Part shown: positions 1-37,570 of the stretch, in pieces
How positions within the stretch are numbered: the first letter of the stretch is position 1
How the letters are laid out: every line of letters begins with the position of its first letter
Virus record (IMG/VR): IMGVR_UViG_2718218135_000004
Strand: one strand, 5' to 3'
Source: a virus
Lineage: Duplodnaviria; Heunggongvirae; Uroviricota; Caudoviricetes
Length of the DNA: 37,570 nt
Position numbers and translations under genes: made by a program
The notes under the pieces: model-generated
Seen by the model: the letters and a program-made list of their open reading frames with translations, nothing else
The model's database searches: none
Told to the model about the DNA's origin: nothing

Positions 1-288
1 TCAATGGTTGGCGTCATTATCTTTTTCTCTTTCTGAACGTGAATATTGCGGTGGACGGTTCATCAGCTGTGGGGCAAGACGTTTTGCCACCTGAAGAATA
101 ACCACCACCGCAGCGGGAAGCATGAGCAAAACACCGAGAAAAATCATCAGAATCTGCACTTCTGGCCGAGAAAATGGCTCAGGCAGCGACAGGGAGTCGC
201 TTACCGACAGCAGCGCCACCGCCAGTAGCATCATTCCGATAAATTCCAGTATCAACACGCCTTTAGGCAATTTACCGATCGCGCGCAT
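1..288 (-). CDS. ybjC: small inner-membrane protein YbjC (95 aa)
   Basis: Complete ORF in six-frame track with stop at 1-3; hydrophobic; divergent neighbour of grxA as in E. coli synteny. Confidence 0.8.
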   Translation of the reverse strand: MRAIGKLPKGVLILEFIGMMLLAVALLSVSDSLSLPEPFSRPEVQILMIFLGVLLMLPAAVVVILQVAKRLAPQLMNRPPQYSRSEREKDNDANH

Positions 289-447
289 ACGCTTCCCTCT
301 GCAAAGTGAGCCTTCAGTCTAAAACTTTTCACTGTATTGTGTTTAACAGTTATAGCTTTTAGCAATTAATGCAACAGGTTAAACCTACTTTCAGCGAATA
401 CATTTTAGCGTGATCATTACAGGCATAAATCTATGAGGAGAGAAATA

Positions 448-705
448 ATGCAAACCGTTATTTTTGGTCGTTCGGGTTGCCCTTACTGTGTGCGTGCAAA
501 AGATCTGGCTGAGAAATTGAGCAATGAACGCGATGATTTTCAGTATCAGTATGTAGATATTCGTGCGGAAGGGATCACTAAAGAAGATCTACAACAAAAG
601 GCAGGTAAACCCGTAGAAACCGTGCCGCAGATTTTTGTCGATCAGCAACATATCGGCGGCTATACCGATTTTGCTGCATGGGTGAAAGAAAATCTGGACG
701 CCTGA
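448..705 (+). CDS. grxA: glutaredoxin 1
   Basis: 85-aa product from ATG 448 (MQTVIFGRSGCPYCVRAK, CPYC active site) with GAGGAG RBS upstream; ORF-track start 433 is an in-frame upstream extension. Confidence 0.92.
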   Translation: MQTVIFGRSGCPYCVRAKDLAEKLSNERDDFQYQYVDIRAEGITKEDLQQKAGKPVETVPQIFVDQQHIGGYTDFAAWVKENLDA

Positions 706-716
706 TCGTCTGACAA

Positions 717-733
717 GCCCTCGCGTTGAGGGC
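717..733. terminator. hairpin between convergent grxA and ybjM (bidirectional terminator)
   Basis: GCCCTCGCGTTGAGGGC stem-loop followed by T-rich tract TTTACTGATTTTTT. Confidence 0.6.
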
Positions 734-734
734 T

Positions 735-1112
735 TTACTGATTTTTTCTGTGCTGTGGTTTAAACAAACTACTGATAAATAAGAAACACAGTGCCCCCAG
801 CGCACACCAGAACACCGCGCTTAGTAACCATGCCAGCTCTTGCCAGAATGAGCGCGTCGGTGAAAAAAACAGCCGCATAATGAGCATCGAACAGGGTGCC
901 GCCAGCATTGCGCCAAACAGAGGTTTCAGGACTTCTCTACGCTGTGAAAAGAAGCTGGCGACTGCTCCAGGAAGAATGAAAAATAGCAAGCCGATTTCAG
1001 GATGCCCGGCAGCCCGAAAAGCGCCTTTCATGTGCGTCGCCAGAAAAAGGCACACCACAATGAAGAGGACAAAACAGCAGATTGCCCCCGCCCAACGTTG
1101 TTTATGTTTCAC
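735..1112 (-). CDS. ybjM: inner membrane protein YbjM (125 aa)
   Basis: Multi-TM hydrophobic ORF; position between grxA and ybjL matches E. coli synteny. Confidence 0.8.
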   Translation of the reverse strand: MKHKQRWAGAICCFVLFIVVCLFLATHMKGAFRAAGHPEIGLLFFILPGAVASFFSQRREVLKPLFGAMLAAPCSMLIMRLFFSPTRSFWQELAWLLSAVFWCALGALCFLFISSLFKPQHRKNQ

Positions 1113-1381
1113 TCGTTCCTCCTGACACTGCGTCTATCGAACACATTTTTCGCCAGTGTGGCGTTCAGTAAGATAAAGCCGCTTCGCATTCCATGCTAAT
1201 ATAGGCCAACGCAATTCATATAGCCGTTGATACCTAATGTGATTACACTAGTAAAATATATTGTTACTTTACTATCGTTTAGGTGCGCTGAATGAATCTG
1301 CGCCCTGAATTCTGGTAAAAAACATTATCGTAAATTACCATTTCTTTCAACAGCTTACTAGTAAACAAGAAGTTAGCCTCC

Positions 1382-3067
1382 GTGAATATAAACGTCGCCG
1401 AATTGTTAAATGGGAATTACATTCTGTTATTATTTGTGGTCCTCGCGCTTGGGCTATGTCTCGGAAAGTTACGACTTGGTTCGATCCAACTGGGTAATTC
1501 CATTGGCGTTTTAGTCGTATCGCTGTTATTAGGCCAACAACATTTCAGCATTAACACCGATGCGCTTAATCTTGGCTTTATGCTGTTTATTTTCTGCGTC
1601 GGGGTCGAAGCCGGACCGAACTTTTTTTCCATTTTTTTTCGCGATGGGAAAAATTACCTAATGTTAGCACTGGTGATGGTTGGCAGTGCGCTGGTGATCG
1701 CCTTAGGGTTAGGTAAGCTGTTTGGCTGGGATATTGGCCTGACGGCCGGTATGTTAGCAGGCTCTATGACGTCGACACCGGTTCTGGTCGGTGCTGGCGA
1801 TACACTGCGTCATTCCGGCATGGAAAGCAGGCAGCTCTCACTGGCACTGGATAATCTGAGCCTCGGGTATGCCTTAACCTATTTAATCGGTCTGGTGAGT
1901 TTGATTGTTGGTGCGCGTTACTTGCCGAAATTGCAGCATCAGGACTTACAGACCAGCGCCCAGCAAATCGCCCGCGAACGTGGCCTGGACACTGATGCCA
2001 ACCGTAAGGTTTATTTACCGGTGATCCGCGCCTATCGCGTCGGCCCGGAGCTGGTGGCCTGGACCGACGGCAAAAATCTGCGTGAACTGGGTATTTATCG
2101 ACAAACCGGCTGCTACATTGAACGTATTCGACGTAACGGGATTCTGGCAAATCCAGACGGTGATGCCGTGCTACAAATGGGCGATGAAATAGCGTTGGTA
2201 GGCTATCCCGACGCCCATGCCCGACTCGATCCCAGCTTCCGTAACGGTAAAGAAGTTTTCGATCGTGACCTTCTCGACATGCGTATCGTCACTGAAGAAG
2301 TGGTCGTTAAAAACCATAACGCTGTAGGTAAACGTCTCGCACAACTGAAGTTGACCGATCACGGTTGCTTCCTTAACCGCGTCATTCGTAGCCAGATTGA
2401 GATGCCGATAGATGACAACGTCGTGCTTAACAAAGGTGACGTTTTACAAGTCAGCGGTGATGCCCGTCGCGTAAAAACCATCGCCGATCGCATCGGCTTT
2501 ATCTCGATTCACAGCCAGGTCACTGACCTGCTGGCATTTTGCGCCTTCTTTGTTATTGGGCTGATGATCGGGATGATCACCTTCCAGTTCAGCACATTCA
2601 GTTTCGGCATGGGGAACGCTGCCGGGTTGTTATTCGCCGGAATTATGCTGGGCTTTATGCGTGCTAACCACCCGACCTTCGGTTACATTCCGCAAGGTGC
2701 ATTAAGCATGGTGAAAGAGTTCGGCTTGATGGTGTTTATGGCAGGCGTTGGTCTGAGCGCCGGTAGCGGTATTAATAACGGCCTGGGCGCGATTGGCGGT
2801 CAGATGTTGATTGCCGGATTAATTGTCAGTCTTGTGCCCGTGGTTATCTGTTTCTTGTTCGGTGCTTATGTATTGCGAATGAACCGCGCACTGTTGTTCG
2901 GCGCAATGATGGGCGCACGCACCTGCGCGCCGGCAATGGAGATCATCAGTGATACAGCTCGCAGTAACATCCCTGCGCTGGGCTATGCGGGCACCTACGC
3001 AATCGCCAACGTCCTGCTGACGCTGGCAGGGACAATCATCGTCATGGTATGGCCAGGATTAGGATAA
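1382..3067 (+). CDS. ybjL: putative AAE-family transporter YbjL (561 aa)
   Basis: 561-aa ORF from GTG 1382; N- and C-terminal TM blocks flanking a soluble central region; T7/T8 homopolymers at 1621-1645 read through in frame. Confidence 0.85.
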
Positions 3068-3179
3068 AACTGAAGTTGCCCTGAAAATGAAATTTTTTTG
3101 CACAACCGCAGAACTTTTCCGCAGGGCATCAGTCTTAATTAGTGCCACTGCTTTTCTTTGATGTCCCCATTTTGTGGAG

Positions 3180-3222
3180 CCCATCAACCCCGCCATTTCG
3201 GTTCAAGGTTGATGGGTTTTTT
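3180..3222 (+). terminator. rho-independent terminator-like hairpin in ybjL/prophage junction
   Basis: CCCATCAACC (3180-3189) ... GGTTGATGGG (3207-3216) followed by TTTTTT (3217-3222). Confidence 0.6.
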
Positions 3223-3302
3223 GTTGCCTGAAATTTATGCCTTTTAAAATCATGATGTTAGAAGCACTGTTTTTTAACGATGGCGACAAATTGGCGGCAG
3301 CG

Positions 3303-3521
3303 TCAAAGAGAGAGCGCCACCTGTCCTGATTTCATTGGATGCGGCTGAACCGGATTTGACTCTTTTGGCGTTGCAATCGAACGAACAAAAGTTTCATGGG
3401 TAACAAAAGTATGGCTGCAGTTAATGTTCTGACACTGGTTGTAACGCTCTTTGGTCAATGAAGATACCTGAAAACTGCTGCGAGTATGGGCGGCACTTCC
3501 ACACAGTGGGCAAATCATCAT
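3303..3521 (-). CDS. ogr: Ogr/Delta-type zinc-finger late transcription activator (72 aa)
   Basis: MMICPLCGSAAHTRSS...YNQCQNINCSHTF matches the Ogr C2C2 pattern CPLC...CQN.NC; start chosen at internal ATG 3521, ORF-track start 3554 is an extension. Confidence 0.85.
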   Translation of the reverse strand: MMICPLCGSAAHTRSSFQVSSLTKERYNQCQNINCSHTFVTHETFVRSIATPKESNPVQPHPMKSGQVALSL

Positions 3522-3611
3522 TTTTCGAGTTCTCCCCATTTTTGCTAAATTCACAATAATGATACCGCATTATTCCATTTTGAAAACTTAAAAGTTCTCC
3601 ATTGCGAAGAA

Positions 3612-4712
3612 TCATTCCATTTCGAAATCATCAATCTTCACTTCAAGCTCCAGACTGGTCGTAAAACCGTTATCCGGGCTGACGGTATGTGTCAGAGTCG
3701 TAATGGTCCATTCCGCATCATCTATCGGCTGTTTAAAACCACTGACCTTCACAGGCATTTCCGTGTAGAGATCTGCCCGCCCTTCCGCCAGTTGTAGCGA
3801 GAATGACGCAACGCCGCGTTGCAGGCGTTCCCACTGCATTTTTGCCGCTCGTTCGGCGTTGCTCCGGTTGGCATAAGTGCGATTAAGTACCAGCACGTTT
3901 TCATCCGTCCCCACCAGGTAATCGCCCTGCTTCGCTTCCGGCTCTTTCTTCTGCTTCTTAGTCCTGTGCTTACGCTTCACCGTAGTGCTTTCTTTCTTCG
4001 CGGGTTCGCGGGTATGCAACCAGCTGGCAATTACCCCCGTGTAGGCTCCGCGATCTGCCAGGGTAAAGCGGTGACTGTCGCCGTCCTTGCGTGTGATAGT
4101 GATCACCGGCAGTGGTTTACCAGTGGCGCTTTTGCCCTGTCCCTGCCGGATGAATAACAGATTGCCATTTTTCACCGACGCGATGGCACCGTACTGGCGT
4201 GCCAGCCGCATCAGAAAACTGCCGTCACTCTCATTAGTCTGGTCTATATGCTCCACGGGCTTATCCGACAGGTCTTTACCCAGTGCCATCTTCAGCTTGT
4301 GACGCGCGGCTATTTCCTTCACCACTTCCCCGACAGTGGTCTTGTGCCACGATTTTTCACGGCGGGTATTCAGCGTTTCCCTAAAATCAGCACTTCGCGC
4401 CCGGATAGTCAGGTGATCCGGTGCGCCAGTGTGTTCAATCTCGTCCACCGTGAATGCCCCTTTCGGGAAAAGCGGCTGCCCCTTCCAGCCCAGCGCCAGC
4501 GTAATGACCGCACCACGGCGCGGCAGCACGATTTTTCCGTCGGCGTCGTCCAGCTCCAGATCAAGCTGGTCCGCTTCAAAGCCCCGGTTATCCGTCAGCG
4601 TAAGCCCCATCAGGCGGTTGTCCAGCACAGTGGTGATATCCTTGCCTTCAATACTGATGCTGAATGCTGGAGTTTTGTTGCCTTTGTTAAGCAGTTCAGA
4701 GCTGAAATTCAC
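3612..4712 (-). CDS. D: tail protein gpD-like
   Basis: 366-aa ORF at the gpD position (between ogr and U); recalled similarity to P2 gpD. Confidence 0.85.
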   Translation of the reverse strand: MNFSSELLNKGNKTPAFSISIEGKDITTVLDNRLMGLTLTDNRGFEADQLDLELDDADGKIVLPRRGAVITLALGWKGQPLFPKGAFTVDEIEHTGAPDHLTIRARSADFRETLNTRREKSWHKTTVGEVVKEIAARHKLKMALGKDLSDKPVEHIDQTNESDGSFLMRLARQYGAIASVKNGNLLFIRQGQGKSATGKPLPVITITRKDGDSHRFTLADRGAYTGVIASWLHTREPAKKESTTVKRKHRTKKQKKEPEAKQGDYLVGTDENVLVLNRTYANRSNAERAAKMQWERLQRGVASFSLQLAEGRADLYTEMPVKVSGFKQPIDDAEWTITTLTHTVSPDNGFTTSLELEVKIDDFEME

Positions 4713-5194
4713 GACAGCAGCCCTCCCACCGTTTTACTGATATCGCTTAAGGCAGACGTTGCCGTATCCTGCAAATTATTCAGCTGCGCACTGAGATCAC
4801 CGAACATATCGGACAGGGATTCATCCACCCGTTTGAGCGACAGGGTGAACTCAATCCGGCGCGGCATACCATCGCGGAAAAACTCCGTTTTAGTCTGATT
4901 CAGTCCCTCAATCACATACATGCCGTAAATCGTGCCGCTGCCTTCAATCAGGGGCCATGCTTTTCCCTGTTCTGCCATCTGCTCCAGAGCCAGCAACGAC
5001 AGCCTGCCGCCCGTTATCTCTGGCATAAGAACACCAGAAAGCGTCAGCATGTCGTTGTCCGGTCCCAGAAACTGCGTGGACGGACGTCGGTTGACCCGGC
5101 TGTTTGCCGCATGTCGCCAGCTGCGTTGATACTGCAGTTCCTGATACGGCACAGTGCGCAGCATAAACACGTACAATCCCAGCACCATCATCAT
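4709..5194 (-). CDS. U: tail protein gpU-like
   Basis: 161-aa ORF, 4-nt overlap with D start; P2 FETUD operon order. Confidence 0.85.
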   Translation of the reverse strand: MMMVLGLYVFMLRTVPYQELQYQRSWRHAANSRVNRRPSTQFLGPDNDMLTLSGVLMPEITGGRLSLLALEQMAEQGKAWPLIEGSGTIYGMYVIEGLNQTKTEFFRDGMPRRIEFTLSLKRVDESLSDMFGDLSAQLNNLQDTATSALSDISKTVGGLLS

Positions 5195-8100
5195 GCGTCG
5201 TATCCCCCCTGATCGCTGTAGTTACTCCTGGCTTTTGCCTTCAGCCTGCGTTCACGTTCATCAAGCTGACGTGCCACCTCCCGCGCAATATCCTGCGCAC
5301 TTTGTCCTGGCTGCGTCTGAATGATGATCTGCATCGGTGCCTCAATCCGCTGAACGGGCGGCACAGTGGCTGCACGACTCACCATCGCTTCGTCGCCTTT
5401 CGCGGGAAGTGCCAAAGGGTGCAACGGTGGAAACTCTGCTGGCGCGGCAGCAACGCCCATCATTCCGGCAACAACGGCAGCCAGTGCAGCTGTATTTCTC
5501 CGGCTGGTCACATTTGCCGGGCCGTTAACAATTTCCGGCCCGTTTTCACCGACGATGCCAAACTGCCCGCGCGGGATATACCCGCCGCTGTCATACATCC
5601 CCGCAAAGCCATATCCCCATGACGGAAAACCACCCGATGGCATCATCACTTTACCGTCTGCATTCACCGTCGCAGGTTGCTGACGCGTCACGCTTTCCGG
5701 CAGTTTCGCCTTTGCAGCTTCTTTACTGACAATGCCGAGTTTATCCAGCAACCAGGAAACACCGGATTTCAGGGAGTCCAGCGGATGCATGACCATATTC
5801 AGCCCTTCCGCCAGTGCCTCCCCGAATCGTCGCCCCATTGCCGCTGCGCTCTGCAGTTCGGCAGAGGTCGACTTAACAGGCGTCAGCAGATTAGTAAACC
5901 AGCCCCACAGCGCCTGTACTTTGTCGCCAATCCACTGAAACACAGGCTTAAGTGGTTCGAATGCAGCACTGATGGGACCTGCCGCCGCTTTGAATCCTTC
6001 CACCACGCCACCGAGAAATGCGGTGATGGGTTGCCAGTATTTCCAGACAACCAGCGCCACGCCTGCCAGTGCAGTAACCACAAGACCTATCGGACTGAGC
6101 AGAGCACCTAACAGACCAGATATGGCATACAGGGCAACGCGCAGCATCGCCAGCGGACCGGATGCCAGCACACGAAGCACCGTGCCTGCGGAGGCCAGTC
6201 CACCGCGCAGTACCGCCAGAGGATTCATAAACATCACAGCAACAGCACGTAAACCGGATAATCCAGACCGCAAAAGTGCAACCGGCGCACCTGCTACAGT
6301 TTTCAGGACATTTCCCGTCAGTGATGCCGTGCGGCGCAAAGACGACAACGGCGCAGTAAGTAAACCTGCGGCGTTGCCCGATGAAGCAAGCCCGCGTCGC
6401 AGCAGTGCAAGTGGTGCGCCAGCCAACCAGGACAACGCGCTGCTGGTTCGCGTTACTGCTGCCGTAACGGAAGGTAACGTTTTGATACCCAGCACAGAGA
6501 ATCCCAGACGGATGACTGCCAGCGGCCCCAGCACAGCAGCCAACACCACAGCCAGGGTGCCGAGGCCCACAGTAACAGCAGCCACAACCGCGGCTACTTT
6601 CATCAGTGTGCCCGTCAGTTCAGGGTTAGCTTCCACCCAGCGACGCAACGCCCCCGTGATGCTTTTCACCGTGTACAGAATATCCATCAGCGGCTGGCGC
6701 AGCGTTTCGCCCAGGCTGCTGAAGGTGTTCTGCGCTCCGGTTTTGACCAGCAACCACTGCGCAGAAAGTGAGTCCTTGTTAATGTCGGATTCTTTCTGCA
6801 TCGAACCGAGCGCATCATTGCCCGCTGTCAGTTTTAGCTGGCGCTGCAGTTCCGGCAGGTTGTTTGCCAGTTTCGCCGCATCATCGCCAAACTCTTTACC
6901 AAACAACATGGTCATGGCAGACAGGCGCTTATCCTGCGGCAGTGCGTTCACCTTCTCCAGTACGCGCTGGATAGTTCCCATCGCATCCTTCGTCATCTGC
7001 TTTTCAATCACTTCAGGATTGAGTTTCAGCAGATTCATTCCTTCAAAGAAACTCTTGCTTTGCATGGTCGCAATGGACAATTCACGCACCATCGCGTTGG
7101 CAGCACTGGCAGCGACCTCCGGCGCAGCCCCCAGTGTCAGGAAGGTGGAACCCAGCGCCGCCGCTTTACGATAATCCAGACGATCAGCCACACCGCCCAG
7201 GCGTTGCATGACATCAATGATGTCTGCCCCTTTCGACATAGCGTTATCATCCAGATAGTTCAGCGCATCACCGAGCTGTTCAATATTGCGGGTTGGTATT
7301 TTGTAGAGCTGGGCGATTTTCCCCAGACTTTCTGACAGTTCATCCGCTGGCAGCTCAAAGGCTGTTGCCGCCTTTGCTGCCGTACTGGCGAAGGCCAGCA
7401 GGTCACGTTTCTGGTCCTCCCAGCTGTCGTCAGGGTTTGCCACATTCATGCGCGCACCACCTTCAACCAGTGCGGCGAAGTCCACAGCACCGTTTTCCAT
7501 TGGCAGCTGTTCACTGGCAGCTTTGATGGCATCCTGCATTTCGTAAAAACGCGCAGTGCGGTTGCCATTATCGTCACGCAGACCATTGACCTGCTTTGCC
7601 ACACCTTTCATGGCATCTTCCATGCTGGTATAGCTTTTTACCGCCGCCATCACTGGCGCGCCCATTGCCAGCCCTGCAGCCGTGGTGGTGGCTCCGGCTC
7701 CTGCGATGCGATCGCGCACTTCAAGCCGTCTTGAGTATTGTTCTCTGGCAGCGTTCATCCGTGCCTGTTGTTCACCCAGACGTTTAAGTGCTTTTTGCTG
7801 GCCCTCCAGTGCCTGACGAGTTTCTTCGGCATTTTTCTTAAGTTCTCGCTGGGCACTACTGAGTTGTCTGGTATCAATCCCTGATTCTTTAAGTGCCTGA
7901 CGTTGTCTCTGGACCGCCCCCAACAAGCCGTTATAGGTCTGCTGAAGTTCCTGTACTCGTGTTTTGGCCTGACTGAATAACTTTGCCTGCGCGGCGGTTG
8001 GCCTGTTAGTGGCAGCAAATTGTGTGGCGAGTTTTGCCGCCTCTTCGCGGGCTGCGTTCAGGTTGTTGGCTGTTATGGCTAGTTGCGAGCGCGTCTTGCG

Positions 8101-8268
8101 AAATTCATCAATTCTGCCAGCCTGCTTATTCAGTTCTTTGAGGCTGTTTCGGGTATTCTGAATTGCGCCAGCCAGCTCTTTCGAACTGGCCTGTGCAGCA
8201 CGGAATGGGCGGGTGAGTTTGTCAACCGCATTAAGAATGACCTGCAGGCGCAGGTTATTATCACTCAT
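5191..8268 (-). CDS. T: tail tape measure protein gpT-like (1025 aa)
   Basis: Long coiled-coil-rich ORF with hydrophobic repeat block; start MSDNN overlaps E' stop; P2 operon position. Confidence 0.9.
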   Translation of the reverse strand: MSDNNLRLQVILNAVDKLTRPFRAAQASSKELAGAIQNTRNSLKELNKQAGRIDEFRKTRSQLAITANNLNAAREEAAKLATQFAATNRPTAAQAKLFSQAKTRVQELQQTYNGLLGAVQRQRQALKESGIDTRQLSSAQRELKKNAEETRQALEGQQKALKRLGEQQARMNAAREQYSRRLEVRDRIAGAGATTTAAGLAMGAPVMAAVKSYTSMEDAMKGVAKQVNGLRDDNGNRTARFYEMQDAIKAASEQLPMENGAVDFAALVEGGARMNVANPDDSWEDQKRDLLAFASTAAKAATAFELPADELSESLGKIAQLYKIPTRNIEQLGDALNYLDDNAMSKGADIIDVMQRLGGVADRLDYRKAAALGSTFLTLGAAPEVAASAANAMVRELSIATMQSKSFFEGMNLLKLNPEVIEKQMTKDAMGTIQRVLEKVNALPQDKRLSAMTMLFGKEFGDDAAKLANNLPELQRQLKLTAGNDALGSMQKESDINKDSLSAQWLLVKTGAQNTFSSLGETLRQPLMDILYTVKSITGALRRWVEANPELTGTLMKVAAVVAAVTVGLGTLAVVLAAVLGPLAVIRLGFSVLGIKTLPSVTAAVTRTSSALSWLAGAPLALLRRGLASSGNAAGLLTAPLSSLRRTASLTGNVLKTVAGAPVALLRSGLSGLRAVAVMFMNPLAVLRGGLASAGTVLRVLASGPLAMLRVALYAISGLLGALLSPIGLVVTALAGVALVVWKYWQPITAFLGGVVEGFKAAAGPISAAFEPLKPVFQWIGDKVQALWGWFTNLLTPVKSTSAELQSAAAMGRRFGEALAEGLNMVMHPLDSLKSGVSWLLDKLGIVSKEAAKAKLPESVTRQQPATVNADGKVMMPSGGFPSWGYGFAGMYDSGGYIPRGQFGIVGENGPEIVNGPANVTSRRNTAALAAVVAGMMGVAAAPAEFPPLHPLALPAKGDEAMVSRAATVPPVQRIEAPMQIIIQTQPGQSAQDIAREVARQLDERERRLKAKARSNYSDQGGYDA

Positions 8269-8697
8269 CGTTGGCCCCGCTTCTCTGAATCGCTTTATAC
8301 CGCCATTCCAGCACTTCGGTCAGCGGCATAACGTCAGTAACGGATGGCGGCCAGTGAAAGATGGTGGCGATATCAGCCACCAGATCGTCAACCGTCAGGC
8401 TGTCGGTAAACCGGCAAGCACCGACTTCTTCAACAAAAAAGTGACAACCTCAACCGACATGGCAGTGAGATCTGCCGGGTCCATCTCTGCAATTTCCTGT
8501 GCAGTCAGTGCCGGACTGGAGATGCGGGGGATCACGGTCATCATCGCGTTCACATCCATATCCATAATGGCCTGCAGGCGTGTACCGCGCAGCGCACCGG
8601 ACTGCGGTTTACGCAGCACAATTTCGGTGATTTCTGTTTTACCGCGCTTGATGGGGGTATCCAGTTGAATAGTCTTTTCAGTCTGCTTATCGCTCAT
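8261..8697 (-). CDS. E': gpE+E' -1 frameshift product (~140 aa)
   Basis: -1 frame is open from the slippery heptamer (8440-8434) to TGA at 8263-8261, which overlaps the T start codon (ATGAGTGA). Confidence 0.7.
8395..8697 (-). CDS. E: tail assembly chaperone gpE-like (zero-frame product)
   Basis: 100-aa ORF preceding T; contains slippery T TTT TTG at 8440-8434 near its 3' end. Confidence 0.8.
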   Translation of the reverse strand: MSDKQTEKTIQLDTPIKRGKTEITEIVLRKPQSGALRGTRLQAIMDMDVNAMMTVIPRISSPALTAQEIAEMDPADLTAMSVEVVTFLLKKSVLAGLPTA

Positions 8698-8751
8698 TTT
8701 GCTGTCCTGTAAATTGGGTTCTGGCGCGGTATCCCGCGCCGTTCAGATACA

Positions 8752-9267
8752 TCAGAGGCCGAGGGCGTTGCGGTGCGCTTCCATCAGGTCCACACCGTCC
8801 ACAATTTCCACCATGTTGATAAGGTCCACTTCATAGAGCACCTCACCATTTATAGTCAGCTTCGCGTAGCTGTTGGTACTGGTCACTTTGGTGGTGTTGC
8901 TTTCGCCCGTCTTCCACTCGCCGGAATCCACTTCTTTGTGACGTCCACGCACCACAAGCTCCACGGCCTGCACTTCCCCGGTATCGTCACGCTGGATAGA
9001 GCCGGTAAAGCGCAACTGGATACCATCCACCGTGGCTTTGCCCATCTGCTTAAACAGCAGCAGTTCAGTACCACCAATGGAAAATTCCGTATCCAGTGCG
9101 CCGTCATCCAGCCCCAGATCCACATCCACTGCACCCGGCATTCCGCCGCCGCGATACTTCTCATATTTGCGGGTAAATTTCGGCAGCGTCAGCGACTCAA
9201 CGATCCCCTGCCAGTTGTTCCCGTCATTAAACAGGTTCAGGTGTTTTAATTTGCGTGGTAAAGCCAT
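8752..9267 (-). CDS. FII: tail tube protein gpFII-like
   Basis: 171-aa ORF downstream of FI, P2 order. Confidence 0.88.
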   Translation of the reverse strand: MALPRKLKHLNLFNDGNNWQGIVESLTLPKFTRKYEKYRGGGMPGAVDVDLGLDDGALDTEFSIGGTELLLFKQMGKATVDGIQLRFTGSIQRDDTGEVQAVELVVRGRHKEVDSGEWKTGESNTTKVTSTNSYAKLTINGEVLYEVDLINMVEIVDGVDLMEAHRNALGL

Positions 9268-9276
9268 GTTGTCCCC

Positions 9277-10449
9277 TTACGCGCTGACCTGGCTGGAGAA
9301 ATTCACCAGGTACTGATCGGTGATGCGCTGACGCAGCATCAGGTTTTCAAGTGGCGGCACTGGCGTGTAGTCGTAGTCGATGGTGAGTTTTCCGGCTTTC
9401 AGCGTGTCTTTGTCGTTCACCGACTCATCCAGCCAGCAATCACCACCAATGAGATAGCCCTGACTGACCAGGCTGCGCATTTTGGCGCGGATACCCTCGA
9501 TAATGTCGCGGGCCAGCGACGGATTCAGCGGTTTATCCACCGCCCACATGTGCGCTTCTGCCATCGTGTCCGTCAGCACCTGCGCCGTGCGGGTGTAGTT
9601 TTCGAAGGCAAAGAGCGGGTCATCACTCAGGCAGCGGGAACCCCAGAAGCGAAAACCGTCTTTGCGGATAAGGGTGGTGACGTCTTTCTGGTTCAGCAGT
9701 CCCGCATCGGTTGCCGGGTCCTGCAGATCCCAGAACACATCAGCAGAAATTCCGGTGACACCGTTAACGCCCACGTTGGACAAGCTTTTGTGCCATCCGG
9801 TCTGCTCGTCAATTTTGGCGCGCAGACCAAGCGCACGGGCGGTGGCATAAGCCGTTGCTTCGGCATTCAGCACCGTGTCCCAGCCAGTAAAGTCGGGCCA
9901 GATCAGCATTCCTTCACGCTGACTGAAGTTTTCACGGTAAGTGATTGCTTCCTGCACTGTCTTGCAACCATACGCTGACAGGTAAGCAAATCCACGCAGG
10001 CTTTGCGCCACGCTCAGCAACTCAGTAGCTACCGCCTTCGTGTCGTGACCTGGCACGCCGAGAATGCGCGGTTTAACGCCGAGCTGTGACTGGGCAGATA
10101 ACAGGGCTTTCATGCCTGTTTTTTTACCTTCAGCGGTCACTGCTCCGATGATATTGGTCGTGGTTTCTTCTTCCGTTTCACCCTGCGGCACACGCACAAC
10201 AACGGTCACGGGTTTTGCCTGGTCAGCGATGGCATCCAGCGAACGAGCCAGCGTGCCTGACTCACCCGCTTTACCGCTGGCAGTCAGCACATCAGTGAGC
10301 AGCACGGGTTTATTAAGAGGAAACATTTTTGCATCGGCATCATCGCCCGTGCAGACCATACCCACGATGGCGGTGCTCACCGTGGTAATGGATCGGGTGC
10401 CTTCGTTGACTTCAACAACGCGCACCCCGTGGTGGTAATCCTGAGCCAT
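9277..10449 (-). CDS. FI: contractile tail sheath protein gpFI-like
   Basis: 390-aa ORF, first gene of the F operon, Ogr-type dyad upstream. Confidence 0.9.
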
Positions 10450-10525
10450 AGTGGCGAACCTCCTGATTGGATTAGGCTTCGCCCTATGTTGAAGTGATTG
10501 TGCCTGACAAACAGCTAAGCGCAGT

Positions 10526-10543
10526 TGTACCGTTATTCACACA
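10526..10543 (-). promoter_or_regulatory. P2-type late promoter element (TGT-N12-ACA dyad) upstream of FI
   Basis: TGTACCGTTATTCACACA, i.e. TGT-N12-ACA, about 85 nt upstream of the FI start codon. Confidence 0.6.
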
Positions 10544-10591
10544 AAATGACGGTATTTGTCTGCTTTCAGGGATAATCAAAATAAAGCTGAT

Positions 10592-11158
10592 TCAGGGAGA
10601 TTTATTGTTCTTATTTGCCGGAAATTTTCGATAAATGGTAGAAACGCCTACATCAAAAATCAGTGCAATACGCTGTCTTGATTCTCCGGCCTCGAGTAAA
10701 CGCCCAATCTGTGCCCACTGTTCGCTGGTCAACTTAGGACGGCGTCCACCTACTCTGCCTTTAGCACGAGCTGCAGCCAGCCCCGCCCTGGTACGTTCAA
10801 CTATCAGTTCGCGTTCCATTTCAGCCAGGGCACCCATGACATGAAAAAAGAAACGGCCCATTGGGGTGCTGGTATCAATACTGTCAGTCAGGCTTCGGAA
10901 ATTCACGCCACGCTGGCGCAGCTCTTCTATCAGCGTAACAAGATGCCGCATACTGCGCCCCAGTCTGTCCAGCTTCCAGACAACCAGCGTGTCTCCTGCC
11001 GATAGTGTCCTGAGCAGCTTTTTCAGCCCCGGTCTGTCGGACTTGGTGCCACTGATTTTATCCTCAAAAATCCGCTCACATCCCGCACAGTTCAGTGCAT
11101 TGCGTTGCAAATCGGTGTTCTGGTCATTTGTTGACACGCGTACATAGCCAATAAGCAT
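10592..11158 (-). CDS. pin: serine DNA invertase (Hin/Gin/Cin/Pin family)
   Basis: MLIGYVRVSTNDQNTDLQ N-terminus with catalytic Ser, resolvase core, C-terminal HTH (VSTIYRKF); recalled close similarity to e14 Pin. Confidence 0.9.
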   Translation of the reverse strand: MLIGYVRVSTNDQNTDLQRNALNCAGCERIFEDKISGTKSDRPGLKKLLRTLSAGDTLVVWKLDRLGRSMRHLVTLIEELRQRGVNFRSLTDSIDTSTPMGRFFFHVMGALAEMERELIVERTRAGLAAARAKGRVGGRRPKLTSEQWAQIGRLLEAGESRQRIALIFDVGVSTIYRKFPANKNNKSP

Positions 11159-11213
11159 GATCATCCCCCTGAATAAAAACCGGAGATGATGCCAGTTAGC
11201 CGTTATCTCTGCA

Positions 11214-11239
11214 TTTTCATAAACGTTGGTTTGGGAGAA
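11214..11239 (-). repeat. 26-bp invertase crossover site (left inverted repeat)
   Basis: Reverse complement TTCTCCCAAACCAACGTTTATGAAAA; first 14 nt identical to the site at 13111-13136; two 12-bp half-sites around central AA. Confidence 0.8.
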
Positions 11240-11578
11240 GCGGCTAAAAGGAATGTAGGGACAGGGGCGAATCAGATACCTGATATGGGTAGCTTCACGC
11301 TTTCTGTTTCAGGTACTGGATATCAAAAATTACCATCAGGTTTTATTCTTCAGTGGGGCTCAATCGGCGCACCAGGCATTGCACAGGATGTAGTAACCCA
11401 TTTTCCGATTGCATTTCCAAACAGATGTCTGCGTGTTTTGGTCTCACAAGACTACACACCAGATAGCGGGGCTGTTGGTTATATTGCCTGCGCAGGTTTT
11501 AGTGCCGACCCGGTTAAATTTATATCCAGAGCCAGTACTCCTGGCCTCGGCGCTTCATTTTTAGCGTTAGGCTGTTAA
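11240..11578 (+). CDS. alternative tail-fibre C-terminal segment (Sv'-like; promoterless, expressed only after inversion)
   Basis: Frame runs through the crossover site encoding ..NVGLGE|AAKRN..; after inversion it fuses in frame to the H constant region ending ..TYLGLGE. Confidence 0.7.
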
Positions 11579-11599
11579 TTTAGCTATATGGAGTGAAAA

Positions 11600-12040
11600 A
11601 TGAATTACATATATTCCGCGACTACAAACTCTTTCTATCCGCTGGAGATGAAAGAGGATTACACTCAAGCTGACTCATGGCCAGATGATGCTGTTGAAGT
11701 TGATGAGCAAGCGTATATTGAGTTTTCCGGATTACCGCCGAAAGGAAAAATCCGTATCGCTGGAGAAAATGGTTTTCCTGCATGGTCCGAAATTCCACCA
11801 CCAACACATGAGGAACAAATTGCTGCAGCCGAATTGGAGAAGCAGCAATTGATTAATCAGGCCAACGATTATATGAACAGTAAACAATGGCCTGGTAAAG
11901 CGGCTATTGGTCGTCTGAAAGGTGACGAACTGGCGCAATATAATTTGTGGCTGGATTACCTGGACGCACTGGAACTGGTCGATACTTCCGGTGCGCCAGA
12001 TATTGAATGGCCTACGCCTCCGGCAGTTCAGGCCAGATGA
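11600..12040 (+). CDS. alternative tail fibre assembly protein (Tfa/U'-like)
   Basis: 146-aa ORF following the Sv' segment; shares C-terminal motif (TSxAPDIxWPxxP) with the convergent Tfa at 12012-12614. Confidence 0.8.
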   Translation: MNYIYSATTNSFYPLEMKEDYTQADSWPDDAVEVDEQAYIEFSGLPPKGKIRIAGENGFPAWSEIPPPTHEEQIAAAELEKQQLINQANDYMNSKQWPGKAAIGRLKGDELAQYNLWLDYLDALELVDTSGAPDIEWPTPPAVQAR

Positions 12041-12614
12041 CATCCGGCGCGGTGCTGGTATCTGTTGCCGTCACCGCGTCAATGTAATCCAGCACAGCGT
12101 TAAGTCGGGTGGTTTCTGCCTGCGTCAGCTTCCGCCCGGCCTGCAATTTCAGTTGAATCAGACTGATGGAAGCCATTGCAGTATCAATCAGTGACTGACG
12201 CTGTGCTTCTGCCGCGTCTACTGCGGCGCGATGCTGTGCCTCAGTATCGGTCACCCATTTCTCACCATCCCATTTATCGAATGGCGTTAACGGGGCGATA
12301 GTGGTTGTATTTTCAGGGTAATCACCCGGAGCTGTGATTTCTTTTGATTCTCCTGTTTCAGTGCTATATACCGTTTCACCACGGTGGTCTGGCACATATA
12401 CCCATGAGTTAAAATCTGCAGAACGGCAGATTGCATAACCAGCTTTATATGAGTCAGGAGCATCTAAACAGGAGCATGCCGGAATGCCGACACCCACAGC
12501 AAGATATTCAGTTGATGTGAAAATATATTCCCGTGTTTCACCATCATAGTTATAAACAGTAATATTTCCTGCCTGGGTGGCGATAAATTCGTTATTTAAT
12601 ACGGCGTAATCCAT
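12012..12614 (-). CDS. G: tail fibre assembly protein (gpG/Tfa-like)
   Basis: 200-aa ORF; start overlaps H stop (TAATG); C-terminal TSTAPDVIWPELP motif. Confidence 0.85.
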   Translation of the reverse strand: MDYAVLNNEFIATQAGNITVYNYDGETREYIFTSTEYLAVGVGIPACSCLDAPDSYKAGYAICRSADFNSWVYVPDHRGETVYSTETGESKEITAPGDYPENTTTIAPLTPFDKWDGEKWVTDTEAQHRAAVDAAEAQRQSLIDTAMASISLIQLKLQAGRKLTQAETTRLNAVLDYIDAVTATDTSTAPDVIWPELPEA

Positions 12615-14173
12615 TATGCAGCCCTCACGATATACGCAAATGCCAGGTTCCGTGGTCTGGTTTCTTTAATTAAAGAGGAGGCATCAGGTGAACTCACTGA
12701 TTCAGCACCATTTCTTCCACCAGTGGTATAAGTAAAAACTCTTTCACTGTTAGACCAGTAATCCACACCAACTGTTTTTGCTGATGAAAAAATGGTTTCA
12801 TCAGATATAACCTGTTCTATTCCATACGGGATATTAGTAACTGACCCCACTTTTGTAGGTATTCCATGATTATGAGAAATTACTGCATGCTCTTGATTCG
12901 TTAATAAAGTACGACCGCTATCCACTCCACGCCCGTCATCCCAGCCACGAATAAACTCACCACGTAAATCAGGCAATTTATTTGTCGGATAAGCCTTTGC
13001 CAGTTCCGGGTATTCTTCAGCAGAAAAAGCGGCACCGTTGCATTTCAGCCAGCCTGTTGGCGGAGTGGCGGAAGGCCACGGAACAGGCACGCCAACGGGT
13101 AATGCCGAACCTTCTCCCAAACCAAGGTATGTGAGAAGACCTGCTACATCCTTTCCACTCAAATTAGTCAGCGTATTGTCCAGCGGTTGTTTACCTGCCA
13201 GCGCATTAAGCATTGTCGTGGCAAAGTTCGGATCATTCCCCAGTGCCGCCGCCAGTTCGTTCAGTGTATCCAGTGCCTCAGGTGCAGAACCCACCATTGC
13301 TGCAATCGCCGATTTCACAAAAGCCGTAGTGGCAATCTGTGTATTGTTGACCGACTGCGCCGCCGTGGGGGCTGTTGGCGTTCCGGTGAGTGCAGGACTC
13401 GACAGCGGCGCTTTCAGTGCCAGCGCATTGTTAATGGTGGTACTGAATTTCGGATCATTGTTAATGGCTACGGCTATTTCTTTCAGCGTGTCCAGCGTGG
13501 CTGGCGCACCATTAATAAGAGCCGTCAGTGCCGCCTGAACAAATGCGGTGGTCGCAAGCTGCGTGGTATTATTCCCCGCCGCTGGCGTTGGCGCTTTGGG
13601 AGTTCCGGTAAACGTCGGACTTTCTTTGGGTGCATACTGTGAATGCGGGTCCGGTGCGGCAAGATGTTTTGCCATCAGGTCATCCACGTACACCTTCAAC
13701 TCCAGTGCTTTGTCATCCACATACTTGCGGGTTGCCAGCACTACGGCAGGGTCGATTTTCAGGGTGATATTGTCCGTGCTGCTGGTAATCAGCACCATGC
13801 GCACGGTCTGGGTACGCCCGCTGCCTTCAGCCAGTTGCGGCTTATAGCTTTCCGGGCAGTTTCCCACGGCAATCAATGCCCCGGACTCATCAAACAGGCC
13901 CACTTCACGTATCCACCAACCGCCCTCGTTTTCAGGGATCACCTGTTCAGCAATAATCTGGCTGCTATTCTGCGGGTCGATATAAAGCATATTCAGCGCA
14001 GCCCGGCGTTTCTCATTTACCAGTGCCGTCTGCTTTGCGTCCGGCGTTGGCAATACTCCGCCGCCATCGCCCACCGCCATATGGGTAATTTTTAGCGGCA
14101 CACCGAGCGCGGCGGCGCTGGCAAGTTTCGCCGCGCCAATATCCGTCAGCAGGGTATAAAATTTTGTGCTCAT
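12614..14173 (-). CDS. H: tail fibre protein gpH-like (constant N-terminal part plus currently fused variable C-terminus)
   Basis: 519-aa ORF with repeated TTAFV..ALxxLxxAL blocks; crossover site embedded at codons TYLGLGE. Confidence 0.9.
   Translation of the reverse strand: MSTKFYTLLTDIGAAKLASAAALGVPLKITHMAVGDGGGVLPTPDAKQTALVNEKRRAALNMLYIDPQNSSQIIAEQVIPENEGGWWIREVGLFDESGALIAVGNCPESYKPQLAEGSGRTQTVRMVLITSSTDNITLKIDPAVVLATRKYVDDKALELKVYVDDLMAKHLAAPDPHSQYAPKESPTFTGTPKAPTPAAGNNTTQLATTAFVQAALTALINGAPATLDTLKEIAVAINNDPKFSTTINNALALKAPLSSPALTGTPTAPTAAQSVNNTQIATTAFVKSAIAAMVGSAPEALDTLNELAAALGNDPNFATTMLNALAGKQPLDNTLTNLSGKDVAGLLTYLGLGEGSALPVGVPVPWPSATPPTGWLKCNGAAFSAEEYPELAKAYPTNKLPDLRGEFIRGWDDGRGVDSGRTLLTNQEHAVISHNHGIPTKVGSVTNIPYGIEQVISDETIFSSAKTVGVDYWSNSERVFTYTTGGRNGAESVSSPDASSLIKETRPRNLAFAYIVRAA
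13111..13136 (+). repeat. 26-bp invertase crossover site (right inverted repeat, inside H)
   Basis: TTCTCCCAAACCAAGGTATGTGAGAA; internal dyad of 12-bp half-sites around central AA; encodes LGLGE in the H frame. Confidence 0.8.
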
Positions 14174-14775
14174 GGATTCACTCTCATTGTGTCAATAACA
14201 TGGACCGCCCCGCCTTCATGCGCGGTGCCACCGGAAATAATCGTTTCGTTGATATACGGATAGATCGTGATTTCTTCGCCAAGATAACTGGCGGCTCCCA
14301 CCCAATGCGGGCCGCTGGTCTGCAGATTGATGGACATGCCGATCATGTGACGGCTACATGGTTTGGCATCGCTTATCAGCCGCTCAAGTTCCAGATAGGT
14401 ATCTTCAGTGATGCCCTGGTCCTGCACGCCGATGTCCAGGCGAAACGTGCCCGGTGTTTCTCCGGTCTGCCACCACTCAATAATGCGGATCAGAAAGCCG
14501 AACGGCTCCACCACCCGCCGCACGGCACTGGTGGTCCCTTTATGCTGATGAATATAAAAAGCATCCTTCACTACCTGGCGTTTGACGCTTTCTGTCCAGC
14601 CTTCGTCCCAGCGATCCACAGAGAACGCCCAGGCGAGATAAGGCAGGAAGCTGACCGGGCAGGTAGCCGGATTCCACAAGTCACGCAGCGGCACCTGCAG
14701 ATCAGAAATCCCGCTGCACGTTTGCGCCAGTCGGCGCTCCAGTGAAGTTGACCCCGATGGCAGCAGACTATTCAT
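14170..14775 (-). CDS. I: baseplate assembly protein gpI-like
   Basis: 201-aa ORF between J and H, P2 order. Confidence 0.85.
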   Translation of the reverse strand: MNSLLPSGSTSLERRLAQTCSGISDLQVPLRDLWNPATCPVSFLPYLAWAFSVDRWDEGWTESVKRQVVKDAFYIHQHKGTTSAVRRVVEPFGFLIRIIEWWQTGETPGTFRLDIGVQDQGITEDTYLELERLISDAKPCSRHMIGMSINLQTSGPHWVGAASYLGEEITIYPYINETIISGGTAHEGGAVHVIDTMRVNP

Positions 14776-15676
14776 CCGTTCCCCCGTTGGTCACGCTCCA
14801 CTGCGTACATGATGCCGCCTGCGTTTTGTTCAAAACCACATCCGCCAGCGGCGAAGCCAGCTCCACACGCTGCACACCCTCAACATGCAGGGCGGCAAAG
14901 ATGGCGCTACGGCGAATATCCCGACCAAGCCGCGTCTGACTGGCGATGTACTTCTGCAGGCTGGCTTTTGCCGCTGCCATTACCGGCTCTGCTTCCGGCC
15001 CCGGATAGAGAAAAATGGTGGCTTCCACGCGGTACGGTATGATTTCTGCGCTGCGAACCGTCAGACGGTCAGCCACCGGGCGGACGTTCTCACTGTTCAG
15101 GGCGTTCTCCACCACATCCAGCAGGTCTTTTTCTGCTGTTCCGTCGCCTTCGCGGCTAAGGACAGTCAGTACCACCTCTGCAGGTGCCGGGCTGGTTGCA
15201 CTGGCATCCGCCACCCGACCGTCGGCGCTTCGGGCATGAAATTCATAAGCTGCGGTTGGCCCCGCAACCGAAAGCCCTTCAAAAGCCGCAGGCACACGCA
15301 GGCGTAACGCTTCATCGCTTTCCATCACAGCCGCAACGGGTGGCACAGCGTCATTATCAGCAGGCGTCACCGTCAGGCGTTTCACGTTGTAGTTGGCAGC
15401 GAGCTGGTCAAGATCGCCGCCCATCGCGTAAGCCACCATCACAGCATGCGCGGCTTCGTTAATGCGCTGGCGCAGAAGCAACTCACGGTAAGCGTTCTCC
15501 TGAAGCAATTTGGTGACGGGTTCAGATTCCAGTTCCAGCGTGCGGATCACTGCTTCCTGCTCATCTTTCGGATGAAGCGCAACAAATTCGGCCTTGCGTT
15601 CGGCAAGCAGCGTCTCAAAGTCCGGCACATCTACAATCTGCGGCGCAGGCAACTGCGAAAGGTCAATCACTGCCAT
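14768..15676 (-). CDS. J: baseplate assembly protein gpJ-like
   Basis: Start chosen at internal MAVIDLSQLPAP (15676); ORF-track start 15715 is an extension. Confidence 0.85.
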   Translation of the reverse strand: MAVIDLSQLPAPQIVDVPDFETLLAERKAEFVALHPKDEQEAVIRTLELESEPVTKLLQENAYRELLLRQRINEAAHAVMVAYAMGGDLDQLAANYNVKRLTVTPADNDAVPPVAAVMESDEALRLRVPAAFEGLSVAGPTAAYEFHARSADGRVADASATSPAPAEVVLTVLSREGDGTAEKDLLDVVENALNSENVRPVADRLTVRSAEIIPYRVEATIFLYPGPEAEPVMAAAKASLQKYIASQTRLGRDIRRSAIFAALHVEGVQRVELASPLADVVLNKTQAASCTQWSVTNGGTDE

Positions 15677-16022
15677 TCTCTGCTCCTGTTGATACGGAAA
15701 GGGAAACAGGCACACCGTTATTATGCCGCCCGGTCAGCTCCACCACCATTGAACCGTCAAAATTGCTGTTGATGGTGATGGAATCCAGCGTCAGCCGTGG
15801 CTCCCAGCGACTCAGCGCCACATACACTGCCGACATGACCTGCAGGCGTAATGCCGGATTTTGTGGCTGGTCTATCAGTGTCGACAACAGGGAACCATAT
15901 TCCCGACGGGCAATGCGGCTACCCTGCGGTGTCAGTAGAATGTCCCGCACCGACTGACGCAGATGGTCAATATCAGTAATGGCTTTACCGCTGGTATTGT
16001 TCATCCCGCTATAAAGCGTCAT
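15663..16022 (-). CDS. W: baseplate wedge protein gpW-like (gp25 family)
   Basis: 119-aa ORF, recalled similarity to P2 gpW (..GSR..RRxYGSLL..). Confidence 0.85.
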   Translation of the reverse strand: MTLYSGMNNTSGKAITDIDHLRQSVRDILLTPQGSRIARREYGSLLSTLIDQPQNPALRLQVMSAVYVALSRWEPRLTLDSITINSNFDGSMVVELTGRHNNGVPVSLSVSTGAENGSD

Positions 16023-16597
16023 ACCGGACCTCCAGTCGTGTCGCCGCCTTTCAGGACGCCAGTATGCTGATGCGCATCAACCACGATCCCGTTAGAACTC
16101 ATCGCTCCGCCACCCTGGGTAACGCCACCATTGATCACCACTTCGCTGTTAATGCGCGTGCGGTCAGCCTCCAGTACAAACTCACTGGTTTTCATGGTGA
16201 TGTTGTCAGCGGCCTCAATGACCATTGATTTGATGCCCCTGACATACCAGCTCCCGGTGGCGGGTTCGTATTCAAACCAGCCACCGTCAGGATGTTCTGT
16301 CACGCAGGCGTCCGCCGACGTCGACGGTGGTGCGAACTGATTCGAATAGACAGCGGGCAGCGCAAAGGCAGTCTCCAGATTGCCTCCCAGACTCAGCAGC
16401 ACCACCTGCTCACCTTCCGATGGTTTCCACCATGTGCGGGCATTACCCGCGCGCAGCGTCAGCCAGCTGATCCAGTTGGTTTCAAGGTCGCCCGTTTTCA
16501 CCCGGCAAAGCCAGTTCTCCCGGTCCACTTCGGTAACTACACCTGTTCGGATCAGATTGGTGATAAGGCGCATGATTTCGGTTAATTGTGCGTTCAT
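16019..16597 (-). CDS. V: baseplate spike protein gpV-like
   Basis: Start chosen at MNAQLTEIMRL (16597); in-frame upstream ATGs at 16615 and 16663 make the exact start uncertain. Confidence 0.85.
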   Translation of the reverse strand: MNAQLTEIMRLITNLIRTGVVTEVDRENWLCRVKTGDLETNWISWLTLRAGNARTWWKPSEGEQVVLLSLGGNLETAFALPAVYSNQFAPPSTSADACVTEHPDGGWFEYEPATGSWYVRGIKSMVIEAADNITMKTSEFVLEADRTRINSEVVINGGVTQGGGAMSSNGIVVDAHQHTGVLKGGDTTGGPV

Positions 16598-16644
16598 ACC
16601 GTATATATTAAACATTTGAAATAATATCTTCCAAACGGCATAAT

Positions 16645-16662
16645 TGTACTGAGGATGACACA
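16645..16662 (-). promoter_or_regulatory. P2-type late promoter dyad (TGT-N12-ACA), probable P_V
   Basis: TGTACTGAGGATGACACA in the V/cargo intergenic region; overlaps a sigma70-like -35 (TTGTAC) facing the cargo ATPase gene. Confidence 0.55.
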
Positions 16663-16709
16663 AATGATTATAAATTTAAGTAGCTCAACTAATAATAAAG
16701 GATACATAG

Positions 16710-17913
16710 ATGTATAAAATTCAAAGCGTCACAATTAATGGCTTTTGGCAGCGATTAAACTGTTCCTGCTCATTTAATGATGATGTAAATATTATTATAG
16801 GCCGAAATGGCACGGGTAAAACAACCTTTATGAACCTTCTGCACTCAATATTATCCCTTGATTTGGACAGTATTAACAATGCTGATTTCAATAGTGCCGA
16901 AATAAAACTTAAAGATAAAAAAAAGACAAAAACAATCAAAGTCAAAAAACTTGAAAGCGAATTCGTTATTTAACACTGATGATAGAAGAATATCTCTTAG
17001 TTATAGACGTAGAGTGCATGATGAAACAGAAGAACTAAGAACAGAACTAGCAAAACTAGTCTCGCTTTCTTCTTTATCTGTTTACAGATTAAGAAATAGT
17101 GATGATTTTGAAGTTAAAGATAAATATGGCTCTCGTTTTATCAACCCTGTTGACTATAAGTTATCAGAATTAATACAGGAACTTACAAAATATCAACTTG
17201 AACTATCCCAGAAAGCCAGAGATATCGCATTAGAACTGCAAAAAGAGGTTCTGGCATCAATACTTTATAGCAAGGAAGATATGGAGAATCCTGCTTACAA
17301 CATTAACTTTAACAAAGAGGAAGAAAAACAAAACCTCCTTAATGCATACACACAGTTAAATGCTATTGATCAAAACATTCGTAAAAAAATCAGCTTTCAT
17401 GTTGAAACAATTAATAATACCATTTCGGAATTAAAGAATAAAAGTGAAAGTGGCTTTGATATTCGTTCGATCGAAGCATTGAGAAAAACACAAAAAATAA
17501 TCAAAATGTCATTAACTTCAAAAGAGAAAACATCAAAAATATTTTCTCCAATAGAACAATTCTTAAGCATACTAAGAAATTTTATCACCGATAAAGAATT
17601 TCATTTTCAATCGGGATTGTTAGTCATAAATAACACCTATGGGCCAATAGTTTTAGAAAGTTTATCTTCTGGTGAAAAACAACTGCTAATTTTATTCATT
17701 GAGACCCTCTTGCAAAGAGGGCAACAATATATTTTCCTAACTGATGAGCCTGAGCTTTCCTTACATATTCAATGGCAAAGAAATATTATCCCTGCCATAA
17801 AAAAATTAAATCCTAATGCACAAATTATTGCTGCAACCCATTCTCCTGAAGTTGCATCTAAATATAAAAACGCCATTTTCAATATGGAGAGATTAGTCAA
17901 TGCTAATCAATGA
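16710..17913 (+). pseudogene. ABC-type ATPase (AAA_15/21-like, AriA/OLD-ATPase-like), split by a +1 frameshift at an A8 tract (16917-16924)
   Basis: Walker A GRNGTGKTT in the 87-aa N-terminal ORF; SSGEKQ, Walker B YIFLTDEPELSLH and ATHSPE in the 320-aa C-terminal ORF; the two ORFs overlap 16951-16973 in different frames. Confidence 0.7.
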
Positions 17914-18756
17914 TTCTAATGCAGAAAACTTTTCTTGGTCTAATGAAGCGGAAAATGTGATCAGTTTATTTTATGATGCTGATATTATGGTCTATGTTGA
18001 AGGTGAAGATGACATTGCTTTTTGGGAAATAATTTTTAAAAAAATGGTCGTTTTAATGTAGAAGTTCAAGATGTTGGTGGATGTGAAGCTTTACAACCAT
18101 ATATCGAAAAAATAACCTCAGGAGAAATAAACGCTATAGTTGCCAGAGATTCGGATCTAAACCATTTTTCTGACAACATAGTAAAGCATACAAATATTAT
18201 TTACACAAAGGGATATTCAATAGAAAACACAATCATTGATGAAAAAATCATATCACACATACTCAAAAACACAGGCCGTTTTTGCACGAAAAAAATGCAG
18301 GAAATAGATGTGGAAAATTGGCTTTCTAATTTCTATAGCAACATTGAGAACTTAATAATACTAGATATTCACAATCATTTAAATAAATTAGGATGCTCCG
18401 TAATTGGTGATTCCTGTGATCGTTTTATGCAATCAAGAAATTCATACAATATATGCAAGGAAAAAATAGATGAATATATCAATAGACTACCTGAATCGTT
18501 TACTACTAATGGTTTAGCAGAAAAAAACAACATTCAATTCCCAGAAAATACATCTATAAATCATTGGGTGAAAGGGCACTTTCTTTTCTCAGCATCATTA
18601 AGATTTATAACAAACTTTTTGGCATCCATCAATAAAAAAACCTCTATATCCAAGGATAGTTTTTACGCAAACATCTTGTCTGCATTTGAGATTTTTTATA
18701 CAGAAGAACATGCTGATTATAGTTATTACAATCAAAAGATAGGGGCCATCACATAA
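17900..18756 (+). pseudogene. Toprim-like (OLD/DUF4435-type, AriB-like) protein, split by a frameshift at an A7 tract (18038-18044)
   Basis: ATG 17900 overlaps the ATPase stop by 14 nt; frame 2 reads ..VYVEGEDDIAFWEIIFKK then stops at 18059-61; frame 1 is open from 18040 to 18756 (..AIVARDSD..GYSIEN..). Confidence 0.65.
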
Positions 18757-18785
18757 AAAAATAAAGGCTGGCTTTTATGCCAGCC
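18757..18785 (-). terminator. hairpin terminator between convergent cargo operon and gene S
   Basis: GGCTGGC-TTTTAT-GCCAGCC (18766-18785) with a U-run on the minus strand (plus A-run 18755-18765). Confidence 0.55.
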
Positions 18786-19233
18786 AATCCCCAGAAAATA
18801 AATTCATAATGAATATTTTTCGAATTAATTTTTCACATCCATTTAATCCAAGCAATTTTCTCTCTGCGTAACGGATCTCAGGTCCTTTGCGGCTGACGCG
18901 ATCACGTAGGCCGTAATGGTGAACGCGGGCAATGCGCTGTACCTTACCTTCAAACTGTACGCTGGCAGTATCCGCGCTGGCGGCAGTTTTCAGGTATTTT
19001 GTAGTGCGCAGCTTTGTAAACATCTGACGTTTGATCCGCCCCTTTTTACTGCGTGCTGTTACCCGTCGCGGTTCATAGCTGCTGCCGTCAGGGTTGCGCT
19101 GCATCCTGATATTATGCTGCTGTGTCCGGCGCAGTTCCTGCGACAGCTGGCGCATCATGCGGCTTCTTGCGGCTGGTTCTAGATTCGCCAGCAAGGCACT
19201 CAGCCAGTCGTCCACCTTCTGCAGTTCAGCCAC
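18775..19233 (-). CDS. S: tail completion protein gpS-like
   Basis: 152-aa ORF following R, P2 order. Confidence 0.85.
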   Translation of the reverse strand: MAELQKVDDWLSALLANLEPAARSRMMRQLSQELRRTQQHNIRMQRNPDGSSYEPRRVTARSKKGRIKRQMFTKLRTTKYLKTAASADTASVQFEGKVQRIARVHHYGLRDRVSRKGPEIRYAERKLLGLNGCEKLIRKIFIMNLFSGDWLA

Positions 19234-19678
19234 GTTTCACCGTCCACATTTCTTCAGGTTCATCGGGTTCTGCTACAGCTTCAACGCTCGACACACTGCC
19301 GTCAGTACTGACCAGCACACGTTCCGTCAGTTGCAGGTTAAGGCTGATATCACAGACATCGTTGCGCAAAATATCCACCTCAAAGGTGAATAGCTTTTCC
19401 CGTAACGCCGGGTTATTGATGGCATCGGGCTGGTTATCCCGAAGCCACAGTAAAACCGGGGCCATCAGCAGATTCTGGTCGCCGCTGAAATCCTCTATCA
19501 CCACGTTCAGGGTATAGCGGTACTCCCATGACATGGAGCTGGCCCCCGTGGCAACCAGCGAACCGTTATCCACAAACAGATGCAGTTTGTCCGGGTTATT
19601 GCGGACATAAGGCACCGCTTTATTGAGGGCGTGGCGCAGGGATTGTGGTTTGTTCACTGTTTCGCTCCTGACACGCAA
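19226..19678 (-). CDS. R: tail completion protein gpR-like
   Basis: 150-aa ORF, 8-nt overlap with S. Confidence 0.85.
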   Translation of the reverse strand: MRVRSETVNKPQSLRHALNKAVPYVRNNPDKLHLFVDNGSLVATGASSMSWEYRYTLNVVIEDFSGDQNLLMAPVLLWLRDNQPDAINNPALREKLFTFEVDILRNDVCDISLNLQLTERVLVSTDGSVSSVEAVAEPDEPEEMWTVKRG

Positions 19679-19910
19679 TAATCATGTCCACTTTGTCTGC
19701 ACAGACCGCCCAGGCGGCCTCCGTTTCATCCAGCAACGCGTTCAGATCACCGTTAGTGCGCGGCGCTGCCTGCCCCAGCCGACACGGCGTCACTCGCGGA
19801 CAACCACTGACGGTAAGCTGCACCTCCGGTGAGTGTGGGGCGTTCCCGCAGCCGGATAATGTCAGCAGGCAAAGGAGTATCAGCCCAGCGGCGTAAATCC
19901 TCGTTCTCAC
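19620..19910 (-). CDS. lysC: o-spanin lipoprotein LysC-like (Rz1-type), nested out of frame in lysB
   Basis: Signal peptide plus lipobox LTLSGC; Pro-rich mature part; begins inside lysB in another frame and extends past its stop. Confidence 0.75.
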   Translation of the reverse strand: MRTRIYAAGLILLCLLTLSGCGNAPHSPEVQLTVSGCPRVTPCRLGQAAPRTNGDLNALLDETEAAWAVCADKVDMIIACQERNSEQTTIPAPRPQ

Positions 19911-20181
19911 GTTTCAGTTCCTCAATCCGGTGTTGTCGTTGTCTCAGCAGTACACTGGTCTGTTCTGCTTCGGCATAGAGCCGCGCCTGCTCCCGGTTAT
20001 TGGTTTCAGTCAGAATGGACAGGCTGATAAGCTGGCTGTTGCTCTTTGCCAGTGCATGGCTTTTGCTCCGAAGCTCGTCTGCCTGCGTGCTGATGGTCTG
20101 GCTGGCATCAGCCAGCCGCCACGTCTGCCAGCCCAGCGCCGCCAGTAATAACGCCAGCACAACCAGCAGCAACCGGTTCAT
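19753..20181 (-). CDS. lysB: i-spanin LysB-like (Rz-type)
   Basis: N-terminal TM helix (LLLVVLALLLAALGW) followed by coiled-coil periplasmic domain. Confidence 0.8.
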   Translation of the reverse strand: MNRLLLVVLALLLAALGWQTWRLADASQTISTQADELRSKSHALAKSNSQLISLSILTETNNREQARLYAEAEQTSVLLRQRQHRIEELKRENEDLRRWADTPLPADIIRLRERPTLTGGAAYRQWLSASDAVSAGAGSAAH

Positions 20182-20555
20182 GCTGCTACCTGTTGCGCCA
20201 TCTGATTACGGGTGATCCAGAAGGCAATAACGGTCAGTAGATAAAAGACCAGGGTAATAGCCCACCCCGTCCAGGCGAGACTGACGACAATCAGCAATCG
20301 CATCATCCAGCTGATAAATACGTTTTCTTTTCGGGTAATTGTCTTCAGCAAAGATGCCCTCAACTCCTGCCAGAGCGGGCCGTTCTTAATTAACGCAGCC
20401 AGTGATACCGGAATTACTGCCCATGTCAGCAGACAGGCTACCCAGACACCAGATGCTGCCAGTACTGGAAAAATCCCCTGCGGATACACCATTGCGGCGA
20501 TTAACAGCGCTATCCATAACATCAGAAACAGCCCGCTGATTACTTTCTTTTTCAT
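20178..20555 (-). CDS. lysA: lysis regulatory membrane protein LysA-like
   Basis: Multi-TM protein; start chosen at MKKKVISGLF (20555) with GGAG RBS, directly after K stop; ORF-track start 20627 is an extension overlapping K. Confidence 0.7.
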   Translation of the reverse strand: MKKKVISGLFLMLWIALLIAAMVYPQGIFPVLAASGVWVACLLTWAVIPVSLAALIKNGPLWQELRASLLKTITRKENVFISWMMRLLIVVSLAWTGWAITLVFYLLTVIAFWITRNQMAQQVAA

Positions 20556-20556
20556 T

Positions 20557-21069
20557 TCAGTTTGCTCCCTGTAAGCACCAGGCCATCTCCCGCGCACGGC
20601 GGTTATCCAGCCCCTGATTAAACACACCTTTTACATACACCCAGCGCGGCAACTGTCGGCACGCATCCGCCCAGCGCCGCTGATTGAGCAATTTCACCAG
20701 CGTGGAACTGCAGGCATTGCCCGTTCCCACGTTGAAGGCAAACGACACCACCGAGTCATACACCTTTTGCGGCGGCTGTTGCTTCACACACCTTTCCAGC
20801 GCCCGCTCCACACGTAGCACGTTGGAGATCAGCCCTTCCGCTGCCTGTCGTTCCGTAATGGTTTTTCCTGGAATGACACCTGATGTATTACCAATGCCGT
20901 CGGTCCAGACACCCGCGCTGCACTGATACGGCTGCAGACGACAGCCTTCGTAATCGGCAATCAGTTTCAGCCCCTCCACGGAGGTGTGAAGTTGCTGAAA
21001 ACCCGGTAGCGTGGCAGCAATAGCCAGCACGGCCCCGACAAGGCAGCGTTTAACGATTGATGGATTCAT
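20557..21069 (-). CDS. K: endolysin gpK-like (lysozyme-type)
   Basis: 170-aa ORF with N-terminal signal-anchor-like segment; P2 lysis cassette position. Confidence 0.85.
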   Translation of the reverse strand: MNPSIVKRCLVGAVLAIAATLPGFQQLHTSVEGLKLIADYEGCRLQPYQCSAGVWTDGIGNTSGVIPGKTITERQAAEGLISNVLRVERALERCVKQQPPQKVYDSVVSFAFNVGTGNACSSTLVKLLNQRRWADACRQLPRWVYVKGVFNQGLDNRRAREMAWCLQGAN

Positions 21070-21265
21070 AGTCCTCCCGCGAGATCTGCCCGTCGCGCAG
21101 AAGCTGGTAGGCTTTGTGTTTGTAGTACCAGTTGATAGCCAGCATCAGCACACCAATCATCAGGCCGCCCAGCGTTGAGGCATCCTTGATGGACAAATCG
21201 CCCAGCCAGGCCAGCACGACGGCGATGCAATACGTGATAAAGGCGCTGATTCGCTCAAGCGTCAT
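21050..21265 (-). CDS. Y: putative holin (two TM helices, charged C-terminus)
   Basis: 71-aa ORF with two hydrophobic helices and basic/acidic tail KHKAYQLLRDGQISREDYESINR; located between X and K. Confidence 0.6.
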   Translation of the reverse strand: MTLERISAFITYCIAVVLAWLGDLSIKDASTLGGLMIGVLMLAINWYYKHKAYQLLRDGQISREDYESINR

Positions 21266-21268
21266 AAT

Positions 21269-21472
21269 TCAGTCCCATAGCTGGACGGTCTGCACGGTGG
21301 TGGTGGTCGGAATGTCCGGCAGCTCCACCTGCAGCCCGTGAGGTAAAAAGGGGCCGTATTCGGCAAGCCCCGGATTTGCCTTCAGTACCTGCTCCGTGAC
21401 ACCCTGCGTGCGCCCGTAATGACGCCAGCAAAGCGCGTCCACCGTGTCATACTGATGCGCACGCACTTTCAT
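21269..21472 (-). CDS. X: tail protein gpX-like (67 aa)
   Basis: 67-aa ORF MKVRAHQYDTVDALCWRHYGRT..; recalled similarity to P2 gpX. Confidence 0.85.
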   Translation of the reverse strand: MKVRAHQYDTVDALCWRHYGRTQGVTEQVLKANPGLAEYGPFLPHGLQVELPDIPTTTTVQTVQLWD

Positions 21473-21999
21473 CAGATAAGCTCCACTGTGCAGTGCGGCG
21501 CATCCTGCACCCGGCTGATGGCCCAGCGGGCGTCACGCCACAAATCACCGCTTGCTTCCGCCAGTTCCTCGCCCCGCTTCACACCGGACGCCGTGGCGTC
21601 ATAGTCCTGGTAACGTTCGTTGAGCATGGCGCGTGCCCAGCAGTAAACCGCGTTGAAATAGTGCTGAATGCGCTCACTTTTGCCGTCCAGCTGTTCCGCC
21701 GGAACCTCAGCCAGCGACACATACCCCAGCATCTGCTGACATCTGCGAAACTCATACAGCTCTGCGTTGACCTCCGAAATTGCCGACAGCGCAACCTGCT
21801 TTAAACGCGGCTGCGTCACCGTGCCGTCAGTGCGCATCACGCTGCGAAACTCCGACAGGTCCACATCAGGCCAGAACGGCGTATTCCTGATGATTTCCGC
21901 CTGTTCCGGTGCCTGTTCTGGCGCAACAAACTTCATGCTGCTTTCTCCTGAAATAGAGGGCGGTGGACGGGGTTTTGATGTGGCAGTGCCTTTCGCCAC
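21472..21999 (-). CDS. L: head completion/stabilisation protein gpL-like
   Basis: 175-aa ORF; true start may be the internal ATG at 21936. Confidence 0.8.
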   Translation of the reverse strand: MAKGTATSKPRPPPSISGESSMKFVAPEQAPEQAEIIRNTPFWPDVDLSEFRSVMRTDGTVTQPRLKQVALSAISEVNAELYEFRRCQQMLGYVSLAEVPAEQLDGKSERIQHYFNAVYCWARAMLNERYQDYDATASGVKRGEELAEASGDLWRDARWAISRVQDAPHCTVELI

Positions 22000-22031
22000 C
22001 CCGTGCCGCCCGTGCGCGGGGGCACGTTCTG

Positions 22032-22682
22032 TCAGCGGCTGTCATTGCGCAGTCTGCGCTCCAGCTGCTGTTTGTCTTTTTTCACGCCACAGCGAGGATC
22101 GAGCTGTAACGCATGGTTGAGATGATTAAGGGCGGAAGCCGGGTTGCTTTCACTCAGGACAGCGCCAATCGCTTTATGCAGACGCGCCCGTGACTGGTCC
22201 GGCATATCCAGACCGTCTGTCAGCTCCAGCGTCTGCAGCAACAGATCGGCATCAAAGCCGGTGGCGGCAAGCATTGCGCTCTGCGCCGCGTCTGCCATTT
22301 CCTCTGCCAGCACGGTCTGCACGTTGCGGTTACCCAGCGGCATCACCCAGCCATGACGCAGGGCATGACGCCCGATCTCCAGCGCCCCTGCATAATCTCC
22401 GGCATCAATGCGCCACAGCATCACGTACATCAGCACGTCATCCTGTTGAGCGCCTCCGGCAGCCAGAACGCCCTCCGCCCAGGCGGCATATTTCGGCAGC
22501 AGCTCCACCTTGATTTCTGCTTTTTTGACCGTGGACTGAACGCCCTTGAGACGGCGGCGGTCTTCCGCCAGTTGCAGCAGCATCAGGTCATAGCCCGACG
22601 CGTGGCGAACACTGCCACCCTCGCGAGCGGCCTGTTCAGCCTGAACGCGCAGGCGATGCTGCCGTGCGGGACTCAGGCTCAT
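22032..22682 (-). CDS. M: terminase small (endonuclease) subunit gpM-like
   Basis: 216-aa ORF between N and L. Confidence 0.8.
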   Translation of the reverse strand: MSLSPARQHRLRVQAEQAAREGGSVRHASGYDLMLLQLAEDRRRLKGVQSTVKKAEIKVELLPKYAAWAEGVLAAGGAQQDDVLMYVMLWRIDAGDYAGALEIGRHALRHGWVMPLGNRNVQTVLAEEMADAAQSAMLAATGFDADLLLQTLELTDGLDMPDQSRARLHKAIGAVLSESNPASALNHLNHALQLDPRCGVKKDKQQLERRLRNDSR

Positions 22683-22685
22683 GAA

Positions 22686-23744
22686 TTACGCTCCGGTTTC
22701 TGCTGCGGCGGCGCTGAAGTCACCAATCTGGATGTTTTCCACCAGTGCAGCGCAGCGATAGTCCTCAACCACATAGGCTTCGTTAACGGATTCAAAATTT
22801 TCAATCCGGTCACGTTTCGGGTTGTCGATAACTGAACGGCGGCGGGTATCTTCCTGCCAGTAGATGGACAGGTTATCCAGACGGGTGATCAGCAGCGCAT
22901 TCGGCGGGAAGAACGGCGCACGCACTGCCTGCAGGCCACCCATGCGTTTCTGACTGATGATCATATCGGCAGCCAGTTTTTCACTGTTTTCCTGCTCTTT
23001 GTTGACCAGCGGGAAATACTTGTCAGACAGCAGTTCACGACCGCAAATCACCACCAGATCGTCATCGTCCTGGTAGACCACATCGATAAGCTCATTGACG
23101 GCATCCATCACTACGGCGTCCAGGTTGGCATATTCGCCACCTTTCCCGACTTTCACCGCGCCCGGAGTGGTTTCACCGCCCGTGGTGGTGCTGCCCATGA
23201 CGTGATCCGGTGCATCTTCACGGATTTTCTGCAGCCAGCCTTTGTTCACATCCTGCAGCAGCGGGTTTTCGCTACGGTTGGAGGTTTTCGCACGCTTCAC
23301 GCCGTTAAAGCCGATCATGATGCGGTCCAGTGCCTGACGTTTTACGATGGCGTCACGGATACGCACCTGGAAATCCTGAAACTTCGCCCACAGGTCCAGC
23401 TTCGCGTAGGTCAGCACCGTGTCAAAGTTAGTCTGCTCGCATTTGTATTCCACATCGACCATTAGCGTCGGATCGACAGGCTCACGCTCTTTAGCTGTGG
23501 TATCAGTGGTTCCGGCAATGGTGCTGCCAACACCCAGCCCCAGCAACTGACCAGACTGCTCAGTCACTGGCGTGACGTTAATCAGCGTCAGGAATGCGGC
23601 GGACTGCTGGATCTGATCTTCCAGCGTCTGCTGCACAGACGGCTCTACAGTGAACTTGCTGGACAGTTCTTCAACGGCCACACCGTTCAGACGCGCCAGC
23701 TGCTGCAGGTAAGCGTTAAAAGCAAAGCGGGTATTCTTCTTCAT
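22686..23744 (-). CDS. N: major capsid protein gpN-like
   Basis: 352-aa ORF. Confidence 0.9.
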   Translation of the reverse strand: MKKNTRFAFNAYLQQLARLNGVAVEELSSKFTVEPSVQQTLEDQIQQSAAFLTLINVTPVTEQSGQLLGLGVGSTIAGTTDTTAKEREPVDPTLMVDVEYKCEQTNFDTVLTYAKLDLWAKFQDFQVRIRDAIVKRQALDRIMIGFNGVKRAKTSNRSENPLLQDVNKGWLQKIREDAPDHVMGSTTTGGETTPGAVKVGKGGEYANLDAVVMDAVNELIDVVYQDDDDLVVICGRELLSDKYFPLVNKEQENSEKLAADMIISQKRMGGLQAVRAPFFPPNALLITRLDNLSIYWQEDTRRRSVIDNPKRDRIENFESVNEAYVVEDYRCAALVENIQIGDFSAAAAETGA

Positions 23745-23760
23745 CGGGTTTTGTGCTCCA

Positions 23761-24594
23761 TCAGCAATTGGTCAGAGTGTCAGCGGGGGCGTTACCGCCT
23801 GTTGCACGCTGGCGGTAGTCCTGGCGGCTGTCTTCATGACTCAGCTTATTCACCAGTTCGTTAAAGGCGGTCTGCTGTGCCTGCAGGGCAGTCTCCAGCT
23901 CAGACAGACGTTCTTCCTGCTCAGACAGGGATTTTTCGGTGCGTGCGCTCAGGTTTTGCTGCTCAGTGGCGACCAACTCCACGGCCTTATGCACATCAGA
24001 GAACCGGGCATCGTCGGACTGCTCTTTTTTGGTGAACAGTGCCGTGACGCGGGCAAACAGGGACGGCTTGTCCTCCTGGATTTCTTCCAGTTCGATCACC
24101 GTTTCCTCTGCGGCGGTAAAGAGATTGGCGGGATTCTGCTTGCGGTTTGCCAGCGGGTTATGGGCTGCACTGGCGCTGAATGTCAGCATTTCAGTGCCCA
24201 GACTGGCAGGGTCATCAGTGGCAGCCAGGCCGACCAGGTAGGCTTTGCCCGTATCAGCAAACTTCGGACTGACTTCCATAGATGTGAATAATTTCTGGCC
24301 TTTTTTCACCAGTTCCACCAGGGATTCCGTTGGCTCAACGTCGGCATACAGCGCCATCTTGCCTGCCAACGGACCTTCCGTGATTTCTTCAGCAAACAGC
24401 GCCGTCACCTTGCCGTAGCGGTTAAAGGTGCTGTCCGGCAGATAAGACTTGATGTGCTCAAGGTTAATCAGCGCGGTATACACCGCCGGGTTGTAGCTGG
24501 CTGCCATCTGTTCCAGCCATTCACGCTGGATTTCGCGTCCGTCGGTGGTGGCACCTTCCACCCCGATGCGAAAACGCTTTGCTTTCACTGTCAT
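23761..24594 (-). CDS. O: capsid scaffolding protein gpO-like
   Basis: 277-aa ORF, first gene of leftward late operon. Confidence 0.85.
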   Translation of the reverse strand: MTVKAKRFRIGVEGATTDGREIQREWLEQMAASYNPAVYTALINLEHIKSYLPDSTFNRYGKVTALFAEEITEGPLAGKMALYADVEPTESLVELVKKGQKLFTSMEVSPKFADTGKAYLVGLAATDDPASLGTEMLTFSASAAHNPLANRKQNPANLFTAAEETVIELEEIQEDKPSLFARVTALFTKKEQSDDARFSDVHKAVELVATEQQNLSARTEKSLSEQEERLSELETALQAQQTAFNELVNKLSHEDSRQDYRQRATGGNAPADTLTNC

Positions 24595-24672
24595 GAGCCG
24601 TGCTCCGTTAGAAAAAACTTACTGGAGCCTTATGGTTGCGGTGATGGGGGCAGTGAAACAATGCGCGGTATT

Positions 24673-24690
24673 TGTACCGACAACCACACA
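24673..24690 (-). promoter_or_regulatory. P2-type late promoter dyad (TGT-N12-ACA) in the divergent P/O intergenic region
   Basis: TGTACCGACAACCACACA, about 87 nt upstream of the O start codon. Confidence 0.6.
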
Positions 24691-24736
24691 AACCGCAGGC
24701 GGGGAAAGCCTTCATTCAAGGCTGTAGGTTTGTGCC

Positions 24737-26503
24737 ATGAACACCACACTGACACCCGCAGATCTCGATCCCCGTCGGCAGGCCATGCTGCTGTACTTTC
24801 AGGGATACCGCGTCGCCCGCATTGCTGAAATGCTGGGCGAGAAAGTTGCAACTGTTCACAGCTGGAAAAAACGCGACAAGTGGGGTGACTATGGGCCGCT
24901 GGATCAGATGCAGCTCACCACCGCCGCACGCTACTGCCAGCTCATTATGAAGGAGCACAAAGAAGGGAAAGATTTCAAAGAGATTGACCTGCTGGCGCGC
25001 CAGTCGGAGCGCCACGCGCGGATCGGCAAGTTTAACAATGGCGGCAACGAAGCCGACTTAAACCCTAACGTCGCCAACCGCAACAAAGGCCCACGCCGTC
25101 AGCCGGAAAAGAATGTTTTCACCGATGAACAGATTGAGAAGCTGGAAGAAATCTTCCATTCCTCCATGTTCAACTACCAGCGCCACTGGTGGGAAGCCGG
25201 AAAAACCAACCGCATCCGCAACCTGCTGAAGTCACGCCAGATCGGCGCAACCTTCTATTTTGCCCGTGAAGCCCTGATTGACGCCCTGCTGACCGGACGT
25301 AACCAGATTTTCCTTTCCGCCAGCAAGGCACAGGCCCACGTCTTTAAGCAGTACATCTTCGACTTCGCCAAAGAAGTGGAGGTGGAGCTGAAAGGTGATC
25401 CGATGGTGCTTCCTAACGGTGCCACTCTTTACTTCCTCGGCACCAATGCCCGCACTGCCCAGAGTTATCACGGCAACCTGTATCTGGATGAATATTTCTG
25501 GATACCGAAATTTCAGGAGCTGCGTAAAGTGGCTTCCGGTATGGCTATTCACAAAAAATGGCGACAAACCTATTTTTCCACGCCATCAAGCCTGACCCAC
25601 AGTGCTTATCCGTTCTGGTCCGGTGCGCTGTTCAACCGTGGACGCAACAAAGCCGACAAGGTGGACATCGACCTGTCCCACAGCAATCTGGCCCCCGGCC
25701 TGCTGTGCGCAGACGGGCAATACCGCCAGATAGTCACCGTGGAAGATGCGGTGCGCGGCGGCTGCAACCTGTTCGACCTTGACCAGTTGCGCATGGAGTA
25801 CAGCCCGGACGAATACCAGAACCTGCTGATGTGCGAGTTTGTGGACGATCTCGCGTCCGTGTTTCCGCTCAGCGAGCTGCAGGCGTGCATGGTGGACAGT
25901 TGGGAAGTCTGGACCGACTTTCATGCACTGGCCCTTCGCCCGTTTGGGTGGCGCGAAGTGTGGATCGGTTATGACCCGGCAAAAGGTACGCAGAACGGCG
26001 ACAGCGCCGGATGCGTGGTGGTGGCACCGCCAGCCGTGCCGGGCGGTAAGTTCCGTATTCTTGAGCGCCACCAGTGGCGCGGGATGGACTTCCGCGCCCA
26101 GGCGGACGCCATCAAAAAACTGACCGAACAGTACAACGTGACATATATCGGCATCGACTCGACGGGTGTCGGTCACGGGGTTTACGAGAACGTGAAAGCG
26201 TTTTTTCCTGCCGTCCGGGAGTTTGTCTACAACCCCAACGTTAAAAATGCCCTGGTACTCAAGGCATACGACATTATCAGCCACCGCCGTCTGGAGTTTG
26301 ACGCCGGGCACACCGACATTGCGCAGTCATTCATGGCAATCCGTCGCGCCACCACCGCCAGTGGCAACCGCCCGACCTATGAAGCCAGCCGCAGCGAAGA
26401 AGCCAGCCACGCCGATCTGGCCTGGGCAACGATGCACGCACTGTTTAATGAACCGCTGCAGGGCGAGTCCGCCAATACAAGCAATATTGTGGAGATTTTT
26501 TGA
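24737..26503 (+). CDS. P: terminase large (ATPase) subunit gpP-like
   Basis: 588-aa ORF divergent from O. Confidence 0.9.
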   Translation: MNTTLTPADLDPRRQAMLLYFQGYRVARIAEMLGEKVATVHSWKKRDKWGDYGPLDQMQLTTAARYCQLIMKEHKEGKDFKEIDLLARQSERHARIGKFNNGGNEADLNPNVANRNKGPRRQPEKNVFTDEQIEKLEEIFHSSMFNYQRHWWEAGKTNRIRNLLKSRQIGATFYFAREALIDALLTGRNQIFLSASKAQAHVFKQYIFDFAKEVEVELKGDPMVLPNGATLYFLGTNARTAQSYHGNLYLDEYFWIPKFQELRKVASGMAIHKKWRQTYFSTPSSLTHSAYPFWSGALFNRGRNKADKVDIDLSHSNLAPGLLCADGQYRQIVTVEDAVRGGCNLFDLDQLRMEYSPDEYQNLLMCEFVDDLASVFPLSELQACMVDSWEVWTDFHALALRPFGWREVWIGYDPAKGTQNGDSAGCVVVAPPAVPGGKFRILERHQWRGMDFRAQADAIKKLTEQYNVTYIGIDSTGVGHGVYENVKAFFPAVREFVYNPNVKNALVLKAYDIISHRRLEFDAGHTDIAQSFMAIRRATTASGNRPTYEASRSEEASHADLAWATMHALFNEPLQGESANTSNIVEIF

Positions 26504-27549
26504 TGGGAAAGAGTAAGAAAAACCGCGCTGCGGCGATGAATCACATCCAGCATAAAAGCCAGACTTCAGCCGAAGCATTCAGCTTCGGCGATCCCGTTCC
26601 TGTTCTGGACCGCCGAGAATTACTGGACTATGTGGAATGCGTACAGATGGACCGTTGGTATGAGCCGCCCGTCAGCTTTGACGGACTGGCGCGCACCTTC
26701 CGCGCCGCCGTGCATCACAGTTCCCCGATTGCAGTAAAGTGCAACATTCTGACCAGTACCTATATCCCTCATCCGCTGCTCAGCCAGCAGGCTTTTTCGC
26801 GTTTTGTGCAGGACTATCTGGTATTTGGTAACGCCTACCTGGAGAAACGCACGAACCGCTTCGGTGAAGTTATCGCCCTTGAACCGACCCTGGCAAAATA
26901 CACCCGACGCGGATTAGACCTGGATACCTACTGGTTTGTGCAATACGGCATGACTACGCAGCCGTATCAGTTCACGAAAGGCAGCATTTTTCATCTGATG
27001 GAACCGGACATCAACCAGGAGATCTACGGCCTGCCCGGTTATCTTTCTGCCATTCCGTCAGCCCTGCTCAACGAGTCCGCCACGCTGTTCCGCCGCAAGT
27101 ATTACATTAACGGCAGTCATGCAGGCTTCATCATGTACATGACCGATGCAGCGCAGAACCAGGAGGATGTGAACAACCTCCGCAATGCGATGAAAAGCGC
27201 CAAAGGTCCTGGTAACTTCCGTAACCTGTTTATGTACTCGCCTAACGGTAAAAAGGACGGGCTTCAGATTATCCCGTTGTCAGAAGTGGCGGCGAAGGAT
27301 GAGTTCCTGAATATCAAGAACGTGAGCCGGGACGACATGATGGCGGCGCATCGTGTGCCGCCACAAATGATGGGGATAATGCCTAATAATGTCGGGGGGT
27401 TTGGGGATGTAGAAAAGGCAAGCCGTGTCTTTGTCCGCAACGAGTTGATACCTCTGCAGAAACGCCTACAGGAACTTAACAACTGGCTGGGCGATGAAGT
27501 TATACGTTTCGAGCCGTACACTTTAGATATTCAGAATGAAAAGAAATAA
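26500..27549 (+). CDS. Q: portal protein gpQ-like
   Basis: 349-aa ORF, ATGA overlap with P stop. Confidence 0.88.
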   Translation: MMGKSKKNRAAAMNHIQHKSQTSAEAFSFGDPVPVLDRRELLDYVECVQMDRWYEPPVSFDGLARTFRAAVHHSSPIAVKCNILTSTYIPHPLLSQQAFSRFVQDYLVFGNAYLEKRTNRFGEVIALEPTLAKYTRRGLDLDTYWFVQYGMTTQPYQFTKGSIFHLMEPDINQEIYGLPGYLSAIPSALLNESATLFRRKYYINGSHAGFIMYMTDAAQNQEDVNNLRNAMKSAKGPGNFRNLFMYSPNGKKDGLQIIPLSEVAAKDEFLNIKNVSRDDMMAAHRVPPQMMGIMPNNVGGFGDVEKASRVFVRNELIPLQKRLQELNNWLGDEVIRFEPYTLDIQNEKK

Positions 27550-27577
27550 AAGTTAGCGAATAAAAATCATTAGCATA

Positions 27578-27596
27578 GGCCGCAAACTGAGCGGCC
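27578..27596. terminator. hairpin between convergent Q and hotspot operon
   Basis: GGCCGC-AAACTGA-GCGGCC followed by TTATT. Confidence 0.5.
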
Positions 27597-27603
27597 TTAT
27601 TCA

Positions 27604-27873
27604 TTACCAATTTCTTTTTTCGGAGTTTAGCCAATCACCGCATGGATAATATCTTGACGCCCATTCACCTTGTAAACGAGCTACAAACAGAATATCGTTA
27701 CTATCGACCCTGGCTTGGAGTCCGTCACGCAGTTGAGTTGCGGTCAGCGTTGTATCTACTAACCAAAATGATTCAAGATATTTACAGTATGTAAATTGCT
27801 TTAGATAGTCAAAAACTTCATCGTAGTTTCTTCCCGGAGCCTTCAAGTCATAGGTTATACAATAAATAGCCAT
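27604..27873 (-). CDS. hypothetical 89-aa protein (hotspot cargo)
   Basis: ORF with GGAG RBS that overlaps the stop of the upstream Zn-ribbon gene; no family recognised from sequence. Confidence 0.55.
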   Translation of the reverse strand: MAIYCITYDLKAPGRNYDEVFDYLKQFTYCKYLESFWLVDTTLTATQLRDGLQARVDSNDILFVARLQGEWASRYYPCGDWLNSEKRNW

Positions 27874-27876
27874 TCT

Positions 27877-28059
27877 CTAAGCTCCGCATTTTTTATCATT
27901 TGGGGAACATCTTAACCTGCGACATTTGCGGCAATACGATTGAGGGATCAGCCGCTCTCCTTCCATAGTTCTAAAACCAAACACTTCTTCAATTTTGTTC
28001 AAATCACCACTTGCAATAACCCCACAGCAGGGGCAGACAGCCTCAATTTGAAATGCCAT
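27877..28059 (-). CDS. small Zn-ribbon protein (about 60 aa; CPCC...CRKC)
   Basis: Start chosen at ATG 28059 with GGAG RBS; ORF-track TTG start 28122 is less likely; Cys pattern C-x-C-C ... C-x-x-C. Confidence 0.5.
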   Translation of the reverse strand: MAFQIEAVCPCCGVIASGDLNKIEEVFGFRTMEGERLIPQSYCRKCRRLRCSPNDKKCGA

Positions 28060-28699
28060 GTCTATCTCCATTCCACATGTTGAATGTAGGGTAATACTTC
28101 CTTTCAAGCAAAAATGAGACAAGGATCTTGAAACCTAATTTAAACTTGCTTGCGCGCGCTCGTATCCCCGCCACGCCTGCCCGCTTTATGTAGTAGTTTT
28201 CATGCACCTGCATGACATGAGCAAAAGCCCGCCAGTTCTGGCATGTCTTAGCCAAACCGATCCTCAAACGATCATGCGAACTCATGCAGCATAGACATGC
28301 ATGACATGAAAATCGGTCAAACCTTGAAACCAGTCATAAATATGAGCCAGCTTAATACACACTAAATAGCTGCGTCTAATACTGCTACACCTGCCGTTTA
28401 CTGACATGTGGCATGTCGCGTAAGGACAACATACTGTAGGCCAGATACAGCAGGATCAGGCGAAGAAAACGGCCCCACGCCTTACCCAGCAAGGGCCAAG
28501 GGCTAACCGAAAGTGGAGCATTATTCCGCGCAGTTATTTAGTGTCAGCTCTTTTGAGCTAAAATCAAGTTTCAACATGAGGGTCTGTGCAGGCTTTCTCA
28601 TCCCGCTAATTTATACAGCACACCTATATGGCTATGAGTTTGTCATGCCCGCTAATCCTGTTAGGATTAGCCTTGTTTTTTTACGATTGGGATAGGGAT

Positions 28700-29506
28700 A
28701 TGAAGAAATTAACTGGCGTAATTGCTTTTGCTCTGCTGCTTACTGCTTGTGACAAACCGAAGATCGATGCATCAAGCGATCAGTCGATGAAAGAGTCCAT
28801 TCAAAAAGTAAGAGAGTCCTTACCTGCAGATAAAAAAGCTCAGTTTGATGATGCAGTTAAAGTCGTTGCCTTTAGCCAAATCAACATGAGAGAGCTAATG
28901 CAGGCTGGAACGTCTTCTGGGGACGTCTACGAAACAAAAATTAAGTCAGCGTTGGAAGGTAAAACTGGTGATGAGGTTATAAATTACGCACAAACTATTC
29001 GCCTTGAGCGTGAGAAGAGAGAGAAAGAACAGGCTCTGCAAGAAATAAAAGAACTGGAAGCCAAACAAACCTCTGCAACACAGGCTGCGGAAAAAATGAA
29101 AGCCTTCAAGGTCGAACGTTCCCGTTTTTATTTCCAGAAAGAGGATTACGGCAATGATCAGCCAATTCTGGATATTAGCGTTGAAAACGGAACAGACAAA
29201 GCGGTTGCCAGAGTATTCTTCAAAGGAGTTATTGCCAGCCCAGGAAGAAGCGTCCCTTGGTTCTCTGACGTCTTCAACTATAAAATTTCTGGAGGTCTGG
29301 AACCAGGTGAGAAAGCCAACTGGAAATTAGCCCCTAATAGATACTCTGATTGGGGAAAACTTAAAGTTCCGGCTGATGCTATATTTACCGTCACAGTCAT
29401 TGGCCTTGAAGACGCAGATGGGAAATCGATCTATGGTGACGCCGAGTTTTCAGAACGCGATGCTGACAGACTGAATCAACTTAGAGATAAGTACCTTTCT
29501 AAATAA
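28700..29506 (+). CDS. lipoprotein (268 aa) with coiled-coil segment
   Basis: MKKLTGVIAFALLLTAC signal peptide plus lipobox; ORF-track start 28628 is an upstream extension. Confidence 0.7.
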   Translation: MKKLTGVIAFALLLTACDKPKIDASSDQSMKESIQKVRESLPADKKAQFDDAVKVVAFSQINMRELMQAGTSSGDVYETKIKSALEGKTGDEVINYAQTIRLEREKREKEQALQEIKELEAKQTSATQAAEKMKAFKVERSRFYFQKEDYGNDQPILDISVENGTDKAVARVFFKGVIASPGRSVPWFSDVFNYKISGGLEPGEKANWKLAPNRYSDWGKLKVPADAIFTVTVIGLEDADGKSIYGDAEFSERDADRLNQLRDKYLSK

Positions 29507-29614
29507 TCAAAATTAAAGCTACTTCAGCATAGTCCCTGAGAATATATATCAGGGACTACCAAATCACGGCAGATACCCCTTAGTTAAATAATGCTAAACG
29601 CTTAGAAAGAGACC

Positions 29615-29914
29615 ATGAAACGTATAACTTTCTCCTTTACGTTAGTAGCAATCATCATAGCCTTAGCTGGATGTGCTTTGCCAGATAAAGACGGCGACTT
29701 CGGAGCTTATGTTCATGCCTGTCAGCAATATGCATACGGAAAATCCTATGCCTTTGAGAATAGAGACTTCGCGTATAAGGTCTGTAAGGACGCGGCGAAA
29801 CTGTGGAGTGAAGAAGTTCCTGGCTATATCATCAGGCAAATTCAACTACATCCTGAAATACCCAGCGAAGAAATTAAATATGCAGCCATGGCCGGCTCTT
29901 TGGGTAACAACTAA
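29615..29914 (+). CDS. small lipoprotein (99 aa)
   Basis: MKRITFSFTLVAIIIALAGC signal peptide plus lipobox. Confidence 0.7.
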   Translation: MKRITFSFTLVAIIIALAGCALPDKDGDFGAYVHACQQYAYGKSYAFENRDFAYKVCKDAAKLWSEEVPGYIIRQIQLHPEIPSEEIKYAAMAGSLGNN

Positions 29915-29927
29915 ATCAACTTATGAG

Positions 29928-29950
29928 AAAGGGGCTTAATGCCCCTTTTC
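29928..29950. terminator. rho-independent terminator between convergent lipoprotein gene and small ORF
   Basis: AAAGGGGC-TTAAT-GCCCCTTTT stem-loop. Confidence 0.65.
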
Positions 29951-29981
29951 GGTTCCCTTATCAAGTCCTAACGAAACAAGC

Positions 29982-30170
29982 TCAACTGATTACATCCATC
30001 GACCTACTGTATTCATGGCTTCGAATTTTCGCCATCAACTCATCAGTCAATTCAGAAACCCACTGCAGAGCTAGCCCCTTCTCTTCATCACTACACTCAC
30101 TAGCCGCTACAAGCTTAAGAAAAAAATCAATGCGCTGGAGCTTCAAAGACTCCAAAAAATAGTCCTGCAT
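29982..30170 (-). CDS. small helical protein (62 aa) downstream of tandem LexA boxes; candidate SOS-induced antirepressor (Tum-like position)
   Basis: ATG 30170 with AGGAGG RBS 4 nt upstream; ORF-track start 30272 would lie upstream of the LexA boxes. Confidence 0.55.
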   Translation of the reverse strand: MQDYFLESLKLQRIDFFLKLVAASECSDEEKGLALQWVSELTDELMAKIRSHEYSRSMDVIS

Positions 30171-30196
30171 CTTTCCTCCTATAACACCATACGCAA

Positions 30197-30231
30197 TACT
30201 GTACATATAAACACTGTTTATATTTACAGTA
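30197..30231 (-). promoter_or_regulatory. two overlapping LexA (SOS) boxes
   Basis: CTGT-ACATATAA-ACAC (30199-30214) and perfect CTGT-TTATATTT-ACAG (30214-30229), immediately upstream of the 62-aa ORF. Confidence 0.65.
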
Positions 30232-30323
30232 TATAATAATCTTACTGATGTAAAACGTTTTTTTACGTTCATCAGCCTGATATGCCTGGTATTATTAAGA
30301 GCACGAATTGTTAACCCGCGTGA

Positions 30324-32738
30324 TTAATACAGGTTCCGCCACTTATCATCTTCCTGCAAACGCTGGTTCCGATAGAAGATACGCAGGCCTGCTCCTGACG
30401 GAATACTGCCACCGCAAAGGAGCAAATCGACCTCTTTCTCGCTGCCATCAAATCCTCTGGACTTCAGTTCATAGACGAGCTGCTGACGCTGATACTCTGT
30501 AATTCGCTGTTTGTAGTCTTTACGCCGTTTCGGTTTAACCAGGCGCAATCTTGCTGCCAGTTCCCGGCGCTCTTTTTTGCTCATACTGTGCAGGTAATCG
30601 TGCAATTCCTTGTCATCCATGCAGGTAATGTCCGTTCTGGTATCCCCATCTGCTGATTCATCTTTCTCATGTTGGTTCAAATTTTCAGCAAGGGGACAGT
30701 TATTGCCACGAGTCCAAGGGGCGCAAGCGCCCTGGTCGGCTGCCGCCTCCTGAACGTCAACGGCCTTACGAACCATTTTCCACTTCACCGCATGAGTGCA
30801 GATCTTGCCCTCTGCAATGGGTGACCAGATGCCATAAATACGAATGCCGTGATCGCCATAGGCGGTCGGCTCTTCGTTAATTTCATAAGCAGTTCTGATG
30901 AGGTGATATTTGCGGGGAACCAGTACGCCGCCCTGCTTCATGATGTAAGTGGCAAAACAACCAGCATCAGCAGCAGCCAGGATTGCATCAAGGCGCGGGT
31001 TATCCAGTACCGGCGCACCTGCTTTTTTGTCCCCCTGTTGCCTTGCCGCCTGACCAGCCAGCAATCGCAGTTCACGGTAAGCCTGACGCCCCGGAATGCC
31101 AAAGAAGCGGAATTGCTGAACACGATGCAAAGACGCCCAGGCATTCACGTATTCAGCGTTATCACGCAGAGATTTACCCGTTTCCTTGCTGATCTCGCCA
31201 GCCAGACCACGCCCGTCAATGTTCTTGCTGATATATTTCGCGATGTAGCTTGTCGGCGTTCCTTTGCGCGGGTTAATCAACTCAGACTTAAATCGTGGTC
31301 CCGTGTTATTCCCCAGCTCCTCGCGGTCTTCACGAATGGCAAACTTACGCAATAAAGCAGTAATGGCGCGGCGATCTTTTTTGCGCATAAAACACAACAG
31401 GTGCCAGTGAACTGTACCGTCATGATGCGGCTCAGCCACCCGCACGCCATACCAGCGCAATCCGGCTTTGTGCATCGCCTTACGAAATGCAGCAAACATG
31501 CCGACCAGATAATCACTGCTTTGTCTTACCGTCGCATTTGTCCAGGTCGGGTTGGGCCTGCCGTTATTTAGCGTGGAATGGAAACGTGACGGACAGGTGA
31601 TGGTGTAGAAAACGGCGCAGTCACCGCGCATTTCCGCGATAAGCTCCAGGCCTTTAACACAGGCCATCATCTCATTGCGGCGATGCGCAGGGTTGCTGCT
31701 GCTGGCGTTTACCACATCCTCCATGTCCAGCGTGTCGCCGTCTTCGTTCACCAGTTCATGAGAACGAAAAAACTCCAGCGACTTACGGCGCTGCTCACGT
31801 TTATGCATCACGGCTTCATAGCTGACATAAGGAGATGCTTTTTTGCTAACCAGGCAGACAGCGCGCAACTGCTCTTCCCGCCATTCGCAACGCATCTTCC
31901 ATAATTTCCGATACCACCAGTCGGCGCACAACATACGCGCCAGCGAACCCGGAATGAGTTCATAGGGCACGGGTTTACGGCGGTTTCTTTTCCGGCGGAG
32001 TTGCTCAAACGCAGGAGGAATGACATCCAGACGCAGGGTTTCCGCCGCCACCCTTTCCCATGTCTTGCGGATTTCTTCTGGCTTAACGTCATCGGTGGCA
32101 TACAAATCGCCACAAGCTGCATCAAGACACATGCTCATATGCGCAGCAACAAGGGTGGACAGGCGTTTCACCTGATCCTGACTCATTTCAGGCAGGATCA
32201 GCAGGCCGTCCAGCCCTTCATGGCTTGCCATAAAGCGAAAAGAAGTGGATAGCTGACAGTCGCGTACATGCTCCAGTCGTTCCAGACATGGCTTAATCGT
32301 CTCACGCAAATAGCGGGAATAAGCCTTTGGCCTGCCCAGGCTGCTGAAGTATTCGATACGTTGCATCAGCGGTTTGCTGATATGGGAAGGCTGGGCATTG
32401 ACGTCCGCCAGAATGACCATATCTGGATTAAAACGCTGCTGCTCATGCGCCAGCTTTGCCCGGCTAATGAGCTTATCCTGCTCCATTTCGCGTTGGACAG
32501 GATCACGGGATTCATTAAAGAAATAACGCTCCCAGACCTGATCACTTAGTGCCTCGCGACGCAGTTGTTCCTGCTCATTATCGACAGCGTACAGAGTGAT
32601 CAGGTTTGAAAGCGCAGAAACCGGCGCAACTTCCGCCAGGTCCAGATAAGGGTTAATGGCCTTTTTCGGGCTGTTCCATGAGAATGCTGCGGCGACCTCG
32701 TTAAAGCCGCTGCAGTTGTTCATATCATCATGGCTCAT
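30324..32738 (-). CDS. A: replication initiation protein gpA-like (rolling-circle nickase)
   Basis: 804-aa ORF at the gpA position. Confidence 0.85.
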
Positions 32739-33592
32739 GCACGCACTCCGTACATGGCAGAACTATCCACGCCACGCGAAGGATCAAATCCCACCCAGCA
32801 GCGCGCCCCGGAAACAGCAATGATTTCTGTTGCAGATTTACTCTCGCCAGCCGACACGCCGATGCTGCGTTTTGCCTTGATGTAGTGGTGAGTGAAATTG
32901 CGATACAGCGAACGAATCAGGGATGTGTCACTGTTAGAAACAATGACCGGATGACCTTCAGATGATCGATGTTCAAGAACAGATGCCAGGTGATACTGGT
33001 CATCTTCAGTGAAGCCATCAGTGTGATAGCCGGAAAACGTACCGTCATAAGGCGGATCGCAATACACCACATCCCCCACCTTCAACATCGCCAGCGTTTC
33101 ATCAAAGCTGGCGCAGATAAACGTTGCCCGCTGGGCTTTCTCTGCAAATGCGCGAATTTCTTTTTCAGGGAAATACGGATTTTTATAATTACCGTAGGGA
33201 ATGTTGAAATACCCGCTCTTGTTATAGCGACATAACCCACGGTAACCATGACGATTGAGATACAGAAAATATACCGCTTTCATGAAATCAGTAATTTCAG
33301 TGGAGTAATTAAACTCCTGCCTGATGTTGTAATAAGTCACCTCCCTGTTTGCTTCCTCAAATAAAGCTCTGGCACGAGATATAAACGCCTCACAATCAGC
33401 AGCAACCTTTTTATAGAGGTTGATTAAATCAGGATTAATATCCGCAACAAGATAGCTGGGGTAATCCGTCTCCATCATCACTGCACAGGAACCCGCGAAA
33501 GGTTCAACCAGTCGCGGGCCAGCAGGAAGGTGTTTTTTCAGTTCGGACATAATGGCGGTTTTATTTCCCGCCCATTTCAGGATGGTGCTCAT
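32735..33592 (-). CDS. dam: DNA adenine methyltransferase (Dam-like, D12 class)
   Basis: SAM-binding FAGSCAV motif and catalytic DPPY motif; start at [11 protein letters not shown] (33592); ATGA overlaps with the neighbouring genes. Confidence 0.85.
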
Positions 33593-33816
33593 ACAGCACC
33601 TCCGTTGTAATGTTTGCCTTTCAGCTCTGCAATTTCCTGGCAGGTAATGCAAAGCTGCACACCCGGAATGGCACGGCGGCGTGCTGGCGGAATTGGCGCT
33701 TCACACTCAATGCAAAGCACGCGAGACACGCCCGGTGTTTTGGCACGGGCAGCACGGATATGGCGCTGGCGTTCTTCTTCAACGCGCTGCTGTACGAGAT
33801 CCATTGCATCAGCCAT
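33589..33816 (-). CDS. TraR/DksA-family C4 zinc-finger protein
   Basis: CIECEAPIP...CITCQ C4 pattern in a 75-aa ORF. Confidence 0.7.
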   Translation of the reverse strand: MADAMDLVQQRVEEERQRHIRAARAKTPGVSRVLCIECEAPIPPARRRAIPGVQLCITCQEIAELKGKHYNGGAV

Positions 33817-34055
33817 TAGTGGATCTCCTGCGCTTCGTTCTGGATTGCTTCAGCAGTCACACGCAGCAGTTCTGCCGCTTCCACGTGGTTTAGCTGACGG
33901 GATGAGATATGACACGCCAAGCTATCAAGGCGAGCTGCCATTGCTTCAGCCCTTGCCCGGCGTTCTTCCAGACGAGCCTCTGTCAGTAAAATATTAAGCC
34001 CTGCATCATCCGGTCCGGTTTTAGTCGTGAGGATTTCAATATTACGCATAATCAA
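33816..34055 (-). CDS. hypothetical early-region protein (79 aa)
   Basis: ORF in tight overlap array of early genes. Confidence 0.5.
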   Translation of the reverse strand: MIMRNIEILTTKTGPDDAGLNILLTEARLEERRARAEAMAARLDSLACHISSRQLNHVEAAELLRVTAEAIQNEAQEIH

Positions 34056-34116
34056 TTCTCCTGAATTTAGATAAAGGGATGCTCGGCGGATTTACGCCAT
34101 TAATTTCATTAGTTGG

Positions 34117-34458
34117 TTAATTCGGCATGGTTAGCCGTCTGGGAAATAAGCTCACCACTGCACGAAAATGATTCATTGCTTTAATCAACTCCCGCTTTTC
34201 GTCAGTGGTCAGCTCATTGATGCTGATGCTATGACGTTCAGCCGGAATTTTTGCCATAAAGAATATGGCTGCCAGTGCTCGTTTATTTTGTTCGTTATTA
34301 ATATCCCGTGGATCACGCATATCTTTAATAAACCGCTCAAGCTCTGACTCAATATTCAGGCCAAAAACTTTCGCCCTTAATTCCGCTATGTGATTAAGTC
34401 CATTCAGGCGTTCACCGGGGCTTAATGGAACAGTAGCCGCAGCGCCTTCAATAGCCAT
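34117..34458 (-). CDS. hypothetical early-region protein (113 aa)
   Basis: ORF in early operon downstream of cII. Confidence 0.5.
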   Translation of the reverse strand: MAIEGAAATVPLSPGERLNGLNHIAELRAKVFGLNIESELERFIKDMRDPRDINNEQNKRALAAIFFMAKIPAERHSISINELTTDEKRELIKAMNHFRAVVSLFPRRLTMPN

Positions 34459-34622
34459 TTGTTCCCCCGTTTTTTCGTAGATAGTTCTGCCAGCAATTCA
34501 TCTTGTGAACGGCACGGATGCCAGCGTTTACCATCCTCACCCATGATCCAGCCGTGACCGTAGTGCATTGCCGGGCTTTGTTTTACCAGCAGCGATGCAA
34601 ATGATGGTTCTTTCGTCAGCAT
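34422..34622 (-). CDS. hypothetical early-region protein (66 aa)
   Basis: Start chosen at ATG 34622 with GAGGTG RBS; ORF-track start 34652 overlaps cII. Confidence 0.45.
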   Translation of the reverse strand: MLTKEPSFASLLVKQSPAMHYGHGWIMGEDGKRWHPCRSQDELLAELSTKKRGNKWLLKALRLLFH

Positions 34623-34629
34623 AAGCACC

Positions 34630-35148
34630 TCACAGCAAACCGAATGAAGCACCGAGGCCAGTCACGGTATCAACTGCACTCGCCATCGCAGGATTAGCCT
34701 GTAAACGGGCCTGCAATGAAACAGCAGCCAGCGCCATCAGTCGTGTTACAGAGTTAATGCTGCTGATAGCATCACGACGACCGGCACTAGTTTTTACATC
34801 ACCAGATACCGCACCTGCTGCAACACGTCCGATCTCTGCAGTTGCGCTCATGACGTAATGCGGCAGTTTCTCTTTTGCAACCTCATTAATCGGTACACAT
34901 GGCAGGCAGTGAATCTGTGCCAGAAAACCATCTACCAGCGTTGAATCTTCAGTCAGATCGGTAAGCAGCCAGATTTCTGGTGCGGTTAATAAATGAGGTT
35001 GAGATGGGTTCAGCTTGTTCCGCAGAATCTGCACATTCATGCCAGCACGTTCTGCCAGTTGCACCAGATTGTGGCGCAGTGCGAATGCACGACAGGCTTC
35101 ATCAAAATGTGGATGTTTGGAAACTTGGTAATCAAACATGGTTTTCAA
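34630..35148 (-). CDS. cII: CII-like transcriptional activator (186 CII family)
   Basis: Recalled near-identity to phage 186 CII ([34 protein letters not shown]); the true start may be the internal Met at MFDYQ. Confidence 0.85.
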
Positions 35149-35203
35149 CTCCGAACTTATCGCAAAATCGAACTCAGCGTCTTATTGCGAAAATAGACGT
35201 CTA

Positions 35204-35407
35204 TTAAGCAGACAAAGCATCAACAGTCAGAGCAGCCAGGTTAATCATTACCTTTTCACGTTTTTTGTCTTTACGAAGACGATGACGAGGTAGTCGGCCA
35301 TCAGCCAACATGTCGTTAATCGTATCAATAGAAAGGCCTGTCAGTTCGCTATAACGTTCGATTGTGACATGTGGTGTATTCAGAGTAATTGAAATGTTAG
35401 GTGTCAT
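35204..35407 (-). CDS. apl: Apl/Cox-like excisionase and repressor-region regulator
   Basis: 67-aa HTH protein [19 protein letters not shown].., first gene of the lytic transcript, divergent from cI. Confidence 0.75.
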
Positions 35408-35552
35408 AAGGCAACATTCCTTCTAGATATGGCTTGTGGCGAGCCGTTGTTTGTCGTGATTAGTAGTGAAGGCTCCAAAAGAACACTTCTGGCTCAACTT
35501 TAAGATCGCTTTTGGAATCTGTCAACGAATTTTGGATTTCTTTGGAGGACTT
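35408..35552. promoter_or_regulatory. divergent immunity switch region (pR/pL-type promoters and operators)
   Basis: 145-bp intergenic region between divergent apl and cI; promoters and operators not individually mapped. Confidence 0.5.
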
Positions 35553-36122
35553 GTGGATTTCAATAGCGGCGGTAAGAAAGCCATAGAACGTTTAGTTGAA
35601 GCATATGGGTTCGGTACCCGTCAGGCTCTCTGTGATCATTTAGGTGTTTCTAAGAGCACCATGGCAACGCGCTATATGCGTGATATTTTTCCAGCAGATT
35701 GGGTAATCCAGTGCGCCCTTGAAACGGGCACCTCGCTTAATTGGCTAACAACAGGGCATGGTTCAAAGCAAGCATCAGCAAATACAAATACTATAGAAGT
35801 AGAAAAATATTTATTGTCTGATGGAGCATTGCAGAAAGACGGTTTTTATATTTTTGATAAGGGATTTCTACCCTCTACGTTTAAAAAACCTTTTGTCATC
35901 ACAGATAACAATTCTGAATTTATTTGTGATAAAGAATTTGATGATATACGTGATGGTAAATGGGTAATAAGTATTGATGGCGAAATAACGATCCGTGACA
36001 TTACTCGTTTACCCGGTGGAAGAATCTTCGTCGAGGGTGGAAACAGAGCCTTCGAATGCAAGATAGAAGACATTGAAATAATTGGTAAAATTATAAGTTT
36101 AACAGTCAAGTATGTTAAATAG
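35553..36122 (+). CDS. cI: CI-like immunity repressor (186 CI family)
   Basis: GTG 35553 preceded by GGAGGA RBS; ERLVEAYGFG ... CALETGTSLNWLTTG recalled from 186 CI; ORF-track start 35466 is an extension. Confidence 0.8.
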   Translation: MDFNSGGKKAIERLVEAYGFGTRQALCDHLGVSKSTMATRYMRDIFPADWVIQCALETGTSLNWLTTGHGSKQASANTNTIEVEKYLLSDGALQKDGFYIFDKGFLPSTFKKPFVITDNNSEFICDKEFDDIRDGKWVISIDGEITIRDITRLPGGRIFVEGGNRAFECKIEDIEIIGKIISLTVKYVK

Positions 36123-36137
36123 TACCGGGAGGAAACT

Positions 36138-36329
36138 ATGCTTGGTAAGGTATTTTTTGTGGTTTTGTCATGTTCTTTGTTATTAAACCCACTAACTACC
36201 TATGCTAGAAATTATCCCTGCTCAGGGAAAAAGGGAGGTGTTTCTCACTGTACCTCAGATGGCAAATTCGTTTGCAATGATGGAACTATTAGTAAATCCA
36301 AAAAAATCTGTACTAAAAACTCACGATAA
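36138..36329 (+). CDS. small secreted Cys-rich protein (63 aa), moron candidate between cI and int
   Basis: Signal peptide [23 protein letters not shown]; mature 40 aa with 4 Cys and many Lys. Confidence 0.5.
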
Positions 36330-36517
36330 CTTTTGCTTTTATATCTGCGTCTAAAATAAAAATGAGCCGCAGGTTAACCGCAAAAGTTACATGCTCACAT
36401 AGCAAAAAGAATAGCCAACTTCATTATGGCTTCAGTGAGATGTATGGTCGTAGGATTTCATACATTGACACTGGTTATACATACAGTAAAAATGCTCTCT
36501 ACTGGAGGGCATTTTTT

Positions 36518-37570
36518 ATGGCAGTACGAAAACTCACCACAGGGAAATGGCTTTGCGAATGTTACCCCGCCGGACGAAGTGGGCGTCGTGTGCGTAAACA
36601 ATTCGCCACCAAAGGCGAAGCTCTGGCTTTTGAGCGTCACACGATGGAAGAAACCGAATCAAAGCCCTGGCTGGGCGAATCAGTGGATCGTCGAACCCTG
36701 AAAGACGTGGTTGAGCTATGGTTCAAACTACATGGTAAATCTCTGACTGCTGGACAGCATGTCTATGACAAATTGCTGCTGATGGTTGACGCCCTAGGCA
36801 ATCCTCTTGCAACCGATCTCACCTCTAAAATGTTTGCCCACTATCGAGATAAACGCCTGACAGGCGAGATCTACTTCAGCGAGAAATGGAAGAAAGGAGC
36901 AAGCCCGGTCACCATTAACCTGGAGCAAAGCTATCTAAGTAGTGTTTTTAGCGAACTATCCCGTCTGGGCGAATGGTCGTATCCGAACCCACTGGAGAAC
37001 ATGCGAAAATTCACCATCGCAGAAAAAGAGATGGCATGGCTTACCCATGAGCAGATTGTTGAATTACTGGCTGATTGCAAACGTCAGGACCCAATTCTGG
37101 CTCTGGTAGTCAAGATATGCTTAAGCACAGGCGCACGCTGGCGAGAAGCCGTAAATCTTACCCGCTCACAGGTGACCAAATACCGAATTACCTTTGTAAG
37201 AACGAAGGGGAAGAAAAACAGAAGCATCCCTATCAGTAAAGAGCTTTACGAAGAGATCATGGCGCTTGATGGGTTCAATTTCTTCACAGACTGCTATTTT
37301 CAATTTTTATCCGTGATGGAAAAAACGTCTATCGTGCTCCCTCGCGGTCAACTGACACACGTTCTGCGCCATACTTTTGCGGCGCACTTCATGATGTCGG
37401 GTGGAAACATCCTGGCCTTACAAAAAATTCTCGGACACCACGATATAAAAATGACTATGCGTTACGCACATCTGGCACCGGATCATCTGGAAACGGCGCT
37501 CCGTTTCAATCCTCTGGCAACATTGCCAAGTGGCGACAAAGTGGCGGCAGCGGTTGGCATTACCCCGTAA
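36518..37570 (+). CDS. int: tyrosine integrase (P2/186 family)
   Basis: Catalytic R (ARWREA), HxxR (LRHTFAAH) and Y (RYAHL) motifs; start at MAVRKLTTG (36518); stop codon is the last triplet of the window. Confidence 0.9.
   Translation: MAVRKLTTGKWLCECYPAGRSGRRVRKQFATKGEALAFERHTMEETESKPWLGESVDRRTLKDVVELWFKLHGKSLTAGQHVYDKLLLMVDALGNPLATDLTSKMFAHYRDKRLTGEIYFSEKWKKGASPVTINLEQSYLSSVFSELSRLGEWSYPNPLENMRKFTIAEKEMAWLTHEQIVELLADCKRQDPILALVVKICLSTGARWREAVNLTRSQVTKYRITFVRTKGKKNRSIPISKELYEEIMALDGFNFFTDCYFQFLSVMEKTSIVLPRGQLTHVLRHTFAAHFMMSGGNILALQKILGHHDIKMTMRYAHLAPDHLETALRFNPLATLPSGDKVAAAVGITP

Follow-up and report, generated by a model that had tools for sequence, protein, structure and literature searches.

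The window, by which we mean the whole stretch of 37,570 nucleotides that was analysed, carries a site-specific inversion switch of the Pin/Gin/Cin type (Din family) in the tail-fibre operon of a P2-like E. coli prophage, a reading to which we give a probability of about 0.9. The locus has the anatomy of such a switch and is homologous to known ones, inversion leaves the fibre gene in frame, and the homologous segment is found naturally inverted in relatives. The arrangement is common and routinely annotated, and inversion in P2-like E. coli prophages has already been published (PMC4272514; bioRxiv 10.1101/2024.10.15.618418). The locus is an ordinary, known system that leaves current understanding unchanged; the value of the analysis is that the locus can be filed confidently as a Pin-type switch and that one coordinate has been corrected.

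Prophage context

The tail genes of the prophage, as established from the ORF map and from protein domains, run in the order V-W-J-I-H-G ... FI-FII-E-T-U-D with cargo between G and FI, which is a feature of P2-like phages (Peduoviridae), and relatives annotated as P2-type have a matching gene order. In the P2 reference, fun(Z) lies between G and FI, the interval that here holds the silent fibre module and the invertase. This agrees with an earlier, sequence-only reading of the same DNA, which had placed the invertase in the slot where P2 carries Z/fun. A decayed PARIS-like cassette is found at 16710-18756 of the same prophage. Since these PARIS-like cargo genes, which lie near the switch, carry deletions, some decay has taken place in the prophage.

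Invertase gene and putative enhancer

Two features lie directly outside the invertible segment.

10592-11158, minus strand: Pin-type serine DNA invertase, 188 aa (Pfam Resolvase PF00239, 2.3e-53; HTH_7 PF02796, 5.8e-16)
11069-11140, minus strand: putative Fis-dependent recombinational enhancer (gene nucleotides +19 to +90, homologous to the enhancer annotated in P1 cin)

The open reading frame of the invertase reaches an ATG at 11164; we place the start at the ATG at 11158 because a Shine-Dalgarno sequence, GGGGGA, precedes it by 5 nt and because homologues start there. The protein falls into PHROG 125 'DNA invertase' (1e-100), matches the Mu Gin structures 3uj3 (E 1e-92) and 4m6f over its full length, and is 85% identical to e14 PinE, 77% to P1 Cin and 73% to Mu Gin. 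With PinE as its closest relative and sites of pix sequence, it is assigned on sequence grounds to the Pin subgroup. The catalytic S9 is present, together with R7, R42 and the D-R-L-G-R motif. The Pin-like serine invertase that the sequence-only reading had described immediately outside the segment, free of inactivating mutations, is indeed there.

Enhancer-dependent invertases have a basic patch on helix B (Hin K47, R/K48, R/K51) and contact Fis through Q151/R154/L155 in helix 1 of the DNA-binding domain (PMC3798978). By these criteria, the residues reported to be specific to Fis/enhancer-dependent invertases are conserved in the present protein: K46, K47, R50 and Q-I-G-R-L (the Q-x-x-R-L patch) line up with the corresponding residues of Gin, Cin and Pin. 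Inversion of the segment would, by analogy, probably require Fis and an enhancer. The candidate enhancer has G-N13-C cores at +22 to +36 and at +71 to +85 and can be aligned gap-free with cin, gin and pinE, with 55 of 72 positions identical to the P1 enhancer and 63 of 72 identical to pinE. Identity at synonymous codons, in the enhancer interval versus the rest of the gene, was 16/23 versus 54/96 for pinE, 10/19 versus 38/92 for cin and 9/22 versus 36/85 for gin; against these three genes, the interval has no clear excess of synonymous-site conservation over the rest of the gene. The enhancer is therefore a putative one, assigned by homology in a coding stretch that is itself strongly conserved, as the synonymous-site excess is not convincing and coding constraint is inseparable from conservation. 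The suggestion that a Fis-dependent enhancer be sought in the 5' part of the invertase gene thus led to a homologous stretch, but not to a distinct signal at synonymous positions.

In a consensus scan of 10400-14400, neither the invertase nor the silent plus-strand module showed a sigma-70-like promoter. The same scan gave a weak terminator-like hairpin on the minus strand at 11197-11178, on which no conclusion rests.

Crossover sites

Two sites in inverted orientation bound the segment.

11214-11239, unstranded: invertase-proximal crossover site, pix-type, TTTTCATAAACG TT GGTTTGGGAGAA, central dinucleotide 11226-11227
13112-13137, unstranded: crossover site inside H, TTCTCCCAAACC AA GGTATGTGAGAA, central dinucleotide 13124-13125, at codon 350 of H

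The pair is the top-ranked inverted repeat in 10400-14300 (27 nt, 85% complementary, 1870 nt apart). When the sites are aligned in the inverted register, 22 of the 26 positions match, including an identical arm of 14 nt that is present exactly twice in the 37.6-kb window, once per strand; the number of matches expected by chance is 0.31, even with 2 mismatches allowed. Each site consists of 12-bp half-sites around a 2-bp core, AA/TT in both, and the centre is at the same place as the crossover that the P1 record marks in cixL and cixR. The invertase-proximal site is identical over 26/26 positions to the pinE-proximal site of e14 (K-12); 55 bp separate it from the invertase start downstream of it, against 54 bp in e14 and Mu. 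The site inside H encodes L-L-T-Y-L-G-L-G-E on the minus strand; its inner half-site (12/12) and its centre are identical to those of the e14 sites. In its outer half-site, position 13132 is a T, where all inspected relatives have a C, including those seen in both orientations. Proven gix, cix and pix sites differ from one another at this position of the half-site.

These results bear on most of what the sequence-only reading had said about the sites. It had described two inverted 26-bp sites sharing a 14-nt identical arm, a gix/hix-like layout of 12-bp half-sites around a central AA, the peptide TYLGLGE within H and a second peptide in the plus-strand ORF. The left site, the arm and the layout were all recovered, and both peptides occur in the translations; the alignment to known crossover sites, which it had proposed, showed that they are of the pix type. 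The right site, which it had given as 13111-13136, was misplaced by one base and lies at 13112-13137.

When the whole window was searched for the 14-nt arm, with as many as 2 mismatches tolerated, these two sites came up and no third one. This result speaks against a multi-site shufflon offering three or more tips, of which Min of p15B and the P2-like EPEC locus with three repeats are examples. Such variants are known in related P2-like prophages (PMC4272514), and the invertase found here occurs with many different cassette pairs; with two arm matches in the window and exactly two tip-plus-Tfa modules in the segment, we nevertheless give a shufflon almost no credence.

Two fibre modules in one invertible segment

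The segment and the fibre genes that it affects are as follows.

11227-13124, unstranded: invertible segment between the crossover points, 1898 bp (in-silico inversion; homologous inversions in relatives)
13125-14173, minus strand: constant part of the tail-fibre gene H, aa 1-350, outside the segment (Pfam Phage_tail_fib N-terminal domain, 6.4e-65)
12614-13124, minus strand: variable C-terminus of H, aa 351-519, a Collar-domain, StfE-like tip in the expressed orientation (Pfam Collar, 4.5e-15)
12012-12614, minus strand: tail-fibre assembly gene of the Collar tip, 200 aa, TfaE-like, in the expressed orientation (Pfam Caudo_TAP, 2.1e-33; PHROG 105, 3.4e-98)
11227-11578, plus strand: silent alternative C-terminus of H, a gp53-like/YfdL-like tip (Pfam Gp53-like_C, 1.9e-15)
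11600-12040, plus strand: silent tail-fibre assembly gene of the gp53-like tip, 146 aa (Pfam Caudo_TAP, 1.8e-37; PHROG 188, 1.3e-65)

The two tip-plus-Tfa modules are in opposite orientation and both have intact reading frames. At the DNA level, the variable C-terminus of H is 89% identical to e14 stfE and the gene of the 200-aa Tfa is 88% identical to e14 tfaE. The two tfa genes overlap by 29 nt at their 3' ends, as does the tfaP/tfaE pair of e14. In an NCBIfam scan of the five proteins, no family was hit at its curated cut-off.

When the segment was inverted in silico, with the crossover at the central dinucleotide, the 519-aa fibre became an uninterrupted, in-frame fibre of 466 aa, the constant part of H being common to both products; a fused fibre protein of 466-474 aa is annotated in relatives. 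The locus thus has the build of the Mu G and P1 C segments, with a constant N-terminus outside and two in-frame C-termini, each with its own Tfa, inside. It had been claimed from the letters that both orientations give in-frame fibres, that the opposite site lies in frame in a plus-strand ORF followed by a second tfa gene, and that inversion swaps the C-terminus of H together with its Tfa. All this holds: the plus-strand frame carries the gp53-like tip with the 146-aa tfa gene behind it, and the in-silico product exchanges the Collar tip and the 200-aa Tfa for these two.

Orientation of the segment in relatives

Both orientations exist in nature. Among complete E. coli genomes, 33 have the arrangement of the window and 25 have the inverted one. 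At the homologous locus, the near-clonal strains NQ3 (5,196,957 bp) and LS4 (5,196,956 bp) are related by a perfect 1872-bp inversion: the segment has 0 mismatches, the flanks are identical and the breakpoints fall within the sites. A copy of the segment with 99.6% identity points the other way in E. coli A41, and the form of the locus inverted in silico matches the database better than the native form does (A41, 97.9% over 100% of the query). Very many assemblies carry this invertase allele without a single difference in its 188 residues, next to one orientation or the other and together with a wide range of cassette pairs. Sequencing and PCR have verified inversion in e14 and in the P2-like prophages of EPEC (PMC4272514).

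Orientation differences could in principle stem from RecA-dependent recombination between short inverted repeats, or from assembly errors, rather than from the invertase. Inverted repeats can support rare RecA-mediated inversions, and a mixed population forces the assembler to choose one orientation. However, the identical arm of just 14 nt is well under the length of efficient RecA substrates, the breakpoints fall within sites of exact 12-2-12 pix/cix architecture and sequence, and the two orientations are nearly equal in frequency (33 versus 25). Moreover, should assemblies of mixed populations choose different orientations, this would in itself imply active inversion. We regard this explanation as very improbable.

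The switch might also be a fossil, its sites and invertase intact but its segment fixed in the lysogen, for instance with the invertase unexpressed or with the T at 13132 weakening binding. That the consensus scan detected no promoter upstream of the invertase, that the base difference at 13132 is unique to the right site and that the neighbouring PARIS-like genes carry deletions would all be compatible with a fixed segment. Against this, the very same invertase allele (188/188 residues) stands beside both orientations in very many assemblies, the left site has the sequence of the e14 site, at which inversion in K-12 is about 1:1 (PMC4272514), position 13132 is not conserved among functional sites, and the reading frames of both cassettes are intact. 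A fossil is thus unlikely, and the Pin-type switch is probably still inverting in the source strain of the window.

Possible exchange of cassettes at the sites

The 26-bp sites may also be junctions for the exchange of whole tip-plus-chaperone cassettes between prophages, a proposal that we put forward tentatively and consider rather doubtful. In A41, the 99.6%-identical cassette sits in flanks that are just 95% identical, and mismatches of the flank type end at 11219 and restart at 13132, both inside the outer half-sites. In CP157132, the flanks and sites have zero mismatches, and it is the cassette that diverges, from 11242 and up to 13106. Taken together, the breakpoints of A41 and CP157132 narrow both junctions of such an exchange down to stretches of about 22-25 bp (11220-11241 and 13107-13131), which fall in the inner half-site and core. 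Such positions would fit an intermolecular or double-site exchange mediated by the invertase rather than ordinary homologous recombination. Module acquisition associated with the sites is reportedly an old idea, from the work of Sandmeier, Iida and Arber on Min and Cin, so the exchange reading, even if true, refines a known theme.

Proposed mechanism and implications

In the mechanism that we propose, the 188-aa serine invertase would bind the two 26-bp pix-type sites as dimers and, by analogy with its family, would probably assemble with host Fis on the putative enhancer within the 5' portion of its coding sequence. Both sites would then be cut at the central AA/TT, and a 180-degree rotation of subunits followed by religation would invert the 1898-bp segment. 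The late V-W-J-I-H transcript would encode residues 1-350 of H in every orientation. In the present state it would continue into the Collar-type tip and the 200-aa Tfa, giving the 519-aa fibre, and in the inverted state into the gp53-like tip and the 146-aa Tfa, giving the 466-aa fibre. As orientation selects between two alternative tips, a population of lysogens would release particles of two receptor specificities, a form of host-range bet-hedging. That inversion would change the host range is suggested by the unrelated domains of the two tips and by knowledge of Mu and P1.

One prophage that yields particles with two receptor-binding tips is relevant to the prediction of phage host range and to the annotation of tail fibres. 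The 'truncated', promoterless fibre ORF beside the invertase would be a functional alternative, exon-like module and not a pseudogene, and the orientation recorded in any single assembly is arbitrary for genome annotation.

Comparison with known systems

The e14 Pin / P segment system (pinE, stfE-tfaE / stfP-tfaP) shares with the present locus the invertase (85% identity), the invertase-proximal site (26/26), the inner half-site with its central AA, the spacing between site and invertase (55 bp here, 54 bp in e14), an stfE-like/tfaE-like module at 88-89% DNA identity and the 29-nt convergent overlap of the tfa genes. It differs in that e14 is a defective lambdoid remnant whose stfE is annotated as a pseudogene fragment, whereas the switch described here sits in a P2-type tail operon with the full constant part of H. 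The second module is gp53-like/YfdL-like here, and StfP/TfaP in e14.

Mu Gin with its G segment and P1 Cin with its C segment likewise keep the constant fibre N-terminus outside and two C-termini with their Tfa proteins (U/U') inside. They also have 26-bp sites with a 2-bp crossover and invertases that are 73-77% identical to the present one, whose 5' region is homologous to the annotated P1 enhancer. In contrast, the core is GA/TC in Mu and AA/TT here, cixL of P1 lies at the 3' end of cin while the site here lies upstream of the invertase gene, and the G and C segments measure 3-4.2 kb, against 1.9 kb here.

Other P2-like loci, among them those of EPEC E2348/69 (PMC4272514) and the described P2-like phage hotspot (bioRxiv 10.1101/2024.10.15.618418), likewise have their switch between H/G and FI and consist of the same components. 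RefSeq gives an identical gene set in the annotated phages Cartapus (NC_070909) and 500465-1 (NC_049342). The present locus differs from these P2-like invertible tail-fibre loci only in which alleles are combined in its two cassettes. Fin of Salmonella Fels-2 we take to be a further invertible tail-fibre locus of the P2-like prophage kind. Finally, the Hin / H segment system of Salmonella has an invertase of the same family, the 26-bp layout with an AA core and the Fis/enhancer contact residues, but flips the promoter of flagellin genes, whereas inversion here swaps the C-termini of a protein.

Results

The switch lies in a P2-like prophage that makes up the remainder of the window beyond a host flank (1-3300; ybjM, ybjL) sharing 99.9% identity with many E. 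coli strains. On the minus strand, the gene order is D-U-T-E-FII-FI, invertase, switch and H-I-J-W-V; at the far end lie a CI-type repressor gene (35466-36122) and an integrase ORF (36362-37570) that runs up to the edge of the window. At the same ybjL site, E. coli EC596 carries a degraded relative. The sequence-only reading had placed the invertase where P2 carries Z/fun, and rightly so, the interval between G and FI of P2 holding a terminator and fun(Z). From 10592 to 14173, we found five genes and gene parts in total:

10592-11164, - strand: serine recombinase ORF (Resolvase, 2.3e-53; HTH_7, 5.8e-16)
11186-11578, + strand: fibre-tip ORF, the C-terminus of its product being a Gp53-like_C tail-fibre tip domain
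11600-12040, + strand: tail-fibre assembly gene, 146 aa (Caudo_TAP)
12012-12614, - strand: tail-fibre assembly gene, 200 aa (Caudo_TAP)
12614-14173, - strand: fibre gene H, 519 aa (Phage_tail_fib N-terminal domain and Collar domain)

The convergent tfa genes share 29 nt (12012-12040), just as tfaP and tfaE of e14 do. An inverted repeat within them (I2; arms at 11950-11967 and 12076-12093) is probably no terminator but the trace of a conserved motif at the Tfa C-terminus (LDYLDA / LDYIDA), which both strands encode.

A repeat search of 10400-14300 returned, as its top inverted repeat, the very pair of 26-bp sites proposed from sequence. The left site is indeed at 11214-11239, while the right one, inside H, is at 13112-13137, one base rightward of the 13111-13136 first assigned, and reads TTCTCCCAAACC AA GGTATGTGAGAA. 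Placed in inverted register, the two sites match at 22 of 26 positions and share an identical 14-nt arm. Within the window, this 14-mer is confined to the two sites, once per strand, against a chance expectation of 0.31 matches even allowing 2 mismatches. Alignment with gix, cix and pix sites, taken directly from the Mu, P1 and K-12 e14 records, showed that our sites match the pix sites of e14: the invertase-proximal site is identical to the pinE-proximal one (26/26), and the other e14 site has the same inner half-site (TTCTCCCAAACC) and AA core as the H site. Their centre coincides with the P1 crossover, which is annotated as falling between the middle two nucleotides of cixL and of cixR. The outer half-site of the H site (TTCTCACATACC, coding strand) is unlike relatives at one position, at which the proven half-sites of gix, cix and pix vary too; its ATACC ending is found in cixR of P1 as well. 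The invertase-proximal site lies 55 bp from the invertase start, compared with 54 bp in e14 and Mu. Between the two, the minus strand carries a weak hairpin resembling a terminator, with a T-run after it (11178-11197), which might shield the invertase from read-through of the late operon.

The invertase likely starts at the ATG at 11158 (188 aa), which is preceded at 5 nt by a GGGGGA Shine-Dalgarno sequence and is the start used in homologues and RefSeq relatives. The protein is 85% identical to PinE of e14, 77% to Cin of P1 and 73% to Gin of Mu, whose crystal-structure sequences it matches over their full length (E 1e-92), and it has kept both the nucleophilic S9 and the conserved arginines. 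A fossil switch, no longer able to invert, is unlikely, and we infer that the switch is active in the window's strain. McLean et al. (PMC3798978) described a basic helix-B patch and a Q-x-x-R-L patch in DBD helix 1 as uniquely conserved in Fis/enhancer-dependent invertases; both are present here (K46, K47 and R50 in helix B; Q-x-x-R-L in DBD helix 1). Over its first 150 nt, the invertase gene can be aligned gap-free with gin, pinE and cin. In P1, an enhancer is annotated at cin +19..+90; the homologous interval here is 11069-11140, with 55/72 identities to P1 and 63/72 to pinE. The window, gin and pinE each have G-N13-C cores at +22..+36 and +71..+85, whereas the first core of cin, as read from the alignment, ends in A instead of C. 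Since this interval also codes for the best-conserved part of the protein and its synonymous-site conservation is not clearly higher than in the rest of the gene, a Fis-dependent enhancer at 11069-11140 is only plausible.

We inverted the 1898-bp segment in silico, with one cut at each central dinucleotide (11226/11227 and 13124/13125). The crossover site in H translates to L-L-T-Y-L-G-L-G-E, its core TT being positions 2-3 of codon 350. H keeps residues 1-350 and its Collar-type tail gives way to a gp53-like one, so that the 519-aa fibre becomes a 466-aa fusion, in frame and free of stops, with the 146-aa Tfa gene starting 21 nt downstream. The claim that each orientation yields an in-frame fibre together with a chaperone of its own therefore holds.

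Both orientations occur in nature. Among 5,426 complete E. coli genomes, searched with a 2.9-kb query of which at least 80% had to match, the window's arrangement was found in 33 and the inverted one in 25; the best match overall was that of A41 to the inverted query (97.9% identity, uninterrupted across 100% of the query). Across the 10.9 kb compared, the flanks of two yak isolates, NQ3 and LS4 (chromosomes of 5,196,957 and 5,196,956 bp), are identical, and the only difference is a 1872-bp inversion with 0 mismatches, the identical stretches stopping inside both 26-bp sites. An inversion by RecA or an assembly artefact could likewise leave two genomes in opposite orientations, but with end points inside the sites both are unlikely. 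The exact 188-aa invertase protein is widespread: in the assembly collection, the index lists it for 4,440 blocks. In homologous loci of other assemblies, it adjoins Collar/gp53-like pairs in both orientations (inverted in L011 and L016, as in the window in L013 and L014), and also other cassette pairs. At another such locus (L012; CP192515.1, 3028529-3039095), the identical allele adjoins FI-FII-E-T, and glycosyltransferase and large ABC-transporter genes replace the fibre side; it appears to be a truncated prophage remnant retaining the invertase.

Cassette mosaicism shows in two relatives. In A41, the cassette is 99.6% identical to that of the window and the flanks ∼95%, flank-type mismatches ending at 11219 and restarting at 13132. 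In CP157132 (L016), the cassette is strongly diverged and the flank pieces are 100% and 99.6% identical, with 0 mismatches from ∼10300 to 11241 and only four from 13107 to ∼14600, none in the right site. These identity steps fall inside the crossover sites and confine both exchange junctions to ∼22-25 bp at each site, in its inner half-site and core. Such a pattern is compatible with cassette exchange at the sites themselves, via site-specific or very short homologous recombination.

Elsewhere in the prophage, a P2 hotspot between V and a virion-morphogenesis gene carries a PARIS-like defence cassette (16710-18756, + strand), made of an AriA-like AAA_15/AAA_21 ATPase gene and a DUF4435/AriB-like gene and found in only 2 of the 5,426 genomes. 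Compared with the intact copy of E. coli EC596 (418 and 285 aa), 53 nt (52+1) are missing from the ATPase gene at ∼16959-16965 and 1 nt from the second gene at ∼18037, so both genes are disrupted. A 292-aa ORF with a DUF6694 domain (28628-29506, + strand), between the portal gene region and an 804-aa ORF (30324-32738), had no PADLOC match and may be cargo of another P2 hotspot.

Discussion

The mechanism that we propose, a Pin-type conservative inversion that would switch which fibre tip and chaperone the late operon expresses, builds on what we observed: the anatomy of the locus, its homology, the compatible reading frames and inversion occurring naturally among close relatives. Dependence of the inversion on Fis and an enhancer is probable, and we infer that inversion alters host range.

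The kind of system and its genomic setting are both already described and would not surprise a specialist. In K-12, e14 inverts at ∼1:1, by sequencing and PCR, and in EPEC E2348/69 the tail-fibre loci of two P2-like prophages are invertible, with two variants in one and three repeats in the other (Goldberg et al., PMC4272514); a multi-site shufflon is unlikely in the window, with its single pair of sites. Egorov et al. (bioRxiv 10.1101/2024.10.15.618418) noted a DNA invertase and adjacent-gene inversion in this P2-like phage hotspot, and the same layout, with a gene named 'DNA invertase', is found in many sequenced and annotated Peduoviridae and prophages. The window's pairing of cassette alleles is one among many combinations with the same invertase.

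Follow-up and report, generated by a model that had tools for sequence, protein, structure and literature searches.

A PARIS gene pair, probably inactivated, at the S–V junction of a P2-like prophage of Escherichia coli S56

The AT-rich island between the P2-type genes V and S of a complete prophage of E. coli S56 is horizontally acquired cargo, in which an ABC-ATPase gene is coupled to a DUF4435 gene of the Toprim type. It represents an ordinary example of the already known PARIS system (AriA/AriB). We give a probability of roughly 85% to the reading that this PARIS cassette is carried as a moron at the S–V junction, in the position equivalent to that of orf30 in phage P2, and that both of its genes are pseudogenes in this copy. 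PARIS became known in 2022 and its mechanism in 2024, and its occurrence at the A–Q hotspot of P2-like phages is already on record. The copy described here leaves the knowledge of that mechanism unaltered.

Setting and extent of the island

A sequence-only reading of the window (the whole 37,570-nt stretch analysed) had described an AT-rich block carrying two overlapping genes on the strand opposite to that of their neighbours, and the GC scan, the ORF list and the strand assignments bear this out. Between 16598 and 18790 the GC content is 0.30–0.33 in 400-nt scanning intervals, as compared with 0.55–0.61 on both sides; the island genes are coded on the plus strand, and V (16019–16597) and S (18775–19233) on the minus strand. 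The variable block runs beyond 18790 into the 3′ end of S, to about 18846, and the GC content of 16598–18846 is 0.307 versus 0.57 and 0.556 in the flanks. In the alignment with a phage whose junction is empty, homology ends at the ATG of V. Besides the genes ariA and ariB, the cassette takes in the promoter region of P_V, the S-operon terminator and a variable C-terminal tail of gpS (Table 1).

Table 1. Features of the island, in window positions
Feature	Position	Strand	Basis or remark
Variable AT-rich cassette	16598..18846	.	from the V start codon to about codon 129 of S
Candidate sigma-70 promoter for ariAB, TTGAAA-17-CATAAT	16616..16644	+	back to back with P_V
TGT-N12-ACA dyad	16645..16662	-	predicted Ogr/Delta activator site of the late promoter P_V (drives V)
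Shine-Dalgarno-like AAGGA	16698..16702	+	7 nt upstream of the ariA ATG; read from the sequence
ariA 5′ fragment	16710..16973	+	native residues 1–83, 4 out-of-frame codons, stop; ORF list and EC596 alignment
ariA lesion site	16959..16967	+	pairwise alignment with intact alleles
ariA 3′ fragment	~16966..17913	+	different frame; without Walker A; helical region through stop codon
ariB 5′ fragment	17900..18061	+	native residues 1–48, 5 out-of-frame codons, stop
ariB frameshift	18038..18044	+	A7 run, A8 in intact alleles; 1-nt deletion
ariB 3′ fragment	~18043..18756	+	different frame; through helical C-terminal domain and stop codon
Intrinsic terminator of the late operon ending with S	18756..18785	-	called solely on the minus strand
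Cargo-linked variable gpS C-terminal tail, residues 130–152	18775..18846	-	alignment A3; GC 0.264

Both genes are disrupted in this copy

The motifs quoted in the sequence-only reading (GRNGTGKTT, SSGEKQ, FLTDEPE, ATHSPE, VEGEDD, ARDSD and SIEN) are all present, and the second gene does start 14 nt before the ATPase stop, with its ATG at 17900 and the stop codon ending at 17913. The proposed ATPase of ~400 aa and second protein of ~286 aa hold once the frames are corrected; as they stand in the window, the former has no continuous ORF and the latter is split. Intact copies in E. coli EC596 and 2014C-3075 encode proteins of 418 and 285 aa and are 99.3–99.8% identical to the window at the DNA level; the EC596 proteins bear the accessions WP_001580543 and WP_001580542. 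Both have open frames throughout, and the window copy does not: ariA is short by a net 53 nt and ariB by 1 nt.

The ariA lesion consists of 52 nt missing after 16959/16960 and of a single lost T (GTTTA to GTTA), which together shift the frame. The 5′ fragment keeps the Walker A motif GRNGTGKTT with K37 (16800–16826; Pfam AAA_15 37.7 bits, AAA_23 38.6 bits), and the 3′ fragment keeps the signature motif SSGEKQ (17665–17682), the Walker B motif FLTDEPE with E365 (17734–17754) and the H-loop ATHSPE (17833–17850; AAA_21 56.9 bits, AAA_15 45.6 bits). In ariB, the 5′ fragment, whose first 14 nt are shared with the end of ariA, carries the Toprim motif VEGEDD with E34 and D38 (17996–18013; DUF4435 22.2 bits), and the 3′ fragment carries ARDSD with D84 and D86 (18142–18156), SIEN with E109 (18217–18228) and GHFLFS (DUF4435 66 bits). 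Since ariA is cut after residue 83 and ariB after residue 48, no defence is to be expected from this copy. Judged from its sequence, it is probably dead and, with both genes disrupted, should not be reckoned a working module.

Broken fragments nevertheless pass the PARIS thresholds singly, and therefore a tool based on the domain rule would still call PARIS here. Automated counts of defence systems should be read with this in mind, as a dead copy would score as a working one.

The indels could in principle be assembly or sequencing artefacts concealing a PARIS system that works in S56, which we consider unlikely. Two of the three lesions are 1-nt losses in homopolymers (T3 to T2 and A8 to A7), the usual long-read error, and these two could be sequencing errors; the island holds 8 of the 17 runs of at least seven identical bases in the window, and apart from the indels it differs from EC596 by 2 substitutions. 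The internal 52-nt deletion is hard to explain in this way, being atypical of a consensus error. The segment 13113–19925 is otherwise free of gaps relative to EC596, and elsewhere in the 37.6-kb window the annotation shows no split phage gene. An equally AT-rich allele of the L3Cip3 type in strain S1, presumed from its neighbouring accession number to belong to the same submission as S56, matches at 100.0% identity over the full 2265-nt query and is listed with one ATPase and one DUF4435 gene.

It is highly improbable that the A-run of ariB is a phase-variable contingency tract that toggles a costly abortive-infection system. The frameshift does lie in an A8/A7 run, and abortive-infection effectors can be a burden to the host; but A8 is short for efficient slippage, the same copy bears an irreversible 52-nt deletion in ariA, and among 30 complete E. 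coli genomes with any of the three alleles described below, a single one has the pair annotated as split.

Intact alleles and relatives

The allele of the window occurs in 3 of 5426 complete E. coli genomes. Two others, those of Escherichia phage vB_EcoM-813R9 and E. coli L3Cip3, are slightly commoner, with 18 and 9 of the 5426, respectively. They occupy the same S–V junction in the same orientation, belong to the same family, and have gene sizes like those of the intact window-type alleles (419 + 283 aa in 813R9, 417 + 285 aa in L3Cip3). Both are diverged: AriA is 62% identical to the 813R9 allele, and AriB is 44% identical to that of 813R9 and 72% identical to that of L3Cip3. They are intact, in contrast to the broken window copy. 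In 7 of the 7 contexts examined, an ATPase gene of 417–426 aa lies directly upstream of the DUF4435 gene and overlaps it, and the same gene pair is also found at other hotspots and outside phages. A megablast search of the island against the phage collection gave no match. The phage-borne 813R9 allele was reached only by way of the flanking V and S genes.

The gene pair belongs to PARIS

Whether the pair is a known PARIS variant or a new family had been left to a search, and the answer is PARIS, with no new family. The detection rule published by Rousset et al. 2022 (PMC9122126) calls for an ATPase scoring at least 32 bits for AAA_15 or at least 27 bits for AAA_21, adjacent to a protein scoring at least 27 bits for DUF4435. 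The intact alleles score 79, 71.3 and 95.5 bits, respectively, within this rule, and the ATPase and Toprim homology, for which a profile search had been proposed, is far above chance (Pfam E-values of 7e-22 and 5e-27 for the intact versions). Among the PADLOC models, AriA ranks first for the ATPase (7.6e-39), followed by PtuA (2.5e-23), while the DUF4435 protein matches AriB (4.1e-22) and AriAB (3e-6) and no other family; its Pfam matches are DUF4435 and, below threshold, DUF3226. The best match of the ATPase among PDB sequences is AriA (8ux9_B, 1.5e-20).

The link to AriB is more distant at the sequence level. With phmmer, the DUF4435 protein found no PDB sequence at E<=1, and a profile of 40 family sequences against the PDB did not retrieve AriB and returned only a spurious match to IMP4 (E=2.2); the link was therefore drawn from the fold search and hhalign. 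The AlphaFold model of the protein (pLDDT 91.7) has AriB chains 8ux9_A and 8v46_D as its sole Foldseek matches in the PDB at E<=1e-3 (probability 1.00, E ~1e-4, TM 0.54–0.55, identity 13–16%), and C-terminal regions of OLD proteins come next. The sequences of B185 and O42 AriB are those of Rousset's Table S2A. Against these tested proteins the family profile gave hhalign E-values of 0.018 and 3.7e-4, the latter for O42, with the VEGxxD, DxD/E, SxEN and GH motifs in register. E34, D38, D84, D86 and E109, which are invariant in 40 family members, pair with B185 E26, D30, D88, E90 and E122, the catalytic residues of B185 AriB (PMC11464382). In the ATPase, alignment with B185 AriA shows that the Walker A lysine K37 (B185 K39) and the Walker B glutamate E365 (B185 E393) are kept. 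Taken together, the detection rule, the PADLOC assignments, the nearest structures and the five acidic positions identify the island pair as PARIS, and the proposal of a PARIS-like (AriA/AriB) module is thus confirmed by Pfam, PADLOC, PDB sequence and fold matches.

Membership of another family that pairs an ATPase with a nuclease, namely Septu PtuAB, AbiL, class 1 OLD, Gabija or MADS3-4, is accordingly very hard to sustain. Besides AriA, numerous PtuA models (2.5e-23 and weaker), mad3 (6e-19) and GajA (2.8e-13) recognise the present ATPase, and all of these have the AAA_15/21 ABC ATPase in common (PMC11464382). The score of the AriA model, however, exceeds that of the best PtuA model by 51 bits, and no solved structures lie closer than those of AriA and AriB. 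The partner is DUF4435 and not HNH, RloB or a helicase, with AriB/AriAB its sole PADLOC matches. Septu couples a related AAA_15/21 ATPase, PtuA, to the HNH nuclease PtuB; the DUF4435/Toprim partner here has no HNH match in PADLOC or Pfam, and Septu was rejected on this ground. AbiL was rejected because the partner lacks an RloB-type domain (no match to RloB, PF13707, at E<=0.01).

Within the OLD family, PARIS forms class 4. [quoted passage not shown] In P2 Old and GajA, however, the two parts are fused in one polypeptide, whereas the window pair consists of two overlapping but separate genes, and unlike in these proteins its Toprim part lies within a DUF4435 domain. Gabija has in addition a UvrD-like helicase, and no helicase gene is found between V and S. 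Class 1 OLD and Gabija were rejected on the strength of the separate genes and the missing helicase. A toxin–antitoxin reading was rejected too, as neither gene of B185 PARIS is toxic alone (PMC9122126).

Comparison with the tested PARIS systems

B185 PARIS ('PARIS-2'; PDB 8UX9 and 8V45–8V49) is likewise a two-gene operon, in which the gene for an AAA_15/AAA_21 ABC ATPase precedes that for a DUF4435/Toprim protein. Its AriA shares the Walker A lysine, the Walker B glutamate, the signature motif and the H-loop with the window-type protein, its AriB shares the five acidic Toprim positions, and both systems reside on mobile elements of the P2/P4 family, B185 PARIS at the P4 hotspot and the window PARIS at the S–V junction of a P2-like phage. 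The differences are considerable. AriA has 418 aa here versus 464 aa in B185, and phmmer aligns only the N-terminal 55 and the C-terminal 120 residues. The AriB residues R28 and R31, which contact AriA in B185, correspond to E36 and I39 in window-type AriB and are thus not kept, and therefore the details of the complex may differ from those in B185. PARIS-1 of E. coli O42 has the same architecture, with the Toprim motifs FEGDDD, DQD and IEN, and is also distant: hhalign matches its AriB over the Toprim half, with ~25% identity over 100 columns. This system is P4-borne and was active solely when expressed from an inducible promoter (Rousset et al. 2022). By sequence comparison, window-type PARIS forms a clade distant from both tested systems.

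Activation by a trigger followed by tRNA cleavage by AriB is established for B185 PARIS only (PMC11464382, PMC12409363). By analogy with it, AriA of an intact window-type allele would form an ATP-dependent hexameric scaffold that keeps AriB monomers inactive, and both genes would be needed. A phage trigger, such as the anti-restriction protein Ocr in B185, would bind to AriA and free AriB, which would then dimerise and cleave specific host tRNAs, so that translation would halt and the infection would abort. The trigger and the cleaved tRNAs of the window-type clade may be other than those of B185, and the intact EC596 or 813R9 alleles are handy material for studying such differences in trigger and tRNA specificity among diverged PARIS clades. 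A search of the literature and of the supplements of two PARIS papers for the RefSeq accessions of the intact proteins retrieved no clade assignment or test record.

The S–V junction as a cargo site

The statement that the S–V junction of P2-type phages holds only P_V has to be corrected, since in P2 itself this place is taken by orf30, a non-essential gene coded on the opposite strand. Like the island, orf30 is non-essential cargo flanked by the S terminator and the P_V activator site and oriented against its neighbours; it differs in being a single gene of 261 aa with no assigned function, unrelated to the window pair. The region has already been named a horizontally acquired variable region (PMC3091744). 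The backbone of the prophage has matches in about 1,050 complete E. coli genomes. About half of the related E. coli prophages sampled carry cargo at S–V, and ~30 of 60 records are empty. The cargo includes Septu-like pairs (ATPase plus HNH), GmrSD, TIR, SIR2 and AIPR, so that the S–V (orf30) junction of P2-like prophages hosts varied defence-type genes. Close relatives have an empty junction of 68 bp, and Escherichia phage 500465-1, Fels-2 and many Klebsiella phages likewise lack cargo there. The survey of the junction thus found that the gene pair is not a routine occupant and that the site is often empty or filled by unrelated cargo.

We can therefore dismiss a core or regulatory function of the pair in the phage tail or late-gene module as having almost no probability: the pair does have late operons on either side and an intergenic region in common with P_V, but the junction is empty in 500465-1, Fels-2, the Klebsiella phages and about half of the sampled E. 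coli prophages, unrelated genes fill it elsewhere, the pair also exists at other hotspots and outside phages, and, its broken pair aside, the S56 prophage gives the impression of being complete.

Alignment A3 revealed that gpS is invariant up to residue 129 and that the tail beyond it differs with the type of cargo. S–V cassettes may be exchanged as units, together with their own P_V region and a matching gpS tail. Surveys of P2 hotspots have so far centred on the A–Q (old/tin) and Z/fun loci.

Promoters and terminator

A sigma70-like promoter (TTGTAC-N17-ATTATA) and a hairpin terminator had been thought to frame the island as an autonomous unit. The former agrees with the consensus at 5 of 12 positions and was missed in both scans, and its −35 (TTGTAC) overlaps the TGT-N12-ACA dyad of P_V. 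We take this dyad to be the activator site consensus of P2 late promoters. Of the 7 junction types, 6 have such a dyad at a constant distance (47–48 nt) from the start codon of V, and its geometry fits that of the annotated activator site of P2 (10239–10266, with the V start and the TSS at 10308).

The best match to the sigma-70 consensus on the plus strand is TTGAAA-17-CATAAT, which agrees at 10 of 12 positions; the L3Cip3 allele has the same motif at an identical offset. With 12 promoter-like sites, the region is not richer in them than shuffled sequences (11.2), and the site is therefore a candidate only. In both this window and L3Cip3, the predicted start of ariAB transcription, a few nt past the −10 that ends at 16644, may fall inside the Ogr-binding dyad. 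If so, the late activator could shut off ariAB at prophage induction, and the phage could in this way silence its own abortive-infection system when it turns lytic. The combined proposal that S–V is a fourth defence hotspot of P2-like phages, that its cassettes are exchanged as units, that Ogr binding at the dyad shuts off ariAB, and that this clade has an altered trigger and tRNA specificity is speculative, and we consider it rather unlikely in its entirety.

The hairpin exists, but it is a terminator for the minus strand only. It reads GGCTGGC-ATAAAA-GCCAGCC (18766–18785) and is followed on the minus strand by TTTATTTTTT, with the S stop codon in its loop. Given that it is called as a terminator on the minus strand alone, where a T-run follows it, and that the loop contains the S stop, the hairpin ends the S operon and not the plus-strand genes, as a counterpart of the 'terminator for O operon' found just after S in P2.

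Identification of the island genes as PARIS

Our analyses revealed that the gene pair of the AT-rich island between V and S is an already known anti-phage system, PARIS, in a diverged form. The sequence-only reading had put forward a PARIS- or OLD-like candidate, and profile and fold searches found both the ATPase homology and the Toprim-type DUF4435 homology that PARIS entails. The intact proteins scored 79 bits for AAA_15, 71.3 bits for AAA_21 and 95.5 bits for DUF4435 in Pfam, and the original detection rule (AAA_15 ≥32 or AAA_21 ≥27, adjacent to DUF4435 ≥27; PMC9122126) recognizes the pair. In PADLOC, the top model of the ATPase was AriA (7.6e-39), far ahead of PtuA (2.5e-23), and AriB (4.1e-22) and AriAB were the sole matches of the DUF4435 protein. 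Among PDB sequences the ATPase best matched AriA of the B185 PARIS complex (8ux9_B, E=1.5e-20), followed at a great distance by retron and Septu PtuA proteins. The DUF4435 protein matched no PDB sequence, either as a single sequence or as a 40-member family profile. Its AlphaFold model (pLDDT 91.7) matched solely the AriB chains 8ux9_A and 8v46_D at a Foldseek E≤1e-3 (prob 1.00, TM 0.54–0.55, identity 13–16%), with OLD-nuclease C-terminal regions next.

Residues E34, D37, D38, D84, D86, E109 and N110 are invariant in this AriB family. When the family profile was aligned by hhalign with the AriB proteins of B185 and O42, taken from Table S2A of Rousset, the VEGxxD, DxD/E, SxEN and GH motifs were brought into register, albeit with weak scores (E=0.018 and 3.7e-4). 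E34, D38, D84, D86 and E109 fell on B185 E26, D30, D88, E90 and E122, the Toprim metal-binding and catalytic set according to Burman et al. (PMC11464382). Judged from these alignments, the S56-type AriB belongs to a distant PARIS clade, which fits the 11 clades described (PMC11464382). While R28 and R31 of B185 AriB contact AriA, the S56-type protein has E36 and I39, and these changes accord with the reported AriA–AriB co-evolution.

By PADLOC and Pfam, Septu would need an HNH partner where DUF4435 is found, and AbiL would need RloB. Class 1 OLD, an ATPase–Toprim fusion, and Gabija, with a fused GajA and an added helicase, do not fit two separate genes of this kind.

Members of the same clade were found at the A–Q hotspot of a Serratia P2-like prophage and, in a P2/186-like prophage of Yersinia, beside cI; in Vibrio and a cyanobacterium they lie outside phages. 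The ATPase gene is directly upstream of the DUF4435 gene in every context. PARIS pairs at the P2 A–Q hotspot are already in Rousset's tables.

By homology with the B185 system (PMC11464382, PMC12409363), an AriA hexamer would keep AriB inactive until Ocr or another trigger from the phage bound AriA, a step that would depend on ATP. Released AriB may then dimerize and cut particular tRNAs, which would stop translation; the B185 targets are the Lys, Thr and Asn tRNAs (PMC11464382, PMC12409363). For the S56-type clade the whole mechanism is inferred.

Lesions in the S56 copy

The window corresponds, in reverse complement, to NZ_CP010242.1 (E. coli S56 chromosome) 2887729–2925298 and contains a complete-looking P2-like prophage running from integrase through ogr and adjoined by ybjL. 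All the ATPase and Toprim motifs quoted earlier are present on the plus strand, and the second gene starts at an ATG at 17900, 14 nt of overlap with an ATPase gene ending at 17913. Both reading frames are broken, that of the ATPase gene at ~16960 and that of the DUF4435 gene at ~18040.

Of 5,426 complete E. coli genomes searched with megablast, three contain the island. In EC596 and 2014C-3075 both genes are intact, and their products are annotated as a 418-aa 'AAA family ATPase' and a 285-aa 'DUF4435 domain-containing protein'. Alignment with these alleles showed two deletions in the window ariA, of 52 nt after 16959/16960 and of a single T slightly downstream, a net loss of 53 nt that puts it out of frame; native AriA therefore ends at residue 83, and the Walker A motif is parted from the remainder. 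In ariB, A7 replaces A8 at 18038–18044, cutting AriB after residue 48. No further gap relative to EC596 was detected across 13113–19925, and no other split phage gene is annotated in the window. The two 1-nt events fall within homopolymers, where sequencing error could account for them; such an origin is unlikely for the 52-nt deletion. The PARIS cassette is pseudogenized in S56, and the system in the window should be inactive.

The EC596 prophage (NZ_CP156718.1 2985630–2999884), carrier of an intact pair, is a rearranged remnant in which lysC borders directly on a truncated replication-endonuclease gene and gene D is incomplete; the 14-kb stretch has none of the capsid, terminase and lysis genes that are annotated in S56 and 2014C-3075 at the matching position. 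The broken copy, by contrast, resides in the complete-looking S56 prophage.

Limits of the cassette and its promoters

The claim of an AT-rich block is upheld by composition: GC is 0.30–0.33 at 16.6–18.8 kb against 0.55–0.61 on either side, and 0.307 over 16598–18846, where the flanks have 0.57 and 0.556. The match to empty-junction phages stops exactly at the V ATG. On the other side, gpS hardly varies as far as residue 129 (…LLG) in the window and loci L002, L005–L009, L018 and L019, while its last 19–23 residues differ completely between prophages with different S–V cargo. The exchanged cassette therefore extends from 16598 to ~18846, with the P_V region at one end and, at the other, the gpS tail, which seems to have been swapped along with the cargo.

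Features of the S–V junction in the window
Feature	Position	Strand	Remarks
V, baseplate gene	16019-16597	minus	left neighbour of island
TTGAAA-17-CATAAT, candidate ariAB promoter	16616-16644	rightward	10/12 positions; kept in L3Cip3 allele
TGT-N12-ACA dyad	16645-16662		putative Ogr/Delta site of P_V
S, tail-completion gene	18775-19233	minus	right neighbour of island
gpS C-terminal tail	18775-18846	minus	encoded by AT-rich island DNA, GC 0.26

The elements first read as framing the pair as an autonomous unit are read otherwise here. The −35 (TTGTAC, 16644–16649) of the promoter first proposed overlaps the TGT-N12-ACA dyad. We take this motif to be the Ogr/Delta activator consensus and the dyad to be the predicted site of P_V; its geometry agrees with the P2 activator site. 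The regions upstream of V (window 16598–16712; L005–L009, L018, L019) diverge by junction type save for this dyad, which in six of seven types keeps a distance of 47–48 nt to the V ATG; in the ATPase+HNH junction of records H82 and H88 this distance is 61 nt. The hairpin at 18766–18785, called as a terminator on the minus strand only, holds the S stop codon in its loop and terminates the S operon. For ariAB the rightward TTGAAA-17-CATAAT is a better choice than the promoter first proposed, but since promoter-like sites are no commoner in the AT-rich island DNA than in shuffles, it is a candidate only. In the window and in the L3Cip3 allele its −10 abuts the dyad, so bound Ogr might hinder ariAB transcription.

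The S–V junction as a cargo site

The notion that this junction holds only P_V does not apply even to P2, where the non-essential orf30 lies on the opposite strand, flanked by the annotated P_V activator site and by a terminator that closely follows S. The orf30 region, with the TO and Z regions, has been described as a site of horizontally acquired genes in P2-like phages (PMC3091744). Within the phage collection, Escherichia phage 500465-1 has an empty junction (68 bp), Fels-2 and many Klebsiella phages have one of the length expected when it is empty, and unrelated genes occupy it in Cartapus, RE-2010 and Kp4865-2; vB_EcoM-813R9 carries a homologous ATPase + DUF4435 pair (62% and 44% identity). 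In an even sample of 60 from the 1,059 E. coli records matching the V/S backbone, ~30 junctions were empty. The filled ones are annotated with DUF6216 (BL21 and C43 prophage), ATPase+DUF4435, ATPase+HNH, GmrSD, TIR, SIR2, AIPR, P-loop NTPase, DUF5677 and hypothetical proteins. Such varied cargo in about half of the sample marks the junction as a genuine site for cargo and defence genes. PARIS occurs there as three diverged alleles, in 3, 9 and 18 of the 5,426 genomes, and a split annotation is confined to the S56 copy.

As a cargo site of P2-like phages, the S–V junction is known but has been little surveyed. It is improbable that it constitutes a defence hotspot so far unsurveyed, in which P_V and gpS-tail segments are linked to the cassette and Ogr possibly shuts off ariAB.

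The Kp4865-2 junction (L008 1525–3036) encodes a 503-aa P-loop protein without a PADLOC match, on the S/V strand, unlike the other cargo genes seen. In H82 and H88 (L019 1186–3068), a 409-aa AAA ATPase and a 217-aa HNH endonuclease, Septu-like by annotation, share the junction and orientation of the PARIS pairs.

Two other regions of the window were also noted. The A–Q (old/tin-equivalent) hotspot at ~27600–30200 has a lower GC (0.39–0.47) and carries a DUF6694 lipoprotein gene (28628–29506, plus), several small ORFs without defence-model matches, and an 89-aa ORF (27604–27873, minus) with a weak Cas2-like PADLOC match (E=5e-4). In the Z/fun-equivalent region (~10590–12040), which separates the tail fibre genes from the sheath gene, RefSeq has a recombinase-family (invertase-type) gene; beside it are a gp53-like fragment and a tail-fibre-assembly gene in the opposite orientation, a layout that resembles a Gin/Cin-type invertible host-range switch.

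Follow-up and report, generated by a model that had tools for sequence, protein, structure and literature searches.

We consider it highly probable (roughly 80%) that positions 16710-18756 of the window, by which we mean the whole 37,570-nt stretch of viral DNA analysed, hold a pseudogenised two-gene PARIS defence system, carried as V/S cargo by an otherwise intact P2-like prophage, with ariA broken by a deletion of 52+1 nt and ariB by contraction of an A8 tract to A7. The 52-nt deletion and the loss of a T cut the Walker A motif from the rest of the ATPase, a separate one-base contraction (A8 to A7) breaks ariB, and after the loss of one gene the remainder presumably drifted; A6-A8 runs crowd these AT-rich genes and probably slip easily, which would make frameshift alleles recur across the population. 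In characterised PARIS systems the ATPase activity of AriA and the AriA-AriB association are both required, and AriB alone gives no defence (PMC11464382); because of these requirements the window copy should be inert, with neither immunity nor cost expected of it. The original prediction had seen a frameshift at an A8 homopolymer in a cargo ATPase and had read it as either genuine inactivation or a slipped-strand switch. Genuine inactivation stands, whereas a reversible switch as the lesion of ariA does not, the change being an irreversible deletion.

The carrier is an otherwise intact P2-like prophage adjoining ybjL, its host-side neighbours are ybjL/ybjM/grxA of the E. coli chromosome, and all of the remaining prophage genes compared with relatives are of normal length. 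The cargo, at 31% GC against ~55% for the phage, is flanked by P2-type genes V and S (Table 1), which is the position of orf30 in P2. This slot is variable among P2-like phages, which differ there in non-essential ORFs, phage R18C for instance carrying a 741-bp ORF where P2 has the 261-bp orf30 (PMC6823313). The insertion point between V and S is common to P2 and the window, whereas here the slot is filled by a 2.1-kb two-gene defence system. A limited literature search found no paper describing the V/S slot as a defence hotspot, and the location also differs from the PARIS sites of Rousset et al. (PMC9122126), being V/S and not the cos-proximal gpA-gpQ or the P4 hotspot. The cargo was not found in isolated phages, the nearest being a 65%-identical relative in vB_EcoM-813R9. 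Elsewhere in the window, the gpQ-gpA cargo hotspot (27550-30320) is AT-rich and contains a DUF6694 protein (28628-29506) and several small ORFs with no assigned role, whilst a serine invertase (Resolvase + HTH_7) in 10592-12040 adjoins, on the other strand, alternative cassettes for tail-fibre C termini and tail-fibre assembly, making up an invertible host-range segment whose content varies among related loci. The prophage of E. coli EC596 (L001), one of our intact PARIS references, is itself rearranged at 6367-7998, where a truncated replication endonuclease pseudogene abuts lysC, leaving that prophage without a large part of the lysis, head and packaging region.

That the ATPase is defence cargo of the prophage was correctly anticipated, and it is ariA of a PARIS system: the cargo pair consists of ariA (ABC-type ATPase) and ariB (DUF4435/TOPRIM nuclease) of a divergent PARIS. 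In intact relatives the two genes are adjacent and co-oriented with a 14-nt overlap, encoding a 418-aa AriA (AAA_15/AAA_21) and a 285-aa AriB (DUF4435), and the window fragments match the same families, the ariA 5' fragment AAA_15/AAA_23/AAA_21 (N-terminal) and the ariB 3' remainder positions 116-236 of DUF4435. Among PADLOC profiles, AriA matched PDLC04164 (7.6e-39, also PDLC02979/02980) and AriB matched PDLC02983 (4.1e-22, positions 2-234 of 236), whilst the PtuA and GajA profiles also matched, more weakly than AriA. A phmmer search of AriA against the PDB returned the PARIS AriA chains 8ux9_B and 8v45_A as best matches (E 1.5e-20). PtuA and retron ATPases ranked lower, and the similarity to the solved PARIS relatives (8ux9, 8v45-49) lies mainly in the C-terminal ATPase half. 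For AriB, sequence searches of the PDB gave no match with either a single sequence or a profile; its AlphaFold (AF2) model (pLDDT 91.6) has the AriB chains 8v46_D and 8ux9_A as top Foldseek matches (probability 1.00, TM 0.53-0.57), followed by OLD TOPRIM domains. The family alignment shows no variation in the AriA motifs GRNGTGKT, LSSGEKQ, FLTDEPELSLH and ATHS, nor in E34, D37/D38 and D84xD86 of AriB, and homologues are uniform in length (AriA 415-427 aa, AriB 278-285 aa).

The arrangement is that of the PARIS of E. coli B185 (PMC9122126; PMC11464382; PDB 8ux9, 8v45-8v49), in which an ABC ATPase gene likewise overlaps a downstream DUF4435 TOPRIM gene and the operon likewise rides a mobile element of the P2/P4 world. 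In B185, the only system for which this is known, defence is triggered by anti-restriction proteins (Ocr, Ptr1/2), whereupon released AriB cleaves tRNA-Lys (PMC11464382). The cargo differs from it in the length of AriA (418 aa against 464 aa in B185), in an AriB only ~15% identical to the characterised one, and in that both genes are pseudogenes in the window. OLD-family proteins, Septu PtuA and Gabija GajA belong to the same ABC-ATPase superfamily, and the TOPRIM partner is related to the C-terminal domains of OLD; unlike Septu (HNH), or OLD and GajA (fused TOPRIM), the nuclease here is a separate DUF4435 protein, and AriA/AriB score best in both the profile and the structure searches.

To place the lesions we aligned the window base by base to the intact cargo of L001 and L002 (99.8% and 99.3% identity). 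This cargo occurs in only 2 of 5,426 complete E. coli genomes, in both of which it is intact (418-aa AAA ATPase, 285-aa DUF4435). Between 16959 and 16960 a 52-nt segment, ATACATC...AACACAC in the intact copies, is absent from the window (its placement is ambiguous by 1 nt), and one T of a TTT is also gone at 16966-16967, eight bases beyond the 52-nt gap, a net change of -53 nt. This loss removes ariA codons 84-101 and shifts the frame, separating Walker A from the other ATPase motifs; in an AlphaFold model of an 86% ortholog of AriA the deleted codons correspond to strand 89-95 and half of strand 98-104, in the sheet lobe beside Walker A. The reading frames themselves were as originally described, the Walker A ORF ending after 87 aa at TAA 16971-16973 and the +1 frame, closed by a TAA at 16903-16905, being open from 16906 to 17913, with TTG 16951 or GTG 17014 as possible starts. 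Other split alleles yield exactly the same C-terminal fragment when this 3' remainder is taken in its 299-aa version.

Table 1 Features of the PARIS cargo and its borders in the window.
Feature	Position	Strand	Remarks
P2-type baseplate gene V	16019-16597	-	Left border of cargo slot
ariA 5' fragment (87 aa, Walker A GRNGTGKT)	16710-16973	+	Native to codon 83, then four out-of-frame codons and TAA
A8 tract (codons 70-72, DKKK)	16917-16924	+	Wild-type, in-frame length; not the lesion; slips (A7, A9) in other genomes
Deletion scar (52 nt + 1 T)	16958-16967	+	From alignment to intact copies
ariA 3' remainder (+1 frame)	16974-17913	+	Coiled-coil, LSSGEKQ, Walker B/D-loop FLTDEPELSLH, H-loop ATHS
ariB 5' fragment (53 aa)	17900-18061	+	TOPRIM Glu (VEGEDD) kept, then out of frame to TAG
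ariB A7 tract	18038-18044	+	1-nt homopolymer deletion relative to A8 in intact copies
ariB 3' remainder (native frame)	18045-18756	+	DxD motif, C-terminal helical domain; untranslatable from the ariB start; internal ATG ORF 18295-18756
P2-type tail completion gene S	18775-19233	-	Right border of cargo slot

The A8 tract is present exactly where it had been reported. Its proposed role as the site of the frameshift is contradicted by the same A8 in seven intact or otherwise informative relatives, the actual cause being the 52+1 nt deletion 35-50 nt downstream. The 68-nt stretch shared by both frames, in which the A8 had been singled out, also holds A5 and A6 runs and the deletion junction itself. 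An A/T run of at least 8 is expected by chance in ~2.5% of 68-nt stretches of such composition; to suspect the A8 was reasonable, and its position inside the shared stretch turns out to be a coincidence. Removal of one A does yield a single ORF of 400 aa with the predicted peptide, because 53+1 = 54 nt, or 18 codons, and 418 - 18 = 400 aa; this ORF is, however, not the native protein, 13 of its residues being out of frame and 18 of the 418 being missing. A +1 slip in a tract of true length A7, possibly a reversible on/off switch in the source genome, would agree with this restored ORF and with the slippage of the same tract in other genomes. Against it, the intact 418-aa genes of L001, L002, L003, L012, L013 and L014 are all A8, the native gene with A7 gives a frameshifted 90-aa product, the -53 nt fully explains the change of frame in the window, and the 'restored' protein is predicted by the structural model to have three of its four strands at residues 62-104, in the sheet lobe by Walker A, missing or scrambled. 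Judged by these sequence comparisons, the slip reading is already refuted, and we give it almost no chance. The original prediction had named as a refutation intact ATPases that naturally end at this point, followed by a separate downstream gene; none was found, and we reject a naturally split ariA, as the homologues are uniformly 415-427 aa and unsplit.

The junction created by the deletion reads GAAAGCGAATTCGTTATTT, and the junction string searched for is absent from both the genome contig and the viral contig collections. Exact-match look-ups of the 87-aa and 320-aa window fragments likewise gave no match, the 87-aa product being found later by cluster listing (P0296; WP_249531180.1) on one E. 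coli contig only, whereas intact AriA is present on 478+118 contigs (~600). At 16958-16965 the joined ends spell CGAATTCG, palindromic over all 8 bp and with an EcoRI site inside it, which is probably due to chance. Two origins of the deletion were rejected: slippage during replication from one flanking AAAAAAC repeat to the other, whose product would differ from the observed junction, and an EcoRI cloning artefact (the junction makes GAATTC), as neither parental end is an EcoRI site.

A third origin is a tentative lead, which we think rather less likely to be true than false: ariA would once have been interrupted at CAATTCGTT by an IS1 copy whose inexact departure damaged both flanks, with the 52-nt deletion to one side of the target and the absent T to the other. 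In a related locus (L011; GCA_051949255.1, 1-520) an IS1 end (DDE_Tnp_IS1, 2.7e-75) abuts CAATTCGTTTATTT, 1-2 nt from the deletion edge in the window, and at the opposite end of the presumptive 9-bp target sits the T that was lost; by a rough estimate such positional agreement would arise by chance in ~0.2-0.5% of cases. A derived SNP at 21741 is common to L011, L007 and the window, and seven further contigs, L020 among them, break off at this point. Against this, the junction retains no trace of IS1 and the element is absent from the whole window, two events are still needed, so that the scheme is no more parsimonious than two plain deletions, the L020 contig end (…CAATTCGTTTAT) misfits a simple 9-bp duplication, and, given the preference of IS1 for AT-rich DNA, the site may have been used independently.

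The partner gene carries a break of its own, which was absent from the original prediction and does lie at a homopolymer. The ariB tract is A7 in the window against A8 in intact copies, shifting the frame at codon 49, and the shifted frame stops at TAG 18059-18061, before the invariant E55 and DxD. The same A7 is present in L003 (GCA_041140635.1), in which ariA is intact, and in L004, a metagenome scaffold; besides the ariB base, GCA_041140635.1 has only 2 mismatches to an intact reference in 6.4 kb. The ariB break is a true homopolymer slip, separate from the ariA lesion.

Should the breaks be errors of assembly or sequencing, owing to poor coverage of the 31% GC island, the real genome would have an intact ariA and/or ariB. 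The deletion allele is recorded from a single assembly, and the AT-rich cargo is where the window's private changes concentrate: over the 10-14 kb compared there are four (two synonymous SNPs, at 17712 and 18135, besides the 52-nt and single-T deletions), all within the 2.2-kb cargo (16600-18800, against 14000-27900 compared) and none in the flanking phage genes, whereas at other loci 3 of 24 private changes fall in the cargo, without such clustering. Locally poor assembly quality could be an alternative source of this clustering, and homopolymer miscalls are clear in some public assemblies (L007/L008 at 21345 and 27615, with further slips in P0289 and L026). However, a clean loss of 52 nt in non-repetitive sequence is atypical of errors, no further indels occur in the ~14 kb compared with relatives, and two unrelated assemblies, otherwise nearly identical to an intact reference, have the ariB A7 as well. 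A systematic homopolymer error had already been held less likely in the original prediction, and our comparison agrees: ybjL reads through T7 (1622) and T8 (1632) as an intact ORF (1382-3067, 561 aa), and 10 of the window's 17 runs of at least 7 were compared with relatives (14000-27900), nine of which match the relatives' length, the ariB tract alone differing. We therefore regard an artefact as unlikely and retain decay of a real PARIS copy as the explanation.

A comparison of tract length in related prophages, which had been proposed as a check, gave a positive result, in that the ariA tract is indeed polymorphic elsewhere (A7, A9); in the window it stands at the wild-type A8. The ariA tract is A7 on at least ten contigs, with products of 90 aa and 299 aa, and these contigs fall on three cargo haplotypes, each with 0-1 mismatches to an intact reference apart from the slip, which implies at least three independent events. 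The tract is A9 once (L006), a third run that is normally A7 is A8 in L012, and ariB is A7 in three assemblies (window, L003, L004). Broken alleles make up ~2% of carriers, counted as contigs. The window has A8 in ariA, yet four of its five same-haplotype relatives have A7 and the fifth (L011) is without the region; on the switch reading discussed below, which we think improbable, the ancestors of the window might have been 'off' with A7 before the irreversible deletion. L007, L008, L026 and P0289 were treated as possibly noisy and discounted, and L005, a contig-end truncation, was uninformative; L014 had been a candidate for a noisy assembly, which we rejected, as its extra A8 arises from a substitution. 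At the equivalents of 21345 and 27615 a homopolymer is one base short in both L007 and L008, complete GenBank genomes that SNPs place apart, and one of these deletions removes the gpX gene call; the deletions are probably long-read under-calls, and the ariA A7 in the two genomes is suspect.

Phase variation through homopolymer tracts is known in defence genes, including the mod genes of phasevarion-type restriction-modification systems and the G-tract of Streptomyces Pgl/pglX. Like these, ariA has a 5' mononucleotide run whose length varies among close relatives and turns the gene off; in contrast to them, the tracts here are only 7-8 nt, are unconserved in the ortholog and have rare off alleles, and the ariA lesion of the window is an irreversible deletion. 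The A8 tracts of the ariA/ariB allele might be contingency tracts switching a costly abortive-infection system off and on, the window being one state later fixed by deletion, a reading to which we assign a slim probability, slightly below that of an artefact. It draws on the three or more independent A8 to A7 changes in ariA on three haplotypes, the one A9, the ariB A7 in three assemblies, the A7 to A8 change at the third run, the 5'-proximal position of the ariA tract and the A7 in four of the five same-haplotype relatives. Against it, a G breaks up the ariA tract in the 86% ortholog (GAC AAA AAG AAA ACT) though the DKKKTKT peptide is unchanged, off alleles amount to ~2% of contigs, 7-8 nt is short for programmed switching in E. 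coli, and a contraction bias, together with IS and deletion alleles, fits plain decay. The ariA tract is absent in the 69%, 68% and 50% orthologues, and only the 86% ortholog retains the ariB A8; in the AlphaFold model of the AriA of this ortholog the codons corresponding to the ariA A8 lie in a hairpin turn. The ariA A8 tract looks like a mutational hotspot in AT-rich cargo and not a programmed switch. The 86% ortholog family (P0287/P0301) has its own ariA frameshift allele, at a different A7 run (…SSKNIPSDY…), and slippage at runs is therefore a general route of decay in these AT-rich genes.

Both the defence family and the variable P2 slot are known, and nothing here would surprise a specialist; the recurrent independent A8 slips are a modest population-level curiosity. 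For annotation, the four ORF fragments are two pseudogenes of one PARIS system and not a frameshift-prone ATPase, and the source strain should not be counted as PARIS-positive. More widely, AT-rich, run-laden defence genes such as these inflate the 'system present' counts of genome surveys, and the V/S slot of P2-like phages is flagged as a second place for defence cargo. At least six to seven independent events, of five kinds, have inactivated a single PARIS allele (ariA slips from A8 to A7, three or more in number, one A9, an ariB slip, an IS1 insertion and the 52+1 nt deletion), the carrying prophage remaining intact throughout, a compact natural example of abortive-infection cargo that is repeatedly lost.

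What the first reader, a model, noticed from the sequence alone, without database searches (positions are those of the whole stretch)
18030..18062. Second homopolymer frameshift, in the Toprim-like partner gene (A7 tract)
The ORF starting at 17900 reads ..VEGEDDIAFWEIIFKK through an A7 run (18038-18044) and stops at TAG 18059-61. The neighbouring frame opens right after a TAA at 18037-39 and continues 239 codons to 18756. Adding one A joins them into one ~286-aa protein (..IIFKKNGRFNVEV..). Two independent poly-A indels in adjacent genes of one module suggest decay or phase-variable silencing of the system.
Basis: seen in the sequence. Interest (0 to 1): 0.6.

Follow-up and report, generated by a model that had tools for sequence, protein, structure and literature searches.

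The report
Broken PARIS defence gene in prophage
A one-base loss in a run of eight A's has broken the nuclease gene of a two-gene anti-phage defence module carried by a P2-like prophage, and the partner gene is broken by a separate 53-base deletion, so this is an ordinary, recently dead defence system and not a switch.

Summary
An A7 run (18038-18044) splits one gene into a 53-aa ORF (17900-18061) and an open frame running to 18756. Adding one A gives a 285-aa protein identical to an intact E. coli protein seen on about 470 contigs, and every intact relative examined has A8. The gene is a sequence-divergent AriB (DUF4435/Toprim) of a PARIS-type module (AriA ATPase + AriB). The module sits as AT-rich cargo in the orf30 slot, between genes S and V, of an otherwise intact P2-like prophage. 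The lesion in the neighbouring ATPase gene is not a poly-A indel: it is a 52-bp deletion plus a 1-nt T loss (16959-16967), which is irreversible. That excludes reversible phase-variable silencing for this copy. Decay is supported and is recent, because only two synonymous SNPs separate the repaired module from intact copies. The A7 allele also occurs in two other assemblies, one of them with an intact ariA, so it is probably real and may have preceded the ariA lesion. It is rare (3 sources against about 470 intact contigs). I found no sign of programmed frameshifting. A homopolymer sequencing error cannot be fully excluded. Novelty is low: this is a pseudogenised member of a known defence system.

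The parts
16616..16644 (+). Best sigma-70-like promoter match (TTGAAA-17-CATAAT) upstream of ariA
   Evidence: 10 of 12 matches, the best in the region. This is a consensus match only, and the region as a whole has no excess of such matches.
16710..16973 (+). ariA N-terminal remnant: an 87-aa ORF, native through Ser83 (includes Walker A GRNGTGKT), then EFVI and a stop
   Evidence: RefSeq names this product WP_249531180.1, seen on one 4.74-Mb contig.
16959..16967 (+). ariA lesion: a 52-bp deletion at 16959/16960 plus loss of one T (T3 to T2, 16966-16967). Net -53 nt, removing Asp84-Arg103 and shifting the frame. The junction reads GAATTC.
   Evidence: Restoring 52 bp + T (+ the A in ariB) makes the module identical to EC596 apart from 2 synonymous SNPs.
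16966..17913 (+). ariA C-terminal remainder in the other frame, from Leu104 of the intact 418-aa protein to the stop. Contains the ABC signature LSSGEKQ and Walker B FLTDEPE.
   Evidence: AAA_15 80.7 bits, AAA_21 78 bits on an approximate one-base repair of ariA, which is not the true 418-aa sequence; PADLOC AriA 2e-39; best PDB hit AriA 8ux9/8v45, E=1.5e-20.
17900..18061 (+). ariB N-terminal ORF: 53 aa, of which 48 are native (including the Toprim Glu34, Asp37 and Asp38) followed by MVVLM and a stop. The start overlaps the ariA stop by 14 nt.
   Evidence: RefSeq names this product WP_249531178.1.
18038..18044 (+). The A7 tract. It is A8 (AAA AAA AAT = Lys47 Lys48 Asn49) in all intact copies examined.
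18040..18756 (+). Rest of ariB in the -1 frame (native Asn49-Thr285 begin at 18043). Carries the invariant D84xD86, E109-N110 and G226-H227-F228 motifs. The first possible start codon in this frame is the ATG at 18295.
18766..18785 (-). GC-rich hairpin with a T-tail on the - strand, just after the S-like gene. It corresponds in position to the O-operon terminator annotated in P2.
   Evidence: P2 annotation.
16019..16663 (-). P2 gpV-like baseplate gene, the left border of the cargo slot
18775..19233 (-). P2 gpS-like tail-completion (virion morphogenesis) gene, the right border of the cargo slot

Best explanation
Positions 16600-18770 are a 30%-GC cargo island in the orf30 slot (between late genes S and V) of an otherwise intact P2-like prophage integrated between ybjL and rcdA of an E. 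coli-type chromosome. The island carries a PARIS-type two-gene anti-phage module: ariA (ABC ATPase sensor) and ariB (DUF4435/Toprim effector). By analogy with characterised PARIS, an intact module would hold AriB inactive on an AriA hexamer and release it to cut tRNAs when a phage trigger protein is sensed. Here both genes are dead. ariB lost one A from its A8 tract, most likely by replication slippage at the longest homopolymer in the gene. That truncates the protein after helix alpha1 and separates the catalytic Glu34 from the D84xD86, E109 and GHF motifs. ariA lost 52 bp plus one T. Shown: the lesions, the identity of the genes, the intact state of relatives, and the recency of the damage. 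Inferred: the PARIS-like mechanism of the intact module, slippage as the cause, and the order of events (ariB possibly first, because one other isolate has A7 with an intact ariA).
For: Lesions and repair. Restoring 52 bp + T + A gives a module identical to intact EC596 apart from 2 synonymous SNPs. Intact relatives: an A8 tract with a 418-aa + 285-aa gene pair in EC596 and 2014C-3075 and in two IMG/VR contigs; the exact intact proteins occur on 470 and 478 contigs. One gene, not two: 180 homologues of 275-289 aa, with an ungapped alignment across the junction and invariant E34/D37/D38, D84/D86, E109/N110 and G226/H227/F228. Family: DUF4435 95.5 bits; AAA_15 80.7 bits and AAA_21 78 bits (these two on an approximately repaired ariA), which passes the PARIS detection rule of Rousset 2022 (PMC9122126). 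PADLOC gives AriA 2e-39 and AriB 4e-22. AriA's best PDB hit is PARIS AriA, E=1.5e-20. The AF2 model of the intact AriB (pLDDT 92.6) best matches the AriB chains 8v46_D and 8ux9_A (prob 1.0, TM 0.52-0.55). Real rather than artefact: all of the roughly 45 conserved prophage genes are full length in a single frame. The other 14 of the 15 homopolymer runs of >=6 nt in the module agree with EC596. The same A7 allele is present in an independent E. coli draft (L004, ariA intact) and in a metagenome scaffold (L005). L004 is also the closest relative of the window's right flank (2 mismatches in 2.5 kb). Cargo slot: P2 itself has the nonessential orf30 there, TB4019 carries a different gene there, and a 72%-identical ariAB pair occupies the same slot in another P2-like prophage.
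Against: No reads are available, so a single-base homopolymer undercall in the window's assembly cannot be excluded. Systematic long-read errors could in principle recur at the same A8 in different assemblies. AriB is only 13-16% identical to the solved AriB, and no sequence or profile search reached it in the PDB. The tRNA-cleaving, Ocr-triggered mechanism is therefore extrapolated, not shown. The order of the two lesions rests on one related isolate, and the flanks are mosaic.
Confidence: 0.8

Rival explanations
1. Sequencing or assembly artefact: the true sequence has A8 and ariB is intact in the source strain. The A7 is a homopolymer undercall.
For: The change is a 1-nt deletion in one of the two longest homopolymers of the module, which is the classic error site. 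About 99% of public copies have A8.
Against: The equally long A8 at 16917-24 and all the other long runs agree with relatives. No other gene in 35 kb of prophage is frameshifted. The adjacent ariA carries a 52-bp deletion that cannot be a homopolymer error, so a dead module is expected to collect such lesions. The same A7 is seen in two other independent assemblies, one of which is the closest relative of the window's right flank.
Confidence: 0.1
2. Phase variation: the A8/A7 tract is a contingency switch that reversibly turns a costly abortive-infection effector on and off in the population.
For: The tract is the commonest site of ariB null alleles: A7 in 3 sources and A6 in 1, against three other distinct frameshifts with one source each. 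ariA's own A8 also has an A9 null allele (P0028). AAA AAA AAT is retained down to 64% protein identity.
Against: OFF alleles make up roughly 1% of copies, with none among 2 IMG/VR contigs or 2 complete genomes. KK is not conserved in the wider family, and the tract is broken in Serratia (AGA AAA). Retention of AAA/AAT is what a 31-33% GC gene would show anyway. In this window the second lesion is an irreversible deletion. From general knowledge, an A8 tract in mismatch-repair-proficient E. coli mutates far more slowly than classical contingency tracts.
Confidence: 0.05
3. Recoding or leaky rescue: the A7 allele still makes some full-length AriB, either by -1 ribosomal slippage of tRNA-Lys on U-AAA-AAA or by RNA polymerase adding an A. 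On this reading it is a hypomorph and not a null.
For: A -1 slip after the second AAA yields a product identical to intact AriB. C-AAA-AAA supports -1 frameshifting in E. coli without known stimulators (PMC1851650). Poly-A transcriptional slippage rescues interrupted genes elsewhere (PMC4256274).
Against: All homologues are in frame, so the out-of-frame arrangement is not conserved. There is no downstream structure (z=-0.06) and no Shine-Dalgarno-like element upstream. Efficient transcriptional slippage is generally associated with runs of about 9 or more (PMC1088944; A11). Single tRNA-Lys slips run at 0.3-1%. In this window ariA is destroyed, and AriB without AriA gives no defence (PMC11464382).
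Confidence: 0.04

Closest known systems
PARIS (AriA/AriB) of E. coli B185 (Rousset et al. 2022; structures 8ux9, 8v45-8v49)
   Same: Both are a two-gene cassette of an ABC ATPase (AAA_15/AAA_21) followed by a DUF4435/Toprim protein, carried by a P2/P4-family mobile element. AriA is the best PDB sequence match (E=1.5e-20) and AriB the best structural match (TM 0.52-0.55). The equivalent acidic Toprim residues are present: E34, D38, D84, D86 and E109 here, against E26, D30, D88, E90 and E122 there.
   Different: AriB is only 13-16% identical and is unreachable by sequence or profile search of the PDB. AriA is 418 aa against 464 aa, with only its ends aligning by sequence. The module sits in the S-V (orf30) slot of a P2-like phage, not in the P4 hotspot or the cos-proximal gpA-gpQ hotspot. 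Both genes are inactivated here. The trigger and the tRNA targets are unknown.
P2 orf30 and other morons in the S-V intergenic slot of P2-like phages
   Same: Same position, between the O-operon terminator after S and the pV promoter. Same orientation, opposite to the late genes. Both are AT-rich and nonessential.
   Different: The cargo here is a two-gene defence module and not the single orf30.
OLD-family nucleases (P2 Old; class 1/2 OLD; Gabija GajA)
   Same: The same combination of an ABC ATPase and a Toprim nuclease, used for phage exclusion.
   Different: In OLD and GajA the two domains are fused in one polypeptide. Fold matches to OLD Toprim regions are weak (TM about 0.25, prob 0.7-0.9).
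Poly-A-interrupted genes rescued by slippage (C. rodentium tssM1 A11; IS element 9A sites; pDEST17 C-AAA-AAA)
   Same: A frameshift sits at a lysine-coding A-run, and a -1 event would restore the native protein.
   Different: The tract is only A7. The out-of-frame arrangement is not conserved in homologues. There are no stimulators, and the in-frame A8 is the norm.

Membership tests
PARIS (AriA/AriB) | Adjacent genes scoring AAA_15 >=32 bits or AAA_21 >=27 bits, and DUF4435 >=27 bits (the detection rule of Rousset 2022, PMC9122126) | tested here: met
   AAA_15 80.7 bits and AAA_21 78 bits on an approximately repaired ariA, and DUF4435 95.5 bits on repaired ariB. The repaired ariB is identical to the intact allele in EC596. 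The genes overlap by 14 nt.
PARIS (AriA/AriB) | AriA-type ABC ATPase related to the characterised AriA | tested here: met
   the best PDB hits are AriA 8ux9_B/8v45_A, E=1.5e-20, ahead of retron/Septu PtuA ATPases (<=1e-8). PADLOC AriA 2.3e-39.
PARIS (AriA/AriB) | AriB Toprim fold with metal-binding acidic residues (E26, D30, D88, E90, E122 in B185 AriB; PMC11464382) | tested here: met
   The AF2 model (pLDDT 92.6) best matches AriB 8v46_D/8ux9_A (prob 1.0, TM 0.52-0.55). E34, D37/D38, D84, D86 and E109 are invariant in 52 homologues. Residue-by-residue equivalence was inferred from order and spacing, not from a superposition.
PARIS (AriA/AriB) | Detectable sequence similarity of AriB to the characterised AriB | tested here: inconclusive
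   There is no PDB hit with the single sequence or with a 36-sequence profile at E<=1. The PADLOC AriB-specific model PDLC04165 gives only E=3e-6. This is a divergent subfamily.
PARIS (AriA/AriB) | Both genes intact, as both are required for defence | tested here: not met
   In this window ariA carries a net 53-nt deletion and ariB an A8-to-A7 frameshift. The window holds a pseudogenised member.
PARIS (AriA/AriB) | Trigger-dependent release of AriB, tRNA cleavage and an abortive-infection phenotype | not testable with these tools
   This needs cloning of the intact allele (for example from EC596), phage challenge and tRNA sequencing.
Phase-variable contingency locus | Several tract lengths at appreciable frequency among closely related isolates | tested here: not met
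   The exact intact (A8) protein occurs on 470 contigs. A7 occurs in 3 sources and A6 in 1. IMG/VR holds A8 twice and A7 never.
Phase-variable contingency locus | Silencing that is reversible by tract change alone | tested here: not met
   The partner gene carries a 52-bp deletion plus a 1-nt T loss, so restoring A8 would not restore the system.
Programmed frameshift (recoding) site | Out-of-frame arrangement conserved among homologues, with stimulatory elements | tested here: not met
   All 180 homologues are single in-frame ORFs. Downstream RNA folding gives z=-0.06. No Shine-Dalgarno-like motif lies upstream.
OLD-family nuclease | ATPase and Toprim domains fused in one polypeptide | tested here: not met
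   The genes are separate in all relatives examined. Fold similarity to OLD Toprim regions is weak.

The most novel reading that the evidence does not exclude
The lysine-coding A8 tract of this ariB lineage is a functional slippage-prone site. On this reading, A8-to-A7 changes, together with trace -1 decoding on U-AAA-AAA that recreates the exact native protein, let a phage-borne abortive-infection nuclease be turned down or switched off and on at the population level. L004-type alleles (ariA intact, ariB A7) would then be a hypomorphic or standby state and not dead genes. The window would be a copy that later lost ariA for good.
Probability: 0.05. Interest if true: 0.5.

Novelty: already known. 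Interest (0 to 1): 0.15.

Why it matters
The scientific weight is small. This is a clean, datable example of a prophage-borne defence module (PARIS type) being lost while the prophage that carries it stays intact, and the longest homopolymer is the commonest place where ariB breaks. It has some practical value. RefSeq names the fragments as ordinary proteins (an 87-aa 'AAA family ATPase' and a 53-aa 'DUF4435 domain-containing protein'), so defence-system censuses could miscount this locus. It also shows that the S-V (orf30) slot of P2-like phages carries PARIS-type cargo, in addition to the cos-proximal hotspot described by Rousset et al. 2022. The intact allele (EC596; WP_001580543.1 and WP_001580542.1) is a sequence-divergent AriAB pair that could be worth testing for its trigger and tRNA specificity.

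Tried and rejected
(1) The claimed poly-A indel in the ATPase gene was rejected. My own first repair, removing one A from the A8 at 16917-24, gave an open frame but the wrong protein. Alignment to intact relatives shows that the A8 is native and the lesion is a 52-bp deletion plus a 1-nt T loss.
(2) Sequence searches of the PDB with AriB, both single sequence and profile, found nothing. Only fold comparison linked it to the solved AriB.
(3) The 153-aa C-terminal 'fragment' on a 104-kb NCBI contig looked like another disrupted allele but is a contig-end partial.
I therefore could not see whether the partner gene is intact in those strains.
(5) The phage-record collection holds only a 68%-identical relative, so it gave no tract information.
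(6) A single origin of A7 versus recurrent slippage could not be resolved. The module haplotypes differ by too few SNPs and the flanks are mosaic.
(7) An engineered deletion was considered, because the junction reads GAATTC. I judged this a coincidence: the native sequence already reads CAATTCG, and the deletion merely brings a G next to it.

Full report
OBSERVATION. The sequence is as described. An A7 run lies at 18038-18044 with T on both sides. ORF 17900-18061 reads ...VEGEDDIAFWEIIFKK, then MVVLM, and stops at TAG 18059-61. The neighbouring frame is open from just after TAA 18037-39 to the stop at 18754-56. Adding one A fuses the two into a 285-aa protein with the junction IIFKK|NGRF. An A7 run by itself is unremarkable here. 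The module is 39% A and holds seven A>=7 runs, and the window holds 17 runs of >=7 nt. The finding is significant because of homology, not because of the tract.

WHAT THE GENE IS. The repaired protein matches Pfam DUF4435 (95.5 bits, E=5e-27) and PADLOC AriB (E=4e-22). The upstream gene matches AAA_15 and AAA_21 (80.7 and 78 bits, scored on an approximate one-base repair) and PADLOC AriA (E=2e-39). These scores, on adjacent genes, satisfy the rule by which Rousset et al. 2022 defined PARIS detection (PMC9122126). The ATPase's best match among solved structures is PARIS AriA (8ux9/8v45, E=1.5e-20). The partner protein has no PDB match by sequence or by a 36-sequence profile. However, an AlphaFold2 model of the intact protein (pLDDT 92.6, pTM 0.88) finds the AriB chains of the PARIS complexes as its two best structural matches: 8v46_D and 8ux9_A, prob 1.0, TM 0.52-0.55, 13-16% identity. 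OLD-family Toprim domains come far behind. I conclude that this is a sequence-divergent PARIS-type AriA/AriB pair. The mechanism known for the B185 system is that an AriA hexamer sequesters AriB, a phage trigger such as Ocr releases it, and it then cleaves tRNA-Lys(UUU) and other tRNAs (PMC11464382, PMC12409363). Applying that mechanism here is an inference.

ONE GENE, NOT TWO. A search of the large protein collection returned 180 homologues, essentially all 275-289 aa and covering 93-100% of the repaired protein. In alignments of 36 and 52 of them (35-71% identity) the region around the junction is ungapped. The invariant residues are E34, G35, D37 and D38; D84 and D86; E109 and N110; and G226, H227 and F228. 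The order and spacing of the acidic residues match the Toprim metal ligands E26, D30, D88, E90 and E122 of B185 AriB. The frameshift falls at residue 48/49, at the end of helix alpha1 (residues 37-49) of the beta1-alpha1-beta2-alpha2-beta3 core. The 53-aa product therefore keeps only the first acidic cluster. The downstream frame has no start codon before the ATG at 18295, so nothing carrying the DxD motif can be made by ordinary translation.

INTACT RELATIVES AND THE REAL NATURE OF THE TWO LESIONS. Only 2 of 5,426 complete E. coli genomes carry this module: EC596 (99.8% identical) and 2014C-3075 (99.3% identical). Both have an intact 418-aa ATPase and an intact 285-aa DUF4435 protein. Base-by-base alignment shows A8 in both where the window has A7. 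Its lesion is a 52-bp deletion at 16959/16960 plus loss of one T from a T3 run seven bases further on (16966-67). The net change is -53 nt. It removes Asp84-Arg103 and shifts the frame. Restoring 52 bp + T + A turns the window's module into the EC596 sequence apart from two substitutions, both synonymous: 17712 TTG/TTA (Leu) and 18135 GCT/GCC (Ala). The inactivation is therefore recent, and one of the lesions is irreversible.

ARTEFACT OR REAL? Several observations argue against a generally error-prone assembly. All of the roughly 45 prophage genes shared with the related prophage of strain TB4019 are full length in a single frame. The other 14 of the 15 homopolymer runs of >=6 nt in the module agree with EC596. 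A 52-bp deletion is not a homopolymer error. The exact 53-aa product is on record as RefSeq WP_249531178.1 on a 4.74-Mb contig. The same A7 allele is also present in two other sources. One is an E. coli draft assembly (L004, GCA_041140635.1), in which ariA is intact at 418 aa. The other is a metagenome scaffold (L005) with its own private SNP. L004 is a distinct mosaic prophage: its left flank differs from the window at 73 of 2,400 positions. Yet it is the closest relative of the window's right flank, with 2 mismatches in 2.5 kb. This suggests, without proving, that A7 is shared by descent and that ariB broke before ariA. I cannot inspect reads, so I leave about 10% for a homopolymer undercall.

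SWITCH, RECODING SITE OR PLAIN MUTATION? The exact intact proteins are on 470 (AriB) and 478 (AriA) contigs. A7 has three sources, and IMG/VR holds A8 twice and A7 never. Other rare null alleles exist. For ariB they are FKKWSF* (A6), AFGK* (T5 to T4), AFSGNNF* (a 1-nt insertion) and DADGLC* (a 5-bp deletion). For ariA there is an A8-to-A9 frameshift at its own tract. The A8 tract is thus the commonest breaking point, but OFF alleles make up about 1% of copies. The tract (AAA AAA AAT) persists in relatives at 72% and 64% protein identity and is broken in Serratia (AGA AAA AAT). In the wider family the Lys-Lys pair is not conserved. This is what codon bias in a 31-33% GC gene predicts. There is no RNA structure downstream of the tract (z=-0.06) and no Shine-Dalgarno-like element upstream. 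A -1 slip on U-AAA-AAA would recreate the native protein exactly, and C-AAA-AAA is known to be slippery in E. coli (PMC1851650). But single tRNA-Lys slips run at 0.3-1%, and efficient transcriptional slippage is associated with runs of about 9 or more (PMC1088944; A11 in PMC4256274). In any case AriB without AriA gives no defence (PMC11464382), and ariA is destroyed in this window. The plain reading, a loss-of-function slippage mutation in a decaying module, is by far the best supported.

CONTEXT. The module is a 30%-GC island (16600-18770) in a 52-62% GC P2-like prophage. It lies between the gpV-like gene (16019-16663, - strand) and the gpS-like gene (18775-19233, - strand) and is transcribed against the late genes. 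In P2 itself this gap holds the nonessential, opposite-strand orf30, between the O-operon terminator and the pV activator site. In TB4019 the same prophage at the same attachment site carries a different 253-aa gene there. A 72%-identical ariAB pair fills the same slot in another P2-like prophage. More distant pairs sit beside a MobA relaxase in Salmonella and between portal and gpA in Serratia. The P2 hotspot described by Rousset et al. is the cos-proximal gpA-gpQ gap, and their paper does not mention orf30. PARIS cargo in the S-V slot is therefore a small extension of that picture.

VERDICT. Interest is low.

Noticed in passing
window 16959-16967: The ariA lesion is compound: a 52-bp deletion plus loss of one T seven bases downstream, possibly a single repair event. 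The new junction happens to create an EcoRI site (GAATTC, 16959-16964).
   Followed up: yes
window 10595-13137: This looks like an invertible tail-fibre segment. A serine-recombinase-like gene (10595-11158, - strand) lies next to 27-nt inverted repeats at 11214-11240 and 13111-13137 (core TTCTCCCAAACC). The repeats flank alternative tail-fibre and tail-fibre-assembly genes in opposite orientations. If so, it is a genuine phase switch in the same prophage.
   Followed up: partly
window 27550-30320: The cos-proximal gpA-gpQ hotspot of this prophage holds only small ORFs and a DUF6694 lipoprotein gene. ORF 27604-27873 (- strand) has a weak Cas2b-like PADLOC hit (E=5e-4). The related prophage in TB4019 has three extra genes there, including a STAS-like one.
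   Followed up: partly
window 16710-16973 and 17900-18061: RefSeq gives the two N-terminal fragments ordinary protein accessions (WP_249531180.1 'AAA family ATPase', 87 aa; WP_249531178.1 'DUF4435 domain-containing protein', 53 aa) and does not flag them as pseudogenes.
   Followed up: yes
public protein clusters (P0003-P0006, P0028, P0039): Other independent null alleles of the same module exist in E. coli. For ariB: A6, T5 to T4, a 1-nt insertion and a 5-bp deletion. For ariA: an A8-to-A9 frameshift at the tract equivalent to window 16917-24, and a 299-aa C-terminal fragment on the 2014C haplotype. Their genomes could not be fetched.
   Followed up: partly
L001 (EC596) locus 6075-7998: In EC596 the prophage carrying the intact module is itself rearranged. 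lysC is followed directly by a truncated replication-endonuclease pseudogene, so there the defence module is intact and the phage is degraded, the opposite of the window.
   Followed up: no
window 1382-3064 and 36518-37567: The prophage lies between ybjL and the integrase end, next to rcdA in relatives. This is the same attachment site as in TB4019 and several hundred other E. coli genomes.
   Followed up: partly

Follow-up and report, generated by a model that had tools for sequence, protein, structure and literature searches.

The interval between genes Q and A of a P2-like prophage raises the question of whether it holds a single block of interchangeable cargo or a locus with conserved parts of its own. 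We addressed this question for positions 27550–30323 of a viral sequence of 37,570 nucleotides, referred to here as the window. The interval is flanked on the left by the portal gene Q (26500–27549, plus strand), which matched Pfam Phage_portal (E = 1.8e-18) and shares 89–99% amino acid identity with the Q of relatives. On the right it is flanked by the replication endonuclease gene A (30324–32738, minus strand), which matched Phage_GPA (E = 5e-128). These flanks bear out the original prediction that the locus is the gpQ–gpA hotspot. It belongs to a Fels-2/186-like (Peduoviridae) prophage of the P2/186/Fels-2 family, in which it forms the accessory region beside cos, and its GC content is 0.425, versus 0.548 for P and Q and 0.525 for A. 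All features previously noted from the sequence were present, namely the AT-rich block, the operon of a Zn-ribbon and an 89-aa gene, the gap, the lipoboxes, and the LexA box. The layout runs from Q through slot 1, a cos core, slot 2, and tumA with its LexA-controlled promoter to A. We consider it fairly probable that the whole consists of two slots flanking cos, each with a pair of uncharacterised cargo genes, together with a core tumA switch.

The gap had been described as a 580-bp non-coding region. It spans about 28060–28699 and indeed contains no genes, but it is not empty. Pairwise alignment identified a 153-bp core (28149–28301, GC 0.536) as the sole segment common to relatives that differ on both sides. 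Within this core, a candidate cohesive-end sequence lies at 28159–28177, with the minus-strand reading GGCGTGGCGGGGATACGAG. It matches P2 cosR at 14 of 19 positions and 186 cos (GGCGTGGCGGGGAAAGCAT) also at 14 of 19, the first 13 bases being identical to the latter. The left-flank sequence CATAAAGCGGGCA is similar to the right end of 186, CATAAAGTGGGCA. From this agreement with cos of P2 and 186, we infer that the gap contains the phage cos at 28159–28177, where terminase would cut and package the DNA.

The cos core separates two regions of different history. Slot breakpoints were placed by pairwise alignment with relatives sharing one side only. Beside an identical cassette of lipoprotein genes, at least nine different slot-1 gene sets occur, which share one strand, and the content of slot 2 also varies, as seen in Fels-2, RM10466, Klebsiella phi13.6, 186, and P2. 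Based on these alignments, the locus is two independently exchanging slots flanking cos, not one block. The 3' end of Q, the 153-bp core, and the tumA stop codon would serve as recombination anchors between which the slots are swapped independently. The equivalence to tin/old that had been proposed for the whole block holds for the slot between cos and A, which alone corresponds to P2 old/tin. It does not extend to the separate slot between Q and cos, which has no genes in P2 and 186. Among 5,426 complete E. coli genomes, 7 carry the module of slot 1 (Cas2-like and Zn-ribbon genes), 22 carry the lipoprotein cassette of slot 2, and none carries both; one IMG/VR contig has the exact arrangement.

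The LexA-controlled ORF next to A had been listed as a 96-aa ORF and counted among the unrelated cargo. The 96-aa ORF contains the LexA boxes, so the real gene is taken to be a 62-aa ORF (tumA, 29982–30170, minus strand) preceded by a GGAGG ribosome binding site. Two abutting LexA boxes lie between the tumA promoter and this site (30199–30229, minus strand). One is a perfect CTGT-N8-ACAG at 30214–30229, the single such sequence in the window, and the other, at 30199–30214, has one mismatch. A single perfect box is not significant by itself, as 29 of 100 shuffled sequences contained at least one, and its credibility comes from where it lies and from being conserved with Fels-2, 186, and PsP3. 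Upstream of tumA, the sequence is almost the same as in Fels-2, and the layout matches that of 186 p95/LexA and of PsP3 tumA.

The tumA product is 95% identical to Fels-2 STM2728. It matched phrog_698 (4.8e-37), phrog_8554 (5.4e-8), and phrog_1993 (6.4e-3), and 186 Tum matched the same three families (2.4e-5, 1.4e-11, and 1e-22, respectively); PsP3 TumA belongs to phrog_1993. The link to 186 Tum and PsP3 TumA exists at the profile level only, as BLAST returned nothing for either and alignment gave about 20% identity. Like 186 Tum, PsP3 TumA, and Fels-2 STM2728, the gene has a LexA box upstream, lies on the cos side of A, encodes about 60 aa, and occurs in a phage with a 186-type CI. The CI ORF is at 35466–36122 (Phage_CI_repr, 3e-31; Phage_CI_C, 5e-29), and a CII/CP76 gene is at 34630–35148. 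tumA adjoins A in every relative examined, by annotation or gene layout. Judging from its PHROG matches and synteny, the LexA-controlled ORF belongs to the conserved core as a regulator, a TumA-type SOS antirepressor, and is not cargo.

DNA damage would lead to LexA cleavage and de-repression of the 62-aa antirepressor. Homology, synteny, and the cognate CI suggest that the antirepressor would in turn inactivate the 186-type CI and bring about prophage induction. This mechanism has been demonstrated with 186 Tum, and a report of it exists for PsP3 TumA. That tum is split in Fels-2 and PSP3 has been described, and the antirepressor assignment in that work rests on a personal communication (PMC3121763). 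The DinI-like half is fused in 186 Tum; it is an accessory feature, since PsP3 and Fels-2 encode it as a gene of its own downstream. It is absent here, with no similarity to DinI anywhere in the window, and the lipoprotein cassette has probably replaced this usual downstream gene (tumB).

Comparison of the locus across relatives, suggested earlier as a check for conserved core genes, gave the outcome named in advance as refuting the cargo reading for tumA alone, which adjoins A in 66 phage records and lies in a flank common to about 1,262 E. coli genomes. The remaining four genes are cargo, rare and exchangeable, and for them the description as unrelated small cargo stood. The interval does occupy the place between Q and A that old and tin have in P2, and it is AT-rich and mostly rare cargo, as expected if it were one tin/old-equivalent hotspot made up wholly of unrelated morons, the LexA-controlled ORF included, around a featureless 580-bp spacer. 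This account is highly improbable, since the spacer holds a conserved cos core, the two sides of cos recombine independently, and the LexA-controlled ORF has both a conserved place beside A in the Fels-2 lineage and a profile relationship to Tum.

The absence of the P2 cargo itself was confirmed. No similarity to old, tin, a retron reverse transcriptase, DinI, or 186 orf97 was found in the interval by Pfam, PADLOC, and tblastn, in agreement with the original prediction that no gene resembles old, tin, or a retron. P2 Old and Tin used as tblastn queries gave no match in the window, and Pfam and PADLOC found no OLD ATPase and TOPRIM domains, Tin homology, or reverse transcriptase in the cargo.

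Slot 2 instead contains a lipoprotein cassette whose place and orientation match those of P2 old/tin. The cassette-specific leader (28302–28699, plus strand) carries a promoter-like site at 28640–28667 and, at 28651–28671, a 9-bp perfect palindrome followed by T7. Homology to plasmid-borne DUF6694 copies begins at about 28613–28648, which indicates that this leader element travels with the DUF6694 gene. That gene (28700–29506, plus strand) had been listed as a 292-aa ORF; RefSeq and Pfam favour the start at MKKLTG, giving a 268-aa protein that matched DUF6694 with E = 4.3e-22 (78.9 bits versus a cutoff of 24.3). Its confident AF2 model has two domains. The second gene (29615–29914, plus strand) encodes a 99-aa lipoprotein of phrog_7666 (E = 1e-64) and is always downstream of the DUF6694 gene in P2-like loci. 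A bidirectional terminator hairpin (29927–29949) separates it from the convergent tumA gene, with folding energies of –15.1 kcal/mol (plus strand) and –14.2 kcal/mol (minus strand) and z-scores of –2.7 and –2.3, respectively.

Both proteins have a signal peptide ending in a lipobox of the form [LVI][ASTVI][GAS]C. In the DUF6694 lipoprotein, the signal peptide MKKLTGVIAFALLLTAC ends in LTAC with Cys17 as the predicted lipidation residue and Asp at +2, and across the DUF6694 alignment the lipobox Cys has a conservation of at least 90%. In the 99-aa lipoprotein, the signal peptide MKRITFSFTLVAIIIALAGC ends in LAGC with Cys20 and Ala at +2. The +2 rule, which distinguishes Asp from Ala in inner and outer membrane sorting, is established for E. 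coli. By this rule, retention in the inner membrane is predicted for the DUF6694 lipoprotein and transfer to the outer membrane for the 99-aa lipoprotein. Slot 2 would then be a self-contained moron encoding an inner-membrane-anchored periplasmic DUF6694 lipoprotein followed by a small outer-membrane lipoprotein.

Each lipoprotein gene is individually mobile. Homologues of the 99-aa protein with 74% identity occur on Klebsiella phage-plasmids of about 110 kb (215 plasmid records), and the DUF6694 gene is also found on small plasmids beside IS elements. DUF6694 lipoproteins are widespread outside prophages, with about 50% identity on the chromosomes of plant pathogens and environmental bacteria, and in Pectobacterium and Methylophaga the chromosomal context is ordinary.

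The cassette resembles Cor (phi80/N15), Llp (T5), Bor (lambda), and Ltp (TP-J34) in that small prophage lipoproteins occupy an accessory slot and have a promoter and a terminator of their own. DUF6694 differs from these proteins in being larger, in having two domains and a predicted inner-membrane location, and in being common outside phages. No similarity to the Cor, Llp, Bor, Iss, or Ltp families was found by Pfam or PHROG; a single PHROG match to Cor (E = 0.066) covered the signal peptide only. The slot-2 lipoproteins are most likely lysogenic-conversion envelope proteins. Superinfection exclusion is the leading specific guess for their role, held tentatively; the corresponding slot of 186 has orf97, annotated 'expression from plasmid blocks 186 infection'. 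The occurrence of DUF6694 in ordinary chromosomes means that a general envelope role fits as well as phage exclusion. The two proteins could also be host-fitness or virulence factors, like lambda Bor, acting in serum resistance, protection from envelope stress, or immunity to periplasmic toxins. The spread of DUF6694 through non-prophage chromosomes and its copies beside IS elements on small plasmids favour such a role, and the 99-aa lipoprotein and Bor fall in the same size class. We nevertheless regard it as rather unlikely, given the lack of similarity to Bor/Iss, Cor, or Llp and a place and orientation shared with old/tin and 186 orf97, which act on phages; neither point is decisive.

The other slot, between Q and cos, encodes a pair of small genes on the minus strand. 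A bidirectional terminator hairpin found by terminator scan (27577–27597) lies between the convergent Q gene and this operon, with folding energies of –13.4 kcal/mol (plus strand) and –14.9 kcal/mol (minus strand) and z-scores of –3.4 and –2.7, respectively. The upstream gene (27877–28059) encodes a 60-aa cysteine-rich Zn-ribbon protein. It had been listed as an 81-aa ORF, and its PHROG match (phrog_19700, E = 6e-42, with the alignment beginning at residue 22 of the longer ORF) and its homologues favour the start at M22. No Pfam, NCBIfam, or PADLOC match was found for this protein. Its coding sequence is conserved in Klebsiella and another P2-like phage, with 80–83% amino acid identity and a dN/dS of 0.07–0.08, and immediately precedes the Cas2-like gene there. 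Three other P2-like loci (L003, L015, and L019) have kept both genes together. The two genes are 3 nt apart, with the GGAG ribosome binding site of the second within the end of the first. Slot 1 would be transcribed from the cos side towards Q, with the two genes translationally coupled.

The downstream gene (27604–27873) encodes an 89-aa stand-alone protein of the Cas2/VapD superfamily. Its assignment comes from several remote comparisons. PADLOC models for Cas2b (E = 5e-4) and Cas2 (E = 3.4e-3) matched below their curated thresholds, and the protein itself had no Pfam match. In its family, 19 of 45 members matched PF09827 (best 1.7e-9), and the family profile reached E = 0.09 against Cas2 in the PDB. 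Identity to solved Cas2 proteins is just 13–17%. The AF2 model is confident and has the Cas2 fold. Residues D9, S35, and D60 are conserved; D9, at the end of strand 1, where Cas2 has its catalytic Asp, is invariant in 12 close homologues, at least 90% conserved in 45 diverse ones, and aligned with the Asp of YDV in B. halodurans Cas2. Tandem-fused members exist in the family, which suggests a dimer. The protein is probably a dimeric small nuclease that uses the conserved Asp9.

The ~90-aa family is CRISPR-independent and comprises roughly 4,200 clusters. No cas1 or CRISPR array lies beside the gene in the window or in the other loci examined, where the neighbours are phage, mobile-element, or defence-island genes. 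Being found without CRISPR is shared with VapD and BPSL1038, the latter a stand-alone Cas2-like DNase of Burkholderia (PMC10491678), and Cas2 homologues on mobile elements have been described by Makarova et al. 2012 (PMC3506569). The present protein differs from Cas2, VapD, and BPSL1038 in having its own motifs, PGRNY, ESxW, and DxND, and two C-terminal Trp residues. Distant homologues occur in mobile elements and defence islands, some of the latter in bacteria and with Thoeris-like, Abi_2, and restriction genes.

The arrangement is reminiscent of VapXD, in which a small upstream partner shares an operon with a nuclease-like gene. However, the Zn-ribbon is unrelated to VapX, and the partner is not co-conserved across the family. 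It was absent on checking beside the distant homologues L008–L014 and L018, and the gene calls of L040–L043, loci judged from gene calls only and not screened directly, show no such partner. In L016, a Zn-ribbon homologue is paired with an unrelated acidic protein. The missing and swapped partners disfavour an obligate toxin–antitoxin pair.

Slot 1 may be a toxin–antitoxin-like or abortive-infection conflict module protecting the lysogen from other phages, a reading that we favour for this slot but find short of probable. In sister prophages, slot 1 holds AbiLi/AbiLii, AbiU, NsnA/PD-T4-2-like, Hp1, and PDC-M03A. No defence-system or exclusion-protein match was found for the present cargo by PADLOC 2.0, Pfam, and NCBIfam, and known defence models in PADLOC 2.0 gave no match apart from the weak Cas2 hits. 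More doubtful is the further proposal that the Zn-ribbon and stand-alone Cas2-family proteins form an anti-phage module of this abortive-infection/toxin–antitoxin-like kind that had so far gone unrecognised, and by extension that the ~90-aa family acts widely as a small nuclease effector in conflicts between elements. If true, the toxin-like ancestry proposed for Cas2 would have a living representative in this family.

Type I-E/I-F CRISPR-Cas systems are common in enterobacterial hosts. The Cas2 fold, the similarity to Cas2 profiles, and a small phage-borne protein without an obligate partner across its family could be taken as signs of counter-defence, in which the protein, with or without the Zn-ribbon, is a Cas2 mimic that poisons host Cas1–Cas2 or a nuclease that degrades an immune signal or nucleic acid. 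We consider this very unlikely. The systems in slot 1 of sister prophages are defence rather than anti-defence, distant homologues reside within defence islands, the identity to solved Cas2 proteins is low, and conserved Asp9 and Asp60 suggest catalysis over mimicry.

Whether the cargo consists of genes at all was assessed through selection. The ORFs are small, the DNA is AT-rich, and characterised homologues are lacking, which might suggest non-functional hitch-hiking DNA or decaying remnants. Purifying selection was detected on all five genes, with dN/dS of 0.05–0.21 against diverged homologues (dS 0.15 to >1), a range that also applies to tumA itself, and with 0.12 for the 99-aa lipoprotein. 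These values indicate that the five ORFs are real genes. Together with confident AF2 models, large families, and intact start codons, ribosome binding sites, and terminators, they leave decay as a scarcely credible explanation.

The locus is an ordinary case of a hotspot already described, and its cargo is two rare uncharacterised gene pairs. Rousset et al. 2022 (Cell Host Microbe, PMC9122126) defined the cos-proximal hotspot between gpQ and gpA of P2-like prophages, the nearest known counterpart along with the P2 tin–old ('TO') region. That hotspot shares with the present locus its site between Q and A, adjoining cos, and the finding that near-identical prophages can differ greatly in the gene sets they carry. 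The present locus departs from that description in having two slots, one on each side of cos, and in that one of the 'hotspot' genes, tumA, is really core. Table S5 of that study (PMC9122126) already includes the 62-aa protein (WP_001580533) and the 99-aa protein (WP_001580534), both as 'hypothetical'.

The window was identified as a P2/186/Fels-2-like (Peduoviridae) prophage. Terminase gene P (24737-26503, plus strand) and portal gene Q (26500-27549, plus strand, assigned by Pfam) enter the studied region from the left, and replication endonuclease gene A (30324-32738, minus strand, also by Pfam) enters from the right, making 27550-30323 the cos-adjoining gpQ-gpA region. Past A lie genes for a Dam methylase, a DUF5347 protein, CII (CP76), a 186-type CI repressor (Phage_CI_repr and Phage_CI_C) and an integrase. 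The methylase is of the D12 class (32735-33652, minus strand) and sits directly upstream of A, the same arrangement as in Fels-2. In E. coli P2-like prophages, gpQ-gpA is a diversity hotspot with 1,650 arrangements among 18,150 loci, and two proteins encoded here, WP_001580533 and WP_001580534, are listed as "hypothetical" in Table S5 of that survey (Rousset et al. 2022, PMC9122126). The hotspot (also the P2 TO region), TumA and cos were already known, and stand-alone Cas2-like proteins and DUF6694 had been catalogued without a characterised function.

The interval is AT-rich as predicted, with a GC content of 0.425 vs 0.548 and 0.525 in its flanks. All five of its genes gave dN/dS values of 0.05-0.21 against diverged homologues and are therefore genuine. 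Stable hairpins at 27577-27597 and 29927-29949 separate each convergent gene pair. Searching every ORF against Pfam, NCBIfam and PADLOC returned only DUF6694 and weak Cas2 matches, and an Rfam scan of both strands of the interval at E≤1 returned none. The expectation that no cargo would resemble old or tin held, as tblastn found no remnants of either, nor of DinI, P2 orf91, 186 orf97 or Fels-2 STM2726.

The original prediction described one cargo block between Q and A containing a non-coding spacer. The hotspot stood, but the single block did not: pairwise alignments with relatives sharing only one side gave sharp breakpoints that define two slots flanking cos. The spacer is indeed free of genes but is not empty, since it contains a cohesive-end site at 28159-28177. 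The minus-strand sequence there, GGCGTGGCGGGGATACGAG, matches the 186 cos (GGCGTGGCGGGGAAAGCAT) at 14 of 19 positions, the first 13 bases being identical, and matches P2 cosR at 14 of 19 positions; the adjoining CATAAAGCGGGCA is similar to the 186 right end. E. coli HH194M shares the lipoprotein genes while its Q-side genes differ, with homology running from 28149 rightwards. Conversely, E. coli RM10466 shares the Zn-ribbon/Cas2-like pair and differs on the other side, with homology that extends up to 28301 and resumes from 29981. The region therefore reads as Q (to 27549), slot 1 (about 27550-28148, GC 0.40), the cos core (28149-28301, GC 0.54), slot 2 (28302-29980, GC 0.43), tumA with its promoter (29981-30323) and A (from 30324). 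The right junction of slot 2 is exactly the tumA stop codon. This two-slot anatomy around cos in the Fels-2 lineage is new here.

The two slots assort independently of each other. Among IMG/VR P2-like contigs, an identical lipoprotein cassette is accompanied by nine or more different slot-1 gene sets, all with the same strand orientation. In a set of 5,426 complete E. coli genomes, 7 had the slot-1 module and 22 the slot-2 cassette (19 of these chromosomal and 3 plasmid-borne), none had both, and the cos and tumA flanks were present in about 1,262. The exact arrangement of the window recurred in one IMG/VR contig. Equivalence to the tin/old position applied to slot 2 only, where place and orientation match: P2 old and tin, like the slot-2 cassette, are transcribed from near cos towards A. 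Slot 1 has no such counterpart, as P2 and 186 lack genes between cos and the portal gene.

An 80-aa minus-strand ORF at 28043-28285 matched phrog_28685 (E=2.7e-26) but was not accepted as a gene: it runs across the cos cleavage site, and its conservation reflects solely that of cos itself. It is probably a spurious gene call propagated via conserved cos DNA. The equivalent region of a Klebsiella phage record carries an overlapping 49-aa ORF, listed there as a hypothetical protein (L015:5083-5232).

LexA control of a small ORF next to A was confirmed. The sole perfect CTGT-N8-ACAG box in the window lies at 30214-30229, and a one-mismatch box abuts it. Both fall within a 96-aa ORF of the mechanical ORF list, so the real gene is the 62-aa ORF at 29982-30170, preceded by GGAGG. 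Its proposed status as cargo was not borne out. The protein is 95% identical to Fels-2 STM2728 and turns up in 66 phage records, among them Fels-2, SopE-phi, RE-2010 and numerous phages of Klebsiella and Escherichia; its gene adjoins A in every relative whose annotation or gene layout was examined. The region upstream is almost identical to its Fels-2 counterpart, and the layout from LexA box to RBS is shared with 186 p95/tum and PsP3 tumA. Tum of 186 is a LexA-controlled antirepressor with a DinI-like C-terminal half; tum is split in Fels-2 and PsP3, where the antirepressor is assigned to the upstream half, with a personal communication as the source for PsP3 (Lemire et al. 2011, PMC3121763). 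BLASTP detected no similarity of the 62-aa ORF to 186 Tum or PsP3 TumA, and the link was seen through PHROG profiles only. The ORF matched phrog_698 (4.8e-37), phrog_8554 (5.4e-8) and phrog_1993 (6.4e-3), residues 1-61 of 186 Tum matched the same three (2.4e-5, 1.4e-11 and 1e-22, respectively), and PsP3 TumA matched phrog_1993 (2.7e-32). Given these profile links and the 186-type CI in the same prophage, the best reading of the ORF is a TumA-type antirepressor. LexA cleavage would then allow TumA synthesis, which would inactivate CI and induce the prophage. By these comparisons tumA is a core gene and the predicted induction switch of the phage, not cargo. The "hotspot gene" catalogue includes a core regulator, often with its DinI partner, which matters for automated mining of defence systems.

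Downstream of tumA, Fels-2, RM10466 and Klebsiella phi13.6 carry a DinI-like gene, whereas the window has none, and tblastn found no trace of one there. It is missing because its place is within slot 2, where the lipoprotein cassette has replaced it. The DinI-like gene (PsP3 tumB type) was also missing from all examined prophages with the lipoprotein cassette (29981 junction compared with L002 3999-4232 and L003 4556-4789, two comparison loci). Prophages with the cassette are natural tumA-only variants of the 186-type SOS operon, and a phage that lacks tumB provides a natural test of whether SOS induction of 186-like prophages is tuned by DinI. The identification of the LexA-controlled ORF as tumA, with its DinI partner lost, is new here.

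Slot 1 holds the predicted two-gene operon, on the minus strand, with 3 nt between the genes and the downstream RBS inside the upstream gene. The downstream gene (27604-27873, minus strand) encodes an 89-aa protein with weak PADLOC Cas2 matches (5e-4 and 3.4e-3). A search of 1.84 billion proteins with a profile built from 12 homologues retrieved 4,188 cluster representatives, nearly all 85-95 aa long and 1,264 of them at E≤1e-10. Pfam CRISPR_Cas2 was matched by 19 of 45 diverse family members (best 1.7e-9). The family-profile motifs YDL, ESxW and DxND-LFV align with YDV, NSVF and KDSLRIY of B. halodurans Cas2; in family alignments D60 is invariant and D9, which corresponds to the Cas2 catalytic Asp, nearly so. 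On these profile and motif matches, we assign the 89-aa protein to the Cas2/VapD superfamily. Tandem-fused members (P0033, 184 aa; P0173, 273 aa) suggest that the protein would act as a dimer. In another member (P0156, 1,507 aa), the Cas2-like domain is part of a much larger protein.

Neither cas1 nor a CRISPR array was present in any genomic context of the Cas2-like gene examined. Distant homologues are solitary, lying within a marine defence island (Abi_2, SIR2/TIR Thoeris-like), beside a type IIG restriction enzyme or at the edges of integrative elements. No obligate partner emerged among distant homologues; a 177-aa membrane/coiled-coil protein recurs near the gene in two related elements, on different sides. 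When the Cas2-like model was compared with viral structures in Foldseek, every match was either unannotated or insignificant. Earlier work had described Cas2 homologues that lie on mobile elements with no accompanying antitoxin and proposed a toxin-like role for them (Makarova et al. 2012, PMC3506569). Literature searches found no functional study of Cas2-like anti-phage systems.

The upstream gene (27877-28059, minus strand; start M22 set from PHROG and homologue alignments) encodes a 60-aa Zn-ribbon protein with seven conserved Cys, including CPCC...CRKC, and no matches outside PHROGs in Pfam, NCBIfam or PADLOC. It directly precedes the Cas2-like gene in three other P2-like phages (80-100% identity). 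Around the distant Cas2-like homologues, neither inspection of upstream gaps nor tblastn revealed a Zn-ribbon ORF (loci L008-L014 and L018), and the gene calls of loci L040-L043 also lack it. In locus L016 (911-1450), the gene after a 52%-identical Zn-ribbon homologue encodes not a Cas2-like protein but an unrelated 100-aa protein that is highly acidic, and an HTH gene lies upstream. The lack of a Zn-ribbon gene beside the distant homologues screened and the other partner in L016 indicate that the Zn-ribbon/Cas2-like pairing is local rather than obligate. Different effectors may share the Zn-ribbon protein as a modular partner or regulator.

Positional context is the strongest functional clue for the pair. 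In sister prophages, slot 1 carries on the same strand AbiLi/AbiLii (E=5e-101 and 8e-30), AbiU (1e-105), an NsnA/PD-T4-2-like DUF262 protein (8e-31), Hp1 (3e-62), PDC-M03A (6e-121) or a weak PD-T7-4 match. With such occupants of the slot in sister prophages, we tentatively favour a small nuclease-based conflict module for the pair (defence, abortive-infection or toxin-antitoxin-like), a reading that falls somewhat short of even odds; a counter-defence role of the Cas2-like protein is the minority alternative and appears improbable. Also new here is the assignment of the 89-aa protein to a CRISPR-independent branch of Cas2 that is very large, in a slot that elsewhere houses Abi and defence systems. 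The Q-cos slot offers a guilt-by-position test for this large unannotated family. Interest is modest unless the pair proves a defence system; if it does defend against phages, thousands of orphan genes would gain a function, with a bearing on the origin of Cas2. A recurrent three-gene slot-1 set encodes proteins of 355 aa, 106 aa (STAS-like) and 164 aa (membrane protein) (L001 1985-3863, in E. coli HH194M; also L026 and L032). It is another candidate system; the 355-aa protein, the sole one of the three scanned, had no PADLOC match.

Slot 2 carries the two predicted lipoprotein genes, on the plus strand. The first (28700-29506, plus strand) encodes a 268-aa protein starting MKKLTG, with lipobox LTAC, a Pfam DUF6694 match (E=4.3e-22) and the RefSeq name "DUF6694 family lipoprotein"; the second (29615-29914, plus strand) encodes 99 aa with lipobox LAGC. 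Following the lipid-modified Cys, the DUF6694 protein has Asp at +2, a classical inner-membrane retention signal in E. coli, and the 99-aa protein has Ala, from which it should be destined for the outer membrane. The AF2 model of the DUF6694 protein (pLDDT 84.6) shows a helical N-terminal domain corresponding to Pfam DUF6694, then a long helix of ~45 residues and a C-terminal beta-sandwich.

At least 354 proteins make up the DUF6694 family; they vary little in length and share ~50% identity across a range that runs from Enterobacterales to Methylophaga and Desulfobacula. They occur in prophages, on small E. coli plasmids beside IS elements, in one integrative element and in ordinary chromosomal neighbourhoods, and the contexts compared outside P2-like prophages revealed no constant partner. 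Homology to the plasmid copies starts at about 28613-28648 and takes in a promoter-like site and a palindrome, so the DUF6694 gene travels as a self-contained moron. The palindrome, at 28651-28671, is a perfect 9-bp inverted repeat (GCTAATCC-TGT-TAGGATTAGC) followed by T7, 29 nt upstream of the DUF6694 start. It overlaps the predicted -10, is carried with the gene onto plasmids and could be an insulating terminator or an operator. The 99-aa lipoprotein gene always follows the DUF6694 gene in P2-like loci; without DUF6694, it is found at 74% identity on ~110-kb Klebsiella phage-plasmids (215 plasmid records). In E. coli ECONIH4 (NZ_CP026399.1) and CAVP776 (NZ_CM176338.1), matches H42/H43, an IS1 lies within an otherwise 99.5% identical cassette.

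Pfam, PHROG and NCBIfam linked neither lipoprotein to Cor, Llp, Bor or any enzyme family, and literature searches found no functional study of DUF6694. The other known occupants of this position act on phages: old and tin in P2, and orf97 in 186, annotated "expression from plasmid blocks 186 infection". For this reason superinfection exclusion or envelope modification is ranked first for the pair, as one possibility of roughly one in three. A role in host fitness or virulence is a close second and somewhat less likely. Across distant bacteria, conservation of the DUF6694 lipoprotein is unusually high, and it moves alone between prophages, plasmids and chromosomes; finding its phenotype would provide an annotation for an entire Pfam DUF.

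A second AT-rich island (16710-18756, GC about 0.31) was observed among the tail genes, at the position equivalent to P2 Z/fun. It encodes PARIS-like AriA/AriB (PADLOC AriA E=7e-13 and 1e-27; AriB E=9.5e-6). The AriA sequence falls into two ORFs of 87 aa and 320 aa, and of AriB only a C-terminal 153-aa ORF is present; this system may be pseudogenised or frameshifted.

Follow-up and report, generated by a model that had tools for sequence, protein, structure and literature searches.

Results

Two small genes lie beside cos in a P2-family prophage

We analyzed a 37,570-nt stretch of viral DNA (IMG/VR record IMGVR_UViG_2718218135_000004), hereafter the window, which is a 186/Fels-2-like prophage of the P2 family. 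Besides the terminase, portal and replication genes listed below, it encodes a Dam-type methylase, a CP76/CII-like regulator, a CI-type repressor and an integrase. This study concerns two small genes near cos, one for a 60-aa protein with a predicted zinc ribbon and one for an 89-aa protein, called Cas2-like for reasons given below. The features of the locus are as follows, in window coordinates.

24737-26503: gpP-type large terminase gene
26500-27549: portal gene
27577-27597: G+C-rich hairpin, AGGCCGC-N7-GCGGCCT, a terminator-like site between the convergent Cas2-like and portal genes
27604-27873, minus strand: 89-aa gene, putative stand-alone member of the Cas2 superfamily, phrog_1090
27874-27876, minus strand: 3-nt intergenic gap
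27877-28059, minus strand: 60-aa Zn-ribbon gene (CPxC...CRxC), phrog_19700, recognized from its ORF, start context, dN/dS and motifs
27882-27885, minus strand: GGAG Shine-Dalgarno element of the Cas2-like gene, within the last Zn-ribbon codons
28060-28158, minus strand: leader from cos to the Zn-ribbon start, highly conserved in P2-like relatives
28065-28068, minus strand: GGAG Shine-Dalgarno element of the Zn-ribbon gene, 6 nt before ATG 28059 and kept in relatives
28159-28177, minus strand: cos cohesive-end sequence GGCGTGGCGGGGATACGAG, the only match to the cohesive-end motif of the P2 family and the upstream boundary of the pair
30324-32738, minus strand: gpA-like replication endonuclease gene

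The two genes lie between cos and the 3' end of the portal gene, on the same strand as each other and convergent with the late Q-P operon. The cos sequence GGCGTGGCGGGGATACGAG occurs once in the window (0 matches expected by chance), and by our own count it is identical at 14 of 19 positions to the cohesive end of P2 and at 18 of 19 to that of Smp131, both as quoted in PMC3931495. The block around it is invariant across related phages. An ORF at 28043-28285 was rejected as a gene, its conservation being that of the cos DNA itself. The cos-proximal interval between gpA and gpQ is a published defence hotspot of P2-like phages (PMC9122126; PMC13586616). An earlier reading of this DNA, made from the sequence only, had placed the pair in a phage hotspot, and the genes do fall within this interval, on the portal side of cos, which supports their status as hotspot accessory genes. 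On the gpA side, the variable cargo of the window consists of two lipoprotein genes, at 28628-29506 (DUF6694) and 29615-29914.

The same reading had described two small genes at 27604-28059, the second beginning 3 nt after the first, with a ribosome-binding site overlapping the end of the first. These points held up. Both ORFs are real minus-strand genes under purifying selection, with dN/dS of 0.03-0.09 in pairwise comparisons for the Zn-ribbon ORF and of 0.10-0.21 in well-diverged pairs for the 89-aa ORF, and the GGAG at 27885-27882 sits inside the last Zn-ribbon codons. The TAG stop of the Zn-ribbon gene (27879-27877) is followed by AGA and then by ATG 27873, the start of the 89-aa gene. 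For the Zn-ribbon gene itself, ATG 28059 is the best start, because a GGAG lies 6 nt 5' of it and no ribosome-binding site precedes the longer in-frame starts at 28071 and 28122.

Transcription signals were also sought. Neither a promoter scan of the region from cos to the Zn-ribbon start (28060-28158) nor manual inspection revealed a convincing sigma-70 promoter there, the latter finding just weak or mis-spaced hexamers; the closest minus-strand candidate is at 28547-28520, past cos. Downstream of the pair, the hairpin at 27577-27597 is kept in the Klebsiella, Kluyvera and Salmonella relatives and is a probable bidirectional terminator.

The 3-nt layout recurs in diverged P2-like prophages of Kluyvera and Citrobacter and in a metagenomic contig. 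A 1-nt deletion makes the two ORFs abut or overlap in a Klebsiella phage, and in a second E. coli allele both genes are still adjacent. The coupling is kept despite saturated synonymous divergence among P2-like relatives, and such strictness could reflect a functional link within this lineage. These data show that the Zn-ribbon and Cas2-like genes are two real genes that make up an operon-like unit within the cos-proximal hotspot of P2.

Among 5,426 complete E. coli genomes, 16 contain the Zn-ribbon region. The pair is present at ≥99% identity in 7 of these, and the other 9 carry an allele ∼80% identical; the one inspected has the Cas2-like gene. In all 16 genomes, the NCBI pipeline PGAP annotates the 89-aa gene and never the Zn-ribbon ORF, so that a strongly conserved 60-aa gene beside cos is systematically missed by automatic annotation.

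The Zn-ribbon gene is distributed independently

The zinc-ribbon pattern noticed in the sequence-only reading of the ∼60-aa protein is indeed present, as C9-P-C11-C12 ... C43-R-x-C46, together with C51 and C58. The predicted ligands are C9, C12, C43 and C46 (spacing CPxC-x30-CRxC), the cysteines common to this protein and a distant homologue from an Stx phage. Three further motifs, GDLNKIE, FGFR and PQSYCRxCR, are invariant. Among phage protein families it matches phrog_19700 (E 6e-42), a family of unknown function. No Pfam match was obtained even at E≤10, nor any match in PADLOC, NCBIfam and PDB sequences yielded nothing of use, and the AlphaFold2 (AF2) model (pLDDT 62) was too poor for fold comparison. 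Two known phage proteins were considered and set aside. One is the Ogr/Delta zinc-finger late activator (PF04606), to which the protein has no Pfam match at E≤10 and from which it differs in cysteine spacing, that of Ogr_Delta being C-x2-C-x22-C-x4-C. The other is the Lar restriction-alleviation protein, for which the single match (E 0.09) involves only the Stx-phage homologue. That homologue, of 197 aa, carries a DnaD_N/winged-helix region at its N-terminus and the same Zn-ribbon domain at its C-terminus, a fusion that suggests a nucleic-acid-related role for the domain.

Salmonella P2-like prophages have the Zn-ribbon gene in the same cos-to-portal slot and lack the Cas2-like gene. They retain the last 10 codons of the latter, encoding DWLNVDYRTW and a stop, collinear with DWLNSEKRNW and a stop in the window. 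The loss fits a deletion of ∼240 bp between two TGGCTA hexamers (27872-27867 and 27633-27628 in the window). This remnant and the collinearity indicate that the pair is ancestral in the P2-like lineage, and that in Salmonella the Cas2-like gene was lost and the Zn-ribbon gene kept. The Salmonella Zn-ribbon ORF is intact, and between it and that of the window dS is 0.68 and dN 0.021.

The Zn-ribbon gene also occurs elsewhere. One setting is a P4-like satellite in Pectobacterium, with an alpha-type primase, AlpA, Ogr_Delta and an integrase, where the gene adjoins a cos-like site. Another copy lies beside GAPS4 genes and an integrase, near smpB; another among Mrr/nSTAND3 and KAP genes, in a region resembling a defence island; and another upstream of a methyltransferase operon. 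These four loci have neither the Cas2-like gene nor a remnant of it. The purifying selection on the Zn-ribbon ORF (dN/dS 0.03-0.09) holds across loci that lack the Cas2-like gene. The Zn-ribbon gene is therefore an independently distributed cos-proximal gene, found in P2-like phages and in a P4-like satellite.

The 89-aa protein is a probable stand-alone relative of Cas2

Searched alone, the 89-aa protein of the window had no Pfam match at E≤1 (PF09827 included) and none in NCBIfam or among PDB sequences. It belongs to phrog_1090 (E 4e-30), also a family whose function is not known, and in PADLOC it gave weak, nearly full-length matches to Cas2b (E 5e-4) and Cas2 (E 3e-3). The family that the sequence-only reading could not assign is, by fold and relatives, the Cas2/VapD superfamily. 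An AF2 model built with 11 homologues (pLDDT 90, pTM 0.79) has a β1-α1-β2-β3-α2-β4 ferredoxin-like core followed by a short Trp-containing C-terminal helix. The best structural matches of the model are Cas2 proteins; a search of viral folds in BFVD gave no match at E≤1e-3.

Sequence comparisons through relatives point the same way. Of 66 diverse family members, 30 match PF09827 (CRISPR_Cas2) at E≤0.01. When 10 members were checked singly, three exceeded the PF09827 gathering score of 23.8, with 27.4, 27.2 and 24.6 bits over the whole model, and these three link to the window protein at E 1e-18 to 1e-22. Against PDB sequences, the family profile aligns YDL with the YDV of Cas2, S-x-W with SVF, and D..ND with D..KD (4es1, 7mi4), so that D9 falls on the YDV/YDI motif of these Cas2 proteins. 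The 89-aa protein accordingly retains Tyr-Asp where strand 1 ends, Ser-x-Trp in strand 2/3 and Asp-x-Asn-Asp ahead of strand 4. Residues Y8, D9, L10, Y17, D60 and W81 are conserved in ≥90% of the 66 members, D9 is invariant among close relatives, and several aromatics (Y8, Y17, W37, W71 and W81) are conserved. One tandem-domain relative matches ChrB_N, the N-terminal domain of ChrB. Database labels exist as well: a Klebsiella phage record calls the orthologue 'CRISPR-associated endoribonuclease Cas2', and homologues are named Cas2 in several records of Staphylococcus phages. Fold and transitive sequence evidence together indicate that the 89-aa protein belongs to the Cas2/VapD superfamily, as a divergent member that stands alone.

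Cas2-like genes are widespread and have no recurrent partner

An exhaustive profile search returned 4,196 cluster representatives (50% identity) at E≤1e-3, of which 1,269 remained at E≤1e-10; nearly all members are 85-95 aa long. Fifty-eight loci, gathered with the closer 11-sequence alignment rather than the 66-sequence one, came from Proteobacteria, Firmicutes, Actinobacteria, Bacteroidota, Planctomycetota, Chloroflexi, Acidobacteria, a candidate-phyla-radiation (CPR) bacterium and a haloarchaeon. The carriers are prophages, ICE-like elements and defence-island-like regions. That solo Cas2 homologues occur on mobile elements was already noted in 2012 (PMC3506569). In the literature we found no functional study of the present family, and on phage or solo Cas2 only hypotheses and the study of BPSL1038 discussed below.

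We then asked what accompanies the gene. Homologues with ≤65% identity have no Zn-ribbon gene nearby, as judged by tblastn in their loci; they adjoin Thoeris and Tae4 genes in a marine bacterium, and occur in ICE-like elements and next to restriction-modification genes. All-against-all clustering of neighbours uncovered no recurrent partner, the biggest cluster being CI/LexA-type repressors, in 6 loci. When 150 neighbour proteins from 55 genomes were scanned against Pfam, 86 families appeared; among the top 25 there was no Cas1, and these included HTH regulators, S24 peptidases, Rha/ORF6C, methylases, IS transposases, AAA_15/21, KAP and SAVED. The window itself contains no CRISPR array or spaced repeats that we could find, and no cas1 or cas neighbourhood.

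In Enterococcus phiFL1A and Staphylococcus SN8, the Cas2-like gene is monocistronic, runs in the same direction as integrase, ImmA and CI, and is surrounded by oppositely oriented early genes. Pasteurella Pmp11 is similar, with a solo gene. The convergent small ORFs found beside the Cas2-like gene in different phages are unrelated to one another. Hence, the sequence-only proposal of a toxin-antitoxin or other dedicated two-gene module is not supported from either side: in 55 diverse genomes and in Gram-positive phages the Cas2-like gene has neither a Zn-ribbon gene nor another recurrent gene beside it, and the Zn-ribbon gene persists alone.

Discussion

A proposed role for the Cas2-like protein

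We propose that the Cas2-like protein works without a partner, as a small nuclease or nucleic-acid binder, in conflicts between phage and host or between phages, its gene placed behind a resident cos-proximal Zn-ribbon gene, and we give this reading a probability of roughly 0.55. The protein would be made from the prophage and act alone, probably as a homodimer like Cas2, and it would likely be either a small metal-dependent nuclease or a nucleic-acid-binding factor. Its task would probably be exclusion or counter-defence, directed at phages or hosts, and not CRISPR adaptation. The Cas2-like gene would use the transcription and translation signals of the Zn-ribbon gene, whose own product is probably nucleic-acid-binding or regulatory and not an antitoxin of the Cas2-like protein. 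We infer the putative nuclease activity solely from the retained Cas2-like residues. The conserved Asp may reflect structure or metal binding and not cleavage, because catalysis by Cas2 is dispensable for CRISPR adaptation (PMC6452270).

The pair could instead be a type II toxin-antitoxin (TA) or abortive-infection system, with a VapD/Cas2-like RNase as toxin and the coupled upstream Zn-ribbon protein as antitoxin and autoregulator. Several facts fit: the classic antitoxin-first layout, with its 3-nt gap and a Shine-Dalgarno element inside the upstream ORF, is kept across P2-like relatives whose dS is saturated; Cas2 is homologous to the toxin VapD, a member of the same superfamily (PMC3506569, PMC6452270); the location is a defence hotspot; and Salmonella lost the would-be toxin and kept the would-be antitoxin, the direction that TA logic allows. 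Yet the putative toxin has dozens of homologues (26-65% identity) beside which there is no Zn ribbon, no other conserved neighbour and no convergent partner, and the copies in Gram-positive phages are monocistronic. Moreover, strong purifying selection acts on the Zn-ribbon gene in elements from which the Cas2-like gene and any remnant of it are absent (the P4-like satellite, the GAPS4 island and others), and neither protein matched a TA model in PADLOC or NCBIfam. Given these independent distributions, the TA reading is not supported and we consider it quite unlikely; the pair does not belong in a catalogue of toxin-antitoxin systems.

Two further readings keep the Cas2 ancestry and assign it another use. 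By mimicry, a phage Cas2 homologue might serve as a dominant-negative decoy that binds host Cas1/Cas2 and blocks spacer acquisition, a hypothesis put forward for a virus-encoded Cas2 homologue of Bathyarchaeia viruses (10.1101/2023.08.24.554615). The Cas2 fold is kept and the family is borne by phages and other mobile elements, but the family is one coherent lineage with a C-terminal Trp-rich extension of its own, its hosts have very different CRISPR types or none, neither a mini-array nor cas genes were found nearby, and the Gram-positive phage copies have the lysogeny orientation rather than lying in an early lytic operon. We regard such anti-CRISPR mimicry as very unlikely. Alternatively, the protein could be a non-catalytic ferredoxin/ACT-like factor, either a binder or sponge of a ligand (a nucleotide signal, for example) or a lysis-lysogeny regulator, with the Cas2 likeness merely ancestral. 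Its several conserved aromatics (Y8, Y17, W37, W71, W81), the CI/Cro/antirepressor genes that adjoin it in Gram-positive phages, the S24/HTH and Rha/ORF6C regulators near it in several genomes, and the ChrB_N match of one tandem-domain relative are all compatible with this. On the other hand, the sequence links go to Cas2 (PF09827) and not to ACT families, the best structural matches are Cas2 proteins, and the Tyr-Asp of the Cas2 active site is conserved in ≥90% of members, all of which makes a purely non-catalytic role improbable.

A broader proposal, tentative and in our view rather doubtful, is that the 89-aa protein represents a very large class of single-gene Cas2-fold effectors that work without a partner as minimal immune or counter-immune factors, of a new kind, of temperate phages and mobile elements, for example as nucleases that keep out superinfecting phages or that destroy or sequester a nucleic-acid signal of host immunity, and that in P2-like phages this effector has become wired behind a cos-proximal Zn-ribbon regulator common to helpers and P4-like satellites.

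Cas2 is universal in CRISPR adaptation, and the role of its nuclease site is still debated. So is its origin, the leading idea being descent from VapD-like toxins on mobile elements (PMC3506569, PMC6452270). The ∼4,000 clusters of stand-alone prophage Cas2-fold proteins offer a direct way to learn how Cas2-type proteins function outside CRISPR: they keep the Tyr-Asp site of Cas2, and there was no Cas1, array or antitoxin among the neighbours examined. The P2-like copy from E. coli represents the family in a phage amenable to genetics and can readily be tested.

Comparison with known systems

Neither protein shows homology to a phage structural or housekeeping function, and a search of PADLOC-DB v2 matched neither to a validated defence system, apart from the weak Cas2b/Cas2 matches of the 89-aa protein. 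One close reference is Cas2 (PF09827). The 89-aa protein shares its ∼90-aa ferredoxin-like β-α-β-β-α-β fold and the conserved metal-binding Asp at the C-terminal end of β1, here D9. It differs in falling below Pfam detection, in being the product of a solo gene of prophages and mobile elements, with no cas1 or array in the window and no Cas1 among the families listed for the 55 loci, and in having an additional C-terminal segment that is conserved, Trp-rich and includes a short helix.

With VapD/VapX and type II TA systems in general, the locus has in common a small gene borne by a mobile element, preceded in the window by a small, coupled, co-directional gene, with a 3-nt gap and the would-be antitoxin first. 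Unlike VapD/VapX, the 89-aa family has no conserved adjacent antitoxin, and the two genes do not co-occur as TA partners do: the Cas2-like gene is solo outside enterobacterial P2-like phages, and the Zn-ribbon gene, independently distributed, is found alone elsewhere.

Another solo Cas2-like protein, BPSL1038 of Burkholderia pseudomallei (PDB 7VXR), is a DNase with the motif D11(X20)SST and is reported from seven genera (PMC10491678), whereas the 89-aa family extends across many phyla. The two proteins are 9% identical, and BPSL1038 was not found by the family profile among PDB sequences. Twenty residues beyond D9, the 89-aa protein has C30-K31-Y32, and the family consensus has no SST there.

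As cargo of the P2 gpA-gpQ (old/tin) hotspot (Rousset et al. 2022, PMC9122126), the pair is typical in lying between gpA and gpQ beside cos and in its variable presence, the Cas2-like gene having been lost in Salmonella relatives and the Zn-ribbon region occurring in 16/5,426 E. coli genomes. It is atypical in its placement on the portal side, variable cargo being on the gpA side (the lipoprotein genes here; GAPS4 or GmrSD in relatives). On these comparisons, the 89-aa protein is best classed among the stand-alone Cas2-fold proteins of mobile elements; in structure it belongs to the Cas2/VapD superfamily.

Probable integration site and tail-region gene pair

The prophage appears to have integrated beside rybB, because the gene for the RybB sRNA is bracketed by a ybjL-like permease gene, directly before it, and gpD, just after it, with the integrase gene at the opposite end of the prophage from gpD:

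1382-3067, ybjL-like permease gene
3147-3225, plus strand, RybB sRNA gene (105 bits)
3612-4712, gpD, the first prophage gene
36362-37570, integrase gene

The tail-gene region of the window, a Z/fun-type hotspot, contains a PARIS-like gene pair, recognized by profile matches:

16951-17913, plus strand, AAA_21/AAA_15 ATPase, 320 aa
18295-18756, plus strand, DUF4435 fragment, 153 aa

The two genes are separated by a 380-bp gap. The AAA_21 and AAA_15 profiles are entered only from positions 60 and 156, and the DUF4435 fragment spans positions 116-236 of a 238-position profile. Both proteins appear truncated or fragmented.

Sequences around cos

One ORF and two sets of repeats were noted in the vicinity of cos:

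28043-28285, minus strand, 80-aa ORF spanning cos
28201-28220 and 28290-28309, 20-nt direct repeat CATGCACCTGCATGACATGA, copy 85% identical
28359-28398 and 28505-28544, 40-nt imperfect inverted repeat, 78% complementary

The ORF is probably not a gene, its conserved peptide KRAGVAGIRARAS being a mere translation of cos DNA; a 49-aa version carries a CDS annotation in Klebsiella phage MK433577. Copies of the direct repeat are 89 nt apart, and the inverted repeat occupies the stretch separating cos from the DUF6694 lipoprotein gene. Both sets of repeats lie beside cos and are possible terminase-binding features or insertion scars.

Unusual relatives of the Cas2-like protein

Two proteins matching the profile of the solo Cas2-like family have atypical architectures. 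Residues 367-433 of P0158, a metagenomic protein of 1507 aa that also has Baseplate_J and CBM_5_12 domains, match the profile with an E-value of 6e-18. The match reflects a genuine fusion into a phage baseplate or tail protein, or else an artefact of assembly or gene calling. In P0031 (184 aa), the Cas2-like domain is duplicated in tandem within a single protein. This protein also scores 30.7 bits against the Pfam ChrB_N model, above its cut-off of 23, hinting at a wider relationship between the family and ChrB-type N-terminal domains.

Cos-adjacent genes in related phages, satellites and islands

On the gpA side of cos, Klebsiella phages and some Salmonella prophages carry a three-gene GAPS4-type system, comprising PDDEXK_GAPS4, GAPS4b_N and a 227-aa protein:

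4939-7593, Klebsiella phage MK433577
914-3664, loci L019 and L021

In another Salmonella relative, this cargo is replaced by GmrSD together with a HEPN protein and a C5 methylase. In three further loci (L014-L016), close to smpB, the Zn-ribbon gene adjoins an integrase and GAPS4 genes. In Pectobacterium odoriferum (MTAR01000003.1, 3418-4183; locus L085), a P4-like satellite with alpha primase, AlpA, Ogr_Delta and integrase has a cos-like sequence, GGCGGGGAGAGGGTACGCG, and, closely downstream of it, the Zn-ribbon gene. A small cos-adjacent gene common to helper-type phages and satellites may merit separate study.

Follow-up and report, generated by a model that had tools for sequence, protein, structure and literature searches.

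Two overlapping LexA boxes ahead of a tum-type antirepressor homolog in a Fels-2/DuoHS-type P2-like prophage of Escherichia coli

The window, by which we mean the whole 37,570-nt stretch of DNA analysed here, is a segment of an E. coli chromosome with a P2-like prophage of the Fels-2/DuoHS type (Peduoviridae) that looks complete. The host gene ybjL (1382-3067) lies on its left side and is followed, before the ogr end of the prophage is reached, by the gene for the RybB small RNA (3147-3225, plus strand; Rfam RF00110, 105 bits). The rybB region may be the attachment site of the prophage, as for DuoHS in E. coli HS, which occupies the same chromosomal site between rcdA and rybB/ybjL. The early operon is found on the minus strand and includes an apl-like ORF (35407..35204), a cII-like ORF (35148..34630) and dam (33652..32735); gene A (30324..32738, minus strand) encodes an 804-aa endonuclease of the P2/186 type, annotated as a replication endonuclease in the relatives. 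Both cI and int are on the plus strand, with int at the right end of the window. The cI gene (35553..36122) would encode an immunity repressor of 189 aa from a GTG at 35553, and this CI is 87% identical to that of DuoHS and 33% identical to that of phage 186. Together with the Apl-like and CII-like ORFs, this agrees with the 186-like cI/apl/cII switch that an earlier note on this DNA had described.

Directly downstream of gene A, and on the same (minus) strand, lies a 62-aa ORF (29982..30170; ATG at 30170, stop codon at 29984-29982) that we identify as a homolog of the tum antirepressor gene, of the tumA type. It is preceded by the ribosome-binding site AGGAGG (30175..30180, minus strand), 4 nt before the ATG and kept as (A/G)GGAGG in all relatives, and this site, the promoter and the LexA boxes described below all fall inside the 153-nt gap that follows gene A. 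The profile of PHROG 698, 63 positions long, covers residues 1-62 of the product from end to end (E 1e-37), so that the short ORF with a strong ribosome-binding site named in the earlier note is borne out as a gene. Its product is identical at 61 of 62 residues to ECHS_RS04495 (the “tum” of DuoHS) and 95% identical to Fels-2 STM2728, and tblastn found it in 66 phage records, among them Fels-2, SopEPhi, RE2010, many Klebsiella prophages and a Yersinia phage, at identities of 84-98%; the ESSI-2-type phages follow at 44-49%.

Phage 186 Tum and PSP3 TumA are more distant. Pairwise BLASTP of the 62-aa protein against either gave no alignment, and a tblastn search of 50,697 phage records returned neither 186 nor PSP3, even with E values up to 10 allowed, so that the homology to these proteins is seen at the profile level only. 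At that level, the 62-aa protein matches PHROG 8554 (1.6e-8) and PHROG 1993 (2e-3) in addition to PHROG 698, and 8554 and 1993 are the families that PSP3 TumA and the N-terminal half of 186 Tum match best. Reciprocally, the N-terminal 70 residues of 186 Tum match PHROG 1993 (1.5e-23), 8554 (3e-12) and 698 (6e-6). When an alignment of the 698 type was compared by hhalign with the N-terminal halves of the 186, PSP3 and YenM Tum proteins, residues 5-43 aligned with residues 5-43 at 94.6% probability (E 6.4e-8), the identity to the 186 Tum core being about 20%. Judged by these profiles, the 62-aa protein is a homolog of PSP3 TumA and of the N-terminal half of 186 Tum, the antirepressor half. No matches to it were obtained in Pfam, NCBIfam, PADLOC or PDB sequence searches. 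A single-sequence AlphaFold2 model predicts a helical hairpin with helices at residues 2-23 and 28-61 (mean pLDDT 88.5).

A longer, 96-aa reading of the ORF from an ATG at 30272 was considered and rejected: the PHROG profile spans only residues 35-96 of this version, and the additional codons, which run across promoter and operator, lack conservation. Upstream of the tum ATG, DuoHS is without an in-frame start and SopEPhi is open for just 17 codons. With regard to existing annotation, the gene is called “hypothetical protein” by PGAP and in most phage records, PHROG 698 itself carries the label “unknown function”, and in two Klebsiella phage records the product is labelled “levan regulatory domain protein”. 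Two records give an ORF of about 97 aa that starts upstream of its own promoter, and some records have no annotation at all.

The gap between gene A and tum contains two overlapping LexA boxes, as the earlier note had proposed. CTGTTTATATTTACAG at 30214-30229 is the sole perfect CTGT-N8-ACAG in the 37.6-kb window, where 0.4 would be expected by chance, and forms the core of box 1 (30212..30231; minus strand TACTGTAAATATAAACAGTG), the promoter-proximal box, which overlaps the -10 element. CTGTACATATAAACAC at 30199-30214, a one-mismatch CTGT-N8-ACAC site whose last base is common to the core of box 1, forms the core of box 2 (30197..30216; minus strand CAGTGTTTATATGTACAGTA), which lies downstream, spans the predicted start of the transcribed region and has its centre 15 nt from that of box 1. 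With 13 one-mismatch sites found against 12.9 expected, the window shows no excess of them, and we therefore scored sites quantitatively with a symmetric 20-nt LexA matrix built from 20 E. coli chromosomal sites. For the same reason, box 2 is significant solely by how it scores on the matrix and where it lies. The top site in the window is box 1, with 23.6 bits; box 2 has 16.7 bits, and both fall within the range of the training sites (13.0 to 27.1 bits). With these two and a third box at 36469-36488 set aside, the next-best site in the window reaches 9.5 bits, and the mean maximum in 200 shuffles was 11.9 bits. A site of at least 16.7 bits exactly 15 nt to either side of box 1 would arise by chance with a probability of about 2e-6, or about 3e-6 per position when the composition of the intergenic region is used.

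The comparison with related phages points in the same direction. Box 1 is identical in the window, DuoHS and Fels-2 and was found in all PHROG 698-type tum loci examined, and the 15-nt offset between the boxes is kept in Fels-2, DuoHS, SopEPhi, MLG42, KPC3phi13.6 and 500465-1; box 2 of DuoHS differs from that of the window at 3 positions. A single box is present in 186, PSP3, ESSI-2, ev015 and a Yersinia enterocolitica phage, and the double box is thus specific to the PHROG 698 lineage. By sequence, then, 30197-30231 is confirmed as a pair of E. coli-type LexA (SOS) boxes, and we infer that LexA occupies both of them and binds them co-operatively.

Which transcript would these boxes control? 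On the minus strand, a putative sigma-70 promoter combines the -35 hexamer TTTACA (30249..30254; 5/6 match to the consensus) with a -10 region, TATACTGT (30226..30233), that lies inside or adjacent to box 1. The -10 element can be read as TACTGT (30231-30226) with a 17-nt spacer or as TATACT with a 15-nt spacer. As TACTGT it is weak (3/6), and a consensus promoter scan did not call this promoter. TTTACA-N17-TACTGT is kept in 7 independent relatives though the 17-nt spacer diverges. The longer pattern TTTACA-N17-TACTGT-N8-ACAGTG-N9-ACAG is exact in all the PHROG 698-type loci fetched, namely Fels-2, DuoHS, SopEPhi, MLG42, KPC3phi13.6, 500465-1 and one phage-like plasmid, and among these loci spacer and leader diverge. 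An exact pattern amid diverged spacer and leader is a good phylogenetic footprint for the predicted promoter and boxes, and transcription would presumably start within box 1.

Alternatively, the LexA boxes might control, instead or as well, a promoter on the plus strand (TAAACA-18-TATAAT, 30208-30237) whose SOS-induced transcript would run antisense to the 3' end of gene A. This promoter is the sole call of the consensus scan in the region, matches at 10 of 12 positions and lies within and next to the boxes. The number of promoter-like matches, 1 found against 1.7 expected by chance, is nevertheless unremarkable; the TATAAT is lost in relatives in which the spacer has diverged (TATAGC in MLG42), whereas the minus-strand -35/-10 pair is invariant; and the plus strand offers no conserved ORF and no Rfam family. 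We rejected the candidate as not conserved and give this alternative next to no credence. The minus-strand promoter, and hence tum, is in our reading the target of the boxes. We also note an imperfect palindrome, CTGATGAACGTAAAAAAACGTTTTACATCAG (30246-30276, minus strand), that follows gene A and takes in the tum promoter's -35 hexamer; DuoHS keeps only part of the palindrome, and SopEPhi and MLG42 lack it.

The geometry of the tum operator is, by alignment, that of the double overlapping SOS operators of colicin genes. The operators of ColE1 cea and of a colicin E3-like gene likewise consist of two 16-nt cores that share one base at a 15-nt offset, and the tum operator aligns column for column with that of ColE1 cea. 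A 40-nt query containing the tum operator matched 1187 plasmid records, and the matches that were examined lie upstream of ColE1 cea and of a colicin E3-like gene, with about 87-92% identity over 39 nt. Common descent of the tum and colicin operators is not claimed, as an identity of about 90% is roughly what the LexA consensus itself imposes. There is also a difference in placement, in that the colicin genes have a separate -10 element that immediately precedes the boxes, and box 1 of the window overlaps the -10. According to Lu & Chak 1996, as reported in PMC2994835, overlapping colicin SOS boxes bind two LexA dimers and thereby give very tight repression. Co-operative occupancy and late induction are also known for colicins. 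By analogy, tight repression by two dimers may operate at tum as well.

The position of the gene is that of tum in phage 186, as the earlier note had recognised. In the 186 annotation (NC_001317) gene A is followed by p95 with a putative LexA site and then by tum (146 aa), an order equal to that of the window. The p95 promoter is annotated as TTCACA-18-TACTGT, and its -10, TACTGT, lies in the LexA box, so that the two phages share gene order, a LexA box over a TACTGT -10 and a cI/apl/cII-type switch, and the N-terminal 45 or so residues of 186 Tum are the part homologous to the 62-aa protein. The 186 locus differs in that it has a single LexA box (27.8 bits), in that its Tum, with internal starts, carries a fused DinI-like C-terminal half, and in that the operon runs on into orf97. 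The earlier note had also remarked that the ORF is shorter than Tum; this is correct, and follows from the fact that 186 Tum fuses the antirepressor and DinI-like halves. Bunny 2002, in the account given in PMC3121763, describes 186 Tum as resembling an antirepressor fused to DinI and tum as split in Fels-2 and PSP3.

Fels-2 and PSP3 carry the two halves as separate genes. In PSP3, gene A is followed by tumA (annotated “similar to 5' end 186 tum; UV induction of prophage”) and tumB; as in the window, a short antirepressor gene stands after gene A behind a LexA box, here a single one, and TumA is a profile-level homolog. In Fels-2, the gene after STM2728 (STM2726.1) encodes a “DinI family protein” that resembles PSP3 TumB, and the short antirepressor gene after gene A has the same double LexA box as the window; STM2726-STM2727-STM2728 are among the differentially expressed operons of mutagen (MX)-treated Salmonella. 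Both Fels-2 and PSP3 differ from the window in keeping the DinI-like second gene, and the C-terminal domain of Fels-2 CI is only 26% identical to that of the window. A more remote parallel is provided by GfoA/GftA of the Gifsy phages and AntC of N15, which are also small, LexA-repressed antirepressors directed against a non-cleavable repressor (PMC3121763). They are unrelated proteins in another gene order, and in the Gifsy operons dinI comes first (PMC3121763).

Neither a full-length 186-type Tum nor a tumA-tumB pair is present here, with no DinI-like domain fused to the 62-aa protein or encoded downstream of it. In tblastn searches of the whole window no DinI-like or orf97-like coding sequence was found. 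A DinI-like (tumB) gene follows tum in Fels-2, DuoHS, SopEPhi and MLG42, and DNA homology between the window and its relatives ends right after the tum stop codon. What follows tum instead is a GC-rich hairpin, AAAGGGGC-TTAAT-GCCCCTTT (29928..29949), and then two convergent lipoprotein genes on the plus strand, one encoding a 99-aa PHROG 7666 lipoprotein (29615-29914) and the other a DUF6694 lipoprotein (28628-29506). The hairpin lies between the convergent tum and lipoprotein genes, folds at -20.8 kcal/mol, moderately better than shuffled sequence (z -1.75), and is probably a terminator shared by the two sides, with the better T-run on the plus strand; a consensus terminator scan did not call it and found none. 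Since no DinI-like or orf97-like sequence follows and the hairpin and convergent genes do, tum is predicted to be monocistronic in the window, with the DinI-like gene lost. The cargo genes (27604-29981) form a variable region between the portal gene and tum that also encodes, on the minus strand, an 89-aa protein with weak Cas2-like matches (27604-27873; E 5e-4) and an 81-aa Cys-rich protein (27877-28122).

The module has an experimentally studied counterpart. In the Phollow study (PMC12055606), deletion of tum, or lexA(Ind-), in E. coli HS abolished mitomycin C-induced lysis and virion foci, and an SOS reporter still fired in the DuoHS tum mutant. The gene removed there as tum, by an in-frame deletion, was ECHS_RS04495, the 62-aa gene that follows gene A in E. 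coli HS. DuoHS has the same promoter, double LexA box and tum after gene A; it differs from the window in having a DinI-like gene 10 nt downstream of tum, where the window has none and carries the convergent lipoprotein cargo instead. The locus is thus an already known module, with a near-identical tum tested experimentally by others. The suggestion of the earlier note that the prophage is SOS-inducible through a small antirepressor gains support both from the Tum homology and from the DuoHS tum and lexA(Ind-) results, although the latter cannot be transferred to the window with complete certainty, as it lacks the DinI-like partner gene. The first reading of the locus, boxes and antirepressor, is correct but ordinary; it had overlooked the colicin-type arrangement of the double box, the absence of the DinI-like partner and the fact that the module was already characterised.

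The lost partner raises the question of whether the module is sufficient. It might be that without TumB (DinI-like) the prophage is poorly or not at all inducible by SOS and that tum here is the remnant of a broken operon. The absence of any DinI-like or orf97-like sequence and the end of homology at the tum stop codon would fit this, and the tum mutant of DuoHS retained the dinI-like gene downstream in its operon. On the other hand, a personal communication mentioned in PMC3121763 assigns the antirepressor activity of PSP3 to the upstream gene alone, and the DinI-like products of 186 are annotated as modulators and not as the antirepressor. The ESSI-2-type phages likewise have tum without dinI; moreover, promoter, ribosome-binding site and ORF are intact in the window, and the DinI-less arrangement recurs in 22 E. 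coli records that are at least 99% identical, with strains such as HH194M reaching 99.9% across tum and the cargo. A broken, non-functional operon is on this balance improbable.

We consider it highly probable that the locus serves a Fels-2/DuoHS-type P2-like prophage of E. coli, one with a 186-type switch, as its module for SOS induction. In the lysogen, dimers of host LexA would sit on the two overlapping SOS boxes, box 1 covering the -10 and the transcription start of the minus-strand promoter (TTTACA-17-TACTGT) and box 2 covering the first 25 or so nucleotides of the transcript, and both together would silence the monocistronic 62-aa gene. Upon DNA damage, active RecA would bring about the self-cleavage of LexA, the promoter would fire and the helical-hairpin Tum (TumA type) would accumulate. 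Tum would then bind the prophage CI stoichiometrically and take it off its operators, the early lytic promoter would be derepressed, and Apl and the replication genes, including that of gene A, would be expressed.

The last part of this scheme leans on phage 186. According to Shearwin 1998, as related in PMC3121763 and PMC7708051, 186 Tum binds CI and stops its binding to the operator, and PMC7708051 describes 186 Tum as sequestering CI. Among Tum proteins, CI binding has been shown biochemically for that of 186 only, and the window protein is of the PHROG 698 type; by analogy it would bind CI, the presumed target. Alternatively, the 62-aa protein might induce by a mechanism other than CI sequestration, acting on RecA, LexA or the stability of CI. 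An identity of only about 20% to the 186 Tum core would leave room for such a mechanism. Nevertheless, the protein is homologous to the antirepressor half of Tum and not to the DinI-like half, the normal SOS reporter in the DuoHS tum deletion implies that the gene acts downstream of LexA (PMC12055606), and the type of Tum co-varies with the N-terminal domain of CI. We regard a different mode of action as very improbable and CI sequestration as the working assumption.

This co-variation deserves further comment. The window CI is a mosaic, with an N-terminal HTH domain 67-70% identical to that of Fels-2-type CI and a C-terminal domain that is only 24-31% identical, while the Tum proteins of these phages are 84-95% identical. 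Across six phages with the window type of Tum (84-98% identity), the N-terminal HTH domain of CI is 67-83% identical to that of the window, while the C-terminal domain is 24-31% identical in Fels-2, SopEPhi, MLG42 and KPC3phi13.6, no closer than that of 186. In this small sample of phages that are not phylogenetically independent, the Tum type tracks the CI N-terminal domain. This hints that Tum may recognise the N-terminal DNA-binding domain of CI, and would fit an antirepressor that blocks DNA binding.

The main value of these observations lies in annotation, in that a gene mostly labelled hypothetical or of unknown function would be the induction trigger of a prophage family. Of 5426 complete E. 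coli genomes, about 1260 contain a match to the region of the tum/gene-A junction, mostly at 90-95% identity, and the prophage family is also common in Klebsiella and Salmonella. SOS inducibility via tum matters for predicting the release of phages triggered by antibiotics.

A third LexA box, CACTGGTTATACATACAGTA (36469-36488; 23.3 bits), was found at the other end of the prophage. It fills the 17-nt spacer of a promoter-like TTGACA-17-AAAAAT (36466-36494, plus strand) that lies about 30 nt before the likely ATG of int (int start 36519, ribosome-binding site GGAGGG), which suggests an SOS-controlled int promoter. The int-proximal LexA/promoter element is also present in DuoHS, and the arms of the box are kept in two diverged E. 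coli prophages (L725 and MS6192) in which the upstream genes are unrelated, one of the two having a perfect CTGT-N8-ACAG at this site. Fels-2, SopEPhi and 186, in which cI lies directly next to int, lack the box. We searched the literature on P2-like phages for an int promoter under LexA control and obtained nothing relevant. Of 5426 E. coli genomes, about 593 have the region upstream of int.

Taken together, these features lead us to speculate, tentatively and as something we hold rather less likely than its opposite, that the DuoHS-type sub-lineage is doubly wired to LexA, through a co-operative double operator at tum and a LexA-gated int promoter (36466-36494), with a Tum that recognises the N-terminal domain of CI. 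If so, the DinI-less, double-box tum switch would be tighter and have a higher threshold than the single box of 186, antirepression and the supply of the excision enzyme would be triggered in parallel, and recognition of the CI N-terminal domain would explain how one type of Tum serves repressors with unrelated C-terminal domains. We found no earlier description of three minor points, namely the LexA box upstream of int, the missing DinI-like gene and the double operator of the colicin type. The operator, the variant without DinI and an int promoter that may be under LexA control might refine the picture derived from 186 and would not overturn it.

A minor observation concerns the interval between cI and int, which holds a 63-aa ORF (36138-36329, plus strand) with a signal-peptide-like N-terminus and several Cys residues. 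It is possibly a moron that separates int from the cI transcript, and DuoHS likewise has a small gene between cI and int.
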